IMG/VR virus record: IMGVR_UViG_3300017991_000001
Coordinates: 147,085 to 211,084 of that record
Direction: 5' to 3' (one strand)
DNA length: 64,000 nt
The notes under the pieces are model-generated. The model worked only from the letters and a program-made list of their open reading frames with translations, did not search any database and was not told the origin of the DNA. Made by a program: the position numbers and the translations under genes. Numbering within the stretch: the first letter of the stretch is position 1; the number at the start of each line of letters is the position of its first letter. Positions 1-64,000 of this stretch are shown one piece after another.

Positions 1-140
1 ACATGCCGGAGATGGAAGACAACCTTCGCAACGTCTTCAAGAACCTGGGCGAGCTGGCCCTGTTCCTGAAGCAGAAGACGATCGAGCCGGACGAAGCCGA
101 CAGTGGGGAGGCGGAACTGACAAACGTCCTGGCATCATGA
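1..140 (+). CDS. 3' end of a gene truncated by the window edge (hypothetical)
   Basis: Frame from base 3 reads MPEMEDNLRNVFKNLGELALFLKQK...LAS to TGA 138-140, with GC3-rich codons; next ATG at 142. Confidence 0.7.
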   Translation, partial: MPEMEDNLRNVFKNLGELALFLKQKTIEPDEADSGEAELTNVLAS

Positions 141-141
141 T

Positions 142-978
142 ATGCAAAAAGCAGACCTTCAACTCCTCGAAGCCGCTCCTGACAAGGAGTGGCAGATGGT
201 ACAGGACGCGGTTACGAAGCGCCTCGAGCCGGGTCGCAGCCCCGAGCTGTCCCTGCGCCGGCGCTCCTACCGTTTCCTGCGCCGTTGGGTGAAGGCCTCC
301 ATCTGCGAAGCCGACAAGCTCAAGCGCGAATACCCCGACATCTACGTGGCCTACTGCCTGTACCTGAACCCGGCCAGCGTGCGCTGGATCATCGAGGCGG
401 GGCTGCTGACCGACGTGTCGTACGAGGACATGGCCGAGTACGTGGGCAAGTCGGTCGACGTGCTCAAGACCTACGAGAAGCTCTTCTTCAACGTGCGCCA
501 CCGGCTGGACTCCAAGGGCGAGATCATGAACATGGTTCTGCTCCCCACGGTGGCCTCCGGCCTGGACGGCCGCGACTTCGACTTCCTCTACAAGACGCTG
601 GCCTACTGCGCCGGCTGGAAGGCCCTGCAGGCGTTCATCGAGGTGGGCGAGATGGACGCCAACACCGAGGACTGGCTGCAGTCCTCGTTCCGTTCGCGCC
701 TGAAGAAGCTGGGCTGGATTGCCGTGCACCGCGTCGAGGTCAACCAGTTCACGGCCATCGAGATCATCGACCGGTGCCTGGAACTGGTGCGTTTGGAGAA
801 GGAGCACGGCACCGGAGCCGCCCAGGATCAGGCCTCCCAGCTGATGAAAGACTTGCTGGAGGGATCTTCGCTGACTATCATCTCTTCCAAGGCGAAGTTG
901 TCGGCGAATGAACCGCGTGCACTGTTTGCCAAGGCCGGAACGTACGAGGGGCCTTTCGCGCTCCCACAGGAGACCTGA
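142..978 (+). CDS. hypothetical protein (278 aa)
   Basis: Strong GC3 codon bias; abuts both neighbours. Confidence 0.8.
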   Translation: MQKADLQLLEAAPDKEWQMVQDAVTKRLEPGRSPELSLRRRSYRFLRRWVKASICEADKLKREYPDIYVAYCLYLNPASVRWIIEAGLLTDVSYEDMAEYVGKSVDVLKTYEKLFFNVRHRLDSKGEIMNMVLLPTVASGLDGRDFDFLYKTLAYCAGWKALQAFIEVGEMDANTEDWLQSSFRSRLKKLGWIAVHRVEVNQFTAIEIIDRCLELVRLEKEHGTGAAQDQASQLMKDLLEGSSLTIISSKAKLSANEPRALFAKAGTYEGPFALPQET

Positions 979-979
979 G

Positions 980-2368
980 ATGGAAAAGCTCAGCAAGGAA
1001 AATGAACAGAAGGTCATCGCCGCCATCGAGAGCGCGATCAAGCTGGCCAACGCCGGCTCCACGCCCAACGAGGCGCTGCGCAAGGTGGCCGAGGACAACA
1101 GCTTCACGCCGCCGCTGGTGCGCCGCATGGTCGAGGCCTTCAACGTTTCCAAGACGCTGGCGCACATGAAGCACGCTTCCGGCGAGGACCGCGTGAACTC
1201 CTTCCCGCTGGCCGACGCCGGCGAGATCCTCAAGGAGATGTACCCGGAGAACCCGGTCGCGCCCGCCGACGAGAAGGCTGCCGAGTTCGAGCCGTCCTTC
1301 TACCGGTACCCCGAGCGTCACAACTACATGAAAGAGGCGGCCACGGAAGTCACGCTGCCGCCCCTGGTCGACAAGAAGGCCGAGGCGTACGGGCCCGACC
1401 CGGTCGTGGTGGCGCGCACGCGTGCGGACAGGTTGCAGGGGCTGAGCAAAAGGGCCGACAACAGGCGCTCGGTGTACCGCCAGAAGATCTGGGAGCTGAA
1501 CAGTCTGGTGAAGGAGGGGGGCGCCTATTTCAGGCAGCTCTACCACACCCCGTTTGCCGAGGTCGAACGCAACATGGTCGGCGAGTACGGGGCCATGGGC
1601 AAGACGCTCATGGACATGATCTACAAGGAGGGCCGGCTCAAGGAATCGCGCTACGCCGAGGACGCGCCCGTGCGGCAGTGGCTGTTCGACTCCAAGGCCG
1701 AACCTTACACCCACCTGACCATGGCGCTGAAGGTCGCGTCCGACTCCGTGAAGCTGGTGAAGGAGGCAGCACGGGCCCAGCTCGAGCACGAGAAGTTCGC
1801 ACGGGAGTGCGGCTATCCGCTGCCCGTCGACGACGAGGAGGAGGGTGAGGTCAAGGAGGCGCTTCTTGATGAAGTGCTGCACGAGCACCACACCCCCTTC
1901 GAGGAGAACGCGCTCGCGCCGGCCTCGGAGGTGGCCGAGGACCCTTTTGAGAAAGACGCCGTCCTTCCGGGTCTGCCGGAGACGGCTTTGGCTTCCGGCG
2001 CCATGAGCATCCTGGGCCTGAAGGAGACGGACGAGAAGGACAGGCAGCAGGCGCTCAGCGAGGCGCTGGACCCCGTGCATGAGTCGAAGCTCAGGTCCAT
2101 CTCCACGCAGGCCATGCTGTCCGACTTCATGTCCAACGACCCGATCATCAGCTCCTACTCGCAGGACGACGTCGTGAACGCCTACAACCAGCTGGCGCAG
2201 CTGGCACCGTCCGTGTCGCAGCAGCCCGCGGTGGCGCGCGGCATGCTACGGCGGCTGCTGCAGTCCGAGAGCATCGTGGAACCGCACGAGGCCGGACAGC
2301 TGACGGACGTGGAGACGAAGCTGAGGAAGGGCACACCGGGTATCGCGGAAGTCCCTCCACGCGTTTGA
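980..2368 (+). CDS. hypothetical, probable head-associated protein
   Basis: ATG at 980 right after upstream TGA (MEKLSKENEQ...); many K-x-A motifs (KLA, KVA, KHA, KAA, KEA, KRA, KDA); lies upstream of protease/capsid genes. Confidence 0.7.
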   Translation: MEKLSKENEQKVIAAIESAIKLANAGSTPNEALRKVAEDNSFTPPLVRRMVEAFNVSKTLAHMKHASGEDRVNSFPLADAGEILKEMYPENPVAPADEKAAEFEPSFYRYPERHNYMKEAATEVTLPPLVDKKAEAYGPDPVVVARTRADRLQGLSKRADNRRSVYRQKIWELNSLVKEGGAYFRQLYHTPFAEVERNMVGEYGAMGKTLMDMIYKEGRLKESRYAEDAPVRQWLFDSKAEPYTHLTMALKVASDSVKLVKEAARAQLEHEKFARECGYPLPVDDEEEGEVKEALLDEVLHEHHTPFEENALAPASEVAEDPFEKDAVLPGLPETALASGAMSILGLKETDEKDRQQALSEALDPVHESKLRSISTQAMLSDFMSNDPIISSYSQDDVVNAYNQLAQLAPSVSQQPAVARGMLRRLLQSESIVEPHEAGQLTDVETKLRKGTPGIAEVPPRV

Positions 2369-2380
2369 TCGGAGCCTGAC

Positions 2381-3532
2381 ATGGAGCTGTCCCAAGAACT
2401 CGCCGTGACCTGTGTGGCCGTCAAGGAGGCTTCCGAGAAGGAGGCCATGCCTGGCGTGCCCGCCGCGCTGCCCATGAGCAATGCCCTGGCAGCCCCCGCC
2501 AAGAGCATGGCCGGCCAGGCAACGCAGATGGCCAACCAGCGCGTGGCGCAGGGGCAGGCCACCGAGCGTCAGCAGATCAACGATAAGGAACAACAGGGGC
2601 AAGTCCAGACGGCCAGCCCCATGACCAAGAACATTGCCCCCATCCGTCCCGCGAACATCGGCCAGCCCCTCATACGGCAGGGGTATCAGCCACCCGTGGT
2701 GCGCAATACCTGGTCACCGCCGGTGCCCGTCAAGGCGGCAGCCGACCCCGACCTGACCCAGCTGCGCGCGAAGTTCGAGTCCATGGAAGCCAGGGAACGC
2801 CTGCTGCGTCGGCACGCGCAGAAGTGGGAGGAGTTGTCGGCTGCACGCGCGGCGCGCGAGGAGCCCAGCGCCGTGTCCACGGCGTTACAGCGCATGGCTC
2901 CGGTACCGCACACGATGGGCGAGGCGGCCGTGCGTGCTCCGCTGGCGGCCCTTTCCGGGTACGGCGGATATAGAATGGGCGCCAAGTTGGAGCCGGCCGA
3001 CGTGGAGGAACTGCAGCGCGTGCTGGGCGCTTCCCGCGCCAAGGGCGAGGGGCTGCGCCCGATCGAGCGCAACCTGTCCGACCTGGTCGGTGAGCAACGG
3101 GCAAAGAGACTGGCCAAGGCGTTGCGCCAGGCGGACCCGACCGTGACCGCGCAAGCGCTCAGGGAGGCGGACATCACCGCGCCTGGTGAAGACGTCGCCA
3201 AGCTGCGTAAGCGTATGGGGAAGGCGGTGAAAGGTTCCAAGGGCAAGGCGTTGCGCGGCCTAGCCGGGCGCGCCCGCATCAAGTCCGAGATTTCCAACTT
3301 GTTTCGCCAGGGGCAGAGCCAGCCGCTTGTACCCAAGATGAGACCCTGGCGCATCGGCGGGGCGCTGGGCGGCCTGGCGCTGGGCGGACTGCTGTCCGGC
3401 ATCCCGTACGCGGCACACGCTCTGTACCGCAAGGGCGAGGGCGGCGAGGCGGCCTACCGCGCCGCGCAGCGGGCGAAGGAACTTACCGAGGAGGCTGAGC
3501 GCGTCTCCGCTGAAAGGGAGGCGCTGCTGTGA
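2381..3532 (+). CDS. hypothetical protein, K-x-A-rich N-terminus, basic middle, C-terminal glycine zipper; possible internal head protein
   Basis: GGAG RBS; VKEASEKEA near the N-terminus; IGGALGGLALGGLLSG; TGA overlaps the next GTG. Confidence 0.65.
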   Translation: MELSQELAVTCVAVKEASEKEAMPGVPAALPMSNALAAPAKSMAGQATQMANQRVAQGQATERQQINDKEQQGQVQTASPMTKNIAPIRPANIGQPLIRQGYQPPVVRNTWSPPVPVKAAADPDLTQLRAKFESMEARERLLRRHAQKWEELSAARAAREEPSAVSTALQRMAPVPHTMGEAAVRAPLAALSGYGGYRMGAKLEPADVEELQRVLGASRAKGEGLRPIERNLSDLVGEQRAKRLAKALRQADPTVTAQALREADITAPGEDVAKLRKRMGKAVKGSKGKALRGLAGRARIKSEISNLFRQGQSQPLVPKMRPWRIGGALGGLALGGLLSGIPYAAHALYRKGEGGEAAYRAAQRAKELTEEAERVSAEREALL

Positions 3533-4989
3533 TCAAGGTTATCCGTTCCGACAGCTACGACTTCGACATGCCCGCCGCGTCGCTGGTGCAGGTGTGGTCG
3601 CGCGGCATTGACCGCCACTGGATCACCAAGCGCGCGGCGGTGCTCAACGACGTCGTGCGGGGCATTCAGCCCGAGAAGGGCTTCCAGTACATCCACCTGA
3701 TCACCATGGGGGCGCAGGAGGCATACGGCCCCAACCGCAACGGGGACGGCTTCAACGAGAAGCGGGGCACCTTCGAGCTCCCGTACCCCAAGGACGGCGT
3801 GCCCGTCTACCACATGAGCGGTGGCCTGACCGAGCGGCACAACACCTTCACCAAGAACGCCCACGTCTTCGAGCACCACAAGAACAAGGACCCCAAGAAG
3901 GCCATCGGTTCGGTTCACGCGGACGCCTACAACCCCGAGATGAAGCGGGGCGAGCTGATCGCGAAGGTGCCCGAGAACGACAACTGGCTGCCCCATCTGG
4001 AGAAGCTGGCCAACGGGGAAGATATTCCCTTCAGCATGGCGTGCAAAGTCCCCTATGACGTGTGCACGATCTGCGGGAACAAGGCCAAGTCCCGGGCGGA
4101 ATACTGCAAGCACGCCTCCGACCACCTGACCGAGATCCTGAAGGAAGGCCACCAGTCCTTCGTGATCAACGACCAACCCAACTTCTTCGACATCTCGCGC
4201 GTCTTCCGGCCGGCCGACCGCATCGCCTGGTCGCTCAGGAAAGTGGCCTCGGCGGGGGTCGTTTCGATCAAGTCGGGAGCCCAGTTGGCCGAGGAAGAGG
4301 GGCTGATGTTACCGGAGCGCTTCTGGGACGCGGACAGCCCCGATGCCTCGGCCAAGATCGCCGCCGCGAAGAAGCTGGCCGAGATTGAGAAACTAGTTGA
4401 CGGATCGGCAAGGTCTGTGGACAATGCCGCCCGTTTGAAGGGGTTGGCTTGCGGGTGTCCATCCGAAAACCTTCCCCATGAAGCCATGGAGATCCTTCAG
4501 AAAGCGCAGCTCGGACAGGCGCTACACGGACTGGCGGACGCCAAGATTTGCCTTTCCCTGGAGGACTTCATCAAGCTGGTATCGGGGTCAGAAGCGTGCG
4601 ACTCCGCAGCCGGCGACATCCCTGCCGCAATGGGGGTGCTGCCTGGTGTGTTCAGCCGACTCCTCCGTAATGGGGGAATTGAGGACTGCGCGACGGACTC
4701 GGCGTACGACCCGTCCCGCTCGGCGATACCCAGGTGCATCCGGGAGGCTTTAGCTCCACTGGCAGACGGACACTCGATGTCGGCCGGTCCAGCTACGCGG
4801 CGCATGCAAATCACCATCATTCGCGCGACGCCCAAACCTTCCAAAGCACCCGTGAAACTCGCTTCCACCTCAAAGTCTGCTGAGCGCTTGGCCAGGGAGT
4901 ACGCCAAGTACCAGCTTTCGTTCGTTGCAGCAGCGGGAAGGGACGACGAACTGGTTCACGGGCTGACGGTCCTGCGCAACCACACTTGA
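3529..4989 (+). CDS. putative prohead (capsid maturation) protease
   Basis: GPNRNGDGF, HVFEHHKN and FSMACKVPYDVCTICGN motifs (candidate catalytic His/Ser plus CxxC) as in large-phage prohead proteases; directly precedes scaffold-like and capsid genes. Confidence 0.6.
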   Translation: MIKVIRSDSYDFDMPAASLVQVWSRGIDRHWITKRAAVLNDVVRGIQPEKGFQYIHLITMGAQEAYGPNRNGDGFNEKRGTFELPYPKDGVPVYHMSGGLTERHNTFTKNAHVFEHHKNKDPKKAIGSVHADAYNPEMKRGELIAKVPENDNWLPHLEKLANGEDIPFSMACKVPYDVCTICGNKAKSRAEYCKHASDHLTEILKEGHQSFVINDQPNFFDISRVFRPADRIAWSLRKVASAGVVSIKSGAQLAEEEGLMLPERFWDADSPDASAKIAAAKKLAEIEKLVDGSARSVDNAARLKGLACGCPSENLPHEAMEILQKAQLGQALHGLADAKICLSLEDFIKLVSGSEACDSAAGDIPAAMGVLPGVFSRLLRNGGIEDCATDSAYDPSRSAIPRCIREALAPLADGHSMSAGPATRRMQITIIRATPKPSKAPVKLASTSKSAERLAREYAKYQLSFVAAAGRDDELVHGLTVLRNHT

Positions 4990-5038
4990 AGACGCGGGAC
5001 GTTTTTACAGTCATCACAGTCCTCTAGGAGGCAGACGG

Positions 5039-6310
5039 ATGAGCAATCAGAGTCTCATGGCCATGATGGACACGCTCCTCAAGCAGGCCAATGACGTGGA
5101 AAAGGAAGCGCTTTCCGACGTCTCGGGCCCCGAACCGACGACCCATCCGGTCATGTCGGCCGACGATGGCACGCAGGCTGCCACCGAGGGGGCGAGAAGT
5201 TCCGAGAACGAAAGCGACGCTCGCGAGGAACACGGCGACCTGGCCGTCACCGGACAGGAGGACGCCGAGAGTGCCGAGGCCGGTGAGAAGGACGAAGCCG
5301 ACAGTATCGGCACCGAGACATCAGATTCGGACGAGATGCGAGGGAACGTGGAGCAGCCCAAGGCCACGAAGGACGCCCCGCCGGACAGCGGCCCGGGCGA
5401 CCACACCTTCTCCGAGAAGTACTCCGCCGCGGCCATCGTGGATTCGGGCAACAAGCTGCTCGCCGCGCTGGGCAACCTCACCGGACAGCACAAGCAGGCC
5501 GATGAGAAGAAGGAAGGCGAGGAGAAGAAGGACAAGAAGAAGGATGAGAAGGGCGAAGCGTGTGACGACGGAGAGAACTGCGACAAGAGCGCTTCCGAAC
5601 AGGAAAAGCGCGCCGCGGCCGAGAAGTATCAGGAGGACGCGGAAGCAGGGTACGTCGCCGCCCAAATGATCGCCGAGCAGCTGATGAGCAAGCAGGCTGA
5701 GGAGGAAGAGCTCGTCAAGCTGGCGGAGAACATCATCAAGACCGCGCACGCTGACGCGGATCTCCTCTGCGAATTCCTGGACAGCCACGAGAAGGGTGTC
5801 AAGGGCCTGGAGGCCGTCAAGAAGGCGTCTCTCAAGAAGAAGGCGCAGCCTCCCATGGGCGCGCTGCCTGCCATGGGTGGCGGCGGTGAGCTTGGCCCCG
5901 AAGCCGGCGGCATGATCCCCCCGGAAGCACTGGCGGCGGGCGCTCCCCCCGAGGAGCTTCCTCCCGAAGCGGGCATGGAAGGCGCGCCCGGTGACGAAGA
6001 GGCGGCGATCGACGCCCTGGCCGATGCACTGGCCGAAGCGGGCGTGACCCCGGAAGAGCTGGCTGAAACCATCGCCGAGGCGGGTGGTGAAGGCGAAGTC
6101 GCACCCGAAGGCCTCGAAGAGGGCATGGAGGAAGAGGCCCCCGCAGAGGTGCCCGGAGAGGTCGTTGAAGACGCAGCCGAAGGGGCTGCCGAGGGTGCTG
6201 CTGAAGGCGCCACCGAGGGAACCGAAGAGGCGGAGGAGGAGGCGCCCAAGGCTGCCTCTATGAGCAAGCAGAGCATCAAGGAGGCTTTGCTGAACATCGC
6301 ACGGGGCTAA
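5039..6310 (+). CDS. putative capsid scaffolding protein
   Basis: Very acidic, low complexity, E/A/G/P-rich; about a dozen K-x-A sites; lies between protease and capsid; AGGAGG RBS. Confidence 0.6.
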   Translation: MSNQSLMAMMDTLLKQANDVEKEALSDVSGPEPTTHPVMSADDGTQAATEGARSSENESDAREEHGDLAVTGQEDAESAEAGEKDEADSIGTETSDSDEMRGNVEQPKATKDAPPDSGPGDHTFSEKYSAAAIVDSGNKLLAALGNLTGQHKQADEKKEGEEKKDKKKDEKGEACDDGENCDKSASEQEKRAAAEKYQEDAEAGYVAAQMIAEQLMSKQAEEEELVKLAENIIKTAHADADLLCEFLDSHEKGVKGLEAVKKASLKKKAQPPMGALPAMGGGGELGPEAGGMIPPEALAAGAPPEELPPEAGMEGAPGDEEAAIDALADALAEAGVTPEELAETIAEAGGEGEVAPEGLEEGMEEEAPAEVPGEVVEDAAEGAAEGAAEGATEGTEEAEEEAPKAASMSKQSIKEALLNIARG

Positions 6311-6359
6311 ACAAGCCGATTGTCGTTCGCGAGTCTGCAAGGATCAAGGAGATAGGACA

Positions 6360-6743
6360 ATGGCGAAGGTCGAAGTCGATACCAAGGTCCTCGAAGCTGT
6401 GGTGGACTATGTCGAGCAGGCGACCGGCTACGCTCAGAAGCAGGCGGAGATTGAAAAAGCCGTCGCGGAGCGGGGCCCCGAGGTTGTCGATGCGCTCATC
6501 AAGGCAGGGTTCGTCACCGAGGACAAACGCGAGTCGGCCATCCGAGCAACCAGTGACCCGAGGAAGGTGCTCGAGTCGCTGGAGAAGACGGCGAAGCTCA
6601 AGGCCGGACGCAAGAGCGCGTCAGCGCCGGAACCGTTGGGTACCGGTGAAGACGTCAAGGAAGCTGGCGTGCAAAGGCCGGGGGACACGTCTCCCGCGAT
6701 GGCCGCCGCCAACGACAGGTTCATGCGCGCAATAGGCTTCTGA
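6360..6743 (+). CDS. small head-module protein (scaffold-like)
   Basis: AAGGAG RBS; KQA/KTA/KSA/KEA sites; position in the head cluster. Confidence 0.6.
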   Translation: MAKVEVDTKVLEAVVDYVEQATGYAQKQAEIEKAVAERGPEVVDALIKAGFVTEDKRESAIRATSDPRKVLESLEKTAKLKAGRKSASAPEPLGTGEDVKEAGVQRPGDTSPAMAAANDRFMRAIGF

Positions 6744-6811
6744 GAGAGGTCCGCGCTCAAACGGCGTTAGAGACAGTGACAGGAAACCTCAGGATTTAGG
6801 AGGAGACCAAG

Positions 6812-7318
6812 ATGCCGGGCACCAACGTTCCTGGACAGATGTACGACCACGAGCTCAATCCCGTAAAAGGGTGGCCGAGCCCGTACGCGGTCGACAAGAT
6901 CGCCGAGATCGCTTCAGGCGTCGAGGGTATCCTCGGCGGCATGGTGATCTCACTGGATGCCAACGGAAAGTTCATTCGGGGCGCCGACGGCTCGGCCATG
7001 CCGTGCTTCGCGTTTCCGAACGCGTCGGACTTCGATGTGCTGTCCGATCGCGGGAACATTTCCGGCGGAAACATGATGGGCCTCGTGGCCGTTGGCGCCT
7101 ACGAACTCGAGAGTACCGAGTACATGGGCTCCGGCTTCGCGGTCAACACGCCGCTGACCGCGCACAACGTTGCCGGTGACGATCAGGGCAAACTCAAGGT
7201 TACGACCTTGGGCAGCTCCGACCTCATCGTTGGCGTCTGCAACCGCGGCCCGACGGCGAACGAGTACAACAAGGAGATGGTCCGCTTCTGGCCTGTCTAT
7301 CTGCCCAAGCGTGCGTAA
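6812..7318 (+). CDS. putative capsid cement/decoration protein
   Basis: 168 aa, Gly-rich and beta-like; strong AGGAGGAG RBS; sits shortly upstream of the major capsid gene, a typical decoration position. Confidence 0.5.
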   Translation: MPGTNVPGQMYDHELNPVKGWPSPYAVDKIAEIASGVEGILGGMVISLDANGKFIRGADGSAMPCFAFPNASDFDVLSDRGNISGGNMMGLVAVGAYELESTEYMGSGFAVNTPLTAHNVAGDDQGKLKVTTLGSSDLIVGVCNRGPTANEYNKEMVRFWPVYLPKRA

Positions 7319-7356
7319 GCGCTTCACCCTGAACATCCGTTTGGAGGTGAGGGCTG

Positions 7357-7737
7357 ATGGACAAAAAGTGTGCAGCGTACCTGATCAAGGAGGCGACCCG
7401 GCCATACGCCCGGGGTAGCTCCGGGGGTCGAGTCATCCCCGTGCCAGGTATGCAGGAGGCCGTCGCTGCAGCCACCCGGCAGGGTATCGGCAGGAAGACG
7501 CCCCCTGCGGGCGGCGGAGGAGGAGGTGGCGGCTTTCTGGCCCCCTTCCGCCGGATGGGTTGGCGGCGGGGCTTGCGAGCGGCCGGCATCGGAGGCGGTA
7601 TCGGTGCCCTCCTTTGGGGCTTGGGCCATCTGTGGGCGAACAAGAATCGCCCCAGCGTGTCCGAGAACGTCACGCAAAACCTCAACGCGAGGATGCGTGG
7701 AGCTGGAGAAGAAGGCATTTACATGAAACCTCAGTAA
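7357..7737 (+). CDS. leader-bearing small basic glycine-zipper protein
   Basis: GGAGG RBS; N-terminus MDKKCAAYLIKEA; Gly run; AAGIGGGIGALLWGLG hydrophobic segment. Confidence 0.7.
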   Translation: MDKKCAAYLIKEATRPYARGSSGGRVIPVPGMQEAVAAATRQGIGRKTPPAGGGGGGGGFLAPFRRMGWRRGLRAAGIGGGIGALLWGLGHLWANKNRPSVSENVTQNLNARMRGAGEEGIYMKPQ

Positions 7738-7803
7738 TTGGTGCGGGCAGCTGCCAAGAGCGCATCCCGCGAGACGTAAGGCCAATTGATAAGGAGACAG
7801 GCC

Positions 7804-8751
7804 GTGGCTAACCCAACTGCGAGCGAGCCGACCTCTCGGATGGTCAACGATGCATTCATCGATCAGTTGGCCAGCGGGAACGACCGGATCGTGAAGGAAG
7901 CCCAGGACGCGATCAACGATTACGTCCGGGTAAGGATGCGTGAAGATGGCTTCTGGCGGAGAATCCTCCCGCCGGTGACCATCACCAACGACGAGCTGGA
8001 TCGGCAGGTGGACACCGACAAGCCCGTCAAGGTGGTCGACAAGGAACCTGAGAGCCCTGCGGCGATCAGCGTGCCTTTTGCCTCGCTGCCCATGAACCGG
8101 TACATCCGCGGGCCCCGGTTCCGCGTGATGTTCGACCGCATCCTGACGCCCAAGTTCACGAAGGACGTGGACGAGCTCAGGACCTACGACATGGACATCC
8201 GGCAGATCCTGTCGGACAACTCCATCAAGGACATGCTGGCCGAAGAAGACGGCAAGGCGATTGCCACCGTCAACTTCCTGCTCCTCGGCGTCAACACGCC
8301 CCTGGCCGAGACGGGCGTCGCGCAGTGGGTTGCCATCTCCGGTGGCGTCACCCGCGACAACCTGGCTGAAGCCATGAAGGTGCTCCCCCGCACCCCGAAC
8401 CACCTGAACGTGGCCACGGTGTTGGTCAACAACGTCACCATCTGGGACGTTGTCAAGTTCGGGCGCGACGAGGTCGGTGGTGACCTGTCCCAGGACCTGT
8501 TCGAGAACGGGTTCGCGGAGCGGGAGCTGCTCGGCCGGCGCTGGATCGTCACGATCAAGCGGGACCTGGTGCCTGACAGCACCATCTTCCTGTTTGCCGC
8601 GCCGAAGTTCCTCGGCAAGTTCTTCGTGCTCGAGGACACGACGATGTACATTGATCGCCGTGCCTTCATGCTCGAGTTCTTCGCGTACGAGAGCATTGGC
8701 TCCTCGATCGCGAACGTGGCCGGCATCGGGCGTGTCGACTTCGAGCCCTAA
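7804..8751 (+). CDS. major capsid protein (probable HK97 fold)
   Basis: GTG at 7804 after AAGGAG; ~315 aa; VRVRMREDGFWRRILPP and C-terminal FFAYESIGSSIANVAGIGRVDF resemble large-phage capsid proteins; follows protease and scaffold; followed by a hairpin. Confidence 0.7.
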   Translation: MANPTASEPTSRMVNDAFIDQLASGNDRIVKEAQDAINDYVRVRMREDGFWRRILPPVTITNDELDRQVDTDKPVKVVDKEPESPAAISVPFASLPMNRYIRGPRFRVMFDRILTPKFTKDVDELRTYDMDIRQILSDNSIKDMLAEEDGKAIATVNFLLLGVNTPLAETGVAQWVAISGGVTRDNLAEAMKVLPRTPNHLNVATVLVNNVTIWDVVKFGRDEVGGDLSQDLFENGFAERELLGRRWIVTIKRDLVPDSTIFLFAAPKFLGKFFVLEDTTMYIDRRAFMLEFFAYESIGSSIANVAGIGRVDFEP

Positions 8752-8795
8752 GCTCGCGCCGTAGGTCTGTGTGTAGCAGGCTTGCACCCTAACCC

Positions 8796-8819
8796 GGGCG
8801 GTCGGTGATCCGGCCGCCC
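8796..8819 (+). terminator. GC-rich hairpin after the capsid gene (attenuator or stabilising stem, no U tract)
   Basis: GGGCGGTCGG-TGAT-CCGGCCGCCC inverted repeat. Confidence 0.4.
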
Positions 8820-8850
8820 CTATGCAAAACGAGCACTCGAGGAGAGTCCG

Positions 8851-9183
8851 ATGAGTCAGGAAATGACCCAGGAGGACGCGGCGCTGTTCGAGAACGTGTA
8901 CGCGCCCGCCTTCGCCCAGAAGATGGCCTCCAACGGCCGCCCGCTCCACGACGACGAGTCGATGGAGCACGCGCTGGAGCTGACGGCGCGGGTGAAGCAG
9001 GAGGTGCAGTCTTCCGACGCCAACTCGATCAAGGAAGCCAACCTGGCTTTCCGCAAGGCGACCGGCGCGGACGAGCGCGATGCCGAAGAGGCTCGCGAGA
9101 CCAGCACCAAGGAGGCTGCCCGCAAGCTGGCGGCCGACCCCGGCTTCAGGCAGATGCTGGAAGCGGCGCGCAGCGCCCAGTAG
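8851..9183 (+). CDS. hypothetical head-module protein
   Basis: GAGGAG RBS; repeated KEA/KMA/KLA. Confidence 0.7.
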   Translation: MSQEMTQEDAALFENVYAPAFAQKMASNGRPLHDDESMEHALELTARVKQEVQSSDANSIKEANLAFRKATGADERDAEEARETSTKEAARKLAADPGFRQMLEAARSAQ

Positions 9184-9218
9184 GGATCGTTATCCTTCAC
9201 ACGCGGTGAGGTAATCCC

Positions 9219-9683
9219 ATGCCGGGTAAGCGTGGAATCGGTGAGGCGGACTTCGTAACGCCCCGCCAGGTATACCGGGAGGATGTCGATGCCGTCGACA
9301 GTGGCGGCGTCACGGACACGGACATCCCCATCCTGGACAGCCGCGAGCTGGCGACTCAGCGACAGGGGTTGGGTCAGGGCGACGTGGCGCAGTACGGGCG
9401 CAACGCGCAGTTGAACCTGGCTTGCATCCCTGAAGGTTTTTCCAGCGTCACGATGCAGTTGTGGCTCTGGGCCGACGTGGAGGAGCCGCTCGAACCGGGT
9501 ACCTCTTCCTCTTCGTACGGCGTGCTGCCGACCACGGAGGAGTGGGTACAGGTCGAGGAAAAGACGATCACGGGACCGGAGTTGTGGGTTGTCAAAGACG
9601 TTCCTCCGGGGCAATATAAGGTTATCGTCACGGCCAAGACAGGCAGTGGCCATCTTCAGATCCGCGAGCAACACGCAGCGTAA
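9219..9683 (+). CDS. hypothetical virion protein with a short Ser tract
   Basis: GAGG RBS; beta-rich; PGTSSSSY. Confidence 0.7.
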   Translation: MPGKRGIGEADFVTPRQVYREDVDAVDSGGVTDTDIPILDSRELATQRQGLGQGDVAQYGRNAQLNLACIPEGFSSVTMQLWLWADVEEPLEPGTSSSSYGVLPTTEEWVQVEEKTITGPELWVVKDVPPGQYKVIVTAKTGSGHLQIREQHAA

Positions 9684-9697
9684 GGAGTGAGGAGAAC

Positions 9698-9943
9698 ATG
9701 AGAACGACCATCACTAACACTTCGGGCGCGGAAAAGACCTTCGGGTGGATTCCTCCGCACGGGCACACCTTGGCGAACGGAGCATCCGTCGTCATTGAGG
9801 GCGACCTGCGCACGATCCTGGGAGGCGGCCGTGGTCGATACTCCAGGGGTCAGGAGCTTGCGGGCCTCAACGACGCGGTCACCCGCGGCCAAGTGACGGA
9901 AGAGGAGACCGTCGGTCCGTCCAGCTCTTCGAGCAGCGCCTAA
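9698..9943 (+). CDS. small protein with FGWIPPHG domain and C-terminal poly-Ser
   Basis: GAGGAG RBS; homologous to the N-terminus of the 59643 protein; ends GPSSSSSSA. Confidence 0.7.
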   Translation: MRTTITNTSGAEKTFGWIPPHGHTLANGASVVIEGDLRTILGGGRGRYSRGQELAGLNDAVTRGQVTEEETVGPSSSSSSA

Positions 9944-9985
9944 CCGCCGCCCGGCGGCGGTTTGCCGCGATACGGCGAATGAACC

Positions 9986-10022
9986 GCCGCCCGGCTATGT
10001 GTACATGGCCGGGCGGCTTTTT
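9986..10022 (+). terminator. Rho-independent terminator ending the head operon
   Basis: GCCGCCCGGCTATG-TGTA-CATGGCCGGGCGGC stem followed by TTTTT; a second hairpin at 9942-9962 begins with the same 14 bp (AACCGCCGCCCGGC). Confidence 0.8.
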
Positions 10023-10043
10023 CATTAGGAGAGGGACGCACAG

Positions 10044-10967
10044 ATGGCATTCGCGAACGAATGCATTGACGCTCAGGGGGTCTGCCCCAACCGCATCCCG
10101 TTCCTGGTGACCGGGCAGTGCGCCGTGGAGTCGCTGTACATCACCATCAAGGACATCAACAGCGGCGAGCCCATCGACCTGACTCAGTACGGGATCTTCT
10201 CCTCGTCGGACCCGAGCAGCTCATCGTCCTCGTCTTCCTCCAGCTTCTTCAGCAGCAGCTCCTCCTCGGGGGGCGACGACCCGGAGGACGGAGTCGAGTT
10301 CGTGGCCAAGGAGCTGCCTAAAACGCCCACGTACCTCTTCAAGAAGTACGGCGTCGTGGAGAGCGAGGAGGACGCGCGGAACGGTCGGGTGCGCCTGGAC
10401 GTGACGGCCGAGGACACGGCCCGCGCGGGGATCTGGTCCGCGATGGCCGGCGTCTGGTACAACGGCTACATACGCAAGCTGATGCCGTTCTACTACGAGG
10501 TCCAGCCCAACCTGCTGGCCGACTACTGGAACGGCCCCCTGACGACCTACCAGCTGCGCCTGTACCTGCGGGACAAGTGCGCTGAAGACAACTTCCTGCT
10601 CGACGACACGGAGTTCAAGCAGGAAGAGCTGCACGCGATGATGATCAAGGTGATCGACGAGTGGAACGAGGAGCCGCCGCCCGGCTTCGAGTCCAACCCG
10701 GTCGACTTCCCCTACCGTCACAACTGGGCCGAGGCGGTCATAGGCGAGCTGTTCACCATGGCGGCCTACCAGCTGCGCCGGAACAAGCTGGACTACACCG
10801 CCGGCGGGGTGCAGGTGGACGACGAGGCCCGCTGGGAGATGTACCTGGCCCGCGCGAAGGAACTCAAGTCGGAGTGGAAGGCGTTCATCATCCGCAAGAA
10901 GATCGAGCTGAACATTGAGGGTGGTTTCCAGAGCCTGGGAGGGTATCGGCACACGATACCGCGATAG
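10044..10967 (+). CDS. putative head-tail adaptor/neck protein with a poly-Ser insert
   Basis: C-half LRLYLRDK..DNFLLDD..NKLDYTAGGVQVDD resembles connector proteins; position after the capsid operon. Confidence 0.5.
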   Translation: MAFANECIDAQGVCPNRIPFLVTGQCAVESLYITIKDINSGEPIDLTQYGIFSSSDPSSSSSSSSSSFFSSSSSSGGDDPEDGVEFVAKELPKTPTYLFKKYGVVESEEDARNGRVRLDVTAEDTARAGIWSAMAGVWYNGYIRKLMPFYYEVQPNLLADYWNGPLTTYQLRLYLRDKCAEDNFLLDDTEFKQEELHAMMIKVIDEWNEEPPPGFESNPVDFPYRHNWAEAVIGELFTMAAYQLRRNKLDYTAGGVQVDDEARWEMYLARAKELKSEWKAFIIRKKIELNIEGGFQSLGGYRHTIPR

Positions 10968-10969
10968 TC

Positions 10970-11572
10970 ATGGAAAAAGAAGCCGTCGGGCCCGTTGCCG
11001 GGGCCCTTGGAAAGGCCTGGGGCATCGGTAAGGTTCTGCTGGGTTTCGGGGACAAGATGCCGAAGTGGTTGTGGCCCCTCTTCGGCATCGCCGCGGCGTC
11101 ACCCGTCGTGGGCTACGCCCTTGAGAGCCGGCGCGAGAAGTCCAAGCGCACCGACGAGATCAGGCGCCGCATGAACGTGATGCGGCAGCTGCCGGGCGGG
11201 GAGGCGCTCCCGATGAACTTCGGGGAGACGCAGCCCCTGCAGGCCAAGCGAACGTCGGAGGAGGGGTACCTGCCCTTCCCGCTGCCCCCGAAGCAGGAGT
11301 CCATCCTGTCCAAGTTCGGGGAGGCGCGGGTCGTCGTGGCACGTTCGCTGGGACGGCCCGAGATCAAGGAGTCGGGGCTCAACGAGCTGGGGATCATGTT
11401 GCAGCAGGCCAAGAACAGGGCCAAGCAGAAGAGCCCGGCGAGCACGCTGAACGAGGGCGTGGACACCGAGCCGAAGGGCGAGAAGCCCGAAGAGAAGCGC
11501 GAGCAGCAGGGTGAGGCTAGGCCTGCAGCCGACTACGCCAGCGTGGGCGGCGGCATGGCGCACGGAGTGTGA
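10970..11572 (+). CDS. hypothetical protein (MEKEA start, amphipathic/hydrophobic N-segment)
   Basis: ATG 2 nt after the upstream TAG; K-x-A at residues 3-5. Confidence 0.7.
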   Translation: MEKEAVGPVAGALGKAWGIGKVLLGFGDKMPKWLWPLFGIAAASPVVGYALESRREKSKRTDEIRRRMNVMRQLPGGEALPMNFGETQPLQAKRTSEEGYLPFPLPPKQESILSKFGEARVVVARSLGRPEIKESGLNELGIMLQQAKNRAKQKSPASTLNEGVDTEPKGEKPEEKREQQGEARPAADYASVGGGMAHGV

Positions 11573-11573
11573 G

Positions 11574-12710
11574 ATGAATCACCGGGCTTACTTGTTTAAG
11601 GAAGCAGCCAAGTGGTCTCGCCGCTTGATGGGTATGCTACGTTCTGCGACCCCCAAGAGGCGTAAACGCTTACTTAATCAATTCTACGAAGGTCATCTTC
11701 CTGAAAAGGGAATGGTGAGTCGGTATGGCTTAGAGGACGATCTAAGGGAGATGCAAACGTATAGTAGAGCACTGGAAAGGGCCGAGGATGCTTCAGAAGC
11801 GATGTCAGGATTGAAACAGCGTATGATAGAAAGAAAGATCCCTGTTCCGAAAACTGCCCCCACTCCAAAGGGCTTTCGTGACTATGGGTATGGTATGTCA
11901 GGTGCACGCACCATCGCTTCCGACCTGACAGAAGTGTTCCCTAAAGCAAAGAGATCAAAGATAAAAGGCATTGTGAAAAGAAGTCCGGCCGCTTTGTACA
12001 AATACCTGGCAAGTCAAGTTAGCGCTTATCCAATGAGTCCTGAAAGACGGTGGGGTGCCAATAGTCTACTGGAAAAGTGGCTTGTGTCGGGCAAAGGGAA
12101 AGCATTCAAACCACGTCCACCGCATAAGTATATGAAGACGCATAAGACAAAAGGGGGCAAAGTTGTCACGGAGGAATATAAGAAAAAGCAACCCGAGTAT
12201 CAGCCCGAAGCACACGTCTGGAGAGGCTATGGTTCGGACCGTCCTCTGCTTGCTCGTACAAGCGATGTTTTTGTTTCACCACACCCGCAAGTGGCAACAA
12301 GTTTTGGTGACCTCGTGGCCCGCATCCCTTTATCCCGATACGGCAACGTAAAGTATAGCCCGGACGTGGGGCTGAAATTTGAAGGTGCTGTTTCCTCTGG
12401 GTATAAGTGGCGTAAGAAGCGCCTTGCAAAGATCAAAAAAAGAATGTTGAAGGGGAAAGGATACAAGAAGTTCATCTACCCCGGAATGAACGCTCCCCTT
12501 CGAGATTATGAAACCGTTTTACCGACAGTGGGACCAAAGGACATCGGGGAGCTGTACAGCAGCCATGACTACAAACTGCACCCGCTTCGTTTGAAACTGC
12601 CGAAAAGGATGCAGACTGCAGGCAAGCGGACAGTACCGGCTACTGGCGAGAATCTGCTTTCACATCCCGTTACGAAGTCATTGTCTGAATTTGTAACACC
12701 AATCATGTAG
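11574..12710 (+). CDS. leader-bearing, AT-richer basic protein with ADP-ribosyltransferase-like motifs
   Basis: Starts MNHRAYLFKEA; HVWRG ... VFVSPHPQVATSFG ... RDYETVL; codon usage differs visibly from the flanks. Confidence 0.55.
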   Translation: MNHRAYLFKEAAKWSRRLMGMLRSATPKRRKRLLNQFYEGHLPEKGMVSRYGLEDDLREMQTYSRALERAEDASEAMSGLKQRMIERKIPVPKTAPTPKGFRDYGYGMSGARTIASDLTEVFPKAKRSKIKGIVKRSPAALYKYLASQVSAYPMSPERRWGANSLLEKWLVSGKGKAFKPRPPHKYMKTHKTKGGKVVTEEYKKKQPEYQPEAHVWRGYGSDRPLLARTSDVFVSPHPQVATSFGDLVARIPLSRYGNVKYSPDVGLKFEGAVSSGYKWRKKRLAKIKKRMLKGKGYKKFIYPGMNAPLRDYETVLPTVGPKDIGELYSSHDYKLHPLRLKLPKRMQTAGKRTVPATGENLLSHPVTKSLSEFVTPIM

Positions 12711-12719
12711 AGGAAAAAC

Positions 12720-13697
12720 ATGACAGACGTGCCGGTCCTACAGGGTTACGACATCTCGGCCATCGACTGCGATGTGTTCGAGCGTATCCAGATCCAGACC
12801 AACCCTCTGGGCGGCAACGTCATTGCGTGGGGCCTGCAGCAGGGCTTCAATCAACCCGGTCCCTATCACTTCTACGTGGACTTCGGCCGCTCCGGCACCA
12901 ACGAGTGGGAGGTCCTCAACCAGACCCCCGTCGTGGACGACTGCTTCTTCGTGGACCCCTGCCAGCGCCACTGGGACACGCTGGTCGACTACTTCTACAG
13001 GGTTCGCCTGGTGCTGCCCAGCGTCAAGGACGACGCCGGCAACTGTGTAGCCTACGTCTCCCAGCCCCAGCAGGCCAACGGGCTGTGGAACAAGAAGGAC
13101 TGGCTGAAGGCGCGCTACATCATCCGCCAGGAACTGAAGTTGCAGGACAAGGCCACCACCCAGACGTCGAAGGGTGTGCTGCTCAAGCGCCGGCGCTACG
13201 GCGAGCAGTCGGTGACGACCACCACCTGGGACGTCGGCGAGATCCAGCACACCGGTTCCACGGTGGATTACGGGACCGGCATCGTGGGCGGGTACTTCCG
13301 GGCCATCGATTACCGGATCACCTTTGACACGCCCTGGCGGCGCGAGTTCGGGCGCGACAACCCCACCAAGGGCACCACGCACGAGATCAAGCGCTCCGGG
13401 CGGGCCATCGCCTACCCCTACGTTGAACACGACGATGTGTTCCATCGGCTGGACAGCGGAGAGCGCTTTGTCATCAAGGCGGTGGAGACCGTCGCCGAGA
13501 TCGGCAACATCCCGATCATCGTGAAGCTCGAGTTGAGCCTTGCCCCAACGACCGCTGAGATTTATAAGATACCCCTTTCAGGGGGTTCCTCGTCCGCCGC
13601 GCCTGAGTCGTCGGACAGTTCGGAGTCAAGCCCAAGCGGCGTCGAACCCGAGAGCTGCGGCCCCACGGCCCGCATCGATGACGCCGGAGAGTGGTAA
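12720..13697 (+). CDS. putative neck/head-closure protein
   Basis: GAGG RBS; YGTGIVGGYF and GERFVIKAV motifs; position; Ser-rich C-terminal tail. Confidence 0.5.
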   Translation: MTDVPVLQGYDISAIDCDVFERIQIQTNPLGGNVIAWGLQQGFNQPGPYHFYVDFGRSGTNEWEVLNQTPVVDDCFFVDPCQRHWDTLVDYFYRVRLVLPSVKDDAGNCVAYVSQPQQANGLWNKKDWLKARYIIRQELKLQDKATTQTSKGVLLKRRRYGEQSVTTTTWDVGEIQHTGSTVDYGTGIVGGYFRAIDYRITFDTPWRREFGRDNPTKGTTHEIKRSGRAIAYPYVEHDDVFHRLDSGERFVIKAVETVAEIGNIPIIVKLELSLAPTTAEIYKIPLSGGSSSAAPESSDSSESSPSGVEPESCGPTARIDDAGEW

Positions 13698-13710
13698 AAG
13701 GAGACACACA

Positions 13711-13956
13711 ATGGCCGGTAAGGAAGAGCAAGTCAAAGAGGCGGAAGCCAACATCCAGGAGCGCCTGCAGGCGTTCGACTACGGGATGGAACTCTTCTTC
13801 AAGGAAGCGGGCATCGAGAAAGCCGCGGTTGCGCAGGCCGTCGGTCTCGAAGAGCAGGACCTTGCCCCGAAGTCGGCACGATGGCTGAAGGAACAGATGG
13901 AGGCGGCGAACAAGGAAGCAGAGAGCAAAGACGCCGCCCCGACAAAGGAGGAGTAG
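13711..13956 (+). CDS. small acidic protein with repeated K-x-A
   Basis: AAGGAG RBS then ATG 13711 (MAGKEEQVKEA...FFKEAGIEKAA). Confidence 0.7.
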   Translation: MAGKEEQVKEAEANIQERLQAFDYGMELFFKEAGIEKAAVAQAVGLEEQDLAPKSARWLKEQMEAANKEAESKDAAPTKEE

Positions 13957-14031
13957 GCCCGTTCGGTCGGGTCTCTCCGCTACTGCGCAGGATAGGCCTG
14001 ACCTGGGAGCCCGACCACGAGGAGATCCTCG

Positions 14032-14778
14032 ATGGCAGTCGACTGTGGAAACGATTCCGGGACGCCCGCACCAGGCGGGACACCGATTACAAAGGTCGGA
14101 CTCGATGAGAAGTCGAGTCTCTGCACGACCGGTTTCCACCCGAATATCATCACGGGGTTCATCACGCGGGCTTTGCGGGACCACTTCTCGGACCCTGACA
14201 ACCTGGAGTTCGGCGGGCGCAATGAGTTTCGCATCGTCGACGGCCAGCGGCTCATGGTCGAGGAGTTGCAGAATTACGTATGGACGGCGGGGCCGGACAC
14301 GGAGCTCCTGATCGATCCATCGTGGAAGTACAACCGGCAGAACATCCAGAAGCGGCCGGGCCTGCTCGTGCACCGAAACAAGTTCTCGCGCAGCAGCCCG
14401 ATCGTGATGGGGGACGGCCAGACGGTCGGCCCCAAACGGGATCAAGCCGGTAACATTCAGCGGGTGCGGGGGAGATACCAGACCTGCGCCATTGCGGGGA
14501 GCCACACGGTCTTCTGTATCGGTGGCGCCGGAGCAGAAGCAGAGTTGCTGGGTGCGGAAGTGTTCAACCACTTCCTCATGTTCGGGCAGCTGTTCCGCGA
14601 GGAGTGGAAGATGCACGAGTTCAGTGCAAATTCCGTGGAACCGGTTGCCTATCTTGAGGAATTCGACGATCATTACGTGGTGCCGGTCGTGCTGTCGTAC
14701 GCCTACATGCCCACGTGGCGCGTCGAACGGGAAGCACCCTGGCTTAAAACACTCGCGATTGACATTCAATCGGAATAA
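14032..14778 (+). CDS. putative tail terminator/completion protein
   Basis: GAGGAG RBS; immediately upstream of the sheath; size and beta pattern fit. Confidence 0.5.
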   Translation: MAVDCGNDSGTPAPGGTPITKVGLDEKSSLCTTGFHPNIITGFITRALRDHFSDPDNLEFGGRNEFRIVDGQRLMVEELQNYVWTAGPDTELLIDPSWKYNRQNIQKRPGLLVHRNKFSRSSPIVMGDGQTVGPKRDQAGNIQRVRGRYQTCAIAGSHTVFCIGGAGAEAELLGAEVFNHFLMFGQLFREEWKMHEFSANSVEPVAYLEEFDDHYVVPVVLSYAYMPTWRVEREAPWLKTLAIDIQSE

Positions 14779-14790
14779 GGAGACGCTCAC

Positions 14791-17598
14791 ATGCCGTCGT
14801 ACGTGCTCCCCCAGGTACTGGTCTTTCAAGAGTTTGAAGCCCAGCCCGCGCAGATCGCGCAGCCGCAACACGCGTGCATTGTGGGTCCCCACTACAGCCT
14901 CCACCGTTACACCGAGGAGCGCTCCGAGATCTACGTGGGCACCTATGATCCGCTCAACGAGGAATGCTTTGCCTGGCCCAACCGGCCGGCGGGCGGCGAG
15001 GTGGACCCGGACTACACGCGGGTCTACATGGAGAACGCCCTCCTCCAGTACTTCAACGACCCCGCGGGCGACAGCTCGCTGGTCAACCACGTCGCCCCCG
15101 GCAAGAACCGCATCCGGGCCGACTCCAAGATCTTCCAGACGGCCAACGGCTACGCCCGCAGCACCGACTTCCTCCGGGACGTCCAGGTGGGCGACGTGGC
15201 CAAGGTCCTGGCCAGCTCCTGTGGCGAGCCGGTCAGCCTGGTCGCCAACATTGTCGGCCTGGTCGCCGACGTGCTGGCCGCCGTGGTCGATTCGGCCGAG
15301 GTCGATATCGACAACCAGGCCGCCACCGTGGCCTCCACCGCCGACGCGCAAACGGCCGGCGCCATCAACAACGTGGGCGTCGACTCGGTCGACGGCTCCA
15401 GTTACGACGGCCTGCCGGACGGCGAGCCTTCCGAGACCTACACCATTGAAGTCATTGCCGGCTCCACCGGAGGGGACGCCACCTCGGCCCTTCTTCGGGT
15501 GACCTCGGCATCCGGGCTCGACAACGTGGCCGAGGTCACTCCGGCCGCATTCGCATCTCCGACCTCCATTGGCACCCGGGGCCTGACGGTAACCTTCGTC
15601 AACAACACCGGCAGTTCTTCGAGCGGCCCCGGCGGCCCGGTCGACCCCGACGACTTCCTGATCGGGCAGACCTGGGAGGTCGAGGTTTCGCAGACCTTCA
15701 CGCCGGCCACGCCGGCTTCGGGCGGCACGTACGGCGGCGCGGCGGACACGACCTACATCGTGGAAGTCACCCGCGGCGGGCTGTTCTCGAGCTCCACCAA
15801 GCCCCAGATCACGGTCACCACGACCACGGGCATCGACATCTCCGGCCCGACGGAAGTGCCCGCCTCCGCCACCGCGGTGGTGGTCGGCACCCAAGGCGTG
15901 ACCATCGCCTTCACGGGCGCGGGCCTGAACAAGGGCGACCGCTACACGATCGCCGTGGAAGCGGCCAAGGACGGGCCGGTCCGCACGCTGGTGCTGGACC
16001 GCAACCTGCCCGATGCCCTGCGGGGTGTCTGTGACGCGGGCACGTCCTCCTCGTCCAGCGGCGCGCCGCCGGACCTGGACCTGACGCTCTACGTCAAGAA
16101 GGACATCGAGGTGACCGAGGAACGCCTCGGCTCGCCGCCCCTGGTCAACTGGGAGCAGAGCGATACGGAGATCTGCCTGAAGTCCGGCATCACCGCCTTC
16201 GACAGCGACTTCCAGTCCGGCGGAAGCCTGGTGGCGCTGCCCGTCATGGACGGCGACATCTACATCAACTACCGGGCGATGCTCTCCACCCGCTGCAGCA
16301 CGGTGGGTTCGATCAGCGACGTCTCGGAGGTTTCCGGGGCGCTGGGTTCGGTCAGCCCGGACAACCCGCTGGCCTTCGGCGTCTACAAGGCGCTGGAGAA
16401 CAACAACGGCGAGGACGTGAAGTACCTGGCCGTGTGTGACGACAGCGGCAACGTGGACGCCACGCTGGAGCCGTGGCTGGACGCGCTGGAGATTCTGGTG
16501 GGCCGGGACGATGTCTACAGCCTGGTCCCCCTGACCCAGTACAAGCCCGTCTGCGACGCCTTCCTGGCGCACTGCTCGGCGCAGTCCACGCCGGAGAACG
16601 GCCGCTGGCGGATCACGTGGCTCAACCTGGCCGCCGAGGAGACCATCGGCGTCTACACGACCAGCGCGGTGGGCGGCGGTCCCGTCCTGGCCACGATCAC
16701 GGACGACCCCGACACCTCCGGCACGCAGTACACGCTGGTGGAAGCGGTCGGCGAGCAGTTCGTGACCAACGGGGTGCGGGCCGGCGACACGGTCCGGGCG
16801 CTGTACACCTCCGACGGGTTCGGCAACTACACCTACACCGAGTTCGTGGTGGACGCCGTGCTCAACGAGGAGTCGATTCGTTTGGTCACGGGACCGGACG
16901 CGGCGGTCAACACGCCCTCCAAGATCGAGATCTGGAGGACGCTCAGCAAGGACGAGCTGGCCACCGAGATGGCCACCAAGCCGGGCCTGTTCAGCAGCCG
17001 GCGCGCCTACCTGGTGTGGCCGGACACGCTCGGCAACGCCGGCGTCACTTTCGAGGGGTTCTACCTGTGTTCGGCTCTGGCGGGGCTGCGCTCCGGCGTG
17101 CTCCCGCACCAGGGCCTGACCAACGTGGAGATCAACGGGTTCGACGACCTGTCCCGCACGGTCGACTTCTTCAGCGCCAACCAGCTGAACACGATGGCGG
17201 CCAGCGGGTACTGGATCGTGACGCAGGACCCGAGCGACGGTTCGGTCTTCACCCGTCACCAGCTCTCGACGGGCGACCAGGACGAGCTGAACGAGAAGGA
17301 ACAGAACATCACCACCAACCTGGACAACATCTCGGTGAACTTCCTGATCCGCATGAAGCAGTTCATCGGACGCGGGAACGTGACGCCCACGATGCTGGCC
17401 ATCCTGCGCGGTGAGATTCTGGGACTGATCGAGCAGTTCAAGAACACGATCATCAACGACCAGTTAGGACCTCAGATCCTGAACGCTGAGATCCTGGAAC
17501 TCAGGCCGGACGATGTGCTGGGAGACCGGATCATCGCCCGCATCGACGTTGAGCTGCCGTACCCGCTCAACAACCTGGAGCTGCACCTGGTCGCTTAA
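14791..17598 (+). CDS. contractile tail sheath protein (935 aa, with large insertions)
   Basis: N-terminal YVLPQVLVFQE; C-terminal sheath-like region (GLRSGVLPHQGLTN, RHQLST, VELPYPLNNLELHLV); precedes the tube gene. Confidence 0.8.
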   Translation: MPSYVLPQVLVFQEFEAQPAQIAQPQHACIVGPHYSLHRYTEERSEIYVGTYDPLNEECFAWPNRPAGGEVDPDYTRVYMENALLQYFNDPAGDSSLVNHVAPGKNRIRADSKIFQTANGYARSTDFLRDVQVGDVAKVLASSCGEPVSLVANIVGLVADVLAAVVDSAEVDIDNQAATVASTADAQTAGAINNVGVDSVDGSSYDGLPDGEPSETYTIEVIAGSTGGDATSALLRVTSASGLDNVAEVTPAAFASPTSIGTRGLTVTFVNNTGSSSSGPGGPVDPDDFLIGQTWEVEVSQTFTPATPASGGTYGGAADTTYIVEVTRGGLFSSSTKPQITVTTTTGIDISGPTEVPASATAVVVGTQGVTIAFTGAGLNKGDRYTIAVEAAKDGPVRTLVLDRNLPDALRGVCDAGTSSSSSGAPPDLDLTLYVKKDIEVTEERLGSPPLVNWEQSDTEICLKSGITAFDSDFQSGGSLVALPVMDGDIYINYRAMLSTRCSTVGSISDVSEVSGALGSVSPDNPLAFGVYKALENNNGEDVKYLAVCDDSGNVDATLEPWLDALEILVGRDDVYSLVPLTQYKPVCDAFLAHCSAQSTPENGRWRITWLNLAAEETIGVYTTSAVGGGPVLATITDDPDTSGTQYTLVEAVGEQFVTNGVRAGDTVRALYTSDGFGNYTYTEFVVDAVLNEESIRLVTGPDAAVNTPSKIEIWRTLSKDELATEMATKPGLFSSRRAYLVWPDTLGNAGVTFEGFYLCSALAGLRSGVLPHQGLTNVEINGFDDLSRTVDFFSANQLNTMAASGYWIVTQDPSDGSVFTRHQLSTGDQDELNEKEQNITTNLDNISVNFLIRMKQFIGRGNVTPTMLAILRGEILGLIEQFKNTIINDQLGPQILNAEILELRPDDVLGDRIIARIDVELPYPLNNLELHLVA

Positions 17599-17606
17599 GG
17601 AGAGCG

Positions 17607-18308
17607 ATGGATTACAGGGGATACCTGATCAAGCAGGCGGCAGCGGGGCTTGTTGGCGAACAGGCCCCCGCGCCCGCTTCATGGTTTCTCAACCCCGTGA
17701 ACAAGGGGGATCGGGTACGCAAGTTCCTGAAGAACAGGAAGATCCAAAAGAGTCTCCAGAAGGAGGCGATGGGGCTGCGGCGGGCGCAACGTTTGGCGCG
17801 CCTGATGCGCAGCGGAAAGTTCAGCAAGCGCCGGGAGGTGTTCAAGCAGAAGCACGGGATTGAGACGCGGCATCCCTACGAGACAGCGCTGCATGACGTC
17901 AGGCGCAGGCTGCTGCGCCGGCAGCCGGAGAAGGCTTTTGGGGTGTTGACGGACCCGGACGTGCGGGACACGCTAAAGTATGTGGCGCGCAAGGGGCGCA
18001 ACCCGCTGGAACACCTGGAGCGCATGGGCGCCACGTCGAAGGCGGAACTGTTGGGGTTGGGGTTCCCGCCTGGCGTGCGACCGCCTGTCGGGTTGGGCGT
18101 GTTCGACCCGCTGCACAAGATCAAGGGTCGGTACCGGGGCGGCCAGGCAGCCAGCCGACCCATGGGTGCCTTGCCTGGCAGCCGGGTGATCGGGGCGCGG
18201 GAGAGTGCGCTGCCCGCGATACAGTTCGCCAAGGTCAAGGCCAAGGTGAAGGCGCCCGGCGGCAAATGGAAGAAGCGCAAGATGCGGATCGAGGACATGC
18301 CTGCATAA
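17607..18308 (+). CDS. leader-bearing highly basic protein inserted between sheath and tube
   Basis: AAGGAG RBS; starts MDYRGYLIKQA; very K/R-rich. Confidence 0.75.
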   Translation: MDYRGYLIKQAAAGLVGEQAPAPASWFLNPVNKGDRVRKFLKNRKIQKSLQKEAMGLRRAQRLARLMRSGKFSKRREVFKQKHGIETRHPYETALHDVRRRLLRRQPEKAFGVLTDPDVRDTLKYVARKGRNPLEHLERMGATSKAELLGLGFPPGVRPPVGLGVFDPLHKIKGRYRGGQAASRPMGALPGSRVIGARESALPAIQFAKVKAKVKAPGGKWKKRKMRIEDMPA

Positions 18309-18323
18309 TCGGGAGGATGAGCG

Positions 18324-18773
18324 ATGGCTCGTGACGTTTTCAATCGGGAAGTTGACCTGGGGACTCCGCTGGCGGCGGACGCCACGCGACTGCTGGTCAC
18401 GGGCCTGACCGAAGAGGACATGCTCGCCCAGAACGTGCGGATCGAGTACCGCCAGAACGTGAACCGCCTCTGGGAGGTGGGGTCCTCGAAGCAGTTCTTC
18501 ATCGCCGGCCGCACGGAAGGCACCATTGCCGTTGGCCGCATCATCGGGGGCAAGGGCGTCTCCGGTGAGTTCATTCGCCAGTACGGCGACGTCTGTAACA
18601 TGCCGGGCAATCACATCACGTTGCTGCTGGACTCGGGGTGCACGGACAACCAGACGCTGGGCAAGATCACGGCGTCCGGTGTCGTGGTTCAGTCCGTGGC
18701 CTACGCCGTCAACAGCCAGGAGATGGTGATCAACGAAGACATCGGCATGTTGTTCGCGCGCCTCGAGTTCTGA
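18324..18773 (+). CDS. tail tube protein
   Basis: 149 aa; QNVRIEYRQNVNRLWEVGS...GRTEGTI tube-like pattern; downstream of the sheath; GGAGG RBS. Confidence 0.7.
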   Translation: MARDVFNREVDLGTPLAADATRLLVTGLTEEDMLAQNVRIEYRQNVNRLWEVGSSKQFFIAGRTEGTIAVGRIIGGKGVSGEFIRQYGDVCNMPGNHITLLLDSGCTDNQTLGKITASGVVVQSVAYAVNSQEMVINEDIGMLFARLEF

Positions 18774-18813
18774 GGCGCCTTAGGCGCCGCTGCGGCGTCA
18801 TTGAGTAGCAGAG

Positions 18814-21435
18814 GTGTATTCCGTGGCCTTCGATTTCAGGTCTGAAGACACGTTGTCTGCGCGCCTGCGTCGCAGGGACACGGGCACACGCTCGGACCCC
18901 ACTTTCCAAGTTGGACTGATCAAAGACACTTACGCGCATACGGGTTGCTACCTGGTGGGGTTGCCTGCCGGGCGAACCATCGTTGCCACCGAAGCTTTGC
19001 CGATGTTTTCGGGCATACCCATGGGTGCCCGACCCGTGGGTATGTACATGCCGGGTGCTCGTGTAGTCGTCGCGCAATTCCCCCAAGTTGAATACGGTTT
19101 GATACTGGGCACGTCGCTAAAACAGGTCTCCGACGCCCGAGTCGTATTGCCTGACAGCATCGGCCGCCCGCGTCTGGATGTAGGCGTGAAGAGCGACAAC
19201 ATGCATTACGGTCCGTTGCAGGACTACGACACGCCCGGCAACTTTAGCGTTGGCCGTCCCCTCGACACGCTGCCCGGCGACTGGGGAAGCATCAACGACA
19301 TGGGCGTGGGCGTGCTCGTCGGCCGGATGATGGCCCTCCTGCGCGCCTCCGACCTGGCCAAGATCGAGGCCTTCTGGGGCGACGACCTGCTCAGAATCTT
19401 CGGCTACAACATGGAGATCAGCACCGCCGCCACCGAAGAGCAGCGGGTCAACGACGAGGGCGAGTACAACGAGATCCTCTTCAAGACGCCGTATCCGTGG
19501 GAAGGGTTGGGCAGCCGGGGCGGCCCCGGCGGCACCAGCACCACCGACGACGCCCCGGCGAAGAAGGGTTCGGTCAAGGCCACCGTGGAGCCCGAGGAGG
19601 ACGACCAGCACATCCTGCCGCGCTTCACCCGGCTGACGGGCTACCTGGGCGACATGGAGCGGGAGTGGATCTCCGCTCCGCCGTCCGAGCTGGAACTGGA
19701 GACCTTCAAGGGCCTGACGCGGCACACGGGTCTGTACGAGCAGGTCAAGAGCATCGACGGGTCCTACGCCCTGCGCTCGGCCCGCGAGATCATGCTCGAG
19801 AAGACCATCCTCATCCCGGTGCCCAAGCAGATGACCTCGTCCGAGGACCCGACGGGGGACAATAGGGAGAACTACTCCGCGTCGGGCCTGTTCAACGGCA
19901 CCCACGAGAAGAAACCCTACTTCTGGGGCGAGGACAAGGCCGGCATACGCAGCGCGCAGATGCTGGACTACCATACCTGGTTCTTCAACCGCTACACGCC
20001 CGTGGGCCTCAACAAGCACGAGCTGGACTGGTACTACCCAGAAGAGTCCGGCGGCGCCCTTGGCGACGGCACGCTCTACACGGGCGGCTACAACAACGGC
20101 CACGAGTTCCTCATGGAGCTGCCGCAGATCGCGGACATCACCATCGACCACCGCTCCGGGAACATCCAGAAGTACTACCGCTCGCGCAGCGCGTTCCACA
20201 TGCATGACGACGGCTCGCTGACCATCGAGGACGGCTACGGTTCCCAGATCGTCATGGCGGGCGGCTCGATCTCCCTGAAGGCCTTCAACGACGTCTTCCT
20301 GCAGCCGGGCCGAAGCATGGTCTGCTGGGCGCCGTACGACGCGATCGTGCGGGCCGGCAACTGCGCCGACGTCTCCGCGGCGCTGGGGGACGTGCGCCTC
20401 AAGGCCGAGCGCAACCTGCAGATCCTGGGCGGCAACTCCAAGTCCGACGGCGGCGTGCTGATCGAGAGCCGCTCGACGGGTCCGCAGACGGCCTCCGACT
20501 TCGGCGAGAAGACCGGTGCCCGGGTGACCAGCCACGGCATCACGATCAAGAGCGCCGCCTCCCCGGTCTACGTCGTCGGCAGCGAGGTCTACGTGGGCCG
20601 CTACGCCGAGGGCGCCGGCTCCGTCATCATCGACGGCGGGGACCAGGGCCGTGTGCTGACACGCGGCGCGCAGATCCTGACACGCTCCACCGACGTCATC
20701 TCCCAGACGGTCGTGGCTCCGGGCGACGGCCCCGAGGAGGAGATGTTCGCGCTCAACCTGAACGGGGCGCTCCTCTCCACCAACATCGACATCGGCGGCT
20801 CGATCCGCACGTCGCCTTCGGGCACCGGCAAGACCGGGGACGCGGTCATCGGCGGACAGATCCTCTGCCATGGCCTGGGTGTCTTCGGGGACAACGTGCT
20901 GACCAACGGCCAGATGGCCCAGCGCGAGGGCTCCAACTTCGTGGCCAGCATCGAGCGCGACATCGACCTGGGCACCGAGCCCAGCGAGATCGCCGCCAAG
21001 CTCAACCGGCAGGTGGAGGCCGTGCGTGAAGTGATCGACGAGCTGAACGACGAAGCCGTGGAGGAGGCGGAAACGTCCCCCGGCAACAAGGAGTTCCAGG
21101 ACAGCATCGGGGCCTCCATGCGGGCGACGGAGGAGGACCTGAAGCTGGGCGACTCGTTCATCATCTACGAGTCCCGTTGGCAGCAGGTCATGCGCGCCAA
21201 CGGCAACGCCTCGACGTGGAACGAACCCGTCGTGGAGGCGCCCAGCGGGGAGCCCACGCGGCCTCACCCGGGCGAGGCGGCCTGGGAGGAGGGCGATCAT
21301 TACGCCACGGTCGACCCGCTCAACCTGAGCCTGTCCGAGAACAAGACGCTGGAGCGCGAGAACATGCAGAACGAGGGGGCCGAGCCCGAACTGGCCACCC
21401 TCGCCGAGGGGTATCTGATCAACACGCAGACATGA
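18814..21435 (+). CDS. putative baseplate hub/spike protein (gp5/VgrG-like beta-helix)
   Basis: Repeating short beta strands (HMHDDGSLTIEDGYGSQIVMAGGSISL); follows the tube; start codon uncertain. Confidence 0.55.
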   Translation: MYSVAFDFRSEDTLSARLRRRDTGTRSDPTFQVGLIKDTYAHTGCYLVGLPAGRTIVATEALPMFSGIPMGARPVGMYMPGARVVVAQFPQVEYGLILGTSLKQVSDARVVLPDSIGRPRLDVGVKSDNMHYGPLQDYDTPGNFSVGRPLDTLPGDWGSINDMGVGVLVGRMMALLRASDLAKIEAFWGDDLLRIFGYNMEISTAATEEQRVNDEGEYNEILFKTPYPWEGLGSRGGPGGTSTTDDAPAKKGSVKATVEPEEDDQHILPRFTRLTGYLGDMEREWISAPPSELELETFKGLTRHTGLYEQVKSIDGSYALRSAREIMLEKTILIPVPKQMTSSEDPTGDNRENYSASGLFNGTHEKKPYFWGEDKAGIRSAQMLDYHTWFFNRYTPVGLNKHELDWYYPEESGGALGDGTLYTGGYNNGHEFLMELPQIADITIDHRSGNIQKYYRSRSAFHMHDDGSLTIEDGYGSQIVMAGGSISLKAFNDVFLQPGRSMVCWAPYDAIVRAGNCADVSAALGDVRLKAERNLQILGGNSKSDGGVLIESRSTGPQTASDFGEKTGARVTSHGITIKSAASPVYVVGSEVYVGRYAEGAGSVIIDGGDQGRVLTRGAQILTRSTDVISQTVVAPGDGPEEEMFALNLNGALLSTNIDIGGSIRTSPSGTGKTGDAVIGGQILCHGLGVFGDNVLTNGQMAQREGSNFVASIERDIDLGTEPSEIAAKLNRQVEAVREVIDELNDEAVEEAETSPGNKEFQDSIGASMRATEEDLKLGDSFIIYESRWQQVMRANGNASTWNEPVVEAPSGEPTRPHPGEAAWEEGDHYATVDPLNLSLSENKTLERENMQNEGAEPELATLAEGYLINTQT

Positions 21436-21443
21436 GGTGAACC

Positions 21444-22115
21444 ATGCCGGACGGATTCGCGATCAAGGAACCGCCCAAGCAGCCGCTTGAGCAGATGAAG
21501 AAGGGCGCCGGACCGCCCTCGCAGAAGAGGGTGATCTCCGAAGAGAACACGGTGGACAGCATCCCCTTCCCGGAGACAAAGCTGGATGAGAATTCGATGC
21601 CGGCACCGGAATCCAACGAGCCGGACAAGGAGCCGGGGCCGCCGCTGCCGAAGGACGTGCCGGACGAACGCGACAAGAAGAACTTCATGCGCGTGGTCTT
21701 CGCCAACAAGCGGTATGAGCGGACCTACAAGCTCTTCGGTGGCGGGATGACGATCACGTTCGAGGACCGGTCCACGCTCGAGACGGAGCTGATGTACGCG
21801 CTGCTGGACAAGAAGAGCATCCCCACCGAGGAGGAGTTCGCCACGGAGCTGGAGCGTCTCCAGCTGGCGCTGCAGTTCAGGAAGCTGGACGTCAAGGGCG
21901 AGCAGCAGCCGGTGAAGATGGGCCCGCTGCCGACGGAGGAGACGGAGACGGCGCAGGAGGAGGAGCTCACGAAGCGGCTGGAGCGGATCATGAAGTTGCC
22001 GCGGCCGGTCTACCACGCGTTGATGGAGGCCAACCGCCGCTTCGAGGACCACGTGCGGTACCTGACCGACCAGGCCCTGCACGCGGATTTTTGGAAAGCC
22101 GGTGGGGGCGCCTGA
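21444..22115 (+). CDS. putative tail assembly chaperone (gpG-like)
   Basis: Acidic and helical; ends at a G-GAT-TTT slippery heptamer overlapping the next ORF. Confidence 0.55.
   Translation: MPDGFAIKEPPKQPLEQMKKGAGPPSQKRVISEENTVDSIPFPETKLDENSMPAPESNEPDKEPGPPLPKDVPDERDKKNFMRVVFANKRYERTYKLFGGGMTITFEDRSTLETELMYALLDKKSIPTEEEFATELERLQLALQFRKLDVKGEQQPVKMGPLPTEETETAQEEELTKRLERIMKLPRPVYHALMEANRRFEDHVRYLTDQALHADFWKAGGGA
22085..22091 (+). other. candidate -1 programmed ribosomal frameshift site G_GAT_TTT
   Basis: In-frame G GAT TTT TGG; the -1 frame continues TTG GAA AGC CGG into ORF 22091-22585. Confidence 0.6.
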
Positions 22116-22585
22116 TCGTACACGCTTTCCGCACCGGCGCGCTCGACTTCTCGCAGTACAGCCAGGGGGATGCCTATTGGGAGCTGAGGGAGGAGCTGGT
22201 TCTCGAAGACATCCACATGGCGTTCGACGCGAAGGTTTCGGAGCTGTCGCTGCTGTGGCACTCCTGCGCCGGTCAGCCCACGGGTTGGGAGGAGGACGAG
22301 GAGCGTGCGAACTATCACTTCAAGGAAGCGGATAAGACGTGGAAGGATGTGGGCAGGTGTCTGCTGCCTTGGTATGATCTCTTCAAGAAGCGGGAGTTGT
22401 CGGCACAGCAGTTGTGGGAGGTGTTCAAGGAGCAGGAGAAGGACCCGGCATACGCGGCCTATCTGAAGAGTGAACGGCAGCGGTTGCGGACGATGGCGCG
22501 TCGTGCCGTGGAGGGCGTGGAGGCGGAGAAGGACGCCGTCGCCGCGCTGCGTGAGCTTCGGAGGCGGTTCAGGGAGAAGCGTTGA
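22091..22585 (+). CDS. putative frameshift extension of the tail chaperone (gpT-like)
   Basis: -1 frame relative to the upstream ORF; only a TTG start with no RBS; good codon bias. Confidence 0.55.
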   Translation: MESRWGRLIVHAFRTGALDFSQYSQGDAYWELREELVLEDIHMAFDAKVSELSLLWHSCAGQPTGWEEDEERANYHFKEADKTWKDVGRCLLPWYDLFKKRELSAQQLWEVFKEQEKDPAYAAYLKSERQRLRTMARRAVEGVEAEKDAVAALRELRRRFREKR

Positions 22586-24111
22586 TGCCCGACTTCGTAT
22601 CCAAGCGCAAGGAGGACCGCAAGCGGCTCGTGAAGAGCCCCGGGCGTAAGCCTCTGTCCATCTCCCCGGTTGCGACGCCCCGAACCAAACAGTCAAAGCG
22701 AGGACCGCTGGCCACGCTGCGCAAGCTGGCCCGCGACTTCCGCAGCGGGATAAGTGCTCTACAGAGAATGGCTTATGAGAAAGCCGCGGTGTCCGGCAAG
22801 CAACGGCCGGCCGAGAAATCGTCAACCGTGGAACATAGGAAGTTCATAACCAGAGAACACGTAAAGGATTACACCCCGTCTGCAATGTCTGCCGCAGGAC
22901 GGGAGCGCCTCTACCGGGCAAACGAGGCCTCGCGCCAGGCGCCTCGTCCGGTCACGCTGCCCGAGCAGCACACGTCCCGGTCGCCTCGTCCGGTCACGCT
23001 GCCCGAGCGGAACACGGTCAAATCGTCAAAAAAGACAGAGGGTCGTCGCACTGAGGTCGTACGTGAGCGTACGCAGCGCCTGCGTGACGATCGCAAGCCT
23101 GAACATCCGATAAGACCACCCGCCATTTCACGCTCGTACAGGGCGTTTAAGCGGCCTTTACAGCGGCCTTCCGGTGCACGTGGAGAGGGCGCACGGCAGG
23201 GCGTCTTCGCATACGGACGGCAGGGGATTGTGACCTCGGCCGACCGGGAGGCCGCTCAACAAGTGCACGAGCCCTACACGGGCGCGTTCCACCAACTGCC
23301 GGCAGCGGCCCGCGTGGCTCAGGTCATCCGGGCCGACGCGCTGATCAGAAGCGGAGAGGGAAAAGAGCACCCGACCATCCGCGCGCTGGCCCAGGCCGCG
23401 CGTGAGGGGCGCAAGCGCTACGTCGCGGACGCCGATCCGGTTCACTTGCAGCAGGCATTCAACGAGGCGTTCGGCGGGGCCACACGAGCCGAACAAGTTC
23501 TTAGCACACCTGTGATTCACAACATGGTCGAACGACACCGTTTTGCGGTAGAATCAGTACAGCGTCGCCTTGAAACCATATCGCGGCGCGAAGCACCCGG
23601 CAGGGTGCCGAACACGGGCTCCGGGACAGTTTCTGTGCGGCGGGGGCGCGGTTCAGGTGTACGTCGGTCGGCCTCCCCCCCACGATTGGCGTCACCTTCC
23701 GCGTCCTCGCTCCATCATACACCAGGCGGGGATGAAAGAACACACGTGCACGAACTTCGTGCACAACTCTCACACAACGACTTCGGACACCTTCCCTCCG
23801 CGGCCGACCAGGCCGAGCGGGAGGAACGCCTAAGGTCAACATCTCCATCCATATATGCGAGCAAGCAGGTTCGGACAGCGGAAACCAAGAAGTCCGACCG
23901 GCGCGTGACGCCGCCGCAGATGCCGCAGTCAGAGAGCGGCAGGCCGTCGATGCCGGCACCCACGCGGGTCTCGAAAGCGCCCGCCTCGGCGAACCAGCAG
24001 CGCAGTCAGGACGCCAAGCCAAAGCAGAACAAGTTCACGGGCGAGTTGCGCATGGTCTCTTCCACCGGCAAGGACATCGGCCGGGCGGAAGTCGAGATGA
24101 AGGGAGGTTGA
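22585..24111 (+). CDS. basic, low-complexity protein at the tape-measure position
   Basis: TGATG coupling to the chaperone; R/S/P-rich; internal PRPVTLPE duplication. Confidence 0.55.
   Translation: MPDFVSKRKEDRKRLVKSPGRKPLSISPVATPRTKQSKRGPLATLRKLARDFRSGISALQRMAYEKAAVSGKQRPAEKSSTVEHRKFITREHVKDYTPSAMSAAGRERLYRANEASRQAPRPVTLPEQHTSRSPRPVTLPERNTVKSSKKTEGRRTEVVRERTQRLRDDRKPEHPIRPPAISRSYRAFKRPLQRPSGARGEGARQGVFAYGRQGIVTSADREAAQQVHEPYTGAFHQLPAAARVAQVIRADALIRSGEGKEHPTIRALAQAAREGRKRYVADADPVHLQQAFNEAFGGATRAEQVLSTPVIHNMVERHRFAVESVQRRLETISRREAPGRVPNTGSGTVSVRRGRGSGVRRSASPPRLASPSASSLHHTPGGDERTHVHELRAQLSHNDFGHLPSAADQAEREERLRSTSPSIYASKQVRTAETKKSDRRVTPPQMPQSESGRPSMPAPTRVSKAPASANQQRSQDAKPKQNKFTGELRMVSSTGKDIGRAEVEMKGG
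22940..23008 (+). repeat. 27-bp direct repeat with a 42-bp period
   Basis: CGCCTCGTCCGGTCACGCTGCCCGAGC at 22940 and 22982. Confidence 0.85.
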
Positions 24112-24112
24112 G

Positions 24113-24565
24113 GTGGCCGACATCTTCAACTCCCGACCGGGCGTGGTGCAGGTGATCGAGGCCGAGCAGGCCATCCCGGCGCGCCTCCGCATAGGCGGCT
24201 TCGACCCCAAGGCGGTACTGGTCAGCGGCGTCGACTACACCCAGCGCACGAACCAGCAGTTCCAGTACTCGCTGGACCGCAACGTGTACATCTACGTGTT
24301 CGGCGACCTGATGGGCACGCTGATGGTCAGCGGGTTGGCCTTCCCCGAAACCTGCGCGGGCGAGGACGGGATCGTCGAGATCCTGGAGTTCTACCGGCAG
24401 GGGCGGGCGGCCATCAACCCGGCCACGGTCAACGTGGCCATCGGTAACGAGCTGATCGTGGGCTTCATGACGGAGGTCAGGCTGCGGGCCATGACCGGCG
24501 GGTACGACGCCGTCGCACCCACGGAGGAGTTTCACATCGGAATCAACGCGCTGCCGAGGGAATGA
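24113..24565 (+). CDS. putative tail tube initiator/baseplate protein
   Basis: Tube-like beta pattern (QFQYSLDRNVYIYVFGD); position. Confidence 0.5.
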   Translation: MADIFNSRPGVVQVIEAEQAIPARLRIGGFDPKAVLVSGVDYTQRTNQQFQYSLDRNVYIYVFGDLMGTLMVSGLAFPETCAGEDGIVEILEFYRQGRAAINPATVNVAIGNELIVGFMTEVRLRAMTGGYDAVAPTEEFHIGINALPRE

Positions 24566-25350
24566 TGATCAACCACGCCAGAACCCTCCTGCTGAACCGC
24601 AGCGGTGCGTCGCGCCCCCCGGCGGACTTCTTTCTCGAGGAGTACGTCTCGCCCGACTTCGCCCGGTTGGAGCTGCCGGACTACCTGCAGACGCTGCATC
24701 ACGCGCTGGTGGGCGAGAACGCGGACGACGCCTGGGCCAACTTCAGGATGCGGCAGTACACCACGCTCCTGCACGCGACCGAGTTCGCCTCTTATGTGCT
24801 GGATCTGGACAGCCGCGTAACCTACCTGCGTGAGAACTCCACCCTGGACGACATCGAGACGCGTACGGCGGTGCCGCTGAACGGCCTGGCCGGCACAGCC
24901 TATATTTTGGGCACGCTGGAGCCTTCATCCGGGCAACCGCGCCTGCTATATGAGTGGACCGTGGAGATGGTCATGCCCCTGCTGGCCCGCTCCAAGGACC
25001 TGCGCACGGGCACCATCCAGGACACGGTGATCACCGTGGCCGACAGCCTGAGCAGCGCTATCGCGCTGGCCGGGCAACAGGACCTGAACGTCAAGGTGGA
25101 GGACCCCGTGCAGAACGCGGCCTGGAAGGTGTCGGTCTTCGCGGAGCCGCCGAGCGACCTGAGCGCGCTGATGGACACCCTCAAGCAGACGGGCGGCGCC
25201 ACACTGGGCCGGCTGTTCGCGGGGGCGAGCCCGTACGACACGTTCAAGGAGCTGTGGGAGCGGCACCCCTTTCTGTCCTATCAACTCAGCGGCCTCCTGT
25301 TGGCCTTCATCTACCGCGCGGAGGGCGCGAGGGTTGGCGATACGGCTTGA
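24562..25350 (+). CDS. hypothetical baseplate-module protein
   Basis: ATGA overlap; codon bias. Confidence 0.65.
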   Translation: MMINHARTLLLNRSGASRPPADFFLEEYVSPDFARLELPDYLQTLHHALVGENADDAWANFRMRQYTTLLHATEFASYVLDLDSRVTYLRENSTLDDIETRTAVPLNGLAGTAYILGTLEPSSGQPRLLYEWTVEMVMPLLARSKDLRTGTIQDTVITVADSLSSAIALAGQQDLNVKVEDPVQNAAWKVSVFAEPPSDLSALMDTLKQTGGATLGRLFAGASPYDTFKELWERHPFLSYQLSGLLLAFIYRAEGARVGDTA

Positions 25351-26986
25351 AAACTTCTACCGCGTCGATGTGCAGGTGCGGGCCGAGATCGGCGGGCAAT
25401 CCGTGCCCGTGAACAGCGTCTCCGTGCGCTACTCGATCGACCGTATACCGGAAGCCGCTATTACCATACCAGTGGGCCGCTCAGCGCGCGGGGACGCCGT
25501 ACACGTGGGTGCGGGTGTTTTCGGCACGCTGCCTCCCTTTACGTCCATGCGTATCTACGCGCTTGCTGAGGCGACGCCCGCCGGTCGCGACGCTCCGCGA
25601 AAAGGAGGATTGCCGCAAGGGGAGTTCCTTCTGTTCGATGGGTACGTGTCCGCGCCGTCCATGCATCTCGATGTTTCAGGCGGCATGGGCAGTGCCACGC
25701 TCCGTGTACAAGGTTTTGGAAGGCTGGGCGGCTTGGCTGGAGCAACCACGCTGGGCGTGGGCGTGACCTTGAACAAGCCTCCGGGCGGTACGGACGTGTT
25801 TATGAGTAGTTTTGGTCAGAACGAGAAGAACAACCACCTGACGATTACTGACCAGCTCATGAAGAAGGGGTATTACAGAGACATCGGTGAAGCCGTTTTG
25901 GAACTGTTTGACGACGCGCTGAACGTGACCAGCGTTTGGGCCCACGATCAGCCGGGTTCGGCCAACGCTGGAGCTGCCGCGGACCGTGCCCACGCGAGTC
26001 TGGTGTCGGGCGCCAGCTTCGACCTGCTCAAGCGCGCGTCTCAGGTCAATCAGCAGGCGTTCGGACGCATGGTGGCGGAAACATTAGCGAATGTTTTCTG
26101 GGGCGTGTGGTCGGGCGTCGACAAAGCTGGAAACTTCTCGCCCAGCGCGGGCGGCGATTTGTGGGAAGTGATGCAGAAGCTCCAAGGCGTTTTCTACTTC
26201 CACGTCGTACCCACGGCGGCCACGGATTACATGGCGCCGATTACCCCCAACCTTGGCGGCGACCCGAACAACCTCTTCCCGGCCGGTGAATATTCCATCA
26301 TAGGCGGGGGTGAGGATTTCTTTGAAGGAGGGGGCGCCCGTTACATGTACGCCTATATCACACAGGTGGGTTTGGCGGCGTCGAGTTTCCAATCCTCTCC
26401 GTGGAATGACGGTTCGTCGGTAACCGGGCGCGTAGGGTACGCGAACTTGTCGTTGGGCGATGAAGACTTCGTGTTGGACGGTGGGCGCATCTTCATGTGC
26501 GGTTCACCGCCGTGGCTCATACCTGCCGGTTCACAAGCCAAGGACACACTGAATCCGTTCAAGGGCATCAGCGACGCGGCAGGTTCCGGCGGTTGGTTTA
26601 GCAGTGGCAAGCGGGCGTCGGAAATCGCCATGTTCGGTTCAACGCTGGGTGACCGTGTCGCCAGAACCATCCTGCATGAGCTGGTCTTTGAGCACCGTAA
26701 GCTTGCCGTTGCCGGCCGCCTGCGCACGGACGTGGCACCCGGCAACATCGTACGAGTTACGCTGCCCGCGGAAGGGTTCATCGGTCAACCCGGTGACAAC
26801 CTGTATGGGATGGCAAGCGATGTTATCCTGAGGATTATGACTCAGGAAGGCGGCAGTTTGGCGCGAACGGAGGTGGGCATTTCGCACCTGCGCACCGAAA
26901 GCGAGCACGAACGCCTCACGTTGGACGAACACCCCGTATACGGGGAGACTTGGTCGGGCGTGCCGTTAGTCGTGGAGGAGAGCTGA
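25334..26986 (+). CDS. putative baseplate hub protein (gp27/gpD-like)
   Basis: VSVRYSIDRIPEAAITI, LLFDGYV and C-terminal GRLRTDVAPGNIVRV patterns typical of hub proteins. Confidence 0.55.
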   Translation: MAIRLENFYRVDVQVRAEIGGQSVPVNSVSVRYSIDRIPEAAITIPVGRSARGDAVHVGAGVFGTLPPFTSMRIYALAEATPAGRDAPRKGGLPQGEFLLFDGYVSAPSMHLDVSGGMGSATLRVQGFGRLGGLAGATTLGVGVTLNKPPGGTDVFMSSFGQNEKNNHLTITDQLMKKGYYRDIGEAVLELFDDALNVTSVWAHDQPGSANAGAAADRAHASLVSGASFDLLKRASQVNQQAFGRMVAETLANVFWGVWSGVDKAGNFSPSAGGDLWEVMQKLQGVFYFHVVPTAATDYMAPITPNLGGDPNNLFPAGEYSIIGGGEDFFEGGGARYMYAYITQVGLAASSFQSSPWNDGSSVTGRVGYANLSLGDEDFVLDGGRIFMCGSPPWLIPAGSQAKDTLNPFKGISDAAGSGGWFSSGKRASEIAMFGSTLGDRVARTILHELVFEHRKLAVAGRLRTDVAPGNIVRVTLPAEGFIGQPGDNLYGMASDVILRIMTQEGGSLARTEVGISHLRTESEHERLTLDEHPVYGETWSGVPLVVEES

Positions 26987-27684
26987 TGGACAAGGAATAT
27001 GAGATCTGGAAGGGCAAGCCCAGCGACGCGAACTTCGACGCGGTGCTGAAGAAGGCCGACCCCGTCATCAACTCGGCGCTGCAGTCTTACGCTGGCGGGG
27101 ACAAAGGGCTGCATTCCAGGGCGAAACTGCTGGCCGCGCGGGCGATCAAGAGCTACGACGCGACCAAGGGGACCAAGCTGCGCACCCACCTGATGACCCA
27201 GCTGCAGCCGCTCTCCCGTACGCACCGCGAGCGCACCCAGGTCGTGCGCGTGCCCGAGCGCGTCACCGCGGACCTCTACAAGATGAGGCAGGAGGAACAG
27301 CGCTTCAAGGATCAGTTCGGCCGCTCGGCCTCCGACAGCGAGCTGTCCTCGGCGACGGGCCTCTCCCGCAAGCGGCTCATGCATGTGCGCAAGTTCGCCC
27401 GGGGAGAGATGGCCGAGTCGGGCCTGGTGGGGGACGAGGGCGAGATCCTGTACCCCGGCGTGTCCAAGCCGGACCCCGAGCAGGTGCTGATCGAGTACGT
27501 CCACCACGACCTGGACCCGATCGACCAGACCATCCTGGAGCATCGCTCCGGCCTGTACGGGAAGCCCGTTTTGAGCAACAATGATATCGCGGCGCGGTTA
27601 AGATTATCGCCGGGCGCCGTATCGCAGCGGGCGGCGAAGATCGCCAAGCGGATCAGCGAGTTGCGTGACCAGGGGGTCGCCTGA
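26986..27684 (+). CDS. sigma-70 family RNA polymerase sigma factor (phage-encoded, group-3-like)
   Basis: Region 2 AIKSYDATKGTKLRTH, VVRVPE, region 3 GRSASDSELSSATGLS, region 4 HTH LSNNDIAARLRLSPGAVSQ; GGAGGAG RBS. Confidence 0.85.
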   Translation: MDKEYEIWKGKPSDANFDAVLKKADPVINSALQSYAGGDKGLHSRAKLLAARAIKSYDATKGTKLRTHLMTQLQPLSRTHRERTQVVRVPERVTADLYKMRQEEQRFKDQFGRSASDSELSSATGLSRKRLMHVRKFARGEMAESGLVGDEGEILYPGVSKPDPEQVLIEYVHHDLDPIDQTILEHRSGLYGKPVLSNNDIAARLRLSPGAVSQRAAKIAKRISELRDQGVA

Positions 27685-28121
27685 TGGCCATCGACAACCA
27701 GTTCGAGGACCTCGTCAACGCCCTGATCAGCGCGCAGAGCGCGGTGTCCGACGGCACGCGGGACGGCGGCCAGCGCAGGTGGATGGACTACCTGGAGATC
27801 AAGGAGGCCGGCCAGTTCGATCTCGATGCCATCGCGGAGATCTTCTCACGGGCCGGCTTGAACGACACCTTCAGCAAGCTGATGGGCACGGACGGGGCGC
27901 GCGTGAAGGAGTTCCACGCGTCCAAGCTGTCCAACGACTTCATGGCCGGGATGGAGCGCGACCACGTGGCCCGCGTGCGCTCACGCGTCGCCACGATCAT
28001 GCACGGCGCCTCCCGGTCCCGGGCGAACGGCAAGTCCACGGGCCCGCTGCGGCGCAACACCATTGACTTCATCACCCGCGTGGTGGACGAGGATGACGCC
28101 ACGGCCAGGGCGGAGAGCTGA
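27684..28121 (+). CDS. hypothetical protein
   Basis: TGATG coupling; codon bias. Confidence 0.7.
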   Translation: MAIDNQFEDLVNALISAQSAVSDGTRDGGQRRWMDYLEIKEAGQFDLDAIAEIFSRAGLNDTFSKLMGTDGARVKEFHASKLSNDFMAGMERDHVARVRSRVATIMHGASRSRANGKSTGPLRRNTIDFITRVVDEDDATARAES

Positions 28122-28123
28122 GC

Positions 28124-28594
28124 ATGGCCAGCACGAACTACACGGGACGGACGGTGGACCTGTTCATCTTCCAGGGGGCGCTGCCCGCCGGGGAGCAGCT
28201 GATCGAGACGGGCTTCGGCACTGCGGGCGAGGTCATCACCGGCATCCAGAAACTCGTGCAGTCGTTCACGACACTGTTCCTGACACGCATCGGCACCGTG
28301 AAGTACAACGCCTCGCTGGGCTCGGGTTTCATCGCGGCCATCCAACGCGGGCGCATCCGCGACGAGTCGGGCGCGCGCACGGAGTTCGCGCTGGCCGCCG
28401 AGGACGTGCGCAAGATTCTGGCCGAAGATGCGGAGGCCAACAACCCGCCGGACGACGAGACGTATGCGGGCGCGGACCTGGAGAGTCTTGAATTAAACAG
28501 GGCTGAATCGTTGCTCGTGTTGAAGGTTCGCGTAAACTCCGTAGCGGGCGAGAGTCGTGAAGTTTTCCTCCCCGTGCCCCTGGCGATCAGGTAA
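28124..28594 (+). CDS. baseplate wedge protein (gp25/gpW-like)
   Basis: ITGIQKLVQSFTTLFLTRIGT...LGSGF pattern; 156 aa; precedes a baseplate J-like gene. Confidence 0.7.
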   Translation: MASTNYTGRTVDLFIFQGALPAGEQLIETGFGTAGEVITGIQKLVQSFTTLFLTRIGTVKYNASLGSGFIAAIQRGRIRDESGARTEFALAAEDVRKILAEDAEANNPPDDETYAGADLESLELNRAESLLVLKVRVNSVAGESREVFLPVPLAIR

Positions 28595-28606
28595 AACGAT
28601 CGCGCG

Positions 28607-28619
28607 GGCGCGTTACCAT
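28607..28619 (+). promoter_or_regulatory. candidate promoter motif GGCGCGTTACCAT
   Basis: Near-identical copy (GGCGCGTTACTAT) at 52417-52429; both are intergenic and upstream of accessory genes. Confidence 0.4.
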
Positions 28620-28663
28620 CTCCTAAGGCCGGCTTCATAGCCCCCGGCCGGAAAGGAGACACG

Positions 28664-28933
28664 ATGGGAGAGAAAGAAAAGGACCCCTTGTGGTACAGGG
28701 TGTTCCTGAAACTGGCCATACTCGCGGCCATCGCGGCGTTCCTGTACGGTTTCGTGGACGGATGGGTGTCCGCACGGGCCGAACGGCGTGAGAAGGTCAT
28801 GGAGAGGATCAGGGAGGAGAACGAGCTGCGGCGCATGGAGTCCGAGCTGATGCGTCCACGCATGGGGCAGCTTCCACCCCCGCCTCCGCCCGCGTCCCCT
28901 CCGCCCGACAAGAAGGATCAGTGGATCTTCTAG
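28664..28933 (+). CDS. small membrane protein with a Pro-rich tail (moron-like)
   Basis: AAGGAG RBS; one TM segment (VFLKLAILAAIAAFLYGFV); flanked by a candidate promoter and a hairpin. Confidence 0.7.
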   Translation: MGEKEKDPLWYRVFLKLAILAAIAAFLYGFVDGWVSARAERREKVMERIREENELRRMESELMRPRMGQLPPPPPPASPPPDKKDQWIF

Positions 28934-28952
28934 GCCCGAGAGGGCTGGGCCC

Positions 28953-28978
28953 GGAAGGGCGCCCCCGGGCGCTTTTCC
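28953..28978 (+). terminator. hairpin after the small membrane gene
   Basis: GGAAGGGCGCCC-CC-GGGCGCTTTTCC inverted repeat. Confidence 0.45.
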
Positions 28979-28997
28979 ATAGCTATCAGGCAGAGCC

Positions 28998-30647
28998 ATG
29001 TCCAGCGACTTGACAATCAACGACCTCGATTCGGACGACGTCCAACAGGCGGAAGGCTTCCTGGTGGACTTCCTGGCCACGGAGTACCCGAGCCTGGACC
29101 TGACGGCCGGCAAGGTTCTGCGTGATCTTCTGATCCGCCCGAACGCGATCTTCCACTCGCTCAACCAGGAGGACATCGACCGGCTGCGCAGGTCCATGAG
29201 CCTAAAAGCCATCGAGGAGGACCCCACCCTGGCCGACGACGACATCGTCGACGGGGTGCTCTCCAACTACCGCGTGGAGCGCGGCGAGGGCACCAAGGCC
29301 GAGGGGCAGGTCACCATCATCGTCGCCACGTTCACGACGACCACCGTCAGCGTGGGCACGGTCTTCACGGCCAACGGCGTCAACTTCGTCACCACCCAGA
29401 CCTACAGCGGCGTGACGACGGCCGACGCCGTGGTCTCGGACCAGCAGAAGGAGATCCAGCCCAGGAGCGACGGCACGTACGGTTTCACGATCCCCGTGGA
29501 GGCCGAGGAGGTGGGCGCCGTGGAGGTGCGGCGCAGCACGCGCTTCGCCGTGGTGCCCGAACCGGCGGGCCTGGTGGACGCCGTCGCGGCGGAGGACTTC
29601 TCGGGCGGCTCGGACACCGAGACCAACTCGGAGCTGATCGAGCGGTTCAAACTGGGGATCTCCCCGTCCACGTTCGCCGGCCGCGTGCACATCCAGTCGC
29701 TGCTGCGGGAGGAGGTCCCGAACCTGCAGGCCAGTTCCATCACCGGCTTCGGCGACCCCGAGATGCTGCGGGACCGCCACAACATCTTCGCCGTGTCGCA
29801 GGGCGGCAAGGCCGACATCTGGGCCCGGACGGGCACGCTGCCCACCACCCGCACGCTGACCAAGACGGCCACCCTGATCGACGCGGACAGCAAGACGTGG
29901 CAGGTTTCGATCCTGCGGGACGACGCGCCGGGCTTCTACACCGTGCCGTTCATCCTCCCGGAAGGGGCCGGCACGGACGAGAACACCTTTGAGATCACCG
30001 CGGAGACGCGGGGGATGGACCTGACCGCCGAGACGGGGGCGTTCGTGCCGGACGTGGACGACCTCGTCGAGGGCGGCTACTCGCGGTACCAGACGGCGGT
30101 GCTGCAGTTCGTCGACCCGGACACGGACACCTCGGGCCTGACCGAGCACGAGTCCACCCAGACGGTCCAGGTGGGCGTGCTGGCGTTGCCCGACATCGAC
30201 ACGCTGCAGGCCCTGTCCAACGACCGGGACCGCCGCAACCCGCAGGCCGACTACCTGGTCAAGGCGCCGGTGCCGGCCTTCGTGGCGATCACGCTGACGG
30301 TCCAGTACAAGACCGACACCGAGGCGCCGGACGCCGACGCGATCAAGGAGTCGATCGCCGGCCGGGTCAACGACCTGGGCTTCGAGGTGGGCAAGCTGCC
30401 CTCCAGCATGGTCTACGACGCCGTACACAATGCCACTTCCGAGCTGGACGCGCTGGTGGTCGCGCCCATCGACATGTTCTGCCAGATCCGCAGGCCCGAC
30501 GGGACCGTCGTCTCCATCCGCGACGGGAACGAGATCAGGATTCCCGACGAGCCGGAGCTGGGCGTGACCTCCCGCACGACGATGTTCTACGTGGACGTGA
30601 GCGACATTGACGTGACCGTCGAACCGCTGCCGGTGCTGCCGGCGTGA
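28998..30647 (+). CDS. baseplate J/gp6-like wedge protein
   Basis: GKVLRDLLIRP, RGEGTKAEGQVTI, FSGGSDTETNSELIER and GGKADIW motifs. Confidence 0.8.
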   Translation: MSSDLTINDLDSDDVQQAEGFLVDFLATEYPSLDLTAGKVLRDLLIRPNAIFHSLNQEDIDRLRRSMSLKAIEEDPTLADDDIVDGVLSNYRVERGEGTKAEGQVTIIVATFTTTTVSVGTVFTANGVNFVTTQTYSGVTTADAVVSDQQKEIQPRSDGTYGFTIPVEAEEVGAVEVRRSTRFAVVPEPAGLVDAVAAEDFSGGSDTETNSELIERFKLGISPSTFAGRVHIQSLLREEVPNLQASSITGFGDPEMLRDRHNIFAVSQGGKADIWARTGTLPTTRTLTKTATLIDADSKTWQVSILRDDAPGFYTVPFILPEGAGTDENTFEITAETRGMDLTAETGAFVPDVDDLVEGGYSRYQTAVLQFVDPDTDTSGLTEHESTQTVQVGVLALPDIDTLQALSNDRDRRNPQADYLVKAPVPAFVAITLTVQYKTDTEAPDADAIKESIAGRVNDLGFEVGKLPSSMVYDAVHNATSELDALVVAPIDMFCQIRRPDGTVVSIRDGNEIRIPDEPELGVTSRTTMFYVDVSDIDVTVEPLPVLPA

Positions 30648-30654
30648 GGATGCC

Positions 30655-31464
30655 ATGAACGCGAAAGCTTATCTCATCAAGCAGGCCGTCGAACCCATCG
30701 AGCTCCTCATGGGCGGCGGCACGTTGGGAGGTGGCTACCTGGCCGGCGAGTTGGCCGACGCGGGCGCGAACACGATGCTGAGCGACGTGGTGGCCCGTCA
30801 GATCGAGCGGTCCGCCGGCAAGATGTCGCCCAAGGAGCGGCGTGCCATACAAAAGGGCATTGGCGGGGTGAAGAAGGTACCCGTGCATGTCGTGGGCCCG
30901 AAAAAGCTTCACCACGGCAGCGAATACTTCGCGGCCGTGCCCGGCAAAAAGGGTATCGGCGAGGTGGTGATAACGAAACGCACGCCCGACTTCGTGTTGG
31001 CCCACGAGTTGGGGCACGCGAAGGTAAAGCCTACGTTCTTCAGCAAACGGATGTCGCGGTTGGAAGGATTATCCGAACGCCACGGCAAGATGTTGGGCGG
31101 CGGGGCCGGCGCGCTGTGGGCGGCACTCAGTGCCGACCCGGAAGAGAGCGCGCTGCGCACGGGCGTGGAAAGCGGCCTCAAGGGCGCGCTGACCGGCGTG
31201 GCGTCGCACGCGCCCATCCTCGCACACGAGGGGGCCGCATCGTTCCATGGCCTGCGCGGCATGGCTCGCGCGGGTGTGCCGTGGCGCAGCATGGCCCGTT
31301 CGGTACCCGGACTGGCCGCCCTGTTCGGCACGTACCTGGCTTCGGCCGCCCTACCTTCGGCGGGTGTCGCGGCCGGCGCGGGCCTGATCGCGCGCGAGGT
31401 CAAGAAGCGGCAGCTCAAGAGGGAGCTGCGCAAGGCTCGGCGGGAGGGCAAGCTTGGACGCTAA
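30655..31464 (+). CDS. leader-bearing HExxH zinc metallopeptidase-like membrane protein
   Basis: MNAKAYLIKQA; VLAHELGHA; downstream HEGAAS; Gly-rich hydrophobic helices. Confidence 0.7.
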   Translation: MNAKAYLIKQAVEPIELLMGGGTLGGGYLAGELADAGANTMLSDVVARQIERSAGKMSPKERRAIQKGIGGVKKVPVHVVGPKKLHHGSEYFAAVPGKKGIGEVVITKRTPDFVLAHELGHAKVKPTFFSKRMSRLEGLSERHGKMLGGGAGALWAALSADPEESALRTGVESGLKGALTGVASHAPILAHEGAASFHGLRGMARAGVPWRSMARSVPGLAALFGTYLASAALPSAGVAAGAGLIAREVKKRQLKRELRKARREGKLGR

Positions 31465-32086
31465 AGCCTACCTGATCAAGCAGGCCACGACGGTCGGTCG
31501 CCTGGCACGCATCGCCAAGCGGCATGGCATACCACTGGTCGGCGACTGGCGCTACGCGGCCAAGCTGCTGGGTCGGCAGGCCACGCCCAAGGGCAAGGCG
31601 CATTACCGGCGCGCGGCCGGCCTGATCGAGCCGGGCGAACGAAAGATCCTGCGCCGCCTACAGGCGAAGACCAAGGACCCCTTGGCAGAGCTCGGCGTGC
31701 AGCGCCTGCCGGGGGAGCGCCGGCTCGGGGTCATGGGAGATCGTACCGGCTTGGAGGTGACTGAGGGTGCCGTGCGTACGGTTCATACACACCCGGAAGC
31801 AGTGGAAAAGGTATTGGGGGTGGACCTTCCGCCTTTCAGGAGGAACCGGCTGGGGCAGGTGTTCCCCTCGAGCGGGCTGGACTACCGTTACAAGAAGTTC
31901 ATGCCCAAGACGATTAGGGAAGCCATAGCGGACCTAAAGAAGGGACCCTACTTCTTCAAGCACGACCTGGGTGATCTGGAAGATAACTTAGGACTGACCC
32001 ACGCCATCCTGGACCCGAGCACGGGCGTGCAGTCGGTGATAAAAGGTGGTCGGGGTAAGCTGAGAAGGCTGTTCTTCAAGGAGTGA
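31454..32086 (+). CDS. leader-bearing basic protein with a JAB/MPN-like motif
   Basis: TTG start with GGAGG; MDAKAYLIKQA; VHTHP...FPSSGLD...HAIL. Confidence 0.6.
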   Translation: MDAKAYLIKQATTVGRLARIAKRHGIPLVGDWRYAAKLLGRQATPKGKAHYRRAAGLIEPGERKILRRLQAKTKDPLAELGVQRLPGERRLGVMGDRTGLEVTEGAVRTVHTHPEAVEKVLGVDLPPFRRNRLGQVFPSSGLDYRYKKFMPKTIREAIADLKKGPYFFKHDLGDLEDNLGLTHAILDPSTGVQSVIKGGRGKLRRLFFKE

Positions 32087-32088
32087 TG

Positions 32089-32853
32089 ATGAACCCGCGC
32101 GCGTACCTCTTGAAGAGGGCCAAGGACCTGGACGCGGATCTGTCCACGGCGGGCCAGCTCATGACCGGAAACGTGCTGGGTGGCATAGGGGGAGGCTTGG
32201 CTGCCGCCGGTTCAACAGGTCTCCTGGCAAAGGTGCTCATGCCGGGGCTGGGCAGCCTGGCCGGGCCCGTTTCTTCATCGGAGCGCAAGCAGCTTCAAAA
32301 GGCCATGGGCGTCAAGAAGGTGCCCGTGAAGACGCTCAACCCTTTCAAGATGCCCGTGGAAGGGGAGCACTTCGACCCACAAGCAGGCAAGCGTGGAAAG
32401 GTGGTGATCTCCAAACGTTCGCCGGATTACATCCTGGCGCACGAGCTGGGCCACGCGCAGGACCCCGCCTGGACCAGCCCGAGGATGATGAGGGTTTACG
32501 ACATCGCAAGGGATGTAGGAATTCCATTGGGCAGTCTGGCCGGTTCCATCTGGGCCGCGCACGGCGCGGACCCGGAGGATAGCGTAGCCCGCACGGCAGT
32601 CGAGAGCGCGTTGAAAGGTGCCGCAGGTGGAACGGTCGGGTTCTCGCCCGTACTCGCCAGAGAGACGGTGGCATCCTTGCGGGGTTTCCAGGGGATGTAC
32701 AACGCGGGCATGCCTTGGCATAGGATACTCCGGTCAGCGCCCGGTTTGGCAGTGGGCATCCTCACATACATAGCCACGGGGGCGCTACCCGCTGCCGGCG
32801 CGGCAGTGGGTACGGGCCTTGCCGCCAGAGAGCTGAAGAAAGAGGAAGACTAG
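32089..32853 (+). CDS. leader-bearing HExxH metallopeptidase-like protein (paralogue of 30655)
   Basis: MNPRAYLLKRA; GVKKVPV, ILAHELGHA, ADPEDS..RTAVES.LKGA and G.PW..I.RS.PGLA shared with the 30655 protein. Confidence 0.75.
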   Translation: MNPRAYLLKRAKDLDADLSTAGQLMTGNVLGGIGGGLAAAGSTGLLAKVLMPGLGSLAGPVSSSERKQLQKAMGVKKVPVKTLNPFKMPVEGEHFDPQAGKRGKVVISKRSPDYILAHELGHAQDPAWTSPRMMRVYDIARDVGIPLGSLAGSIWAAHGADPEDSVARTAVESALKGAAGGTVGFSPVLARETVASLRGFQGMYNAGMPWHRILRSAPGLAVGILTYIATGALPAAGAAVGTGLAARELKKEED

Positions 32854-34478
32854 TGTCTGAGCTGCCGGGATACCCGGAGAACGACCTCAACAACGGACGT
32901 GACCTGCTGGTCATGCTGGGCAGCTTCTGGTCCGAGCTGTTCGGTGACCGGGACATCCTGCAAACCCACCTGCAATCCTCCGCCCACGAGCAGGCCCAGA
33001 CGCACCTGAACTATCTCGAGGCCGTGGCCAACGTTTCCCGCTTCACCATCCCGGTCTTCCACCGCGAGGACTGGCACCTGCTGACCTTCAAGCAGAGCGA
33101 GGCCAACGCGACGGCGAGCACGTACCGGGAAGGCGACCTGGTCTACGGGGAGCAGCCCGGCACGGTGGCGGGACGCGACGCCGGCTTCGTGCAGACCTAC
33201 GGCGGCACGGACCGCCCGGACCAGACGCGGGTGGTGCTGCCCGAGACCCTGGTCGACGCGCCCGTGACCCTCCAGAACCTGGTCATCGACCCCAGCCGCG
33301 TGTTGCTCAAGGACCTGGACTACGACATCGAGGAGCGCTACGGGAGCCGCGTGATGCGCTTCCGCGCCGACCCCTTCACGGACGACCTGATCCCGCGGCG
33401 CGACGTGGTGGATGACGACGGCAACGTGGTGGACGTGGAGATCGCCCTGTGGATCTACGTCGGCGAGTTCGACCTGGAGTACGTCTACACCCAGTTCGGG
33501 TACGCCATCGGTCTGCAGCTGCCGTCCACCGAGTTCTACAAGCAGCTCCTCAACGCCATCTGGGACTCGCACGTGCTGGGCTTCTCAAGGGCCGGTATGG
33601 AGAGCTTCCTGTCCGCCGTGTCGGGCGCGCCGATCATACTGGGCGCGCGGGAGACGGTGGAGGTGATCCGCGACGAGGGTGACTCGACCCTGGTCGTGAC
33701 CGATGCCAACGTTTATCGCGTGCCGGCTGGTGGCAACGTACTGTTGTCGGTGGGAACCACCTACCTGGCCGGTACGACGGTATCGGACATCTTCCAGATC
33801 AGGGAGCTGTCGGGTCACAGCCCGAGCTACGACCTGCTACCGGCCATGGCGTTCAGCAAGAGCCTGCTCAGCGGGCAGTTCATCTCCGAGCTGTTCATGG
33901 AGGACAAGCTCGCCGAGCTGTCGTACGAGGGGCTCGACGAGGACGGCAAGGCCATCGTGACCTTCGAGGTGTCCGGCTTCCCCAGCGACGTGGAAGCGTT
34001 CTGGGATGCGGTGCACGAGCGCGGCAAGGCGGATGGGCAGACGCTGGCCAACCTGCTAGACACGCGGGAGAATCCGGTGGGCGAGCCCGGCGAGAGTGAC
34101 CTGCCGTCCACGGTGAACCCGCTGGAGTTCATGCTGGATAACCTGTTGAAGAACAACCTCTTCCTGCTGCGCGTGAAGCCCGGGGCGTTCGATCCCGACG
34201 CTCCCGGCTTGAGCCTGTTCAGCCGGCTGCGCGAGATCATGCCGCCGCACACGACGTATATCGTGTTCATTGAGGTGACACCTGACGCGGAGAGCGTTGA
34301 CTTATCTCAGGCTGGCGGAGAAGATGAACCTGGTGCGGAGGTTAGCGCCGGTATGTTCCACGGGTCAGGGCTGCTGCTGGACGAGCTGTACGAGGGTACA
34401 TCGGCTCCCGCAGGCGACGTGTTGACATACGATGAGGCGGTCGTGGCCGCGCGCCACGTTTCGTTCACCTGTCAATGA
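32853..34478 (+). CDS. putative baseplate wedge protein (gp7/gpI-like)
   Basis: MLGSFWSELF N-terminus, LREIMPPHTTYI C-terminal motif; follows baseplate J once the inserts are discounted. Confidence 0.6.
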   Translation: MSELPGYPENDLNNGRDLLVMLGSFWSELFGDRDILQTHLQSSAHEQAQTHLNYLEAVANVSRFTIPVFHREDWHLLTFKQSEANATASTYREGDLVYGEQPGTVAGRDAGFVQTYGGTDRPDQTRVVLPETLVDAPVTLQNLVIDPSRVLLKDLDYDIEERYGSRVMRFRADPFTDDLIPRRDVVDDDGNVVDVEIALWIYVGEFDLEYVYTQFGYAIGLQLPSTEFYKQLLNAIWDSHVLGFSRAGMESFLSAVSGAPIILGARETVEVIRDEGDSTLVVTDANVYRVPAGGNVLLSVGTTYLAGTTVSDIFQIRELSGHSPSYDLLPAMAFSKSLLSGQFISELFMEDKLAELSYEGLDEDGKAIVTFEVSGFPSDVEAFWDAVHERGKADGQTLANLLDTRENPVGEPGESDLPSTVNPLEFMLDNLLKNNLFLLRVKPGAFDPDAPGLSLFSRLREIMPPHTTYIVFIEVTPDAESVDLSQAGGEDEPGAEVSAGMFHGSGLLLDELYEGTSAPAGDVLTYDEAVVAARHVSFTCQ

Positions 34479-34485
34479 GGTGGCC

Positions 34486-34854
34486 ATGAATCATCGGGCT
34501 TTCCTGCTTAAAGAGGCTGTGCAGAAGCGGTCCTACAGTCTGCTTCTGGGCCCTGTCGGCGGTGGTGCCGTGGGGGGCACCATGGCCGCACGGAACATCG
34601 ATCCCGAGCACAAGGAACGCATCAAGAAGATCCTGTACGGCGTGATGTACGGCACCGGCGGCGGCCTGATAGGAGGGGTGGGCGGACAGCTGGCCGGCGG
34701 CGCGGTGGGCGGTTTCGGTGGCAAGCACATCGGCAGGTTGGGGGGTATGGGGAGAGTCGGCGGAGCGGCCGGCATGACCCTCGGGGCGCTGCTGGGGGCC
34801 TTCGGAGGCATGGCTGCGGGCGGGCGCCTGGGCGGCATTAAAGCATCGGAATAG
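34486..34854 (+). CDS. leader-bearing glycine-zipper protein
   Basis: GAGG RBS; MNHRAFLLKEA; repeated GxxxG hydrophobic helices. Confidence 0.75.
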   Translation: MNHRAFLLKEAVQKRSYSLLLGPVGGGAVGGTMAARNIDPEHKERIKKILYGVMYGTGGGLIGGVGGQLAGGAVGGFGGKHIGRLGGMGRVGGAAGMTLGALLGAFGGMAAGGRLGGIKASE

Positions 34855-34858
34855 CGTC

Positions 34859-35464
34859 ATGAATGATCTGAAAAAGATGATGGAGACGTACGAGCCGGGG
34901 CGGAAGATGTGGGGCGACATCAGGATCTTCCTGTTCGACCCCGTCACGAAACGGATCAAGCGCCTGATCCGCAGGCGCAACCTGATCCTGTACAGCGGCG
35001 CGGACGTCCTGGCGCTGATGGCTTCGGGCGCGCCCGGCTTCCACGTCGCCACGATGTACATGGAGTACGAGAACCTGGCCGACCCCGGCGACACGCCGTC
35101 GATCCCGTCGTACGACCGCACGGGCGGCATCGCCTACTACAACGGCCTGTCCGCCTCCCCGAACAAGGACTTCCTGCGCATTCCGATCACGGTGTCCCCG
35201 AGCCTGTCCTCGTCCGACGATGCCATCTACGACGGCAACGTGGTGACCTTCTTCGCCGTCTCGGAAGGCTTGGCAGGCTTCCACGGCAAACCGTTCGGGC
35301 CCTCATCGAACTCGGCGGTATACGGTGCGGGCCTGGTGGCCTCGCCCGACCCCAGCGATCAGACGCAGGACCGGGTGTTCGCCCGGACGTACACGGGCAT
35401 CGGCAAGATCCTGAAGGAAACGGGTTTCGAGATCGGAATCACGTGGCAGTTGCGTTTCAATTGA
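34859..35464 (+). CDS. baseplate/tail-fibre attachment protein
   Basis: RRNLILYSGADVLA ... VFARTY ... EIGITWQLRF pattern common in myophage baseplate proteins. Confidence 0.55.
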   Translation: MNDLKKMMETYEPGRKMWGDIRIFLFDPVTKRIKRLIRRRNLILYSGADVLALMASGAPGFHVATMYMEYENLADPGDTPSIPSYDRTGGIAYYNGLSASPNKDFLRIPITVSPSLSSSDDAIYDGNVVTFFAVSEGLAGFHGKPFGPSSNSAVYGAGLVASPDPSDQTQDRVFARTYTGIGKILKETGFEIGITWQLRFN

Positions 35465-35465
35465 G

Positions 35466-37346
35466 GTGGCGCCCATGGCATCCCCCGTCACACCCTGGAT
35501 AAGCCGGGTCAATCCCATCCGCGATGGGGAAGAGGTACGCCAGCAGGTCGCGAACCGGTACCCGCACGAGCTGAAGGATCGCACCCAGCACCTCAAGGAC
35601 CTGCTGGACGCGATGAGTGCCGGACAGGCGCTGTTCCTGCGCGACGTGGCGCTCGACAGCGCCGTCGAGGTGGGGCACTACGTCTACTGGGACGCCTCCG
35701 CGCTGGAGTACAAGCGGGCCGTGGCGGCCCTGGTCTACGACGCTTCGGTGGGCGGTCTGGTCGTGGCGGACTCCAGCTACGCGGTCGGCATCGTGGTCTA
35801 CAAGGCCGGCGCCACGCGCGGCGACATCCTGCAGACGGGCTTCCTCAACGGCGACTTCGACTTCACCAACACGATCGGCTCGGCGGGCGACACGGCGGCG
35901 GAGGCGGGCGCCTACTACCTGTCCGGGACCACGCCGGGCATGGCGGTCAAACAGAAGCCGCCCGTCGGCATCTACCTCATGTTCCTGCGCGGCGACGGCG
36001 GCGCGCACGTGGCCCCGGCCCCCAGAGAGGTGCTGGAGGATCACATCCACTACGTGATGGATCTACACGCCCAACCGGCCGGCACGCTGGAATGCACCGA
36101 ACCACACAACGAATACGAATTCCTTACCGTTGACGACACGATGCCAGGCTGGCTGCCGGCCGACCATTCATCGTTCAACGGCGCGGCCCCCTCGGGTGCC
36201 GTGCTGGGCTACAACCTGGCCATGCACACGGAGCTGGAGCGCGTGTGGCCCCCGTTCCCCATGGACAGCGTCTTCGTGGAGCGCGACGGCGTGGGCGAGC
36301 ACCCCAACCGCTACATCGTCGACGCCACGACGCTGTGGTGGACGGAGAAGTGCTACGGCAAGGCCCCGTGGTCGCCGGAGATCCTGGACTGCGGTTCGCC
36401 CGCCTCGTCATCGTCATCGTCTTCCTCGAGCAGCAGCAGCAGCGAGGCCGGACCCGTGGCGCGCGAGTGTGAGAGCGGCGGCGTGCTTGAGCAGATGGGC
36501 TTCGTCAAGGGCGACCCCTTCGAGCGGCGCTTGCGCCTGTACTTCACCAAGATGCTGGCGAAGACCTCCAACACGGTGGTGACCAGCCTGAGGGCGGCCG
36601 AGGGCAGCCCGATCACCGTGCAGGGCTGTGACGGGGAGGAAGCCGGCACCGGGGACCTGGAAGTCGACATCGACCTGGCGCTGGGCCTGACCGAAGGGGA
36701 GGGCGGCTACCAGGCGATCAAGGACATCGACGGGCTGACGTTCAAGCGCGGCCCCGTCATCGAGGCGATCAAGGCCGGCACCAACGTTGAAATCAACGCG
36801 GTGTCGGGCGAGAGCGCCATGGACACGAACGGGTACGTGTACGGCAAGGCCGTGATCAACGCCGTACTGCCCGGTTCCGACCAGCAGGAAGGCAGCATCG
36901 TGCTGGTCTCGCTGGACAAGGCGCGCGAGGACGTGGTCGATGACATCTTCGTGCTGTCGCTGCCGGCCGGGATCAACTCCTCCTTCCGCGGCAAGATCGA
37001 CGTGCCCCGCGACGGGATCGTGGCCAACCCGCAGATGGAGCTGTGGTTCTGGCTGCTGGCCAACTCGGCCGGCGAGCTGCCCGAGCTGCCGCTTTCGTAC
37101 CGCCGCCTGCCCCGCCCGGACGGGTGTACGTCCCTGGCGTGGCCGGAGGCCGACACGGCGCTGGCGAACCTGAACCCGGGCTGCGGCACCCTGACCGCCA
37201 AGCGCTACGTGGAGGTGACCGGCGCGGCCTTCTCCATCGCCGAGGGCGACCAGGTGAACTTCGAGTTGGGACGGCTCTCTACGGACACGTACGCGGGCAA
37301 GGTGAGCATCGCCCGCATGGGCTTTCGGATAACAGCAGGCAGCTAG
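35466..37346 (+). CDS. baseplate/tail structural protein with poly-Ser
   Basis: Position; PIRDGEEV...NR N-terminus; 13-Ser tract. Confidence 0.6.
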   Translation: MAPMASPVTPWISRVNPIRDGEEVRQQVANRYPHELKDRTQHLKDLLDAMSAGQALFLRDVALDSAVEVGHYVYWDASALEYKRAVAALVYDASVGGLVVADSSYAVGIVVYKAGATRGDILQTGFLNGDFDFTNTIGSAGDTAAEAGAYYLSGTTPGMAVKQKPPVGIYLMFLRGDGGAHVAPAPREVLEDHIHYVMDLHAQPAGTLECTEPHNEYEFLTVDDTMPGWLPADHSSFNGAAPSGAVLGYNLAMHTELERVWPPFPMDSVFVERDGVGEHPNRYIVDATTLWWTEKCYGKAPWSPEILDCGSPASSSSSSSSSSSSSEAGPVARECESGGVLEQMGFVKGDPFERRLRLYFTKMLAKTSNTVVTSLRAAEGSPITVQGCDGEEAGTGDLEVDIDLALGLTEGEGGYQAIKDIDGLTFKRGPVIEAIKAGTNVEINAVSGESAMDTNGYVYGKAVINAVLPGSDQQEGSIVLVSLDKAREDVVDDIFVLSLPAGINSSFRGKIDVPRDGIVANPQMELWFWLLANSAGELPELPLSYRRLPRPDGCTSLAWPEADTALANLNPGCGTLTAKRYVEVTGAAFSIAEGDQVNFELGRLSTDTYAGKVSIARMGFRITAGS

Positions 37347-37355
37347 GGATGAGAC

Positions 37356-38285
37356 ATGCCTCCAGTAGGCCCGGTTTGGAACGCGGACTGGCTGAACGCG
37401 AACAGCCAGCGGCACTACCCGATCTCGGAGAGTGCCACCCTTAAGGACTTGACGGGCAGCTTCGAGTTGCCCAAGGACTTCCTTGTCGACCTGCTTCTGC
37501 CCGTACATTCCGATGCCGGCATCGATCCGACCCTCTTTCACGTGCACAGCGTCGGCATCTTCGGTACCGGCATCTCGCTGACGCTGGGCTACAACGGCAC
37601 GGCAATCGGCAGCATCTCTACAGATTCATCGACGTTCACCGGCAACCAGAGCTTCATCTTCGAGGGGACGGGCGCCTTCTTCGACACGGTCGGGAAGGTG
37701 ATCCTGGGTTCCCTGGACAACATCCTGAACTTTGCCGGCTCCTATGAGTTCGACGTCGCGGGGGCCCGTCTCGAACCACATGCCATCGTCCCGGACCTTC
37801 GCGGCGTATCTGCTCTGTACCTCAAGAACGGGGACGACACGATTGGTCCCCTGACCGGCGACATCGTCTTCCAGGCCGGCCGCAACTTCCTCATGAACTA
37901 CGTGAACGGCCCGGCGGGAGAGCCGGACCGGCTCCTGATGAACGCCATCTCGGGTGAGGGGCTGACCGAGGACTGTGACTGCGGGGAGGCCGCGTCGCGC
38001 CCCTGCATCGAGACCATCAACGGGATCAGCCCGGACGAGGACGGCGACTACACGCTTCTGGGTGACGAGTGTCTGGAGCTGGAAGCCATCGCCAACGGGC
38101 TCCAGCTAACGGACAAGTGTGCCAATCCCTGCTGCGGATGTCCTGAACTGGAGGTGGTGGAGACCCACATGCAGTCCCTGACGGAAGCCATCTACCGGCT
38201 CGAGCAGCAGGCGTCGAAGCTGGAAACGGCGATCATCACCATGGAGAACGTGATCCTTGCCTCCAAAACGGAACTTCAGGAATGA
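37356..38285 (+). CDS. tail/baseplate paralogue 1 (WLNAN..R.YP family)
   Basis: DWLNANSQRHYP; TINGISPDEDGD; CANPCCGC; C-terminal coiled coil. Confidence 0.7.
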   Translation: MPPVGPVWNADWLNANSQRHYPISESATLKDLTGSFELPKDFLVDLLLPVHSDAGIDPTLFHVHSVGIFGTGISLTLGYNGTAIGSISTDSSTFTGNQSFIFEGTGAFFDTVGKVILGSLDNILNFAGSYEFDVAGARLEPHAIVPDLRGVSALYLKNGDDTIGPLTGDIVFQAGRNFLMNYVNGPAGEPDRLLMNAISGEGLTEDCDCGEAASRPCIETINGISPDEDGDYTLLGDECLELEAIANGLQLTDKCANPCCGCPELEVVETHMQSLTEAIYRLEQQASKLETAIITMENVILASKTELQE

Positions 38286-39706
38286 CGCAGCCCGTCTTCG
38301 AGTTCTACAGTGCCAACGAGTTCCGCGAGTACCCCTTCGACACGCGGCGTGATGACGGTCTGCACGAGCTTTTCGTGGACGCTTACGTGATGCATACGGC
38401 GCACCGGGATAACGCCGGACGCCTGCGCATGGTGAGTTTCAATACGACCGGGGACCTGGAGCTGCGCTTCGAGGACGGCACGTTGCTGGGCACTCTCACA
38501 AGTGCAGACGGGTTTATTTCCAGCTCTTTTGGCCGCTATACCTTGTACGAATGGCGAAAATCAGTTACGTATGGGGCCGGGTTCACGTCAGAGGATCTTA
38601 TCGCCCGCCTAGTGACAGTCACCGAGAAGTTGAGCAGCTTCTCTTTTCCAATCTCACCGTCAGACGCCTACCTCCTCGCCTCCAGGGTGAACCCACGTCC
38701 GTTGAACGTGATCTCCACGGCTTTGGCGTTCCCAGGTTTGGCTTGTTGTCTGGGCGGCCCCAATCGCAATGCTTTGCAGATGGAATCAGGCTATAACCTT
38801 GAGCTTTCCACGCAAGCACCAGAAAGCGAAGTCGGCCTGGCCCTGGCCGAGACGCCGGAAGTGAGGGCACCGGAAGAAGTGTCCGTGTCGGCGTTGGCTG
38901 GCGCGGGCGCGGGCACCTTCCCCTTGTGCGAGGACCCCTCCGAGTTCGTGCGCTCGCTCAACGGTGTCCAGCCCAACGACGAGAAGGACTTCCGCCTCGG
39001 ACTGGTGGACTGCACCTGGGAGGAGACGCGGCTGGTGGGCGGCACCTCCTCGCCGGTCAATCCCAACACCGATTACCTGGGCTCGATCATCGATGCCACG
39101 GAGAAGATCATCCTGCAGCTGCACCAGGCCTGTCGGGCCTGCTGCGACTGCCCGGACTACGGCCGCGCCTACGACATCATCTATACGACCTGGTCGCGCG
39201 CGAAGACCGTGAACAACCGTCTCATCGAGGTGCTTGGAGACTACGAGCGCATCCTGAACGAGTACAAGGAGATCAAGGCGGACCGCGAGACCGACCTGCA
39301 GGTGAAACTGCGCCTCATCGCGACGCCCGACTACCAGGTGGCCATCGCCGTGCAGATCGGGAACAACTCCCACACGGACCTGAACCCGATGACGCTGACG
39401 GTCGACGCGAACAACGTTGCGTCGCCGACCATCTATCCCGTGTACACCGAGGGTAGCGGCTTCGTGGAGATGGAAGGTACCCACAACGCACAGAGAGACC
39501 CAGCCGGAACGCCGGGCGGTCCCTTCACGCTCGAGATGCCGGCGCTGGCGCCCGGCAAGTACGCCATCTTTCGGATGGCGGTGCGGTACACCGGCAACCT
39601 GCGCTACCAGAAGTACTCGGAGGTTTCGGCAAGGGTGGTGAACGACGAGTTTGACGAGCTGGCGGAGCGGCGCATCCTGCTTCGTGGGCCCCTGGTGAAA
39701 GAATAA
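38282..39706 (+). CDS. tail/baseplate paralogue 2
   Basis: EFYSANEFREYP; SLNGVQPNDEKD; CRACCDC; coiled coil then Ig-like C-terminus. Confidence 0.7.
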   Translation: MTQPVFEFYSANEFREYPFDTRRDDGLHELFVDAYVMHTAHRDNAGRLRMVSFNTTGDLELRFEDGTLLGTLTSADGFISSSFGRYTLYEWRKSVTYGAGFTSEDLIARLVTVTEKLSSFSFPISPSDAYLLASRVNPRPLNVISTALAFPGLACCLGGPNRNALQMESGYNLELSTQAPESEVGLALAETPEVRAPEEVSVSALAGAGAGTFPLCEDPSEFVRSLNGVQPNDEKDFRLGLVDCTWEETRLVGGTSSPVNPNTDYLGSIIDATEKIILQLHQACRACCDCPDYGRAYDIIYTTWSRAKTVNNRLIEVLGDYERILNEYKEIKADRETDLQVKLRLIATPDYQVAIAVQIGNNSHTDLNPMTLTVDANNVASPTIYPVYTEGSGFVEMEGTHNAQRDPAGTPGGPFTLEMPALAPGKYAIFRMAVRYTGNLRYQKYSEVSARVVNDEFDELAERRILLRGPLVKE

Positions 39707-41265
39707 TGCTTGTCTTTTCGGAATGGCTGAACGCGAATGAGGTCCGCCGCTACCCCCTCCATGACAGTGCGAGCGGGGAGCTGCAGGACAATATCCTCGT
39801 GGACGCCCGGCTTTGGGTGCCCAAGAGCGCGGGGCGCGTGGTCTACGTCTCTTCCGTGGGCATCACCAGCGGGCTGGTCACCCTGACCTTCCTGGCCGCG
39901 GCGGACTCCCCTTTCCTGGACGGCACCGGCACGCCGGTCTCCTTCACGCCGCTGGCGGTCGTGCGCGCCTCGCGGCCCGTGACCAGGTTCGTGAACATGG
40001 CCGTCGAGGCGCTCTACCCCGGCGTGGGTGGGTGGATCGCGCTCGGGGAAGGCGCCGTCGAGATCGAGAGCCTGAACGCCCGCTTTACCGGCCCGGCCGA
40101 GACCCAGCTCAACGAGCGCTGCGTGAACGTCTACGACGACGCGGCCGTGTCCAGCGTGGGCAAGGAAAACGTTGCCGAGGGGCTGACGGGCCTGATCACG
40201 CTCCGCGGCGAAGCCGGTGTGCTGAAGACGTTCAAGGCCACCCGTACGGTCGAAGGGGTGGACCGCGAGGTAGCCGTAGTGGCCATGGACCTGGGCGACA
40301 ACAAGGTGTCCAGGCTGCAGGACTTCTCCGGCGTGTGTGGCGGCCGGCCGCAAGCCAACACCTGCAGGAAGCGCGTGGTCGAGCGGATCAACACGGTCAC
40401 CCCGGACGACGACGGCAACATCGACCTGGTCTTCGAGGGGGACATGACGGTCGGGGACGTGCAGCGGGGGCTCATCGTGGACTTCCCCGTGGGACTGGAC
40501 GACGTGTGCCCCGAGTCGATCTCCAACGAGATCCCGTTCCCCGTACCGGGCGGCCCGCCGAGCCCGACGCCGCCCGAGCCGCCGCCGGAACCGTCCGGGT
40601 CTTCGGGCCAGTCCGACTCATCCGAGGGGCTTCCTTCGGGCTATTGCGAGGACTTCGAGGACGGCGTGGCCGAGGAGCTGGACAACTTCGTGGGCAGCTT
40701 CACAATCGAGGACGTACCCGGGCGCACCAAGCGTTACGTCAGCGCCGCCGATGACACCGGTCAGCAGCTTGCCACCAACTACCTGCGGCAGTTCAACACG
40801 GAAGAGGGTGAGACTTATACGGTCGTAAGCATCATTCGTCCGCGCAGCGTGGATGGCAAGAGTTTCCTGATCGCGGGCTTCAAGAACGACAACCTGTTCA
40901 CGTTCGCTGGCATTACGTTGGAGAACGGGGGCAGCTTCTTCGTCGGCAACAAGAGCGGCGAGACAGGCGGGTCCTTCGGTAGCGGGTACAGACCCTACCT
41001 GGAGTTCGCCCCCGAGTGGGACACGCCGCCGGACACGGATTACCAGGTAACCTTCGCCATCTACTCGAGCGACATCGCTGAGATGAAGGTGGCGTGGAAC
41101 GACGGCATCGCCGACCGGGAGCAGACACAGCTTGTGGTGCTGGCTTCCTTCCAGGAGAAGGGACGGCCCGGTCTGGGTGTGCTGAATTCGGAAACGGAGT
41201 TCGATGACTTCGGGGTCAACTGCGAAGAGTTCCCGTCGTCGTCATCGTCAAGTTCGGGGCCTTAA
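39706..41265 (+). CDS. tail/baseplate paralogue 3 with C-terminal beta domain and poly-Ser
   Basis: EWLNANEVRRYP; RINTVTPDDDGN; Pro/Ser linker; ends [10 protein letters not shown]. Confidence 0.7.
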   Translation: MLVFSEWLNANEVRRYPLHDSASGELQDNILVDARLWVPKSAGRVVYVSSVGITSGLVTLTFLAAADSPFLDGTGTPVSFTPLAVVRASRPVTRFVNMAVEALYPGVGGWIALGEGAVEIESLNARFTGPAETQLNERCVNVYDDAAVSSVGKENVAEGLTGLITLRGEAGVLKTFKATRTVEGVDREVAVVAMDLGDNKVSRLQDFSGVCGGRPQANTCRKRVVERINTVTPDDDGNIDLVFEGDMTVGDVQRGLIVDFPVGLDDVCPESISNEIPFPVPGGPPSPTPPEPPPEPSGSSGQSDSSEGLPSGYCEDFEDGVAEELDNFVGSFTIEDVPGRTKRYVSAADDTGQQLATNYLRQFNTEEGETYTVVSIIRPRSVDGKSFLIAGFKNDNLFTFAGITLENGGSFFVGNKSGETGGSFGSGYRPYLEFAPEWDTPPDTDYQVTFAIYSSDIAEMKVAWNDGIADREQTQLVVLASFQEKGRPGLGVLNSETEFDDFGVNCEEFPSSSSSSSGP

Positions 41266-41266
41266 G

Positions 41267-42043
41267 ATGGCCGAGCGCATCGTCGCCACCGAGTGGCGCA
41301 ACAACAACGAGCGGGTCCGCTACCCCTTCGTGGACACCACCTCACTTACCAGCGAGGACGGTGCGGCCACGATCGACCAGGACCTCTTCGACGACGCGCG
41401 GCTCTACCCCGTGGGTGCCGCAGTGGGCGTGTACCTGCGCAAAATCAACGTGGACGGCAAGAACGTGACCTTTACGGTGGGGGACCCTGTCAATGGGGAC
41501 CTGGCAGACGGTACTTATGACGCGACCTCCGCTCCGGCTGAGGTCCCGCTCTATGACGCCTACAACCGCCCCGCAGGCGTACTGGTATCGGACGCCGCGA
41601 GGCTGGGCGCACTGGCCGACCAGCTCCCGCAAGGCGAGACGGTCTTCGAGGCGGCGGCGACGGAATTTGTCGCGTCCGTCGTGATCCCCATGCCGCACCC
41701 CGGTGTGCGCGGTTTCCTGCTGGATGACGGCAACATCGTCTCCGGGGACGTGTGGCTGGTGGGCGAGGACGGGGTGGTGCTCTCCTACGAGGATGGGGCC
41801 ATCCGCGTCGATGTGATCGGCGACCCCTACGCGCTCATCAAGGACTGCGAGGAGCAGGGCCAGCCGCTGCCCACGTTCAACGGGCTGAAGACCCTCAACG
41901 ACATCGAGCCGGACGACGCCGGCGACTTCAAGCTCCTGGTGGGTGGCAACCTGTCGGAGAAGCCCGTATTGCGGATCGCCACGCAGGGTGGCGGTCGCAT
42001 CGAGTTCAAGCTGGTGGGCACCAGCGGGGTGAAGGAGATCTAG
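41267..42043 (+). CDS. tail/baseplate paralogue 4
   Basis: EWRNNNERVRYP; TLNDIEPDDAGD. Confidence 0.7.
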   Translation: MAERIVATEWRNNNERVRYPFVDTTSLTSEDGAATIDQDLFDDARLYPVGAAVGVYLRKINVDGKNVTFTVGDPVNGDLADGTYDATSAPAEVPLYDAYNRPAGVLVSDAARLGALADQLPQGETVFEAAATEFVASVVIPMPHPGVRGFLLDDGNIVSGDVWLVGEDGVVLSYEDGAIRVDVIGDPYALIKDCEEQGQPLPTFNGLKTLNDIEPDDAGDFKLLVGGNLSEKPVLRIATQGGGRIEFKLVGTSGVKEI

Positions 42044-42044
42044 G

Positions 42045-42941
42045 ATGGCCGAGCTGGAATTTCTCGACCACATGGACAAGATCGCCTTCCCGCTTGTGAA
42101 CGGGGACGACCGGTCCTTCGTCGGCGGAGGCGCGCTGCCGCGGCAGGGCCTGTCCGACGCCGGCTTCCTGCTGGGGGTCGACAGCGGTTTCGTGGCCGCC
42201 ACGCACACGGTCCGCCTGTACAGCTACGCGCGCTCCGGCAGCACCATGTCATTCGACTTCCGCTCCGACGCCATGGTCGAGCACCGCTTCCTGTTCGAGG
42301 TGCCTGCGACCACATCGTTCGGCAAGGCGTTCAGGGTGACGGCCACGCGGATCGTGGGGGGCGCCTCCGCGCCCAGCTACGGCGAAGGCTACATCGTGGT
42401 CGGCAACCTGGAGGAGCTGGAAGCGCTGGGGGAAGGCACGTTCCTGTTGACGGGAACACTGCGGGTGGAGCCGGCGCTGCTGCAACCCCTGGTCAACACG
42501 CTGATGAACACGCTGAGCATCGCCAACGAGCCCAGGCTGTGCCCCACCGTCCCGGGCAGTTCCGCGGTGCCCGAGCCGGACTACGTGTGCCCCTTCATCA
42601 AGAACCTGGACGGGGCGATCAAGTTCTCCGAGGGCAACAACGCCCGGGTCTCCGTGGACGCGGACAACAACGTGCTCCAGCTGGGCGGTGCCGTCGGGGC
42701 GGGGCTTGGAGAGCCCTGCGAGGATGTTATCATCGACGAGGACTGCGGGTTCACGCGCGGGGAGGAGTGCGACCCGTGCGACGATTACATCCGTTCGTTC
42801 AACGGGATGCAGACGGAAGACGGGGTGATCTACTTCACAGAGGGACCAGGGGTGGTGGTCATCAACGAGCCGGACGACCACCGCATCCGCATCGTGATCG
42901 ATTCGGACCTGAGGACGTGCACGTCCTCATCGACGCCGTGA
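42045..42941 (+). CDS. tail/baseplate paralogue 5
   Basis: EFLDHMDKIAFP; GAVGAGLGEPC; SFNGMQTEDG. Confidence 0.65.
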   Translation: MAELEFLDHMDKIAFPLVNGDDRSFVGGGALPRQGLSDAGFLLGVDSGFVAATHTVRLYSYARSGSTMSFDFRSDAMVEHRFLFEVPATTSFGKAFRVTATRIVGGASAPSYGEGYIVVGNLEELEALGEGTFLLTGTLRVEPALLQPLVNTLMNTLSIANEPRLCPTVPGSSAVPEPDYVCPFIKNLDGAIKFSEGNNARVSVDADNNVLQLGGAVGAGLGEPCEDVIIDEDCGFTRGEECDPCDDYIRSFNGMQTEDGVIYFTEGPGVVVINEPDDHRIRIVIDSDLRTCTSSSTP

Positions 42942-42948
42942 GGGTCAG

Positions 42949-44769
42949 ATGGCCAGAGCTTTTCCAGAGCGCTCGGAGTGCCCGGAAGTTCCCGATAACG
43001 ACGCGATCGGGACGCTGAACCTCAATGACCCGTCGGAGCCGGCGGACCGCATCATCCAGACGCGGTTCTTCACGTTCCCTCCACCGGAACCGCCCAACTT
43101 TGACTTCGGCTGCTACGGCCCCACCGCGACCGTAAGCGTGTCCGAGGCCTCGTCGGCGGCCGGCGAGGTCGACATCGAGTACCCGAACGAGGACGAGACG
43201 GGGCGCTGTGAGCCACGCTTCAACTTCGACTTCTCCGTGCCGCCCTGTGTGACGGCCAGCACCGAGGCCTCCATTCAGGTCAGTTCGGAACTGGCGGACC
43301 CGGCGGTGGAGTTCGAGGCCTCCCGCAAGACCGGCGACCCTTGTGCCTGGGACTTCCGCTTCAACCTGAACCTGCCCGGTTTCTGCCCGACGGTGCGCAC
43401 GGACGCCTCCATCTCCATCAACGCCTCGCTTTCCGACCCGACGGTGGAGTTCGTCGGCGAGCGCGACCCGCTGGAACCGTGCCGTTTCAACTTCGACCTG
43501 GACATCCAGCTGCCGGAGTTCGGAGAGGATGACGTCTGTCAGGCCAGGTTGGCCACCACGGGCAACATTTCCCTGTCGGGCCTGCAGACCGTAGACGGCG
43601 TCGCGGCCAGCGAGGACGACGTGATCCTGGTGCGGGCGCAGTCGACGGGCAGCCAGAACGGCGCCTACCGCATGAAGTCCGGCGCCTGGGAGCGGACTTG
43701 CGACATGTCCCGGGCCGGCATCATCGTAACGGTGCGGGAGGGTGCGGAGTACGCGGGCACGGCGTGGTTGTTGAGCACCAACGACCCCATCTCGGTGGGT
43801 TCAACGCCGCTGACCTTCACCCTGATAAGCGGATCGACCTGCTGCTGTTCAGCCAGGGTCGCCACGCTCGAGGACATCACGCTCAGCGGGTTGCAGACGA
43901 TCGACGGCGTCTCGGTGGCCGAGGACGACATCGTGCTGGTGAAGAACCAGGGCTCCGAGTCGGAGAACGGCCCCTACCTGGTCAAGGATGGGGCGGCGTG
44001 GGAGCGCACCTGCGAGGTCTTCTCCGGGCACACCGTGTCTGTCCGGGAGGGCACGTACCAGAAGCAGACGGTTTGGATGCTGACCACCGACGGCGCGATC
44101 GAGTTGGATACGACGGGGCTCACTTACCGCCAGGTGGTCGACCGCCCAATGTGCCGGGTGGCCTCCGGCGGCCACACAATACGCTCAACCACCCGCACGA
44201 TCGACGGCGTCGCCACGTCCGTCGACGACATCGTCCTGCTCATGAACCAGAACAACCCGGCACAGAACGGCCTTTACCTGGTCAAGAGCGGGAGCTGGGT
44301 GCGCACCGGCGACATCACGCCGGGCATGATCATCACCGTGCAGGAAGGGGCTGTGTACGGCGGGCAGTCCATCGTCCTGTCCACGGCGGACCCGATCACG
44401 GTGGGTACCACGAACCTGACCTTCTCGCCATTGCGCATGGTCGTGCGGGCTTACGTTGCGCTGGACAAGGGGCCGTTCGGGCAACCCGCTCAGGGGTTGA
44501 CGGGCACGCCCGACATCGACGATATAACCACGCAGGCCGGCGACGTCGTCCTGGTCTTCAATTCCAGTACGCCGGCGAACAACGGTGTTTGGGTCGTGCC
44601 GGGTACGGGGGCCTGGCAAGAGGCAATGCCCGGCACCACGGGCTTTGCCGGTACAATCGTCTCCGTGCGGGAAGGGAACAGGTTCGGACAGGTTTCCTTC
44701 ATGATTCTGGGCGGGGCAGACCGGGATATTTGGGGCATCACCGGCGTGGTGGGCCCGAACACAATTTGA
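42949..44769 (+). CDS. fibre-like virion protein with tandem repeats
   Basis: Four ~100-aa copies of R.AT..I.LSGLQTIDGV....D.VLV.NQ....NG.Y, a module common in phage fibre proteins; three N-terminal C..F.F...P repeats. Confidence 0.7.
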   Translation: MARAFPERSECPEVPDNDAIGTLNLNDPSEPADRIIQTRFFTFPPPEPPNFDFGCYGPTATVSVSEASSAAGEVDIEYPNEDETGRCEPRFNFDFSVPPCVTASTEASIQVSSELADPAVEFEASRKTGDPCAWDFRFNLNLPGFCPTVRTDASISINASLSDPTVEFVGERDPLEPCRFNFDLDIQLPEFGEDDVCQARLATTGNISLSGLQTVDGVAASEDDVILVRAQSTGSQNGAYRMKSGAWERTCDMSRAGIIVTVREGAEYAGTAWLLSTNDPISVGSTPLTFTLISGSTCCCSARVATLEDITLSGLQTIDGVSVAEDDIVLVKNQGSESENGPYLVKDGAAWERTCEVFSGHTVSVREGTYQKQTVWMLTTDGAIELDTTGLTYRQVVDRPMCRVASGGHTIRSTTRTIDGVATSVDDIVLLMNQNNPAQNGLYLVKSGSWVRTGDITPGMIITVQEGAVYGGQSIVLSTADPITVGTTNLTFSPLRMVVRAYVALDKGPFGQPAQGLTGTPDIDDITTQAGDVVLVFNSSTPANNGVWVVPGTGAWQEAMPGTTGFAGTIVSVREGNRFGQVSFMILGGADRDIWGITGVVGPNTI

Positions 44770-44776
44770 GGTTTAT

Positions 44777-46792
44777 ATGTCACTGGTCATATGGCGACCC
44801 TACGAGACGGAAGGCGACACTGATTGGCCGGCAGAACTGCGCGGCGGCGGCGAGGACTGGTGGCCGCGCCGTCACTTCGACGTGGAGAACATCATCGGGC
44901 GTCACGATATTTACTCCGATCCCCCGACGTGCATAGAGATGGCTTCGGAACACTCGAAGGGCCTTAACCAGATCATCGCCGTTATGAAGTACATGGTCTA
45001 CGCGTACGACCTCCACCTTTTTACCCCTACGCCTGACTATGTGGACGTGGACGAGTTTCAACAGGTCGGGTTTTCCAAGCGGTTCCCGGAACGAAATTTG
45101 TGGGACGACATCAAGCGCGACATAAACAACCTGCGAAGTGTCATAGGTGTTCCCGCTTTTTCATGGACGCTGCCTTACATCCGCCAGGTCCCCTTTATCC
45201 CGGGCGACGAACGGAAGTCGATGATCGGGAAGAACAAGATCAGCTTCGTCGATCTGACCGAGTTCAGACAAGCGTTGACCGAAGACGTGTATACGGCAGT
45301 CACGTTGCCGGAGTACTTTCAAGCAAAACCGTCTCAAGCCTACGTGAGAGAGTTTCAGGAGAAGTACCCGTCGGACATCACTGGCTATTTTTGGACGGCG
45401 GGTATGCGCATGCACATGAATCAGTATACGGGGTGTGGTGCGAGCGGTACGAGTGACCTGACAACGCTGGATAACTACTTTGACTGGTACTTCGACAAGC
45501 GACCCAACCACCACTACCCGGACCCTCCAGTGCACATTTCTCCGACAAAAGTGATCTTGTATTTGGAAGGTGAACGCAGCGAGCTTACTTGGAGCAGAGG
45601 CCCGGGGTGTCCTTCTTGTTCAGGTGACCATTATATTTATACCGGACAAAGAGGCATTTTCATGTTTAAGATTCCCCCCACGGCCGGGACATTGCCCATC
45701 ACCAAGATCACGTTGTACGGAACAACGGCAGGAGCTATAGCGGGTGTGGATGACAACGTGAGCTTCTGGATGCCTACGGAGGAATTTCTGAACGACGGGA
45801 TGGAAGACCCCGGCGCGTATGGCTCGCCGCTTGACAACATGTATCCTTTCGGCTTCGGTGGAGGTTTCAGACGCGTGCTTTGGAGACCGGCTACGCCGCA
45901 GTCTTTTCCCATGCTCGGAGGAAACAGTTCTTATCAGGAGTACACATGGGGCGGCGGTGCGGGCGGCGGTTTGGGCACGACAATGGTACAAGCCGTATCC
46001 TGGGTGAATGATCCCCTCCCCACTTATGACGGGATACGTTTCAATACGCTCGGCCACGTCCTCTATGTAGGCGGCACGAAGGTATGCGATTTCAGGAACT
46101 CAGCGTGCGTAACGCCTCCAGACCCATGCCTGGAATGTAGCCTCGGCGCAGGGGTCCTTCTTCTGGGCCAGGACGATCCCCGTGAGAACGGGTACTGGAG
46201 GGTCACAATGAGTGACCCCGACGGCAAAGGGTTGAAGCTGAATGTGACAAAACGCGGAAACCTTTGTCCGTACGCTTACTACCCTTCGGACATCGGTATT
46301 GCCTGTGAAGACGCTCAATTCATGTTTGCGACGTATCCCGACGACGGCGGAAGAGCCGGGTCGGTGTGGACGATAACGTCAGACCCCGTTGAATGTTCTT
46401 CGCTGTCGTCGGACGCGTCGGACTGTTCGGAGACCAGCGCGCAGAGTATTTCTTCCTCTACACCCTTTTCGTCGTCGTCGTCGTTCGGTTCCTGCGGAGG
46501 ACCCTTGAGGTTGCGCAAGATGACGGACTACGAACTCAGATACAGGAAGATTGCCACTTTACCGGATTGGGGCATTAAGCTGGGAACACACGACATGAGC
46601 GTGTACGATCATGGAGATCCGTTTGAAATTGAGCTGACAAACATCCCGGACTACGTGCGGGACGCGTGCCATGACTACTGGATGGTTGTTTCGCTTGATA
46701 AGGAGGTTGCGCGGACGGGCGTCTTTGACGAAGCGCTGTCGCTGCTTCTGTCTCGCTTGGAATTCGAGTTCGGTTCATCGTCGTCAGCCTAG
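44777..46792 (+). CDS. variable, lower-GC virion protein (possible receptor-binding/fibre tip)
   Basis: Weaker codon bias; degenerate VLLLGQDDPRENGYW fibre motif; Cys- and Ser-rich; ends GSSSSA. Confidence 0.55.
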   Translation: MSLVIWRPYETEGDTDWPAELRGGGEDWWPRRHFDVENIIGRHDIYSDPPTCIEMASEHSKGLNQIIAVMKYMVYAYDLHLFTPTPDYVDVDEFQQVGFSKRFPERNLWDDIKRDINNLRSVIGVPAFSWTLPYIRQVPFIPGDERKSMIGKNKISFVDLTEFRQALTEDVYTAVTLPEYFQAKPSQAYVREFQEKYPSDITGYFWTAGMRMHMNQYTGCGASGTSDLTTLDNYFDWYFDKRPNHHYPDPPVHISPTKVILYLEGERSELTWSRGPGCPSCSGDHYIYTGQRGIFMFKIPPTAGTLPITKITLYGTTAGAIAGVDDNVSFWMPTEEFLNDGMEDPGAYGSPLDNMYPFGFGGGFRRVLWRPATPQSFPMLGGNSSYQEYTWGGGAGGGLGTTMVQAVSWVNDPLPTYDGIRFNTLGHVLYVGGTKVCDFRNSACVTPPDPCLECSLGAGVLLLGQDDPRENGYWRVTMSDPDGKGLKLNVTKRGNLCPYAYYPSDIGIACEDAQFMFATYPDDGGRAGSVWTITSDPVECSSLSSDASDCSETSAQSISSSTPFSSSSSFGSCGGPLRLRKMTDYELRYRKIATLPDWGIKLGTHDMSVYDHGDPFEIELTNIPDYVRDACHDYWMVVSLDKEVARTGVFDEALSLLLSRLEFEFGSSSSA

Positions 46793-46802
46793 AGGCGCGC
46801 TC

Positions 46803-47198
46803 ATGCTGCATCTACCTTTCAAGCTGTCGCCAACGGGCAGGGCGGAGCGTCCCAAGATCAACCGGCCCGCGCCTGCGCCCGCGCCTGCGCCCGCGCCTGC
46901 GCCCGCTCCCGTAATAGAACCCGAGGAAAACGTGTCGCACATGATAACGGACGACAACGTGTTGGACTTGCTGGACAACCAGCGCGTACTGTCGTTTCTT
47001 CCACACCTGGGTCCTGCCTTTAGCGGGTGGAAACCCAAGAAACCTTGCCCGCGAGAAGAGGAGCGCAGGGAGTACGCCAAGGTGCTCCGGCGCATGCTTC
47101 GCCACATGAAGCCGAAGCGCAGACGCCTGCTCAAGAAGGCTCTGCGTGTGAGGCGGCTGACGTTCAGTCTTGAAGGCGGTCCCGCGGAAACAATTTGA
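46803..47198 (+). CDS. small basic protein with (PA)n linker; paralogue family A
   Basis: GAGG RBS, ATG 46803; ITDDNVLDLLDN..V...PHL. Confidence 0.6.
   Translation: MLHLPFKLSPTGRAERPKINRPAPAPAPAPAPAPAPVIEPEENVSHMITDDNVLDLLDNQRVLSFLPHLGPAFSGWKPKKPCPREEERREYAKVLRRMLRHMKPKRRRLLKKALRVRRLTFSLEGGPAETI
46866..46910 (+). repeat. 12-bp tandem repeat CCCGCGCCTGCG x3+ encoding PAPA
   Basis: Directly visible in the sequence. Confidence 0.85.
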
Positions 47199-47254
47199 TC
47201 TTCCGCCATTCATCAGTATATTCGATACCCCTTAAGAACTTCGCGGAGAAAACC

Positions 47255-49054
47255 ATGCGCGTATTCGTCCTGGGCATCCCCCACACGCAGACCACGATCG
47301 AGTTCACGACCTGTGCCTACACCATGAAGGTGTGGAACCTCTGCCGCATGCTGCACCGCCGCGGCCACGAGGTCATCCACATGGGCACGGAAGGGTCCAA
47401 CCCGGACTGCACGACCCACGTGTCGGTCACGCCGCTGGAGATGTGGGAGGAGCTGTACGGCCATCCGGGTGCGGGCTTCTACCAGACCAGCGCCGACGGG
47501 AAGTTCGCCCCGTACCACAACATCTACGAGCAGAACGTCCGCAGCGAGCTGTTGCAACGCGGAGGCGACCCCAACACCTCGATCGTCTGCGTGCCGTGGG
47601 GCGGCGCCCAGTTCAGGGCGCTGGAGGGCGTGCCGCAGCTGGCCTGCGAGAGCGGCATCGGCTACCACATCACCCAGCTGCAGAACCGGGTCTTCGAGTC
47701 CTACGCCTGGCTTCACTTCCACTGGGGCCGCGAGAACAAGCACGACGGCAAGGGCTGGTTCGATGCCGTGATCCCCAACGCCTTCGACCCCGAGATGTTT
47801 CCCTTCTCGCCCAAGGACAAGCGCAAGGACTACTTCCTCTTCATCGGCCGGCTGAACTGGGACAAGGGCGTGCCCATCGCCGTGGACGTGACCAAGCGCA
47901 TTGGCGCCAAGCTGAAGATCGTCGGCCCCGGCAGCCCCGAGCAGTGGGTCAAGGACAACCCGCACGTGGAGTACCTGCCGCCGGTGGGCGTGGAGGATCG
48001 CAAGAAGCTCATGGGCGAGGCCATCGCCACGTTCGTGCCCACCCAGTACCTGGAGCCCTTCGGCGGCGTCAACGTCGAGGCCCAGATGACGGGCTGTCCG
48101 GTGATCACCACGGACTGGGGCGCCTTCCCCGAGACGGTGCTCCATGGCATCACGGGCTACCGCTGCCGCTCCATCGAGCAGTTCGTGTGGGCCGCGAAGA
48201 ACATCGACCAGCTCGACCCGGCCAGCTGCCGGCAGTGGGCGCTGGCCAACTACTCGCTGGACCGCATCGCGCCCATGTACGAGGAGTACCTGCAGATGGT
48301 GCTCAATCGCAGGGGCCAGGGCTTCTACCAGGAGTTCCCGGAGCGCAAGCAGCTGATGTGGATGACCAAGGCCTTCCCGGCGGCGGCCACCGCGCAGCCG
48401 GCCATCCCGAAGGAGCACGTGGCCCCCAAGATCGACACGGCCTGGGAGCACGCGATCAAGTGGGAGGCGGAGTGGTGGGGCAACGAGCCCAACGAGCGCT
48501 GGGCGGCCGAGGTGGACAAGCAGAAGACCTACGCCCGCCTGATGGGCCTGCCGTACGACCTGGACATGGGCAAGAAGAACATCCTGGACGTGGGCTGCGG
48601 CCCGACCAGCATGCTGCTCAGGGCCAAGCACGGCGGCAAGTCGGTGGGCGTCGATCCGCTCCCCGTCTCCAAGAAGACAAAGGCCCGCTACAAGGACGCC
48701 AAGGTTAGGCTGTTCACCGTCAAGGGCGAGGACCTGTTCAACCCGGGCAACGGCACCAACACCCTGCGCGGCGCCACCTTCGACGAGGTCTGGATGTACA
48801 ACTGCCTGCAGCACTGCGACCAGCCGGCGATCATCCTCTCGCGCATCGCGCTGGCGGGGAAGGTCATCCGCATCTTCGAGTGGCTCAACATGGGCGTGGC
48901 TCCGGGCCACCCTCACAACCTGACGGAGAAGCTGTTTGAACTCTTCCGTAACCCGGAAATGTGGGTACAACATATCTGGAACACCGGCGTGCTGCGGGAC
49001 TTCGGCGGCACCGTGAACAACAATTACCTGGCCATCCACGTGGAGCGCAAGTGA
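47255..49054 (+). CDS. GT-B (GT4-like) glycosyltransferase fused to a SAM-dependent methyltransferase
   Basis: LFIGRLNWDKG, EPFGGVNVEAQMTGCPVITTDWGAFPETV; C-terminal ILDVGCGP and FDEVWMYNCLQH. Confidence 0.9.
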   Translation: MRVFVLGIPHTQTTIEFTTCAYTMKVWNLCRMLHRRGHEVIHMGTEGSNPDCTTHVSVTPLEMWEELYGHPGAGFYQTSADGKFAPYHNIYEQNVRSELLQRGGDPNTSIVCVPWGGAQFRALEGVPQLACESGIGYHITQLQNRVFESYAWLHFHWGRENKHDGKGWFDAVIPNAFDPEMFPFSPKDKRKDYFLFIGRLNWDKGVPIAVDVTKRIGAKLKIVGPGSPEQWVKDNPHVEYLPPVGVEDRKKLMGEAIATFVPTQYLEPFGGVNVEAQMTGCPVITTDWGAFPETVLHGITGYRCRSIEQFVWAAKNIDQLDPASCRQWALANYSLDRIAPMYEEYLQMVLNRRGQGFYQEFPERKQLMWMTKAFPAAATAQPAIPKEHVAPKIDTAWEHAIKWEAEWWGNEPNERWAAEVDKQKTYARLMGLPYDLDMGKKNILDVGCGPTSMLLRAKHGGKSVGVDPLPVSKKTKARYKDAKVRLFTVKGEDLFNPGNGTNTLRGATFDEVWMYNCLQHCDQPAIILSRIALAGKVIRIFEWLNMGVAPGHPHNLTEKLFELFRNPEMWVQHIWNTGVLRDFGGTVNNNYLAIHVERK

Positions 49055-49512
49055 GCGTCGTCGCACACATCATGGAAGAGGTGGAGCCGGGCCTGTATGC
49101 AGACTCCGCGAACCACCTGAAGATCGTGCGAGCCGTGCTGTCCAGGGCCAGCTACCGCCCCCGCAGCCACGGTGTCGAGCACTGCCCGCCCGACGTGGTG
49201 GAGTACTACCGCACGCAGACCAACATGCGTTACCCCTACAGGGCCGCGTTCACGGACAGCTTCACGAACCGCGTGCGCCGGTTGCCGGGCGACATCGTTG
49301 TGGCGACCGAACCGTGGCACCGGGAGTGCTTCAAGGGACTCCTGCGTAACGGCGCGTGGGACGGGATGCATGTCATTGAACTGCTACGCCAGGAGGGAGA
49401 GGACGCTCCGATCGCGACCGCCCGGATGACCCTGGCGCTGTCGGAGCTGAACAGATGCCCGAACCGGTTTGCATCAAAAATACGCAGAGTCCTGGAGACT
49501 ACATTGTCCTGA
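49051..49512 (+). CDS. hypothetical protein
   Basis: GTGA overlap with the upstream stop; codon bias; overlaps the next gene by ~58 bp. Confidence 0.5.
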   Translation: MSVVAHIMEEVEPGLYADSANHLKIVRAVLSRASYRPRSHGVEHCPPDVVEYYRTQTNMRYPYRAAFTDSFTNRVRRLPGDIVVATEPWHRECFKGLLRNGAWDGMHVIELLRQEGEDAPIATARMTLALSELNRCPNRFASKIRRVLETTLS

Positions 49513-51206
49513 CGGCGGCACTGCGGGACATCACGCTGTGCTACCCGGGCGTCTTCCAGTTCACCGCGGCCACGCCGGAGCCGGACATCTGGCGCAACAA
49601 CCCGCTGGTGAAGCACGGGGATAAGCGCGGCATCAGGCGCATCGTGGCCAGGTACTCCTCGCCCAACAACCCCTACCGCATCCACAAGTCCAACCAGGCC
49701 CGCGCCCACTTCATGTGGTCCTTCCTGGCCGACCTCAACCTGATGCTGAAGACCCACGCCGTGCTGACGGACTTTCGTCCGGCACTGTACCTGACCGAGG
49801 AGGAGAAGGCCACGCCCCTGCTCCAGACGGACAAGCCGTACTGGGTGATGGTGGCCGGCGGCAAGCGGGACTTCACGGCGAAGTGGTGGGACAAGGACCG
49901 CTGGCAGCAGGTGGTCGACCGCGTCAAGGACAGGGTGACGGTCGTACAGGTGGGCGGAGGCAGCCACATCCACCCAAGACTCACGGGTGTGCATGACCTG
50001 GTGGCCAAGACCTCCTTCCGCGAGCTGATGCGGCTGATCTACCACAGCCACGGGGTCTTCTGCATCGTGACCTGCCTGATGCACATCGCCGCGGCCTTCA
50101 ACAAGCCCTGCGTGACGGTGGCCGGCGGCCGGGAGCCGTGGTGGTGGGAGGCGTACAACGAGGAGAACCGCCTGGCCAACATGCGGATCGGCCGGGCGGA
50201 CTGGAAGCCGCCCGAGCCCGACACGTTCATCCCGCACCGGTACATCTACCTGGAGTGCGACAAACCCAAGTGGAGTGGCGGGCGGGGGTGTTGGAAGAGC
50301 AAGCTGGAGGGTGGGAACAAGTGTGAGGATATCGTGGCCACGCAGACGGGTCTCAGGCTCCCGCACTGCCTGGACAAGATCACGGCCGAAAGGGTGGTCA
50401 AGGAGTTCGAGTGGTACTACGAGAACGAGATCCTGTCGCTGGACAAGAAACTGATCCTGCCTCCCATTATCCCCGCCATTCCTTCAAGCAACGCCTATCC
50501 GACCCCACAGGCGTACGTGCCGAGCAAGTCGAAAGCCAAAGTACCCAAGGGCAGGGCGCAACCCACGCCCCTCTGGCATGATGTGGCCAAGCCGGCACCC
50601 GAACCGAACCTGGACAAGACCCACCTGTTCGTATACCTGGGCGGCCAGACCAGGCTGGACTACCTGAACCAGATACGGGAGCGTTCCCCCCGCGCGGCGC
50701 TCACGGCTGTCTGCAACACCGCCTCCGGCGAAGTGGACAACTGGTGCAAACACAACGCGGCCGAGGCCGTCATGGACGGGGCCGAACCGGGGCGCCCGGA
50801 GATGCTCTACCGCGCGCTCTCCGACGCCAAGCGCGAGCAGCTCGTGTGGATCGAGTACCCCGTCATGCCGCGTGCCGGCCACTGGGGCAGGTACCTTACG
50901 CCGTTCCCCGATAAGTCCTTCGGCGGCTGCTTCTACTGGCAGCGCATAACCGACGGGCATGAGCAGCTGATGAAGTCATCTCCGTGGGCAAAGGGTTGGA
51001 ACCCCCGGCAGCATGGCACGGAAGGCTTCGCCACCATGGTCTTTCCGCTGCGCGGGTACTTGGTGCTTCCGCGAAGCCTGGTCGGTCGTATAGAATGGGC
51101 GTGCAGGCACGTGCCCGACGCGGCGTTCGAGCTGGTGCTGGGCGCGCTGCTGAGCCAGTGGCAGACACCTCTGTTGGACTTGGGCCATACGGTGGAACAC
51201 CAATGA
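49455..51206 (+). CDS. GT9-like (heptosyltransferase-type) glycosyltransferase with an extra C-terminal domain
   Basis: SPGDYIVLTAAL, AKWW..DRW, DLVAKTSFRELMRLI, MHIAAAFNKPCV motifs. Confidence 0.8.
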   Translation: MPEPVCIKNTQSPGDYIVLTAALRDITLCYPGVFQFTAATPEPDIWRNNPLVKHGDKRGIRRIVARYSSPNNPYRIHKSNQARAHFMWSFLADLNLMLKTHAVLTDFRPALYLTEEEKATPLLQTDKPYWVMVAGGKRDFTAKWWDKDRWQQVVDRVKDRVTVVQVGGGSHIHPRLTGVHDLVAKTSFRELMRLIYHSHGVFCIVTCLMHIAAAFNKPCVTVAGGREPWWWEAYNEENRLANMRIGRADWKPPEPDTFIPHRYIYLECDKPKWSGGRGCWKSKLEGGNKCEDIVATQTGLRLPHCLDKITAERVVKEFEWYYENEILSLDKKLILPPIIPAIPSSNAYPTPQAYVPSKSKAKVPKGRAQPTPLWHDVAKPAPEPNLDKTHLFVYLGGQTRLDYLNQIRERSPRAALTAVCNTASGEVDNWCKHNAAEAVMDGAEPGRPEMLYRALSDAKREQLVWIEYPVMPRAGHWGRYLTPFPDKSFGGCFYWQRITDGHEQLMKSSPWAKGWNPRQHGTEGFATMVFPLRGYLVLPRSLVGRIEWACRHVPDAAFELVLGALLSQWQTPLLDLGHTVEHQ

Positions 51207-51532
51207 CCGTACTCGAACTGGACGACGAGAAGATCTTCAAGCTCGCGGGCGACCCGGCCGTCTACGCGGCGGCGCCGTTCCTGGAGCCCATGAAGAACGC
51301 TGCACTTTCCGCCGCGGCTAAGTACCGCAGCTGCAAGAAGTGTCAGAAGCCCGCCTATATCAAGACGGCCAAGGCCGTGGGCGGGGCCTTCGTGCGTCTC
51401 ACGCTGGACGCCGACCCGTCCCTGTACCCGCCCCTGAAGGCGATCATCTTCAAGATCCTGAACGTCCACCATGCCGACCAGGTGATGATGAACTACACCA
51501 AGGACGGGCAGCAGCACCAGTTGACCTTCTGA
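51203..51532 (+). CDS. small CxxC protein; paralogue family A
   Basis: ATGA overlap; LDDEKIFKLAGDPAV...PFL; SCKKC. Confidence 0.65.
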   Translation: MTVLELDDEKIFKLAGDPAVYAAAPFLEPMKNAALSAAAKYRSCKKCQKPAYIKTAKAVGGAFVRLTLDADPSLYPPLKAIIFKILNVHHADQVMMNYTKDGQQHQLTF

Positions 51533-51554
51533 ACATGGGACCTACAATGCTGCC

Positions 51555-52040
51555 ATGACGACCGTGCCGACCGAGTTCTATACGGGTGACAGCAGCCGCT
51601 ACATCAAATTGCAGCGGGAGGGCATGACCACCTACGTGAGCGGCCGCACGCAGGGCTTCCGCGTGCGGATCACGGCCATCGAATCCAACGAGATGCCGCT
51701 GGAGATCTTCGTCTACCAGCACCTCCCCTTCCCCGACAGCGAGACCGGGTACCAGGACCGTTTCGTCAACATTGCCAGCCCCAACGACATCGAGGAGTAT
51801 AATGTGGGTGAGGTGGGGGATTCCACGCGCCCCTTCTTCCGGCTGGCCGCGATCGACCTGGTCTTCCGCAACGATGACATGCTCGAGGAGGCGGTCCAGA
51901 AGATCTACGACGAGATCGGCCAGCTCGTGGAGAGCCTCAACTACATGGACGACCTCGAAGTGCAGGAGGAAGTGACCATTGGGACACCGCCAACTAGTTC
52001 CTCCTCCTCGTCCTCCGATTCAAGCTCGAGCTCGTCCTAA
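51555..52040 (+). CDS. hypothetical acidic protein with C-terminal poly-Ser
   Basis: Ends PPTSSSSSSSDSSSSSS. Confidence 0.75.
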   Translation: MTTVPTEFYTGDSSRYIKLQREGMTTYVSGRTQGFRVRITAIESNEMPLEIFVYQHLPFPDSETGYQDRFVNIASPNDIEEYNVGEVGDSTRPFFRLAAIDLVFRNDDMLEEAVQKIYDEIGQLVESLNYMDDLEVQEEVTIGTPPTSSSSSSSDSSSSSS

Positions 52041-52116
52041 CACGCCCCCCAAGCCGTTTGACCGCACCGTACGCTCGCGTCCGCCGCCCCCGGCCAGGGC
52101 TCCGCGGCGCAAGAGC

Positions 52117-52404
52117 ATGACGCTGGGCAACGACCAGCTGATCAACCTGCTCAGGAACGCCGCCGTCATCACCGCCATCCCCAGGCTGCGCGGCCTGCTC
52201 AAGAACCTGCCGCAAGGCGGGTGCCGCTGCGCCAAGAAGAGCGCCGCGGCACACAACCGCAGGGAGGCGATCAACCGCGTCAAGGAAACCCTCCAGACCC
52301 TCTCGCCCGACGAGCGCGCGGCGCTGCTGCGGGCCATGCAGACGGACGAGATCTTCTTCTACGTGAGCGCCGGCAACGGTTCCGTCGAGCGCCGCAGCAT
52401 CTAA
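52117..52404 (+). CDS. small Cys-containing protein; paralogue family A
   Basis: LGNDQLINLLRNAAV...PRL; GCRC; start uncertain. Confidence 0.6.
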   Translation: MTLGNDQLINLLRNAAVITAIPRLRGLLKNLPQGGCRCAKKSAAAHNRREAINRVKETLQTLSPDERAALLRAMQTDEIFFYVSAGNGSVERRSI

Positions 52405-52416
52405 AGACAACCTCCC

Positions 52417-52429
52417 GGCGCGTTACTAT
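52417..52429 (+). promoter_or_regulatory. candidate promoter motif GGCGCGTTACTAT
   Basis: Second copy of the 28607 motif; contains TACTAT (-10-like). Confidence 0.4.
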
Positions 52430-52556
52430 TCCATGTGACCCGAGTTGGCCATTCGGCCAGTTTTGGCTCATGTCAGTTCCGCGCGCATTGGGCGCAGGGA
52501 GGTGACTTATGTAGCGGCGCTACGTTCCGGGTAGCTCCCGGAGAAAGGACAGAAGC

Positions 52557-53159
52557 ATGCCCAGAAAGGGTAGGAGGGGCGGGAAGGCTCATGACGACAA
52601 GGTGACGGAGAAAGTGCTGGAGAAAGCATTCGACAGCATGCCGCTTCACCATCAGGCCCTCGCGGTTGCCGAAGGGACGCTGGAGGCAGCCATGAGTGTT
52701 CCCGGGTCGGTTATCGACGGTGTGACGGGCCTCGCGTCGGACATCTATTACGACGCCTGTGCCGCATATCGCGGGGGGAAGTTGCGCGGGACGATGAAGC
52801 ACAAGCCCGCGACAAAACTCGCGGTGGGTATCCTGATCCACCTGCTGCGACGGAAGTACGGCATCGGCTGGAAGGATGCCGCTATCGCCCTTGACCTTGG
52901 CAAGGGTGAGGCGCGACGTCTCGCGAAGAGCAAGAAGATTCAGCGAGCGCTCAAGGACCCCGTCAAGATGGTGGAGGTCCTGCACGGCAAGAAGGCCGCC
53001 AAACGTGTGGAGGCCCGAGCCGACGAAAGGGTCAGGAAAGCCGAGGACAAGGCCCGCAGGAAAGTCGAGAAGGAGCGGGCCAAAACCGAAGGAAAGGAGA
53101 CCGTGTCGGTCCTCGACGACTATGGTATCAGGCCGATCGAGGCGCCGGCGCCAGGCTGA
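52557..53159 (+). CDS. hypothetical basic protein (possible DNA-binding)
   Basis: AAGGA RBS; GWKDAAIALDLGKGEARRL is weakly HTH-like. Confidence 0.6.
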   Translation: MPRKGRRGGKAHDDKVTEKVLEKAFDSMPLHHQALAVAEGTLEAAMSVPGSVIDGVTGLASDIYYDACAAYRGGKLRGTMKHKPATKLAVGILIHLLRRKYGIGWKDAAIALDLGKGEARRLAKSKKIQRALKDPVKMVEVLHGKKAAKRVEARADERVRKAEDKARRKVEKERAKTEGKETVSVLDDYGIRPIEAPAPG

Positions 53160-53161
53160 AC

Positions 53162-53320
53162 ATGAAAGGCAAGAAGGGCAAGAAGGGAAAGAAGGGCAAG
53201 AAGAAGCGCAGGAAGGTTGGAGCGGAGGACACCGACCGCTCCTCGCAGACGGCGAGGGTGGTCGGCAAGGTTGCCGCCTGGACGGTGGTGGGCATGGCAA
53301 CCGCCGCGTGTCTCGTTTAG
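53162..53320 (+). CDS. 52-aa peptide: (KG)K-rich N-terminus plus C-terminal hydrophobic helix
   Basis: MKGKKGKKGKKGKKKRRK...VAAWTVVGMATAACLV*; below the ORF-track cutoff; followed by a terminator. Confidence 0.55.
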   Translation: MKGKKGKKGKKGKKKRRKVGAEDTDRSSQTARVVGKVAAWTVVGMATAACLV

Positions 53321-53334
53321 GAGGAAGGTCATGT

Positions 53335-53365
53335 GGCCGCCGGGGAAACCCGGCGGCCTTCTTTT
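53335..53365 (+). terminator. Rho-independent terminator
   Basis: GGCCGCCGGG-GAAA-CCCGGCGGCC followed by TTCTTTT. Confidence 0.85.
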
Positions 53366-53379
53366 AGCTATCAGGTTGC

Positions 53380-53407
53380 TTGACGATATCGAATAGTTTG
53401 GTAGTCT
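53380..53407 (+). promoter_or_regulatory. sigma70-type promoter
   Basis: TTGACG-16 bp-TAGTCT with an extended TG; AGGAGGAG RBS downstream. Confidence 0.6.
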
Positions 53408-53434
53408 CATGGGCCAACTTCAGGAGGAGAACCG

Positions 53435-53806
53435 ATGACAGAACAACAGCAGCAGCCCCCTTTGGCCACGGGCGCGGGGCAGATCGTGGATGCCAGGCCG
53501 CACGCCGGCGACATCAAGGTCGTGGAGGTGAAGGGCGGGGCACCGGGACAGGGCATTGACTACCTGTACGTGACCGTGGAGGCGGAGACCGCCGAGAAGG
53601 TCCTCTCGCAGGCGGCCAAGCAGGTGGCCTGGGAGGCGCGCAAGAAACACGGCATGCACAGCGCCGGCATCGAACCGGCAGGCGGACCCTACCCCGTCGA
53701 CGCGCGGAACGGCAAGGCGGTGCCCAACGAAGTCCTGCAGGACGTCAGGCGGCGACCGAAGCTGCGCTACCGGCACACGTTCAGGCTGACCCAGGCGGCG
53801 GTGTAA
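53435..53806 (+). CDS. hypothetical protein
   Basis: Strong RBS, own promoter, codon bias. Confidence 0.75.
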   Translation: MTEQQQQPPLATGAGQIVDARPHAGDIKVVEVKGGAPGQGIDYLYVTVEAETAEKVLSQAAKQVAWEARKKHGMHSAGIEPAGGPYPVDARNGKAVPNEVLQDVRRRPKLRYRHTFRLTQAAV

Positions 53807-53982
53807 TGTTCTTCGCGCAGGCCATATCACTGGGCGTTGCCATCGGCTTCACCTTGGAGTCGGTGGAACGCCTGTTGTTCTTCAGGCACGACCAGCTCCT
53901 GATACCAAAGAAGAACTGGACCCATTTCTTTACGGGGTTGAGCTGGGGACTGGTCTACTTCAACTTCTCCCTCTTAGCATGA
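53806..53982 (+). CDS. 58-aa hydrophobic (two-TM-like) peptide
   Basis: TAATG coupling; MFFAQAISLGVAIGF...GLSWGLVYFNFSLLA*. Confidence 0.5.
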   Translation: MFFAQAISLGVAIGFTLESVERLLFFRHDQLLIPKKNWTHFFTGLSWGLVYFNFSLLA

Positions 53983-54001
53983 TTCCGGTGCCGGCATCGA
54001 A

Positions 54002-54490
54002 ATGTTCACCGCCGACTTCGTCAAGGGCGCCACCCGCCTGTCGGATGAGAACATCCGCTACGTGCTGACGGTCTGCCTGCACCGCAAGGTCGAGGGGCCG
54101 GTGACCAGCGGGGAGCTGTTGTGCCTGCTGGTCTTCGACCTGCTCAAGGGGATGGGCTTCTCCGTCGAGCACCTGACGGCCATACTGCTCCACTGCGGGG
54201 AGCGTCTGATCGGAATAGGGAAGGTGTTCGACCTGGCCAAGCCCGGCGACGAGATCGAGTTCCAGTCGCTGCAGATTCTGGACAACCGGTGGGTGGTGAT
54301 GAACGAGGAAGTGCCGTACGACTTCACGAAAATGGAACCGGCGCCACAGTCTCCGCTGCCTGTGCTTTCTCTTGCTGTCGCGCTGCCAAGGCTGTATCAG
54401 CTCGCGATTTCAGCTTCTGCACCCGCTCCTCGTCAGCGTTCTTCAGGGGCAACGAAGCCAGATCGGAAATCAGGCGACGCATCCGGGTGA
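54002..54490 (+). CDS. hypothetical protein
   Basis: Good codon bias in the 5' two-thirds; 3' end overlaps a convergent gene. Confidence 0.55.
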   Translation: MFTADFVKGATRLSDENIRYVLTVCLHRKVEGPVTSGELLCLLVFDLLKGMGFSVEHLTAILLHCGERLIGIGKVFDLAKPGDEIEFQSLQILDNRWVVMNEEVPYDFTKMEPAPQSPLPVLSLAVALPRLYQLAISASAPAPRQRSSGATKPDRKSGDASG

Positions 54491-55067
54491 GCAGGTACTC
54501 GTCGATCTCCATGCGCTTGCGGGTCTGCATGTCCCAGTAGGCGTTGACCTCGATCGCGTCAACGGCCAGCCCCTCCTCGACACTGCTGGCGTCCTGCAGT
54601 TCGGTGCCCACGTGGGGCGCGAGGATCTGCGGGACCTGGGTGAAACCCTCCTCCTTCAGCGACGTTTTCATGTACGCCAGGATCTCCGAGGAGAAGTCCT
54701 CGTCCTCCCCGAGCGGGTCGATCAGGTGCTGCTCGGACAGCGCCCAGCACATCTCCCGGACGGTGGCCGGGTCGTAGCTGGCGAAGTCCGCGCCGTTGCC
54801 GGAGAGGGCGTTGCAGGCGTGGATGAAGAACTCAAGGCTGACCTGGAAGAGGTTGGTCGTGACGATGTTGATCAGCGCCCAGATCTTGTCCATGTTCTCC
54901 TGGGGCGGCTCGGCGCCCCAGGCGGCCCTGATCTCCATGCGCAGGGTGTCGGGCTCCCAGTCGAAGAGCTCCGTGCCGAACCGGTCAAGCAGGATGACCA
55001 GCAGGGGCGTGGCGATGGCGTCGGGGTCGCGTAGCATGTCGGCCACGCGTTTCTCTTCCTGGCGCAT
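54324..55067 (-). CDS. hypothetical protein
   Basis: Globular-looking sequence; minus-strand codon bias; coupled to the upstream minus-strand gene. Confidence 0.75.
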   Translation of the reverse strand: MRQEEKRVADMLRDPDAIATPLLVILLDRFGTELFDWEPDTLRMEIRAAWGAEPPQENMDKIWALINIVTTNLFQVSLEFFIHACNALSGNGADFASYDPATVREMCWALSEQHLIDPLGEDEDFSSEILAYMKTSLKEEGFTQVPQILAPHVGTELQDASSVEEGLAVDAIEVNAYWDMQTRKRMEIDEYLLTRMRRLISDLASLPLKNADEERVQKLKSRADTALAARQQEKAQAAETVAPVPFS

Positions 55068-55068
55068 A

Positions 55069-55641
55069 TCAGTTTCCGAACGTGGGCGGCACGTATCCAG
55101 AGAGCAGGGCGGCGCGCAGGCTGGCAGGCGTCGCGGGTTTGGGTTCGGGCACGTTGCTCAGGCCGTAGGCCGTGCCGAGAGCGGCGGCCGGCGCCATGAA
55201 GCCCAGCGTGCGGGCCGTGCGCGGGTTGGTGGGTCCGCCGGCCAGGCGCACCAGCAGCTTCTGGATCTCGGGCGAGAGCTCGTAGGACATGTTCGAGATG
55301 CTGTGCCCCAGGCTTTCGGCCAGGCCGGGTACGGTCGGGCCGCCTTCGGGTATGCCCGAGGGCAGCTCGATCTTGGCCGGGTAGTCCGCGCCGACGCGGT
55401 GCTCGGGCGCCTCCACGGCCTTGGGTGCGGGCTTGCCTTTGCCCTTCTTGCCTTTGGGTTTGCCCTTACCCTTGATCTTACCCTTCGCTTTGCCCAGGCC
55501 CTTGCTCAGGCCCTTGCCCAGGCCCTTCTTGCCCACGAGGCGCGCGCCGGCGCGCAGAGCCGTGCGCATGATGGCCGCTTTCTCCACGCCTTCGGACGAG
55601 CCGAGGCCGCAGAGGAGGCCGAGCTTCGATGCTGTGGTCAT
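55069..55641 (-). CDS. G/K-rich basic protein with N-terminal EKAA; possible internal head protein
   Basis: AAGGAG RBS; GKKGLGKGLSKGLGKAKGK repeat; hydrophobic C-segment. Confidence 0.65.
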   Translation of the reverse strand: MTTASKLGLLCGLGSSEGVEKAAIMRTALRAGARLVGKKGLGKGLSKGLGKAKGKIKGKGKPKGKKGKGKPAPKAVEAPEHRVGADYPAKIELPSGIPEGGPTVPGLAESLGHSISNMSYELSPEIQKLLVRLAGGPTNPRTARTLGFMAPAAALGTAYGLSNVPEPKPATPASLRAALLSGYVPPTFGN

Positions 55642-55651
55642 GGACGTCTCC

Positions 55652-56980
55652 TTACTTGTCGCTGATGCGGTTGACCGGTACGGCCATCGTGTAGCGAATG
55701 TCTCGGGGGCTGTGCCCCTTTTTCCTGAAGAACTCGAGCATGCTTTCGCGGCTGAAGGGGTCCTCGCCGGGCAGCTTGGTGTAGGGGTTGTTCTGGAGCT
55801 TGTTGTGGCCGGCGGTCTTGTTCAGCTCCTCGTCGGCGGCTTCGGAGATCACCTTCTCCAGCAGCGACGCGTCCGTGCGCGGCAGCGTCGGCAGGATCTC
55901 GGCGGCCTTCTCCGTGTCGACGCTCATGCCGTCCTTGGCCATGATGGCGTCCACCAGCTCCTGTCCCATCACGGAGGCGATCTTGTCCAGCGGGAGGTGC
56001 TTCAGGGCTTCCACCGGATAGGTGTTGCCGGTGGTCAGCGTGATGAAGCCCTCCTTGATGTGCTGAGCCTGCTTGGCGACCAGCTGGAAGAGCGCCTCCT
56101 CGGGCAGCTCCACGCCGTGGTGGTAGTGGTTGCAAATGCCGCTTTCGCGGTCGATGGCATCGATGGCGGCGGCCGTCTTCTGCAGGAAGGCCGGCGTGCA
56201 GGCTGTGACCGGCATGGCGTGGATGGTCTTGGCCACCTTGGCCAGCTTGATCTTCAAGGGCTTGTGCCGCTCGCCCAGCATCATCACGCGCTGAGCCACC
56301 TTCTCCGCGACATGCTCGGGGAAGGAGGCGCCGATGCCGGCAGCCTTCTCCAAGTATTCCCGCGTGTCGGCGCCGAAGCGCAAGGCACCCAAGTCAGCGC
56401 CGGCGATCTTCTCGCCTTTCTTCCAGCGCTCGTCGTATTCGTTGGCTTTTCTGAGGATGTTGCGCGCGGCGGTCTTGCGCCACGGATACGGGTAGCGGAA
56501 GCGGTTGGCGAAGAGGTACTCGCCGGCCAGCTTCACCGATATGGGATTGGGCATCGGGAACATCTTCACTTTCCTGCCGCCATAGTCGACTACCAGGGCG
56601 CAGTCCTTCTCGTCCGCGGCCTGCTTGTTCATGCCGGAGACGCGGTCCCAGTTGCGCCGGAAGGCTTTGACGAGGCCGGAGATGCCGAAGTGTTCAGCGG
56701 CCTTTTCGATGCGGGCTTGAATGAAGGCTGCTTCCTTCTTAGAGTAGCCCTCCTGGCAGAGCGTGAAATACGCCTGCGCAAGCCACGTGGCTGCTTTGGT
56801 GTGGCACGGGAACTTGCGTCTCCGGGAGTCGCCGAAGACATGGCCGGGGAGCTGGTCCACCCCTTCCCGATGTTTCAACGCCGAAGCGTTCTTGACGAAA
56901 TCGGGTATACCATGCAGCCGTTCAAGCGTGTAGAATCGCTGCTGGTTGGGGTCATCAAGAAAATCGCAAGGTCCGCGCAT
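55652..56980 (-). CDS. hypothetical K-x-A-rich protein, probably head-associated
   Basis: GGAGG RBS before ATG 56980; KNA, KQA, KTA, KLA sites; FPCHTKAATWL motif. Confidence 0.7.
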   Translation of the reverse strand: MRGPCDFLDDPNQQRFYTLERLHGIPDFVKNASALKHREGVDQLPGHVFGDSRRRKFPCHTKAATWLAQAYFTLCQEGYSKKEAAFIQARIEKAAEHFGISGLVKAFRRNWDRVSGMNKQAADEKDCALVVDYGGRKVKMFPMPNPISVKLAGEYLFANRFRYPYPWRKTAARNILRKANEYDERWKKGEKIAGADLGALRFGADTREYLEKAAGIGASFPEHVAEKVAQRVMMLGERHKPLKIKLAKVAKTIHAMPVTACTPAFLQKTAAAIDAIDRESGICNHYHHGVELPEEALFQLVAKQAQHIKEGFITLTTGNTYPVEALKHLPLDKIASVMGQELVDAIMAKDGMSVDTEKAAEILPTLPRTDASLLEKVISEAADEELNKTAGHNKLQNNPYTKLPGEDPFSRESMLEFFRKKGHSPRDIRYTMAVPVNRISDK

Positions 56981-59642
56981 GCCTTCTCCTCCAAACGATT
57001 TATCGCGCCACGTACCGCCTGCTTCGATACTAGCTCCGGCAGGGATAACCGTCAAGGATGTGACCCCCGAGGTTACCGACTGTCCCTTCTGTCATGAGCA
57101 TACGCTCTCCATCTACATGGACCCCATCCTGTCCGGCACGGGAAGATGGCTCAGGTGTTCCGCTTGTGGCAATCAGGGGGACACCATAGAGACGTACGGT
57201 CGCATGCTCGGCATCGACGACGTCAGGAAAGCGTTCCAGCAGGTGGTTGCCGACGGGCTCTTCAAAGCCTCCTGGCACGAGGTCACACCCGACATTGTTG
57301 ACAGCTACATCGCCAACTACCCCGGTCATCGCAGCCGCCTCGAAGGGTATTGGGAAAAGTTAAGGGACACCATCAATAATGTCGATCCCCGCATGGTGGC
57401 TCGAGGCCACGGCGACCACTTGTGGGGCGGCTGGAACACGTGTACCAAGGGCCGGCTCCGGCGTTTCCTGGGTGGCGGCAAGCGCAGAGACATCATCGAC
57501 ATCTTCGGCGACCGAAAGATCCTTCCTCGAAGGGGACATAATACCAACTTCGTCCTTAACTACCAGGATGTACCGGGCAGGATTTGCGCCTTTCAGTTCC
57601 TGGGCGAGGAGGCGGACACGCTGAAAATGTTCCACCGCTCCGGCAAGCGCACCGGCGGAGAGGGCGGCCTGTCCATGCTGGATGTCCTGGAGCCTTACGA
57701 GGACACCGTTTACGCGCTGGGCAGCCCACGCACCGCGCTGCTGATGCAGCAGTACAAGATGGGCACGCTGCCCGAACCCCTGAAGATGGTGGTGTACAAC
57801 CAGCACACGCGCAAGTCCTGGGACAGCATCTCGGCCCGGCGCGTGATCTTCTGGGAGGCGGCCCCGTCGCAGGAGCTGTTCGCCCAGGTGCGACAGATCG
57901 GGCTGGGCGCGGGGTTCGTGACCCACAAGCCGAACCTGCGCAAGCGTTCGGACCAGCTGCACGTCTACCTGTGCGAGCAGGGCCTGGAAGGGTTCATGCG
58001 GATCATGCAGCGCTTCGCCCGCCCCTGGCCGGAGGCGCTGGCCAAGTGGATCATCGACCAGAACATGGACGAGGGCCTGCTCCGGGGGTTGGCCAGCAAC
58101 CTGCAATTCGACCACGACGAGCGCCTGGCCATCATCGACGCCTTCCCCTCCCGCTACCGCGATCAGGTGGAGTTCTGCCTGGGCGACGAGCGCATCACCC
58201 TCAGCACGTTCGTGAAGGGGTCCGGCGTGGTGGAAGCCGACGGCGTGTGGAGCGCCATGCGCGGTTCCAGGGAGCGGGAGCTGGTCTCTGACGCGATCAT
58301 CAAGATCCTGCGCGAGATCACCGACGAGGACACCAAGAAGGTCTACTGGGACGGCTTCATCCGCTTCAAGGGCGAGCAGATCCCCTTCAACGAGCCGGTC
58401 GAGAACATCGAACTCAACCCGCGCAGGTGGTTGATCGGGGCGGTGGAGGCGGCCGGCCTGGGACGGCCCAACATACAGCACAGCTGGTCCAAAAGCCTGA
58501 TGCAGCTCGCGCAGCAGTTCTCCACGCCGCAGCGCATGTTCGGGACGTCCAGGCTGGGCATCCGCTCCGACGGGCGCGTCATCTTCCCCAACTTCACGAT
58601 CGAAGGCGGCCAGGCCAAGGAACAGCGGACCGTGATACGGGCGCAGGACTGCCCGGCCGCGCACATACACCCGCCGGTCAAGCGCCGCCTGCGGGACTGC
58701 GATGAGCCCTGCCCGGAAAGGTCCCTCTTCACGGCCATGATGACCTCTTTCGTCTCAGGCCTGATCGCGCCGCTGTTCGGCGACGAGCCCCGTCCCGTGG
58801 CGGTGGTGGGCCCCATCGGATCGTTCGGCCGTAGCATGGCACAGACCTTCTGCAAGCACGCCGGGATGCGCACCATCGAGCTGGAGGACGGGAAGTGGTC
58901 CGTGATCGACGGGGCACAGCAGCGCGTGGGCCTGCACAACTACCCCGTCATGCTCGACACACGTGCGCCGGGGCTGCTGAAGGACTGGAGCCACAAGCGC
59001 TCGAAGCACCTGTTCATGACCACGGACGTGGTGGAGGCTTCGGCCCTGTGCACGGGCGCCAACTGGGTGTTCATCTACGGGCAGAAGCTGACTCCGCTTA
59101 CACGAGCCATCGCGCCCTTCGACGACGTGCTCTGGTACCTGGCCGACCTGCAGCGCCGCAGGTATGAGCTGCCCCATGGCCAGGACCGTGAGGACGCTGT
59201 ACTCAAGGACATCTGTCTATGGTATGAAGGGTATCTGAGAAAGGAGGATTTGAGCCGTTATAATGAAACGCGCAAGGTGATGGCCACGGCCATGTCGCCC
59301 AGCATGGCGGCGATGCGCCTTTACTGCCACCTGTACCGGCAGAAGCTGGTCCGGCGGGACTACGAACCGTTCATGGCCAACGTGGCCGCCGGGGGCTCCA
59401 TAGGCAAGAAGAGCAGCAGCATCGTGATCGACATGGAGGAGGAGCGCGTATTCCTGTCCAGGGCCAGCCTACGCAACGCGGCCAAGCGAGCGGCCGTGCC
59501 GGCGCCGGACCTGGTGAAGATCTCCGAGGACCTGATGGAATGTGGCGCGCTATTCGAGACGGGGGCGTCCCTGGACGGATGGGTCGTCTCCCTGAAGGAT
59601 TGGGAGACGCTTGTCGCGGACTGGCAACGGTGGGACCTGTAA
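56979..59642 (+). CDS. primase/helicase-like protein with N-terminal zinc finger (possibly degenerate)
   Basis: CPFC...WLRCSACGNQGD resembles primase Zn-binding domains; AVVGPIGSFGRS is a degenerate Walker A; start uncertain. Confidence 0.5.
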   Translation: MPSPPNDLSRHVPPASILAPAGITVKDVTPEVTDCPFCHEHTLSIYMDPILSGTGRWLRCSACGNQGDTIETYGRMLGIDDVRKAFQQVVADGLFKASWHEVTPDIVDSYIANYPGHRSRLEGYWEKLRDTINNVDPRMVARGHGDHLWGGWNTCTKGRLRRFLGGGKRRDIIDIFGDRKILPRRGHNTNFVLNYQDVPGRICAFQFLGEEADTLKMFHRSGKRTGGEGGLSMLDVLEPYEDTVYALGSPRTALLMQQYKMGTLPEPLKMVVYNQHTRKSWDSISARRVIFWEAAPSQELFAQVRQIGLGAGFVTHKPNLRKRSDQLHVYLCEQGLEGFMRIMQRFARPWPEALAKWIIDQNMDEGLLRGLASNLQFDHDERLAIIDAFPSRYRDQVEFCLGDERITLSTFVKGSGVVEADGVWSAMRGSRERELVSDAIIKILREITDEDTKKVYWDGFIRFKGEQIPFNEPVENIELNPRRWLIGAVEAAGLGRPNIQHSWSKSLMQLAQQFSTPQRMFGTSRLGIRSDGRVIFPNFTIEGGQAKEQRTVIRAQDCPAAHIHPPVKRRLRDCDEPCPERSLFTAMMTSFVSGLIAPLFGDEPRPVAVVGPIGSFGRSMAQTFCKHAGMRTIELEDGKWSVIDGAQQRVGLHNYPVMLDTRAPGLLKDWSHKRSKHLFMTTDVVEASALCTGANWVFIYGQKLTPLTRAIAPFDDVLWYLADLQRRRYELPHGQDREDAVLKDICLWYEGYLRKEDLSRYNETRKVMATAMSPSMAAMRLYCHLYRQKLVRRDYEPFMANVAAGGSIGKKSSSIVIDMEEERVFLSRASLRNAAKRAAVPAPDLVKISEDLMECGALFETGASLDGWVVSLKDWETLVADWQRWDL

Positions 59643-60902
59643 ATGGCCCGTAACCCACAGGCCTTGACCATCGTCAAGAACATCTCCGGCGGGGGACTGT
59701 TCTTCGGGTGGATTCCTCCGCACGGCCGCTACCTCGAAGACGACGAGCGGATCGAAATACAGGGTACGCTCGAGACCCTCTTCCAGACGGACCCCAACAA
59801 GACCTACCTGCGCGAGTACCTGCGCGACATCGCCGACCAGCGTGTCGAGGTTTCCCACGAGGCCGGCTCCACGGTCGCCGCGCACACGCCTGTCGACGAC
59901 AACTTCGAGCTGGCCAACATCACCAGCGCGGAAGCCGAGTTCTACCGGGACCAGATGCTGTGTCTCTCGGAGGAGTCGGGCCTTTACCGTTTCGACGCGC
60001 AAAGCACGCTGACACCCGACGCCGACAAGGTCGTCATACCGTTCGACCTGCCGTCCGTGGCGCTGCCCGGACGCTGGATCAAGCTCACCGGGCCGGCTGC
60101 GGTGGTTACGCCGGGACCGACGGGCGTCACCGGGGTCACGGGTGCGACCGGGGCCGACGGGGTCACGGGTGCGACCGGGGCGACAGGCGTCACCGGTGCC
60201 ACCGGTGCGGGCGTGACGGGCGTGACGGGTGTGACGGGTGTGACCGGTGTCACGGGTCCTCCCGGCATGGGCACCGCGATCAAACTGGAAGTCGCGGACA
60301 TCGACAACCCGATCGAGCTGCATGGCGTCCAGGGCGACGAGAACGGGAAGCTGGCGGTTGTTTCACAGGTCAACGAGTGCAACAACGATTTCACCATCTA
60401 CTCGTGGGATTCGGGGGAGGCGCCGTCCAGCTCATCTTCGTCCTCTTCCTCGTCGAGCTCATGTGAACCTGAGGACATACCTTACACTGTGGATGGGGCG
60501 GTCGGCCGCTGGATCGCGGTGGGCGGCAAATACATCTACAACCTCCAGGACACAGGTGATTTCGACGGAGATCAGATAGTCACGTCCGGCAGCGGAATTA
60601 CAACGATCTCCACTGTTCCGGTGCCCGACAATACGGTTATACTGATCACAGTGTGGGTCTCGTGCCGGCGCCTCGACGACGAGGACCGCGGAGGGTATCA
60701 GCGTCAGGCGCTCGTGTACCGGGAAGGGGGCGGAACTGCCAAGAGGCAAGGCAACACGCAGACCCTGTTCACGAGGGAGTCGGTGGGCCAGTACCAGGTC
60801 TTCATCAATGTGAGCGGGAACAACGCGCTGATCCAGGTGCGGGGCCGCGTAGGCCATACGGTTAGATGGAAGAGCAAGTACTTCACCACGGAGGTCGCGT
60901 AA
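59643..60902 (+). CDS. collagen-like fibre protein 1 (FGWIPPHG N-domain, G-X-T repeats, poly-Ser)
   Basis: GVT/GAT triplets; 12-Ser tract; C-terminal [12 protein letters not shown] domain. Confidence 0.8.
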
Positions 60903-60905
60903 CCA

Positions 60906-62120
<1,215 letters not shown>

Positions 62121-62131
62121 GGTTCACATGA

Positions 62132-63178
62132 ATGGCCATCGAAAGTGTTGTAGATATGGGCGAGGGCGTGCGATGCGCGGTCGTTTCACACGACCCGACA
62201 TCGACGTCCACTGACGTCCCCAAGGGCTCTCAGCTCTTCAGCACCAGCACCAACAAGTGGTATAGCAAGGACGACGACGGGGACACCACCAACGTAACCG
62301 AGTTTGGACCGCCCGGACCCACGGGCGTAACCGGCGCTACAGGCGTCACAGGCGCGCTCGGCGTGACAGGGGTCACGGGCGTGACGGGTAACGCCGGCCC
62401 CATCGGCGTGACCGGCGTCACGGGTCCGGCAGGCGCCACGGGTCCGCAGGGGGTTACAGGCGCGCTCGGCACGACGGGCGCCACCGGCCCGGCGGGCGCA
62501 ACGGGACCACAGGGCGTGACCGGCGCGCAAGGGGCTACGGGCGCGCAGGGCGCCACAGGTAACCAGGGCCCCACCGGGGCGACGGGGCCGCAGGGCGCGA
62601 CGGGACCTCAGGGCGCCACGGGCGCGCAGGGGGCTTCGGGCGCGACCGGCGTTACGGGCGCGATCGGTGTCACGGGCGTGACCGGGGCCACGGGCGTCTC
62701 AGGGGCGGGCGTGACCGGCGTCACGGGACCGACCGGTCCCACGGGAGTCACCGGGAACCAGGGCGTTACAGGCGTCACCGGCGCCACCGGTCCTGCGAGC
62801 GGCGTTTTCGGCAACGATTATCAGACCGTCACTTCCCTGACCGTCAGTTCCACCACGTCCTCTTCGTGGCAAACCAAGTTGACGTTGACGACGCCTGCGT
62901 TGACGGGAACATATCGCGTAAGCTGGACGTGCGGCTTGAGCCAGAGCAACCTGGCCGATCAGGTGGAAGGACGACTGTACAACACCACGGACGCCGCGCA
63001 GGTGGGGGTGGCCTACAACTACGAACCGAAACAGACCACGAACATCTTCCGCGCCGGCAGCTTCGCCGAGGTCGTCTTCACGGGGTCCGCCAAGTCGTTC
63101 GAGATCCAGTACAGGCAGCAGAGCGGACAAACGGCTTACATACAAGACGCCCGCATCGAGATTTGGAGAGTGTCGTAG
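62132..63178 (+). CDS. collagen-like fibre protein 3
   Basis: G-X-T/G-X-Q run; N-domain shared with fibre 2; distinct beta-sandwich-like C-terminus. Confidence 0.85.
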
Positions 63179-63204
63179 CACCCGTTTAACGAGAGGAGAA
63201 AACG

Positions 63205-64000
63205 ATGTCACACACCTACACCTACAGCGTGGCGGACGATTTCCCCGACGGCGCGGTCAACGTGACCAAGCTGGTCAAGGAGATTGCGGCGGCGGAGTTG
63301 GGGGAGGATCTGGAACACATCACCACGGGCGAAGGGGGTGACGAGGACCGCCTCGACCTTGTCTTCGAGAACGAACTTTCGTCCGGCGACAAGACCAAGC
63401 TCGACGGTGACACCAGCGACCCGGCCGGAGGGCTCATCGCCGACCACGACAACGGCCCGTTCGTGCCCACGGACATCGAGTACTGGCTCACCCAGACGGC
63501 CGAGGTCACCATTGGCGACATCACCGGGCCCTGGAACGTGATGCAGATCCTGCAGCACAGAAAGGACCTGTACAACGATTCTGACAGCCCGCTCTATGAT
63601 GCCGAACACCAGCCGATTTTGGGTACGGGCGGCATCCTCGAAGACCACGGCGACAAGATCACGAACCTTGAGAACATCCACGCCAAGCTGGGCTGGCACA
63701 ACCAGCAGGTGTTGCAGGCGCTCTACGCCAAGCCGAAGGACCTGCTCATCTACTACGGCTGGACGAACAGCTTCAACAGCGGCGTCAACGGCTGGGACAA
63801 CTGGAAGGTCGCGCTCGACATGTCCCGCTACGAGCTGGTTGTCTTCGGCGCCGGCATCGAGGACTCCGGCCACGGCGACCACTCCAACTGCCAGGCCATC
63901 ATCAACTACATCAAGTCGCTCAACCCGAACACCAAGCTCTTCGGCTACGTGAGCACGAACCAGACCTACGCGAACTTCACCTCCAAGACCGACGACTGGG
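63205..64000 (+). CDS. partial gene; virion-associated protein with a putative glycoside hydrolase (GH114/GH166-like TIM barrel) domain
   Basis: GAGGAG RBS; open to the window end; LLIYYGW...YELVVFG...IINYIKSLNPNTKLFGYVS. Confidence 0.5.
   Translation, partial: MSHTYTYSVADDFPDGAVNVTKLVKEIAAAELGEDLEHITTGEGGDEDRLDLVFENELSSGDKTKLDGDTSDPAGGLIADHDNGPFVPTDIEYWLTQTAEVTIGDITGPWNVMQILQHRKDLYNDSDSPLYDAEHQPILGTGGILEDHGDKITNLENIHAKLGWHNQQVLQALYAKPKDLLIYYGWTNSFNSGVNGWDNWKVALDMSRYELVVFGAGIEDSGHGDHSNCQAIINYIKSLNPNTKLFGYVSTNQTYANFTSKTDDW

Follow-up and report, generated by a model that had tools for sequence, protein, structure and literature searches.

A 211-kb uncultured phage of marine/sediment origin encodes a protein of 210 amino acids, P0001, that is probably a divergent JAMM-like metallohydrolase and, judged from its sequence and modelled structure, is predicted to be active. 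As a fuller explanation, we tentatively favour, with slightly less than even confidence, a JAB/MPN+ (JAMM) enzyme that comprises an 11-residue address tag, a helical domain (residues 12-72) and a JAB-like core (residues 73-210) and that is most likely virion-bound. The same degree of confidence covers the accompanying proposal that its gene is an accessory, relocatable late gene and not a fixed morphogenetic one. The window, i.e. the whole 64,000-nucleotide stretch of phage DNA that was analyzed, contains the following features at the locus:

30655 to 31464, plus strand: upstream neighbour, 269 aa, leader-tagged, carrying the zincin motif A-H-E-L-G-H-A and hydrophobic segments rich in Gly
31442 to 31448, plus strand: Shine-Dalgarno-like GGGAGGG, read from the sequence, 5 nt upstream of the P0001 TTG
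31454 to 32086, plus strand: complete ORF of the leader-tagged JAB/MPN-like protein P0001, with homologues in other phage contigs and an AlphaFold2 model
32089 to 32853, plus strand: downstream neighbour, a leader-tagged second HELGH zincin of 254 aa, with its ATG at 32089

The P0001 ORF is real. It spans 210 codons plus a stop from a TTG start, overlaps the stop of the preceding gene by 11 nt, and is translationally coupled to its neighbours. All of the strings quoted from it in the initial annotation are present (LPGE at residue 85, VRTVHTHPE at 107, FPSSGLD at 137, DLGDL at 171, LTHAIL at 181). The gene sequence is the same in four metagenome assemblies, among which there are no variants for dN/dS, and a search for RNA runs returned none. 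It lies inside a baseplate module, immediately 3' of a Baseplate_J protein (Pfam 6.9e-12, PHROG_6 6.8e-20). The upstream zincin is found in phage clusters of the Atlas (feature score 0.95) and has TM scores of 0.53/0.60 to membrane Zn_peptidase_2; the downstream zincin resembles it in length and architecture, and its Pfam zincin hints are weak. For another 20 proteins of the window, Pfam and PHROG returned almost no matches. Scans of the genome for Zn_peptidase_2, tail sheath, HK97 capsid and terminase yielded no usable match from which to locate the head module.

P0001 belongs to a small, phage-only family. A total of 23 relatives were found among 1.84 billion (1.84e9) representative proteins, all on large phage-like contigs (140-211 kb where recorded), and a search of 50,697 phage records by DNA or protein identified no cultured relatives. 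One further candidate, the 1038-aa repeat protein P0023, was dropped, as its match was confined to a W-E-Y-A-A-R-G-G-like repeat. The family alignment used here comprises 19 members with a mean column identity of 28%.

Sequence models do not recognize this family. No sequence model from Pfam, PHROG, NCBIfam, PADLOC or the PDB matched P0001, and the first four collections also returned nothing relevant for the 19 aligned members. None of these members matched PF01398, PF14464, PF04002, PF14220 or PF15659 at an E-value of 1 or less, and six-frame genome scans with PF14464 and PF14220 missed the ORF. A single-sequence phmmer match to the ferritin-like MJ0754 (3q4o, E 0.004) is regarded as chance because it vanished once the family profile was used. 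Profile-profile comparison with hhalign aligned 16 columns around HTHP to six gpK-type JAB domains (probability 1.8%), and scored the HTHP segment alone against the family of OP1 ORF24 (Tox-JAB-2) at a non-significant probability of 6-12%. HTHP was the sole segment aligned by hhalign to the HSHP/HTHP of gpK JAB and Tox-JAB-2. In greedy mode, alpha1, P..E.G, HTHP and PS..D were colinear with lambda-K-type JAB domains, at a probability of 4.6% that is likewise not significant.

AlphaFold2 run with the 19-sequence alignment produced a confident model (pLDDT 83.7, pTM 0.83); a first structure prediction from a five-sequence alignment (pLDDT 51) was discarded. Three regions are distinguished:

31454 to 31486, plus strand: N-terminal leader or tag, residues 1-11 (M-D-A-K-A-Y-L-I-K-Q-A), common to seven ORFs of the genome
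31487 to 31669, plus strand: N-terminal helical domain, residues 12-72, from alignments and model
31670 to 32083, plus strand: JAB/MPN-like alpha/beta core, residues 73-210, from VIA-align structure matches

Residues 1-10 have pLDDT values below 50, and the leader is therefore predicted not to pack on the protein body. The helical domain is modelled as four helices (14-23, 32-40, 45-55, 60-72) and holds the best-conserved block of the family, I-P-L-x-G-D-W-R-Y-A-A-K-L-L. It has no fold or family match, and searching the Atlas with the first 76 residues of P0001 produced no useful lead.

For model residues of about 55-210, the VIA-align matches were mainly to JAB/MPN proteins and their deaminase-fold cousins (Z 4.6-6.3), including PfJAMM1, AMSH, Rpn11, Cap3, RadC and a bacterial Ubl-DUB, as well as cytidine deaminases. 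An unbiased scan of 48,161 PDB representatives had PfJAMM1 among its top rows (5ld9, Z 6.0, 103 aligned residues). Other top rows were the bacterial Ubl-DUB 8tyy_B (Z 5.5), Sst2 (5.3), RadC (2qlc, 5.2), Cap3 (9ild, 5.1, 21% identity), Rpn11 (4.8) and AF2198 (4.6), together with proteins of the deaminase fold; Z-scores of 5-6 fall short of the safe level of the tool, which is 8. In a second structural comparison, 30 chains had Z-scores of at least 5, and among those listed almost all have the MPN or deaminase fold. Foldseek searches of the PDB and BFVD yielded no match with E below 1e-3, with JAB entries frequent among the weak rows. Searches with a protein language model, of the Atlas and of BFVD independently returned Prok-JAB, DUF4329/Tox-JAB-2 and Toxin-JAB1. 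The modelled topology (helix 60-72, E79, strands 80-84 and 91-94, then strand 108-112 with H-T-H-P at its end) is that of JAMM enzymes. We assign a JAB/MPN (deaminase-like) alpha/beta fold to the modelled core with moderate confidence. The initial annotation had claimed such a fold with an E...H-T-H-P...P-S...D signature, and had proposed structure prediction with a JAB-fold comparison as the check. This comparison, in which nearly all top PDB rows were of JAB/MPN or deaminase fold at Z-scores of up to 6.0-6.3 over some 100 aligned residues, supports the claim together with the predicted structure and the alignment.

Within this fold, the candidate active-site residues are as follows:

31688 to 31690, plus strand: E79, candidate general base, conserved in 16 of 16 sequences, immediately before strand 80-84 and after helix 60-72
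31784 to 31795, plus strand: H111-T-H113-P114, candidate metal ligands at the end of strand 108-112
31865 to 31882, plus strand: P138-S139-S140-G-L-D143, candidate JAMM Ser/Asp element, 25 residues from the HxH
31964 to 31966, plus strand: D171, alternative third ligand or catalytic residue, conserved in 19 of 19 sequences, before short helix 174-177 and strand 181-186

E79, H111-T-H113 and S139 are positioned as in JAMM enzymes. Both histidines are present in 19/19 sequences, P114 in 18/19, S139 in 18/18 and D143 in 14/17. The canonical JAMM spacing is H-x-H-x(7-10)-S-x-x-D. P0001 departs from it on two counts, given that S139 follows H113 by 25 residues and D143 is at +4 from S139 (S139-x3-D143); the long spacing and the imperfect Asp register were both correctly pointed out in the initial annotation. 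In the greedy hhalign alignment, E79 is offset by a single column from the Glu in the P-x-E-x-C-G motif of lambda-K-type JAB domains, and the P-S...D element pairs with the P-S-x-x-D of gpK with one extra residue. By sequence, the third metal-ligand Asp is ambiguous between D143 and D171. The initial annotation was right that the motif includes a conserved Glu but misplaced it: E88 of LPGE is found in only 1/16 sequences, and the conserved residue is E79 in A-E-L-G-V. Its suggestion of a deaminase is rejected because P0001 has no cysteine and no H/C-x-E...PCxxC zinc motif.

The non-canonical spacing, the Z-scores of 5-6 and the lack of HMM matches would also suit a pseudoenzyme, i.e. an MPN scaffold without catalytic activity, or a fold that resembles MPN by chance. 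We consider this quite improbable, as E79, H111, H113, S139 and D171 are invariant although columns of the family alignment average only 28% identity, which is the usual pattern for an active site under maintenance. Loss of these residues is characteristic of MPN-minus proteins, such as those with Rpn8/CSN6-type MPN domains.

On the preferred reading of P0001 as an active JAMM-type hydrolase, E79 would activate water, while H111 and H113 at the strand end would hold a divalent metal (Zn2+) with either D143 or D171. The role of S139 would be to support the transition state, and roughly 15-25 inserted residues would part the HxH from the Ser/Asp element. The substrate may be a peptide or isopeptide bond of a host or phage protein.

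Alternatively, P0001 may be a toxin-type JAB protein, akin to Tox-JAB-2/DUF4329 or RadC, that manipulates the host by acting on nucleic acids or nucleotides instead of peptide bonds. Tox-JAB-2 has the E, H[ST]H, S, D signature on a deaminase fold, occurs in Caudovirales and, because it lacks the tunnel for a Ubl tail, has been proposed to be a nuclease (PMC3482391); a nuclease role is proposed for RadC on the same argument (PMC5512222). The published signature is present in P0001 (E79, H-T-H, S139, D143/D171), DUF4329 (TM 0.41-0.44) and Toxin-JAB1 clusters recur among its nearest Atlas neighbours, and RadC is among its structural matches at Z 5.2. However, PF14220 gives no match and only HTHP aligns with the OP1 ORF24 family. 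P0001 also lacks a signal peptide, a toxin-delivery domain and an obvious adjoining immunity gene, with its neighbours being zincins, and peptidase-type JAMMs equal or exceed the toxin-type proteins in the fold searches. This reading is decidedly unlikely.

An isopeptide substrate would also accommodate a phage deconjugase that strips the Ubl or CD-NTase conjugates of Bil or type II CBASS systems. Cap3 (Z 5.1, 21% identity) is among the fold neighbours, as is the bacterial Ubl-DUB 8tyy_B (Z 5.5). Furthermore, Bil modifies the central tail fibre of phage (PMC13434031), and the P0001 gene is situated among baseplate and fibre genes. Against this, P0001 shares no sequence similarity with the Cap3 or BilC models of PADLOC, and it resembles Cap3 no more closely than archaeal or eukaryotic JAMMs. 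Scans of the phage genome revealed neither an E1 (ThiF) nor a lambda gpI-like Ubl partner (PF06805), and no description of a phage JAB counter-defence protein was found in the literature. We regard a deconjugase role as very improbable.

Seven late ORFs of the phage genome (G000) that are unrelated to one another begin with a leader of consensus M-x(3-6)-[YF]-L-[IL]-K-x-A. When the 211-kb genome is translated in six frames, the core motif [YF]L[IL]KxA is found eight times, compared to 0.45 expected from shuffles, and 7/8 occurrences are within the first 13 residues of plus-strand ORFs. The leader named in the initial annotation is genuine and is shared with other proteins. In addition to P0001, its two zincin neighbours and a 70-aa protein, the tagged proteins are:

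7357 to 7737, plus strand: leader-tagged protein of 126 aa that contains a run of poly-Gly and a single hydrophobic segment, no Pfam match
17607 to 18308, plus strand: leader-tagged 233-aa basic protein (M-D-Y-R-G-Y-L-I-K-Q-A), no Pfam match
34486 to 34854, plus strand: leader-tagged 122-aa Gly-zipper protein, with a tagged counterpart in the related contig L001 (2835-3137)

The tag is conserved as protein sequence, not as DNA. It is found in at least three other uncultured contigs, including L001, where it is at the N-termini of two proteins, and a second phage (G001), where it opens four to five proteins, Gly-rich and membrane-like ones among them. The zincin homologues P0027 (of the upstream 269-aa protein) and P0028, which matches PF04298, are also tagged.

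In T4-type systems, a gp21-type prohead protease cuts at a fixed [LI]-x-E site. The tag does not conform to this site, as L-I-K is followed by Q, E, R, T or S, and PF03420, which represents the T4-type prohead protease, has no match in the genome. Proteolytic processing of the tag is unsupported because the residue after the Lys varies and no such protease is detectable. That the tagged proteins are cargo is plausible only through the parallel with PVC payload signals and the T4 capsid-targeting sequence. The internal proteins of T4 have nothing in common but the capsid-targeting sequence (PMC3012670), and PVC payloads are loaded via N-terminal signal peptides (PMC11495950). The tag would similarly be an address peptide that sends the JAB-like enzyme to the same place as six other late proteins, namely the two zincins of membrane type, two Gly-rich proteins likewise of membrane type, and a further two. 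The likeliest destination would be the virion, with packaging followed by delivery into the next host, as for the T4 sequence.

Three of the tagged proteins look membrane-type, and hence a membrane destination also fits, rather than the virion. The tag may be a short amphipathic peptide that targets a membrane or a partner, with the JAB-like enzyme recruited to a late accessory set that acts at the host inner membrane in lysis timing, superinfection exclusion or envelope remodelling. Gly-zipper or hydrophobic segments are present in 4/7 tagged proteins, the two zincins resemble membrane Zn_peptidase_2, P0028 matches PF04298, and the tagged proteins of the second phage have the same character. 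However, the JAB-like, 233-aa basic and 70-aa proteins are without a hydrophobic segment, lysis-gene context is absent, and eleven residues, of which one is Lys and three are hydrophobic, make a short tag for binding a membrane unaided. We view this explanation as unlikely.

The position of the gene bears on whether P0001 is instead a JAB peptidase of tail or baseplate morphogenesis, as proposed for lambda gpK. Such an enzyme would serve assembly by processing a component of the tail tip or baseplate or by acting as its chaperone, and the tag would be a recognition peptide for assembly or a chaperone. This would account for a coupled gene in a baseplate module right after Baseplate_J. The JAB domain of lambda-type tail assembly protein K has the motifs E, HSHP and PSxxD, and the Tox-JAB-2-like ORF of Xanthomonas phage OP1 is also in a tail-fibre region. 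The slot of the gene is not fixed, however. Structural genes of the window are collinear with those of contig L001 (36-56% identity), yet the JAB gene occupies different slots in the two; in the second phage it is among small genes, on the opposite strand, and without recognizable structural context. The gene has relocated. P0001 also lacks an NlpC/P60 fusion and a gpI-like partner, and about 23 relatives is far below expectation for a core assembly factor. A morphogenetic role is a minority reading that we consider unlikely.

If P0001 is an active JAMM-type hydrolase, it would represent a phage-only branch of the JAB superfamily that is invisible to sequence models and has an interrupted metal-site motif. 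It could then be a phage effector against host proteins or against ubiquitin-like defence chemistry; no published phage counter-enzyme to such chemistry was found in the literature. If it is inactive or merely structural, it would be an ordinary orphan phage gene. The tag may outweigh the enzyme in importance, as a conserved 11-residue peptide that several large phages, all uncultured, carry on 5-7 unrelated late proteins in each genome. It would constitute a second, independent case of the address-label principle of T4 and would provide a sequence handle for spotting accessory or ejected proteins in metagenomic phages, possibly also for loading foreign proteins. The boldest scenario is that a clade of uncultured large phages uses the tag (core [YF]-L-[IL]-K-x-A) to pack the virion with an exchangeable set of enzymes and membrane proteins, from which a new, split-motif JAMM, once injected, would strip ubiquitin-like or CD-NTase conjugates (Bil, type II CBASS) off phage or host proteins as the first phage-delivered deconjugase. 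It is a long shot, more so even than the deconjugase role by itself.

The JAMM/MPN+ isopeptidases (PfJAMM1, AMSH/Sst2, Rpn11, Cap3, Bil-type Ubl-DUB) are among the known systems closest to P0001 and share its predicted alpha/beta fold over residues 55-210 (Z 4.8-6.1) and the order and secondary-structure placement of the Glu, H-[ST]-H-P and Ser/Asp elements. P0001 differs from them in its lack of HMM or profile similarity, its HxH-to-Ser gap (25 vs 7-10), its Ser-Asp register (+4 vs +3), the extra invariant Asp D171, and the added N-terminal helical domain and leader. The phage genome has no detectable Ubl, E1 or E2 partner. The signature of P0001 is identical to that published for Tox-JAB-2/DUF4329 (PF14220) and Tox-JAB-1 (PF15659), which are found in tailed phages (PMC3482391); P0001 is twice as long owing to its helical N-domain and insertions, and no RHS module is visible. 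Lambda tail assembly protein K (JAB + NlpC/P60) likewise has a JAB-type domain encoded in a tail/baseplate cluster. In contrast to K, P0001 has neither NlpC/P60 nor a gpI-like neighbour, its slot is not conserved, and profile likeness is limited to the HxHP strand. Relative to the T4 capsid-targeting sequence, the tag is unrelated in sequence, has a variable residue where cleavage would occur and is carried by several membrane-like proteins. What it has in common with that sequence and the payload signals of PVC/eCIS is that a short N-terminal peptide is the sole feature shared by otherwise unrelated accessory proteins of one phage.

The virus record spans 211,084 bp at 62.7% G+C, with the window as its final 64 kb; direct terminal repeats are present, and by estimate it is complete. 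Seven studies yielded metagenomes, of sediment and of seawater, with near-identical DNA; among the read sets searched, no RNA runs contained it. No cultured phage resembles the record at the DNA or protein level, and Pfam and PHROGs scans of its large ORFs gave almost no matches. Three landmarks place the leader-tagged, putatively JAB/MPN-like protein in the late structural module, where every gene lies on the plus strand:

26950-27684 (+), sigma-factor-like gene (PHROG_351, E 1.6e-11), within the structural module and just upstream of the baseplate genes
28124-28594 (+), 'baseplate wedge subunit' (weak PHROG match, E 0.011)
28998-30647 (+), Baseplate_J protein (Pfam and PHROG matches)

The target ORF (31454-32086, +) encodes 210 aa. 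Homologues are conserved from residue 1, and this fixes the start at its TTG codon, 5 nt after GGGAGGG and in an 11-nt overlap with the upstream gene's stop; its own stop overlaps the GTG of the next ORF. Short ORFs on the opposite strand or in other frames here are what high G+C usually produces. Overlapping very long ORFs, likewise typical of high G+C, occur at 13516-17259 (-, 1247 aa) and 14791-17598 (+, 935 aa).

Other genes of the module show features of their own. Within the 541-aa gene 32853-34478, positions 33524-33786 carry 48 differences and two indels over 263 nt in one metagenome assembly's contig, while elsewhere the 4.3-kb stretch shows no differences. The patch is a strain-variable region of a conserved tail-module protein, and possibly a host-range determinant. 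The 626-aa protein at 35466-37346 contains about 13 consecutive serines; in a related phage contig, L001, similar poly-Ser linkers occur in the orthologue of this protein and in two further tail-module proteins.

The leader noticed in the initial annotation is real. Residues 1-11 recur on six further ORFs of the genome, seven in all:

7357-7737 (+), poly-Gly run and hydrophobic/TM segment, no family match
17607-18308 (+), basic, 233 aa, no family match
30655-31464 (+), A-H-E-L-G-H-A zincin with Gly-rich hydrophobic segments, flanking the target
32089-32853 (+), A-H-E-L-G-H-A zincin with Gly-rich hydrophobic segments, flanking the target
34486-34854 (+), Gly-zipper, no family match
genome 139176-139388 (+), outside the window (7.9 kb upstream), 70 aa, no family match

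Six-frame translation contains the core, [YF]-L-[IL]-K-x-A, eight times where 0.45 would be expected; seven of these fall within the first 13 residues of plus-strand ORFs. Conservation acts at the protein level, since it does not extend to the DNA upstream and the codons show synonymous differences. A second large phage record from IMG/VR, G001 (192 kb), bears the tag at the N-termini of its JAB homologue and four other proteins, with no matches to a reversed-pattern control:

19636, 44326, 48538 and 60623 of G001 (-), tagged proteins L020-L023, starting M-[NK]-H-L-x-Y-L-I-K-x-A, membrane-like and rich in Gly for the most part

The tag is thus a clade-level feature. It is also present on two L001 proteins and on two homologues of the flanking zincins (P0027, P0028). 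These zincins are alike in length and architecture; Atlas clusters made up solely of phage proteins contain that at 30655-31464 (score 0.95), whose structure resembles membrane Zn_peptidase_2 (PF04298). They look like a widespread, unannotated family of phage metallopeptidases.

A word-based search recovered four relatives of the target. When the family profile was run exhaustively with HMMER against 1.84 billion representatives, it returned 23 proteins, one of them spurious, on contigs of 140-211 kb where size was recorded. Neither the target nor any aligned relative matched Pfam, PHROGs, NCBIfam or PADLOC, and six-frame genome scans with Prok-JAB and DUF4329 missed the target. A very weak Prok-JAB match elsewhere (18879-18944, in the 873-aa ORF 18814-21435; E 0.038, 22 profile positions) is probably noise. 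A weak single-sequence match to ferritin-like MJ0754 disappeared with the family profile.

Structure prediction from five aligned sequences was poor (pLDDT 51), and 19 sequences gave a model with pLDDT 83.7 and pTM 0.83. Residues 1-10 are of low confidence, so in the model the tag does not pack against the body. The model comprises four helices over residues 14-72, strands at 80-84, 91-94 and 108-112, a stretch (114-153) that is irregular or forms short helices, helices at 154-162 and 174-177 (the latter short), and three final strands (181-209). Foldseek gave no match below E 1e-3. A VIA-align scan of 48,161 PDB representatives, independent of Foldseek and with scores that, like every structural score here, are middling on the tool's own scale, put PfJAMM1 at the top (Z 6.0, rmsd 3.6, 103 residues), then a bacterial Ubl-deubiquitinase (5.5), Sst2/AMSH (5.3), RadC (5.2), Cap3 (5.1, 21% identity), Rpn11 (4.8) and AF2198 (4.6). 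Interleaved with these were deaminases (cytidine, blasticidin and DNA), whose superfold is that of JAB/MPN proteins. A second structural search found 30 chains with Z of at least 5, and among the matches listed almost all had the MPN or deaminase fold. Atlas, BFVD and language-model feature searches led to Prok-JAB, DUF4329, Toxin-JAB1 and 'JAB domain-containing' phage proteins. These uniform answers from independent searches, together with conserved residues on the expected elements (Glu before the strand after alpha1, H-T-H-P at a strand end), make the JAB/MPN-like fold proposed initially very probable for the modelled protein. The deaminase alternative is excluded because the target has no cysteine.

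All the motif strings first reported (LPGE, VRTVHTHPE, FPSSGLD, DLGDL, LTHAIL) are present in the ORF, with one role reassigned: E88 of LPGE, the proposed Glu, is conserved in one of 16 sequences, and E79 in all 16 that cover it. Across the 19-sequence alignment (mean column identity 28%), H111, H113, D171 and P188 are invariant, and P114, S139, V195 and K197 nearly so; the best-conserved block is N-terminal rather than in the core (I-P-L-x-G-D-W-R-Y-A-A-K-L-L, residues 26-39). Four of the five JAMM elements (Glu, His, His, Ser) are thus conserved in order; the Asp is ambiguous. D143 (14 of 17 sequences, absent in three) lies near the canonical position, the imperfect register noted earlier reflecting P-S-S-G-L-D being one residue longer than P-S-x-x-D. 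The invariant D171 lies before a short helix, which the next strand follows. The long spacing also flagged at the outset amounts to 25 residues from second His to Ser, compared with 7-10 in JAMM enzymes, and some other members add up to about 60 residues after the Ser/Asp element. Because E79, H111, H113, S139 and D171 are held despite family divergence, these sequences argue that a catalytic site is probably maintained; a pseudoenzyme or chance fold match, to which the middling scores would lend themselves, is improbable.

With default settings, hhalign against a gpK-type JAB alignment built from annotated phages aligned the HxHP strand alone; greedy alignment made alpha1, P..E.G, HTHP and PS..D colinear with a 15-residue gap, at non-significant probability. 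A gpK-like morphogenetic peptidase is unlikely, as the gene's position behaves as that of an accessory cassette, not a fixed assembly gene. Eight structural genes are collinear with L001 (36-56% identity), unlike the JAB gene. Its L001 copy separates the orthologues of 37356-38285 and 38282-39706; in the window these two genes adjoin, and the JAB gene lies 6 kb upstream of them, between the two zincins. In G001 it is on the opposite strand, among small genes adjoining a phosphoesterase region.

The Tox-JAB-2 family of Xanthomonas phage OP1 gave a similar hhalign outcome. ORF24 of OP1 (20486-20857, -; PF14220 E 2.8e-5, below cut-off) is the Tox-JAB-2/DUF4329-like protein to which the literature refers; it has a hydrophobic N-terminus, lies inside the tail-fibre region on the opposite strand and is conserved in 21 Xanthomonas/Stenotrophomonas phage records; such phage versions have been described as secreted. 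That the target is a Tox-JAB/RadC-like enzyme with nucleic acids as substrates is quite unlikely; as to targeting, this reading is compatible with a tagged metallohydrolase. The Bil/CBASS deconjugase first suggested is highly improbable: Cap3 and the bacterial Ubl-deubiquitinase are among the fold neighbours, and Bil modifies the phage central tail fibre (PMC13434031), but archaeal or eukaryotic JAMMs are at least as close as these neighbours. Genome scans detected no E1 or gpI-type Ubl, and our literature search turned up no publication on a phage JAB protein with a counter-defence role.

We tentatively favor, at somewhat under even chances, a divergent JAMM-type metallohydrolase whose clade-specific address tag would send it, with other late accessory proteins, to a common destination, most likely the virion. 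The tagged set is heterogeneous (two zincins, two Gly-rich membrane-type proteins, one basic, one of 70 aa and the JAB-like enzyme); its membrane-type members would also suit a membrane-directed late protein set, which is unlikely. For further study, the tag matters more than the JAB motif. Its nearest known counterpart in principle is the capsid-targeting sequence of T4, described as the sole feature common to the diverse anti-restriction internal proteins of that phage (PMC3012670). The residue following the tag's Lys varies, and a profile scan detected no gp21-type protease in the genome, which argues against a strictly T4-like mechanism. PVC injection systems offer the second-nearest parallel, an N-terminal payload signal (PMC11495950). 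The JAB fold is already known and there is precedent for the tag principle; new is a sequence-invisible JAB-superfamily variant together with a conserved multi-protein N-terminal tag in uncultured large phages.

What the first reader, a model, noticed from the sequence alone, without database searches (positions are those of the whole stretch)
46803..52404. Glycosyltransferase cluster co-transcribed with the tail genes
Seen: directly after the fibre genes, with no evident terminator, come a GT4-like glycosyltransferase fused to a SAM methyltransferase, a GT9-like enzyme with an additional C-terminal domain, and a poly-Ser protein. Inference: a late-expressed pathway building a methyl-capped glycan on virion proteins. 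Host surface conversion or DNA modification are alternatives, but the late structural context favours the virion.
Basis: partly seen in the sequence, partly recalled or inferred. Interest (0 to 1): 0.7.

Follow-up and report, generated by a model that had tools for sequence, protein, structure and literature searches.

The report
Phage glycosylation genes beside serine-tailed protein
A 211-kb marine phage carries, inside its tail-fibre gene block, three sugar-adding enzyme domains plus a methyl-adding domain next to a small protein ending in a run of serines, which most likely sugar-coat the virus particle's own proteins, though no experiment yet shows this.

Summary
Window 46803-52404 holds a GT4 glycosyltransferase fused to a SAM methyltransferase (47255-49054), a GT9-like enzyme (49455-51206) and a 161-aa protein ending in poly-Ser (51555-52040). 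The extra C-terminal domain of the GT9 protein is a GT-A fold (model pLDDT 94), so the cluster has three glycosyltransferase domains and one methyltransferase.

It lies in the fibre module of a complete 211-kb phage with terminal repeats. The first strong terminator downstream is at 53335-53358.

The order GT9, then a ~110-aa protein, then a poly-Ser-tailed protein recurs in nine related phage genomes (GC 46-67%). The poly-Ser tail is kept in 24 of 25 homologues. All seven proteins of this genome with runs of five or more Ser are encoded in the last 64 kb.

The GT4 orthologue lies next to collagen-like fibre genes in two unrelated cyanophage lineages. No enzymes that make DNA-sugar acceptors, no sugar-nucleotide epimerase and no integrase were found.

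Best reading: O-glycosylation of virion proteins, confidence about 0.5. Expression timing, glycan and acceptor remain untested. Modification of the host envelope is the main rival. This would be a new variant of a known kind.

The parts
42949..44769 (+). 606-aa protein with repeated Ig-like modules (fibre or decoration type). Conserved upstream neighbour of the cluster.
   Evidence: PHROG tail fibre 3e-65 and head decoration 5e-57, each with 3-4 repeated stretches. Homologues hold the same position in L002, L004, L006 and L007.
44777..46792 (+). 671-aa fibre or receptor-binding-like protein. The N-terminal ~175 aa are conserved and the rest is swapped. It has a Ser-rich internal stretch and ends ...GSSSSA. 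Candidate acceptor.
   Evidence: Only residues 2-177 match the counterparts in L002 and L004. GC3 is about 0.66 against about 0.9 in neighbouring genes. Sequence. The counterpart in L004 has four poly-Ser runs.
46803..47198 (+). 131-aa small basic ORF with a (Pro-Ala)8 repeat. Absent from relatives. Weakly resembles the 95-aa family.
   Evidence: Translation. hhalign against A6 gives E 3.5e-4, probability 37%. L004 has only a 62-nt gap at this position. Contigs break at the repeat 46868-46904.
47255..48400 (+). GT4 (GT-B, retaining type) glycosyltransferase domain of the fusion protein.
   Evidence: Pfam PF00534 2.5e-16 and PF13692 1.4e-15. phrog_3408 2e-85. Solved relatives are 7FG9/8X3Q at 3e-26 and the tetrahydrobiopterin glucosyltransferase BGluT at 1e-11 to 5e-9. 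7FG9 is a UDP-Glc alpha-1,2-glucosyltransferase (PMC9909042). EX7E motif read.
48440..49054 (+). Class I SAM-dependent methyltransferase domain fused to the GT4 domain.
   Evidence: Pfam Methyltransf_11 5e-05 (24.3 bits, cut-off 21.2), with Methyltransf_12 and _25 below their cut-offs. phrog_3603 7e-25. No informative solved relative. It is a separate gene (gp017) beside the GT in phage ACG-2014f.
49072..49512 (+). 146-aa conserved protein. It matches the N-terminal part of 256-264-aa proteins of relatives, whose C-terminal part is GT1-like.
   Evidence: GC3 0.86-0.90 in this frame. 54% identity to the 151-aa protein of L004; partial matches to L006 7460-8254 and L002 8792-9562. Faint Glyco_trans_1_4 hit on the L002 protein. 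The 58-nt overlap with the GT9 gene is conserved in L004.
49455..50459 (+). GT9-like GT-B domain (residues 1-335), with a conserved Cys cluster at residues 268-305 (50256-50369).
   Evidence: Pfam PF01075 7.5e-14. Weak matches to WaaC, WaaF and WaaQ only. Asp15, Lys137, Lys143, Cys279, Cys290 and Cys305 are invariant or nearly so in 33 homologues. The fourth Cys is at 273/274 in 29 of 33 and at 268 in this protein and 3 others.
50619..51206 (+). GT-A-fold domain (residues 389-583) fused to the GT9 domain by a Pro-rich linker.
   Evidence: AlphaFold2 model from alignment A3, pLDDT 94, pTM 0.90. Foldseek PDB hits at E about 3e-6, probability 1.0, to ppGalNAc-transferases, ABO transferases, PcManGT and SpsA. 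VIA Z 12-14 to GT-A enzymes. Conserved acidic positions E467, E559 and D575; no DxD motif.
51203..51532 (+). 109-aa protein with a CxxC motif. Its start overlaps the GT9 stop (ATGA). Conserved partner of the GT9 gene.
   Evidence: Start and stop read. Homologues directly follow the GT9 gene in L002, L004, L006, L007, L011, L015 and L016. Alignment A5.
51555..52040 (+). 161-aa protein: beta-rich core, a long helix, then a C-terminal poly-Ser tail (residues 147-161, nt 51993-52037). Prime candidate acceptor.
   Evidence: Poly-Ser tail of variable length in 24 of 25 homologues. Model pLDDT 78 with a disordered tail. No fold match. The tail uses mixed AGC/AGT/TCN codons.
52117..52404 (+). 95-aa protein with a CxC motif. 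Distant paralogue of the 109-aa protein.
   Evidence: hhalign A5 against A6: E 2.8e-5, probability 74%, 86 columns. Homologues in L004, L006 and L008.
53335..53358 (+). First strong intrinsic-terminator-like hairpin downstream of the fibre genes. Probable end of the transcription unit.
   Evidence: Stem of 10 G-C pairs followed by TTCTTTT. Fold energy -27.8 kcal/mol, z -3.0.
59643..63178 (+). Three collagen-like fibre proteins whose Gly-X-Y repeats have Thr at Y. The first also has a 12-Ser linker. Candidate acceptors.
   Evidence: Pfam Collagen 6e-38, 2e-24 and 6e-06; PHROG tail fibre families. Y position is Thr in 62 of 78, 33 of 54 and 13 of 17 triplets.
35466..41265 (+). Fibre or baseplate-region proteins carrying poly-Ser: 35466-37346 has a 13-Ser interdomain linker and 39706-41265 has a 7-Ser C-terminal tail.
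   Evidence: The homologue of 39706-41265 in L011 has four poly-Ser runs at GC 0.50.
10044..10967 (+). 307-aa head-region protein with a 10-Ser and a 6-Ser run near the N-terminus ([18 protein letters not shown]).
   Evidence: It lies 1.3 kb after the weak major-head-protein match at 7786-8751.

Best explanation
The cluster is a virion-protein O-glycosylation module of a large lytic marine phage. It is probably transcribed with the fibre genes. It supplies three glycosyltransferase domains (a GT9-like GT-B fused to a GT-A, and a GT4) and a SAM methyltransferase fused to the GT4. These would act in the infected cell's cytoplasm, using host sugar nucleotides.

Proposed scheme, which is inferred and not shown:
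- The GT9-like domain primes serine hydroxyls in homopolymeric Ser tails and linkers. The precedent is the WaaC-like enzyme TibC, which heptosylates Ser residues of proteins.
- The fused GT-A domain and the GT4 domain extend the glycan. The nearest solved relative of the GT4 adds alpha-glucose to a sugar acceptor.
- The methyltransferase caps it.

Likely acceptors are the adjacent 161-aa poly-Ser-tailed protein, the poly-Ser stretches of at least six other proteins encoded in the last 64 kb, and possibly the Thr-rich collagen-like fibres.

Shown: domain identities, gene order, conservation of the gene order, and the restriction of poly-Ser runs to this region. Inferred: late timing, protein acceptor, order of the steps, sugar identity, and the target of methylation.
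For: Domain calls: Pfam and PHROG, solved relatives, GT-A model and fold searches.

Context: the record is a complete 211-kb phage with a 123-bp terminal repeat. A baseplate wedge homologue lies at 28998-30647. Fibre-like genes lie on both sides. The GT9 stop overlaps the next start. The first strong terminator is at 53335.

Conservation: the order GT9, ~110-aa protein, poly-Ser-tailed ~150-aa protein occurs in this genome and in L002, L004, L006, L007, L011, L015 and L016. In L012 the GT9 gene is followed directly by the poly-Ser-tail gene. L015 and L016 were found through an unrelated anchor protein.

Poly-Ser: the tail is kept in 24 of 25 homologues although its length varies. It persists across GC 0.46-0.67 and is encoded by mixed codons. 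Seven of 62 genes in the last 64 kb have runs of five or more Ser, against 0 of 193 elsewhere (Fisher p = 3.8e-5). Nine runs were seen where shuffling predicts 0.055.

GT4 orthologue elsewhere: it lies directly after a collagen-like 'tail fiber protein' in S-CBWM1. In ACG-2014f it lies between a collagen-repeat protein, the methyltransferase homologue, a 2OG-Fe(II) oxygenase and a tail fibre gene.

Precedents: phage-encoded glycosyltransferases glycosylate capsid and tail tube proteins of mycobacteriophages (PMC12363180, PMC12619734). PBCV-1 A064R is a GT-GT-methyltransferase protein that builds the methylated end of the capsid glycan (PMC9614988). TibC is a WaaC-like enzyme that heptosylates Ser of proteins (PMC4358343).

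Against the alternatives: no ThyA-like enzyme, C5 DNA methylase, integrase, sugar-nucleotide epimerase or further GT was found in the genome.
Against: - There is no direct evidence of any glycan, of expression timing, or of which proteins are in the virion.
- GT9 and GT4 are the classic LPS-core families, and GT9 members that act on proteins are the exception. TibC was not retrieved by the profile search.
- The 161-aa protein has no recognisable structural-protein fold. It may not be a virion component.
- Poly-Ser stretches may be nothing more than flexible linkers.
- GT4-methyltransferase is present in only 5 of 9 related loci, so it is accessory.
- The GT-A domain lacks a canonical DxD motif.
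- Gly-X-Thr collagen repeats are common in phage fibres whether or not a glycosyltransferase is present.
- The methyltransferase substrate is unknown.
- The host is unknown, so donor availability, for example ADP-heptose, cannot be judged.
Confidence: 0.5

Rival explanations
1. Host envelope modification. The GT9-like and GT4 enzymes act at the inner face of the host membrane on LPS core or another surface glycolipid or polysaccharide during infection. This would block superinfection or stop progeny from adsorbing to debris. The methyltransferase would decorate that glycan. The position beside the fibre genes would then reflect co-evolution with receptor recognition rather than virion modification.
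For: The best named matches of the GT9 domain are the LPS heptosyltransferases WaaC, WaaQ and WaaF. GT4 matches include LPS and teichuronic-acid enzymes. The cyanophage literature reads such genes as cell-wall synthesis and modification genes (PMC12801897). Source annotations read 'glycosyltransferase involved in cell wall biosynthesis'.
Against: All NCBIfam LPS equivalog scores are far below their cut-offs, for example 35 against 185 bits. No integrase was found, so there is no sign of lysogeny. The tight, conserved link to a poly-Ser-tailed protein and the restriction of poly-Ser to the last 64 kb would be unexplained. The position suggests a late operon, and changing the envelope shortly before lysis has little obvious benefit.
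Confidence: 0.2
2. DNA hypermodification. The enzymes build a methylated glycan on a modified base of the phage DNA, protecting it from restriction.
For: Phage glycosyltransferases often glycosylate DNA. A GT4-like enzyme whose best structural matches are also 7FG9 and 8X3Q is proposed to extend a DNA-linked glycan in Rhizobium phage RL38J1 (PMC13326640).
Against: The genome has no thymidylate-synthase-like hydroxylase or hydroxymethylase and no C5 DNA methyltransferase. The TET/JBP search was negative, but its control did not ring either. The cluster lies among fibre genes, not among nucleotide-metabolism genes. In three lineages the GT4 orthologue lies beside fibre genes.
Confidence: 0.06
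3. Synthesis of a soluble glycoside, or an unrelated metabolic role. The GT4-methyltransferase would make a small methylated glycoside, and the poly-Ser stretches would be plain flexible linkers with no tie to the enzymes.
For: The nearest solved relatives of the GT4 domain act on small soluble acceptors: sucrose for 7FG9 and tetrahydrobiopterin for BGluT. Ser-rich linkers occur in many modular proteins without glycosylation (general knowledge).
Against: Three glycosyltransferase domains and a methyltransferase embedded in a fibre module are hard to fit to a small-molecule role, as is the conserved adjacency of the GT9 gene to the poly-Ser-tail gene. The phage has no other sugar-metabolism genes.
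Confidence: 0.1

Closest known systems
Virion glycosylation in mycobacteriophages (Che8, Corndog, Myrna; Freeman et al. 2023, as cited in PMC12363180 and PMC12619734)
   Same: Phage-encoded glycosyltransferases are proposed or shown to glycosylate the phage's own structural proteins, with glycans at C-terminal ends of the subunits. The genes belong to the phage, not the host.
   Different: There the acceptors are capsid and tail-tube subunits of actinobacteriophages, and the glycans were shown experimentally. Here the phage is a 211-kb marine phage of unknown host. The enzymes are a GT9-like/GT-A fusion and a GT4-methyltransferase fusion. The proposed acceptors are homopolymeric Ser stretches and perhaps collagen-like fibres. 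Nothing has been shown experimentally. Homology to Che8 gp110 or Corndog gp38 was not tested.
Chlorovirus PBCV-1 A064R (GT-A + GT + methyltransferase; PMC9614988)
   Same: One viral polypeptide joins glycosyltransferase and SAM-methyltransferase domains. There the methyltransferase O-methylates the terminal sugar of the capsid glycan. This is the best precedent for a methyl-capped glycan on a virion.
   Different: A064R belongs to a eukaryotic virus, builds an N-linked glycan and has a different domain order and different families. No sequence relationship was tested.
TibC/AAH bacterial autotransporter heptosyltransferases (PMC4358343)
   Same: A WaaC-like GT-B enzyme that works in the cytoplasm and modifies Ser, not Thr, residues of a protein many times over. 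It carries a four-Cys metal finger after the C-lobe. The phage GT9 domain has a conserved Cys cluster in the equivalent place.
   Different: TibC was not retrieved by the profile search of solved structures. The Cys spacing differs: C-x2-C-x15-C-x11-C in TibC, against CC-x4-C-x10-C-x14-C in 29 of 33 homologues (here Cys268 takes the place of the CC). The N-terminal beta-barrel and the dodecamer were not tested. The phage enzyme also carries a fused GT-A domain.
LPS core heptosyltransferases WaaC, WaaF and WaaQ (GT9)
   Same: Same Pfam family. The catalytic Asp near the N-terminus and the Lys aligned with WaaC Lys192 are conserved.
   Different: Scores are far below every equivalog cut-off. The N-lobe is shorter. 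There is an extra Cys cluster and a GT-A domain. The gene lies in a phage fibre module.
GT4 genes of cyanophages: S-CBWM1 gp122, and ACG-2014f / S-CAM7 gp018 with gp017 (phrog_3408)
   Same: These are the closest annotated relatives, at 32-43% identity. They also lie in tail-fibre and collagen-like gene clusters. ACG-2014f has the methyltransferase homologue as a neighbouring gene.
   Different: In those phages the GT and the methyltransferase are separate genes, or the methyltransferase is absent. They have no GT9 or poly-Ser partner. ACG-2014f adds a 2OG-Fe(II) oxygenase, which this genome lacks. Their function is also unknown.
Glycosylation of collagen-like and Ser-rich surface proteins: mimivirus L230 (PMC9614988); Bacillus BclA and the GtfA/GtfB enzymes acting on serine-rich repeat proteins (from my own knowledge, not checked here)
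   Same: Repetitive Gly-X-Thr or Ser-rich stretches of surface fibres are glycosylated in the cytoplasm by dedicated enzymes. GtfA is a GT4 enzyme.
   Different: No homology was tested, and these systems occur in different organisms. Homopolymeric Ser as an acceptor is not, to my knowledge, described for phages.

Membership tests
GT4 / Pfam Glycos_transf_1 (retaining GT-B) | Match to the family profile above the curated cut-off | tested here: met
   PF00534 60.1 bits (cut-off 26.4); PF13692 58.2 bits (cut-off 27).
GT4 / Pfam Glycos_transf_1 (retaining GT-B) | EX7E motif in the C-terminal Rossmann domain | tested here: met
   EPFGGVNVE read in the translation. That this motif defines the family is from my own knowledge.
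GT4 / Pfam Glycos_transf_1 (retaining GT-B) | Sequence relationship to a solved, characterised GT4 enzyme | tested here: met
   7FG9 (glucosylsucrose synthase, UDP-Glc) at 2.9e-26 over residues 169-350.
Class I SAM-dependent methyltransferase | Profile match above cut-off, and the Gly-rich SAM motif I | tested here: met
   Methyltransf_11 24.3 bits (cut-off 21.2); Methyltransf_12, _25 and _23 are below their cut-offs. Motif LDVGCGPTS read.
Sugar O-methyltransferase (the 'methyl cap' claim) | Relationship to a characterised sugar O-methyltransferase, or shown activity on a sugar | tested here: inconclusive
   No solved relative below E 0.06. NCBIfam gives only a weak hit to an uncharacterised methyltransferase family. 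Fusion to a glycosyltransferase is the only pointer.
GT9 (Pfam Glyco_transf_9) | Match to the family profile above the curated cut-off | tested here: met
   PF01075 52.1 bits (cut-off 22), residues 53-239. All 120 listed homologues carry PF01075.
LPS heptosyltransferase I/II/III (WaaC, WaaF, WaaQ equivalogs) | Score above the NCBIfam equivalog cut-off | tested here: not met
   Best is TIGR02193 at 35.4 bits against a cut-off of 185.3; the others are lower.
LPS heptosyltransferase I/II/III (WaaC, WaaF, WaaQ equivalogs) | ADP-heptose as donor and lipid A-Kdo as acceptor | not testable with these tools
   Needs an enzyme assay.
BAHT protein heptosyltransferases (TibC/AAH) | Detectable sequence relationship to TibC | tested here: not met
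   The profile of 33 homologues retrieved only WaaC and WaaF from the solved structures at E up to 10.
BAHT protein heptosyltransferases (TibC/AAH) | Four-Cys metal finger inserted after the C-lobe | tested here: inconclusive
   Cys279, Cys290 and Cys305 are invariant. A fourth Cys lies at 273/274 in 29 of 33 homologues, or at 268. The spacing differs from TibC. Metal binding was not tested.
GT-A fold glycosyltransferase | GT-A fold | tested here: met
   Model pLDDT 94. Foldseek probability 1.0 to many GT-A enzymes. VIA Z 12-14 over 160-180 residues.
GT-A fold glycosyltransferase | DxD metal-binding motif after strand beta-4 | tested here: not met
   That position reads W-x-E, acidic in 27 of 33 homologues, with no second Asp. 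Some GT-A families lack DxD (my own knowledge), so activity is not excluded.
GT2 (Pfam Glycos_transf_2) | Profile match | tested here: not met
   No PF00535 hit on the protein or anywhere in the genome. Some homologues carry PF00535 in place of this domain.
Phage virion glycosylation system | Glycan covalently attached to virion proteins and dependent on the phage glycosyltransferases | not testable with these tools
   Needs virions, or co-expression with mass spectrometry.
Phage virion glycosylation system | Expression together with the structural (late) genes | tested here: inconclusive
   Same strand, tight junctions, no strong terminator before 53335. No RNA run was listed.
Phage DNA glycosylation (hypermodification) system | An enzyme that makes the hydroxylated or hydroxymethylated pyrimidine acceptor | tested here: not met
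   No PF00303 and no PF00145 in the complete genome. PF12851 was negative, but its control did not ring.

The most novel reading that the evidence does not exclude
A widespread lineage of marine phages, with contigs of about 140-210 kb, coats its virion proteins with a mucin-like layer. A conserved bifunctional GT9-like/GT-A enzyme would O-glycosylate homopolymeric serine tails and linkers. In part of the lineage a GT4-methyltransferase would extend and methyl-cap the glycan. This would be the first virion glycosylation system outside actinobacteriophages. It would also add a new acceptor type (poly-Ser) and a second GT9-type enzyme that acts on proteins.
Probability: 0.3. Interest if true: 0.75.

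Novelty: new variant of a known kind. Interest (0 to 1): 0.55.

Why it matters
Glycosylation of phage particles has been shown so far only for some mycobacteriophages, where it changes antibody recognition. If this cluster does the same, virion glycosylation extends to large environmental phages. Homologues are numerous: more than 400 for the GT9 protein and thousands for the GT4 fusion.

It would also offer a simple sequence mark, poly-Ser stretches in virion proteins, for predicting acceptors. Sugar coats on fibres could affect host recognition, protease resistance, sticking to particles in sediment and seawater, and grazing.

The prediction can be tested without culturing the phage, by co-expressing the 161-aa protein with the enzymes. 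If instead the enzymes remodel the host envelope, the cluster is an ordinary accessory-gene set.

Tried and rejected
- Megablast of the region against phage records: no match.
- tblastn of the GT9 protein against phages: no match.
- Single-sequence searches of viral contigs with the GT9 protein and with the 898-aa protein: nothing.
- PHROG searches of 20 upstream structural proteins: only a baseplate wedge match and weak hits to a major head protein family and a family of unknown function. The lineage is very divergent.
- Pfam, NCBIfam and PHROG on the small ORFs and the 161-aa protein: nothing useful.
- Fold searches of the 161-aa model against PDB, viral models and VIA-wide: best E 0.08 and best Z 5.6, which is noise level.
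- ESM Atlas searches for the 161-aa and 109-aa proteins: no usable lead.
- Complex prediction of the GT9 protein with the 161-aa protein: no answer (score 0.00). This counts neither for nor against binding.
- RNA runs: none was listed, so timing could not be tested.
- Sigma-70 promoter scan: at chance level, 3 found against 2.5 expected, so the sites at 47195 and 51521 are not evidence.
- Cyanophage hypothesis: no psbA-type gene.
- Host search with the CRISPR repeat in species-representative genomes: no match in either of two scans. The host remains unknown.
- Alternative genetic code: considered because of an amber-suppressor tRNA, then rejected for this region. TAG ends 56 of 255 predicted genes, and every gene of the cluster ends in TGA or TAA.
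- 'Moraphage' lineage (PMC12619734): considered, but that paper describes phages with predicted Bacteroidota hosts and gives no link to this genome.

Full report
**What the window is.** The window is the last 64 kb of a 211,084-bp IMG/VR virus record (G000:C1:147085-211084). The record has a 123-bp direct terminal repeat, is rated complete, and has GC 0.627. Nearly all genes are on the + strand with GC3 near 0.9. The phage is very divergent. Of 20 large upstream proteins, PHROGs recognised only a baseplate wedge subunit (28998-30647, 7e-20), a weak major head protein match (7786-8751) and a weak match to a family of unknown function (3529-4989). Near-identical DNA occurs in sediment (2018) and seawater (2021) metagenomes. 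The host is unknown.

**Checking the observation.** The region 46803-52404 holds seven + strand genes, identified by frame-specific GC3 and by conservation.
- 46803-47198: a 131-aa basic ORF with a Pro-Ala repeat. Relatives lack it.
- 47255-49054: a 599-aa fusion. Pfam Glycos_transf_1 gives 2.5e-16 and Glyco_trans_1_4 gives 1.4e-15. Methyltransf_11 passes its cut-off. PHROG 3408 'glycosyltransferase' gives 2e-85 and phrog_3603 gives 7e-25. The EX7E motif and SAM motif I are readable.
- 49072-49512: a conserved 146-aa protein that overlaps the next gene by 58 nt. The same overlap occurs in relative L004.
- 49455-51206: a 583-aa protein with Pfam Glyco_transf_9 (7.5e-14) on residues 53-239.
- 51203-51532: a 109-aa protein whose ATG overlaps the GT9 stop codon as ATGA.
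- 51555-52040: a 161-aa protein ending TSSSSSSSDSSSSSS.
- 52117-52404: a 95-aa protein.

No strong + strand terminator lies between the fibre gene stop (46792) and the hairpin at 53335-53358, which has 10 G-C pairs, a T-run and z -3.0. Contigs from independent runs cover 46877-50600 without a single difference.

**The extra domain of the GT9 protein.** More than 400 homologues exist. The N-terminal ~335 residues are well conserved. Asp15, Lys137, Lys143 and many His, Arg and Glu residues are invariant or nearly so. A Cys cluster is also conserved: Cys279, Cys290 and Cys305 are invariant. A fourth Cys lies at 273/274 in 29 of 33 homologues. In this protein and three others it lies instead at 268, which looks like a compensating move of a metal ligand.

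After a Pro-rich linker the C-terminal part varies between homologues, and some carry a Pfam GT2 domain there. I modelled residues 370-583 from an alignment of 33 homologues. The model has pLDDT 94 and pTM 0.90. Foldseek matches GT-A enzymes at probability 1.0: polypeptide GalNAc-transferases, ABO transferases, PcManGT and SpsA. VIA-align gives Z 12-14 to many GT-A enzymes. It lacks a canonical DxD; the equivalent position reads W-x-E. Three acidic positions are conserved: 467, 559 and 575.

**Relatives of the other enzymes.** The nearest solved relative of the GT4 domain is 7FG9 (3e-26). This is a cyanobacterial UDP-glucose alpha-1,2-glucosyltransferase that acts on sucrose. Next comes a tetrahydrobiopterin glucosyltransferase. 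That suggests an enzyme that extends a sugar or acts on a small acceptor, rather than a priming enzyme. The methyltransferase has no informative relative, so 'sugar O-methylation' rests only on the fusion. The GT9 domain matches WaaC, WaaF and WaaQ weakly and far below the equivalog cut-offs. It belongs to the Pfam family but is not an LPS heptosyltransferase orthologue.

**Gene order in relatives.** I examined loci from eight related phage genomes, with GC 0.46 to 0.67 and GT9 identity 39-68%.
- L002, L004, L006, L007 and L011 show the order GT9, ~110-aa protein, ~140-160-aa poly-Ser-tailed protein.
- In L012 the GT9 gene is followed directly by the poly-Ser-tail gene.
- L015 and L016 have the same order as the first group. 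They were fetched through an independent anchor, the conserved 898-aa protein at 56946-59642.
- The GT4-methyltransferase gene is present in five of the nine genomes, counting this one, so it is accessory.

Of 25 homologues of the 161-aa protein, 24 end in a poly-Ser tail of variable length after a conserved 'G-T-P-P'-like junction. The fibre-like protein just upstream is conserved only in its first ~175 residues. In this genome it has a GC3 of 0.66, as expected for a swapped receptor-binding part. Its counterparts also carry poly-Ser runs: four in L004 at GC 0.46.

**Poly-Ser runs are a feature of the virion-gene region.** I used a heuristic gene set of 255 genes. Seven of the 62 genes in the last 64 kb have runs of five or more Ser. 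None of the 193 genes elsewhere does (Fisher p = 3.8e-5). Nine runs were observed where shuffling within each protein predicts 0.055. The runs use mixed AGC/AGT/TCN codons, so selection acts on the protein and not on a DNA repeat. They sit as interdomain linkers (35466-37346, 59643-60902, 10044-10967) or as C-terminal tails (39706-41265, 51555-52040, 9698-9943).

**The GT4 orthologue in other phages.** In the phage collection the GT4 domain finds only cyanophages.
- In S-CBWM1 the orthologue gp122 directly follows gp121. gp121 is a collagen-like 'tail fiber protein' with Thr-rich Gly-X-Y repeats.
- In the T4-like ACG-2014f the order is collagen-repeat protein gp015, gp016, methyltransferase homologue gp017, glycosyltransferase gp018, 2OG-Fe(II) oxygenase gp019, then tail fibre gp021.
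- In this genome three collagen-like fibre proteins with Thr at the Y position lie at 59643-63178.

Three unrelated lineages therefore place this enzyme among fibre genes. This fits fibre glycosylation, and the oxygenase recalls the mimivirus collagen hydroxylase-glucosyltransferase L230 (PMC9614988).

**Alternatives.**
- DNA glycosylation: the complete genome has no thymidylate-synthase-like hydroxylase and no C5 DNA methylase. The TET/JBP search was negative, but its control did not ring. A GT4-like enzyme with the same best structural matches is proposed to extend a DNA glycan in Rhizobium phage RL38J1, but that pathway needs a ThyA-like enzyme (PMC13326640).
- Lysogenic conversion: no integrase.
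- The phage has no other GT1 or GT2 match and no sugar-nucleotide epimerase, so it must use host donors.
- Envelope modification remains the main rival, because GT9 and GT4 are LPS-core families and cyanophage papers read such genes that way (PMC12801897).

**Mechanism proposed.** I favour cytoplasmic O-glycosylation of virion proteins, at about 0.5. The GT9-like domain would prime Ser, by analogy with TibC, a WaaC-like enzyme that heptosylates Ser but not Thr of proteins and has a four-Cys finger (PMC4358343). The GT-A and GT4 domains would extend the glycan, and the methyltransferase would cap it, as in PBCV-1 A064R. A refinement suggested by the distribution is that GT9/GT-A pairs with poly-Ser, while GT4-methyltransferase pairs with collagen-like fibres. 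All of this is inference. The 161-aa protein has no recognisable fold and is not shown to be in the virion. The complex prediction gave no answer. No RNA data exist.

**Novelty and verdict.** Phage-encoded virion glycosylation is known in mycobacteriophages. Glycosyltransferase-methyltransferase fusions that build virion glycans are known in chloroviruses. The enzyme combination here, the conserved pairing of the GT9 gene with a poly-Ser-tailed protein, and the lineage itself are not described in anything I could find. I rate the finding a new variant of a known kind, with interest 0.55.

Noticed in passing
outside the window: G000:C1:4385-6078 (locus L013): Two CRISPR-like arrays in the phage genome, with 19 and 7 copies of the 29-nt repeat GTCGCACCCACGCGTATAGGGAAGATTGG separated by 32-nt spacers (61-nt period). 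No Cas1 or Cas7e was found in the genome, and the neighbouring ORFs have no Pfam match. The repeat was not found in species-representative prokaryote genomes.
   Followed up: partly
outside the window: G000:C1:35106-35180, 104426-104790, 51330-52796 and 108678-110120: ARAGORN calls a tRNA with anticodon CTA (amber suppressor) and a tmRNA. TAG is still a normal stop in 56 of 255 predicted genes. However, two TAG-terminated genes are followed in frame by long stretches that look coding (273 and 184 codons, GC3 0.87 and 0.86). This may be programmed read-through.
   Followed up: partly
outside the window: G000:C1:6859-7614 (- strand); relative L007:10904-11656: A sulfotransferase-domain protein (PF00685, 2.5e-13) is encoded near the terminase gene. 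In relative L007 an FGE-sulfatase-family gene directly follows the poly-Ser-tail gene. Either could point to further modification, such as sulfation of a glycan or protein.
   Followed up: no
window 59643-63178: Three tandem collagen-like fibre genes with almost pure Gly-Val/Ala-Thr triplets. Their C-terminal globular parts are related to one another (shared '...[13 protein letters not shown]...' stretch in the first two).
   Followed up: partly
window 9698-9943 and 59643-60902: An 81-aa protein ending GPSSSSSSA shares an N-terminal 'FGWIPPHG' module with the first collagen-like fibre protein. It may be a small paralogue or an adaptor of that fibre.
   Followed up: no
window 51203-51532, 52117-52404, 46941-47195: The two small Cys-motif proteins that flank the poly-Ser gene are distant paralogues (hhalign E 2.8e-5). 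The ORF after the swapped fibre gene weakly resembles the second one (E 3.5e-4). Their function is unknown; they could be chaperones or specificity factors for the enzymes.
   Followed up: partly
window 44777-47198: The distal two thirds of the fibre gene and the following small ORF have much lower GC3 (about 0.66) than their neighbours, and no counterpart in relatives. This looks like a recently exchanged host-range cassette. The CCNGCN repeat at 46868-46904 breaks contigs in all four runs examined.
   Followed up: partly
window 11573-13700: GC falls to 0.49-0.58 here, the lowest in the window. My GC3-based gene caller left 11573-12719 uncalled, although an ORF (11511-12710) exists. This may be a foreign or atypical gene in the head region.
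   Followed up: no
loci L004/L005 (GC 0.46) compared with the window (GC 0.63) and L016 (GC 0.67): Relatives share 64-80% protein identity across the fibre and glycosyltransferase module yet differ by about 17 points in GC. This implies fast compositional drift or very different hosts within one phage lineage.
   Followed up: no
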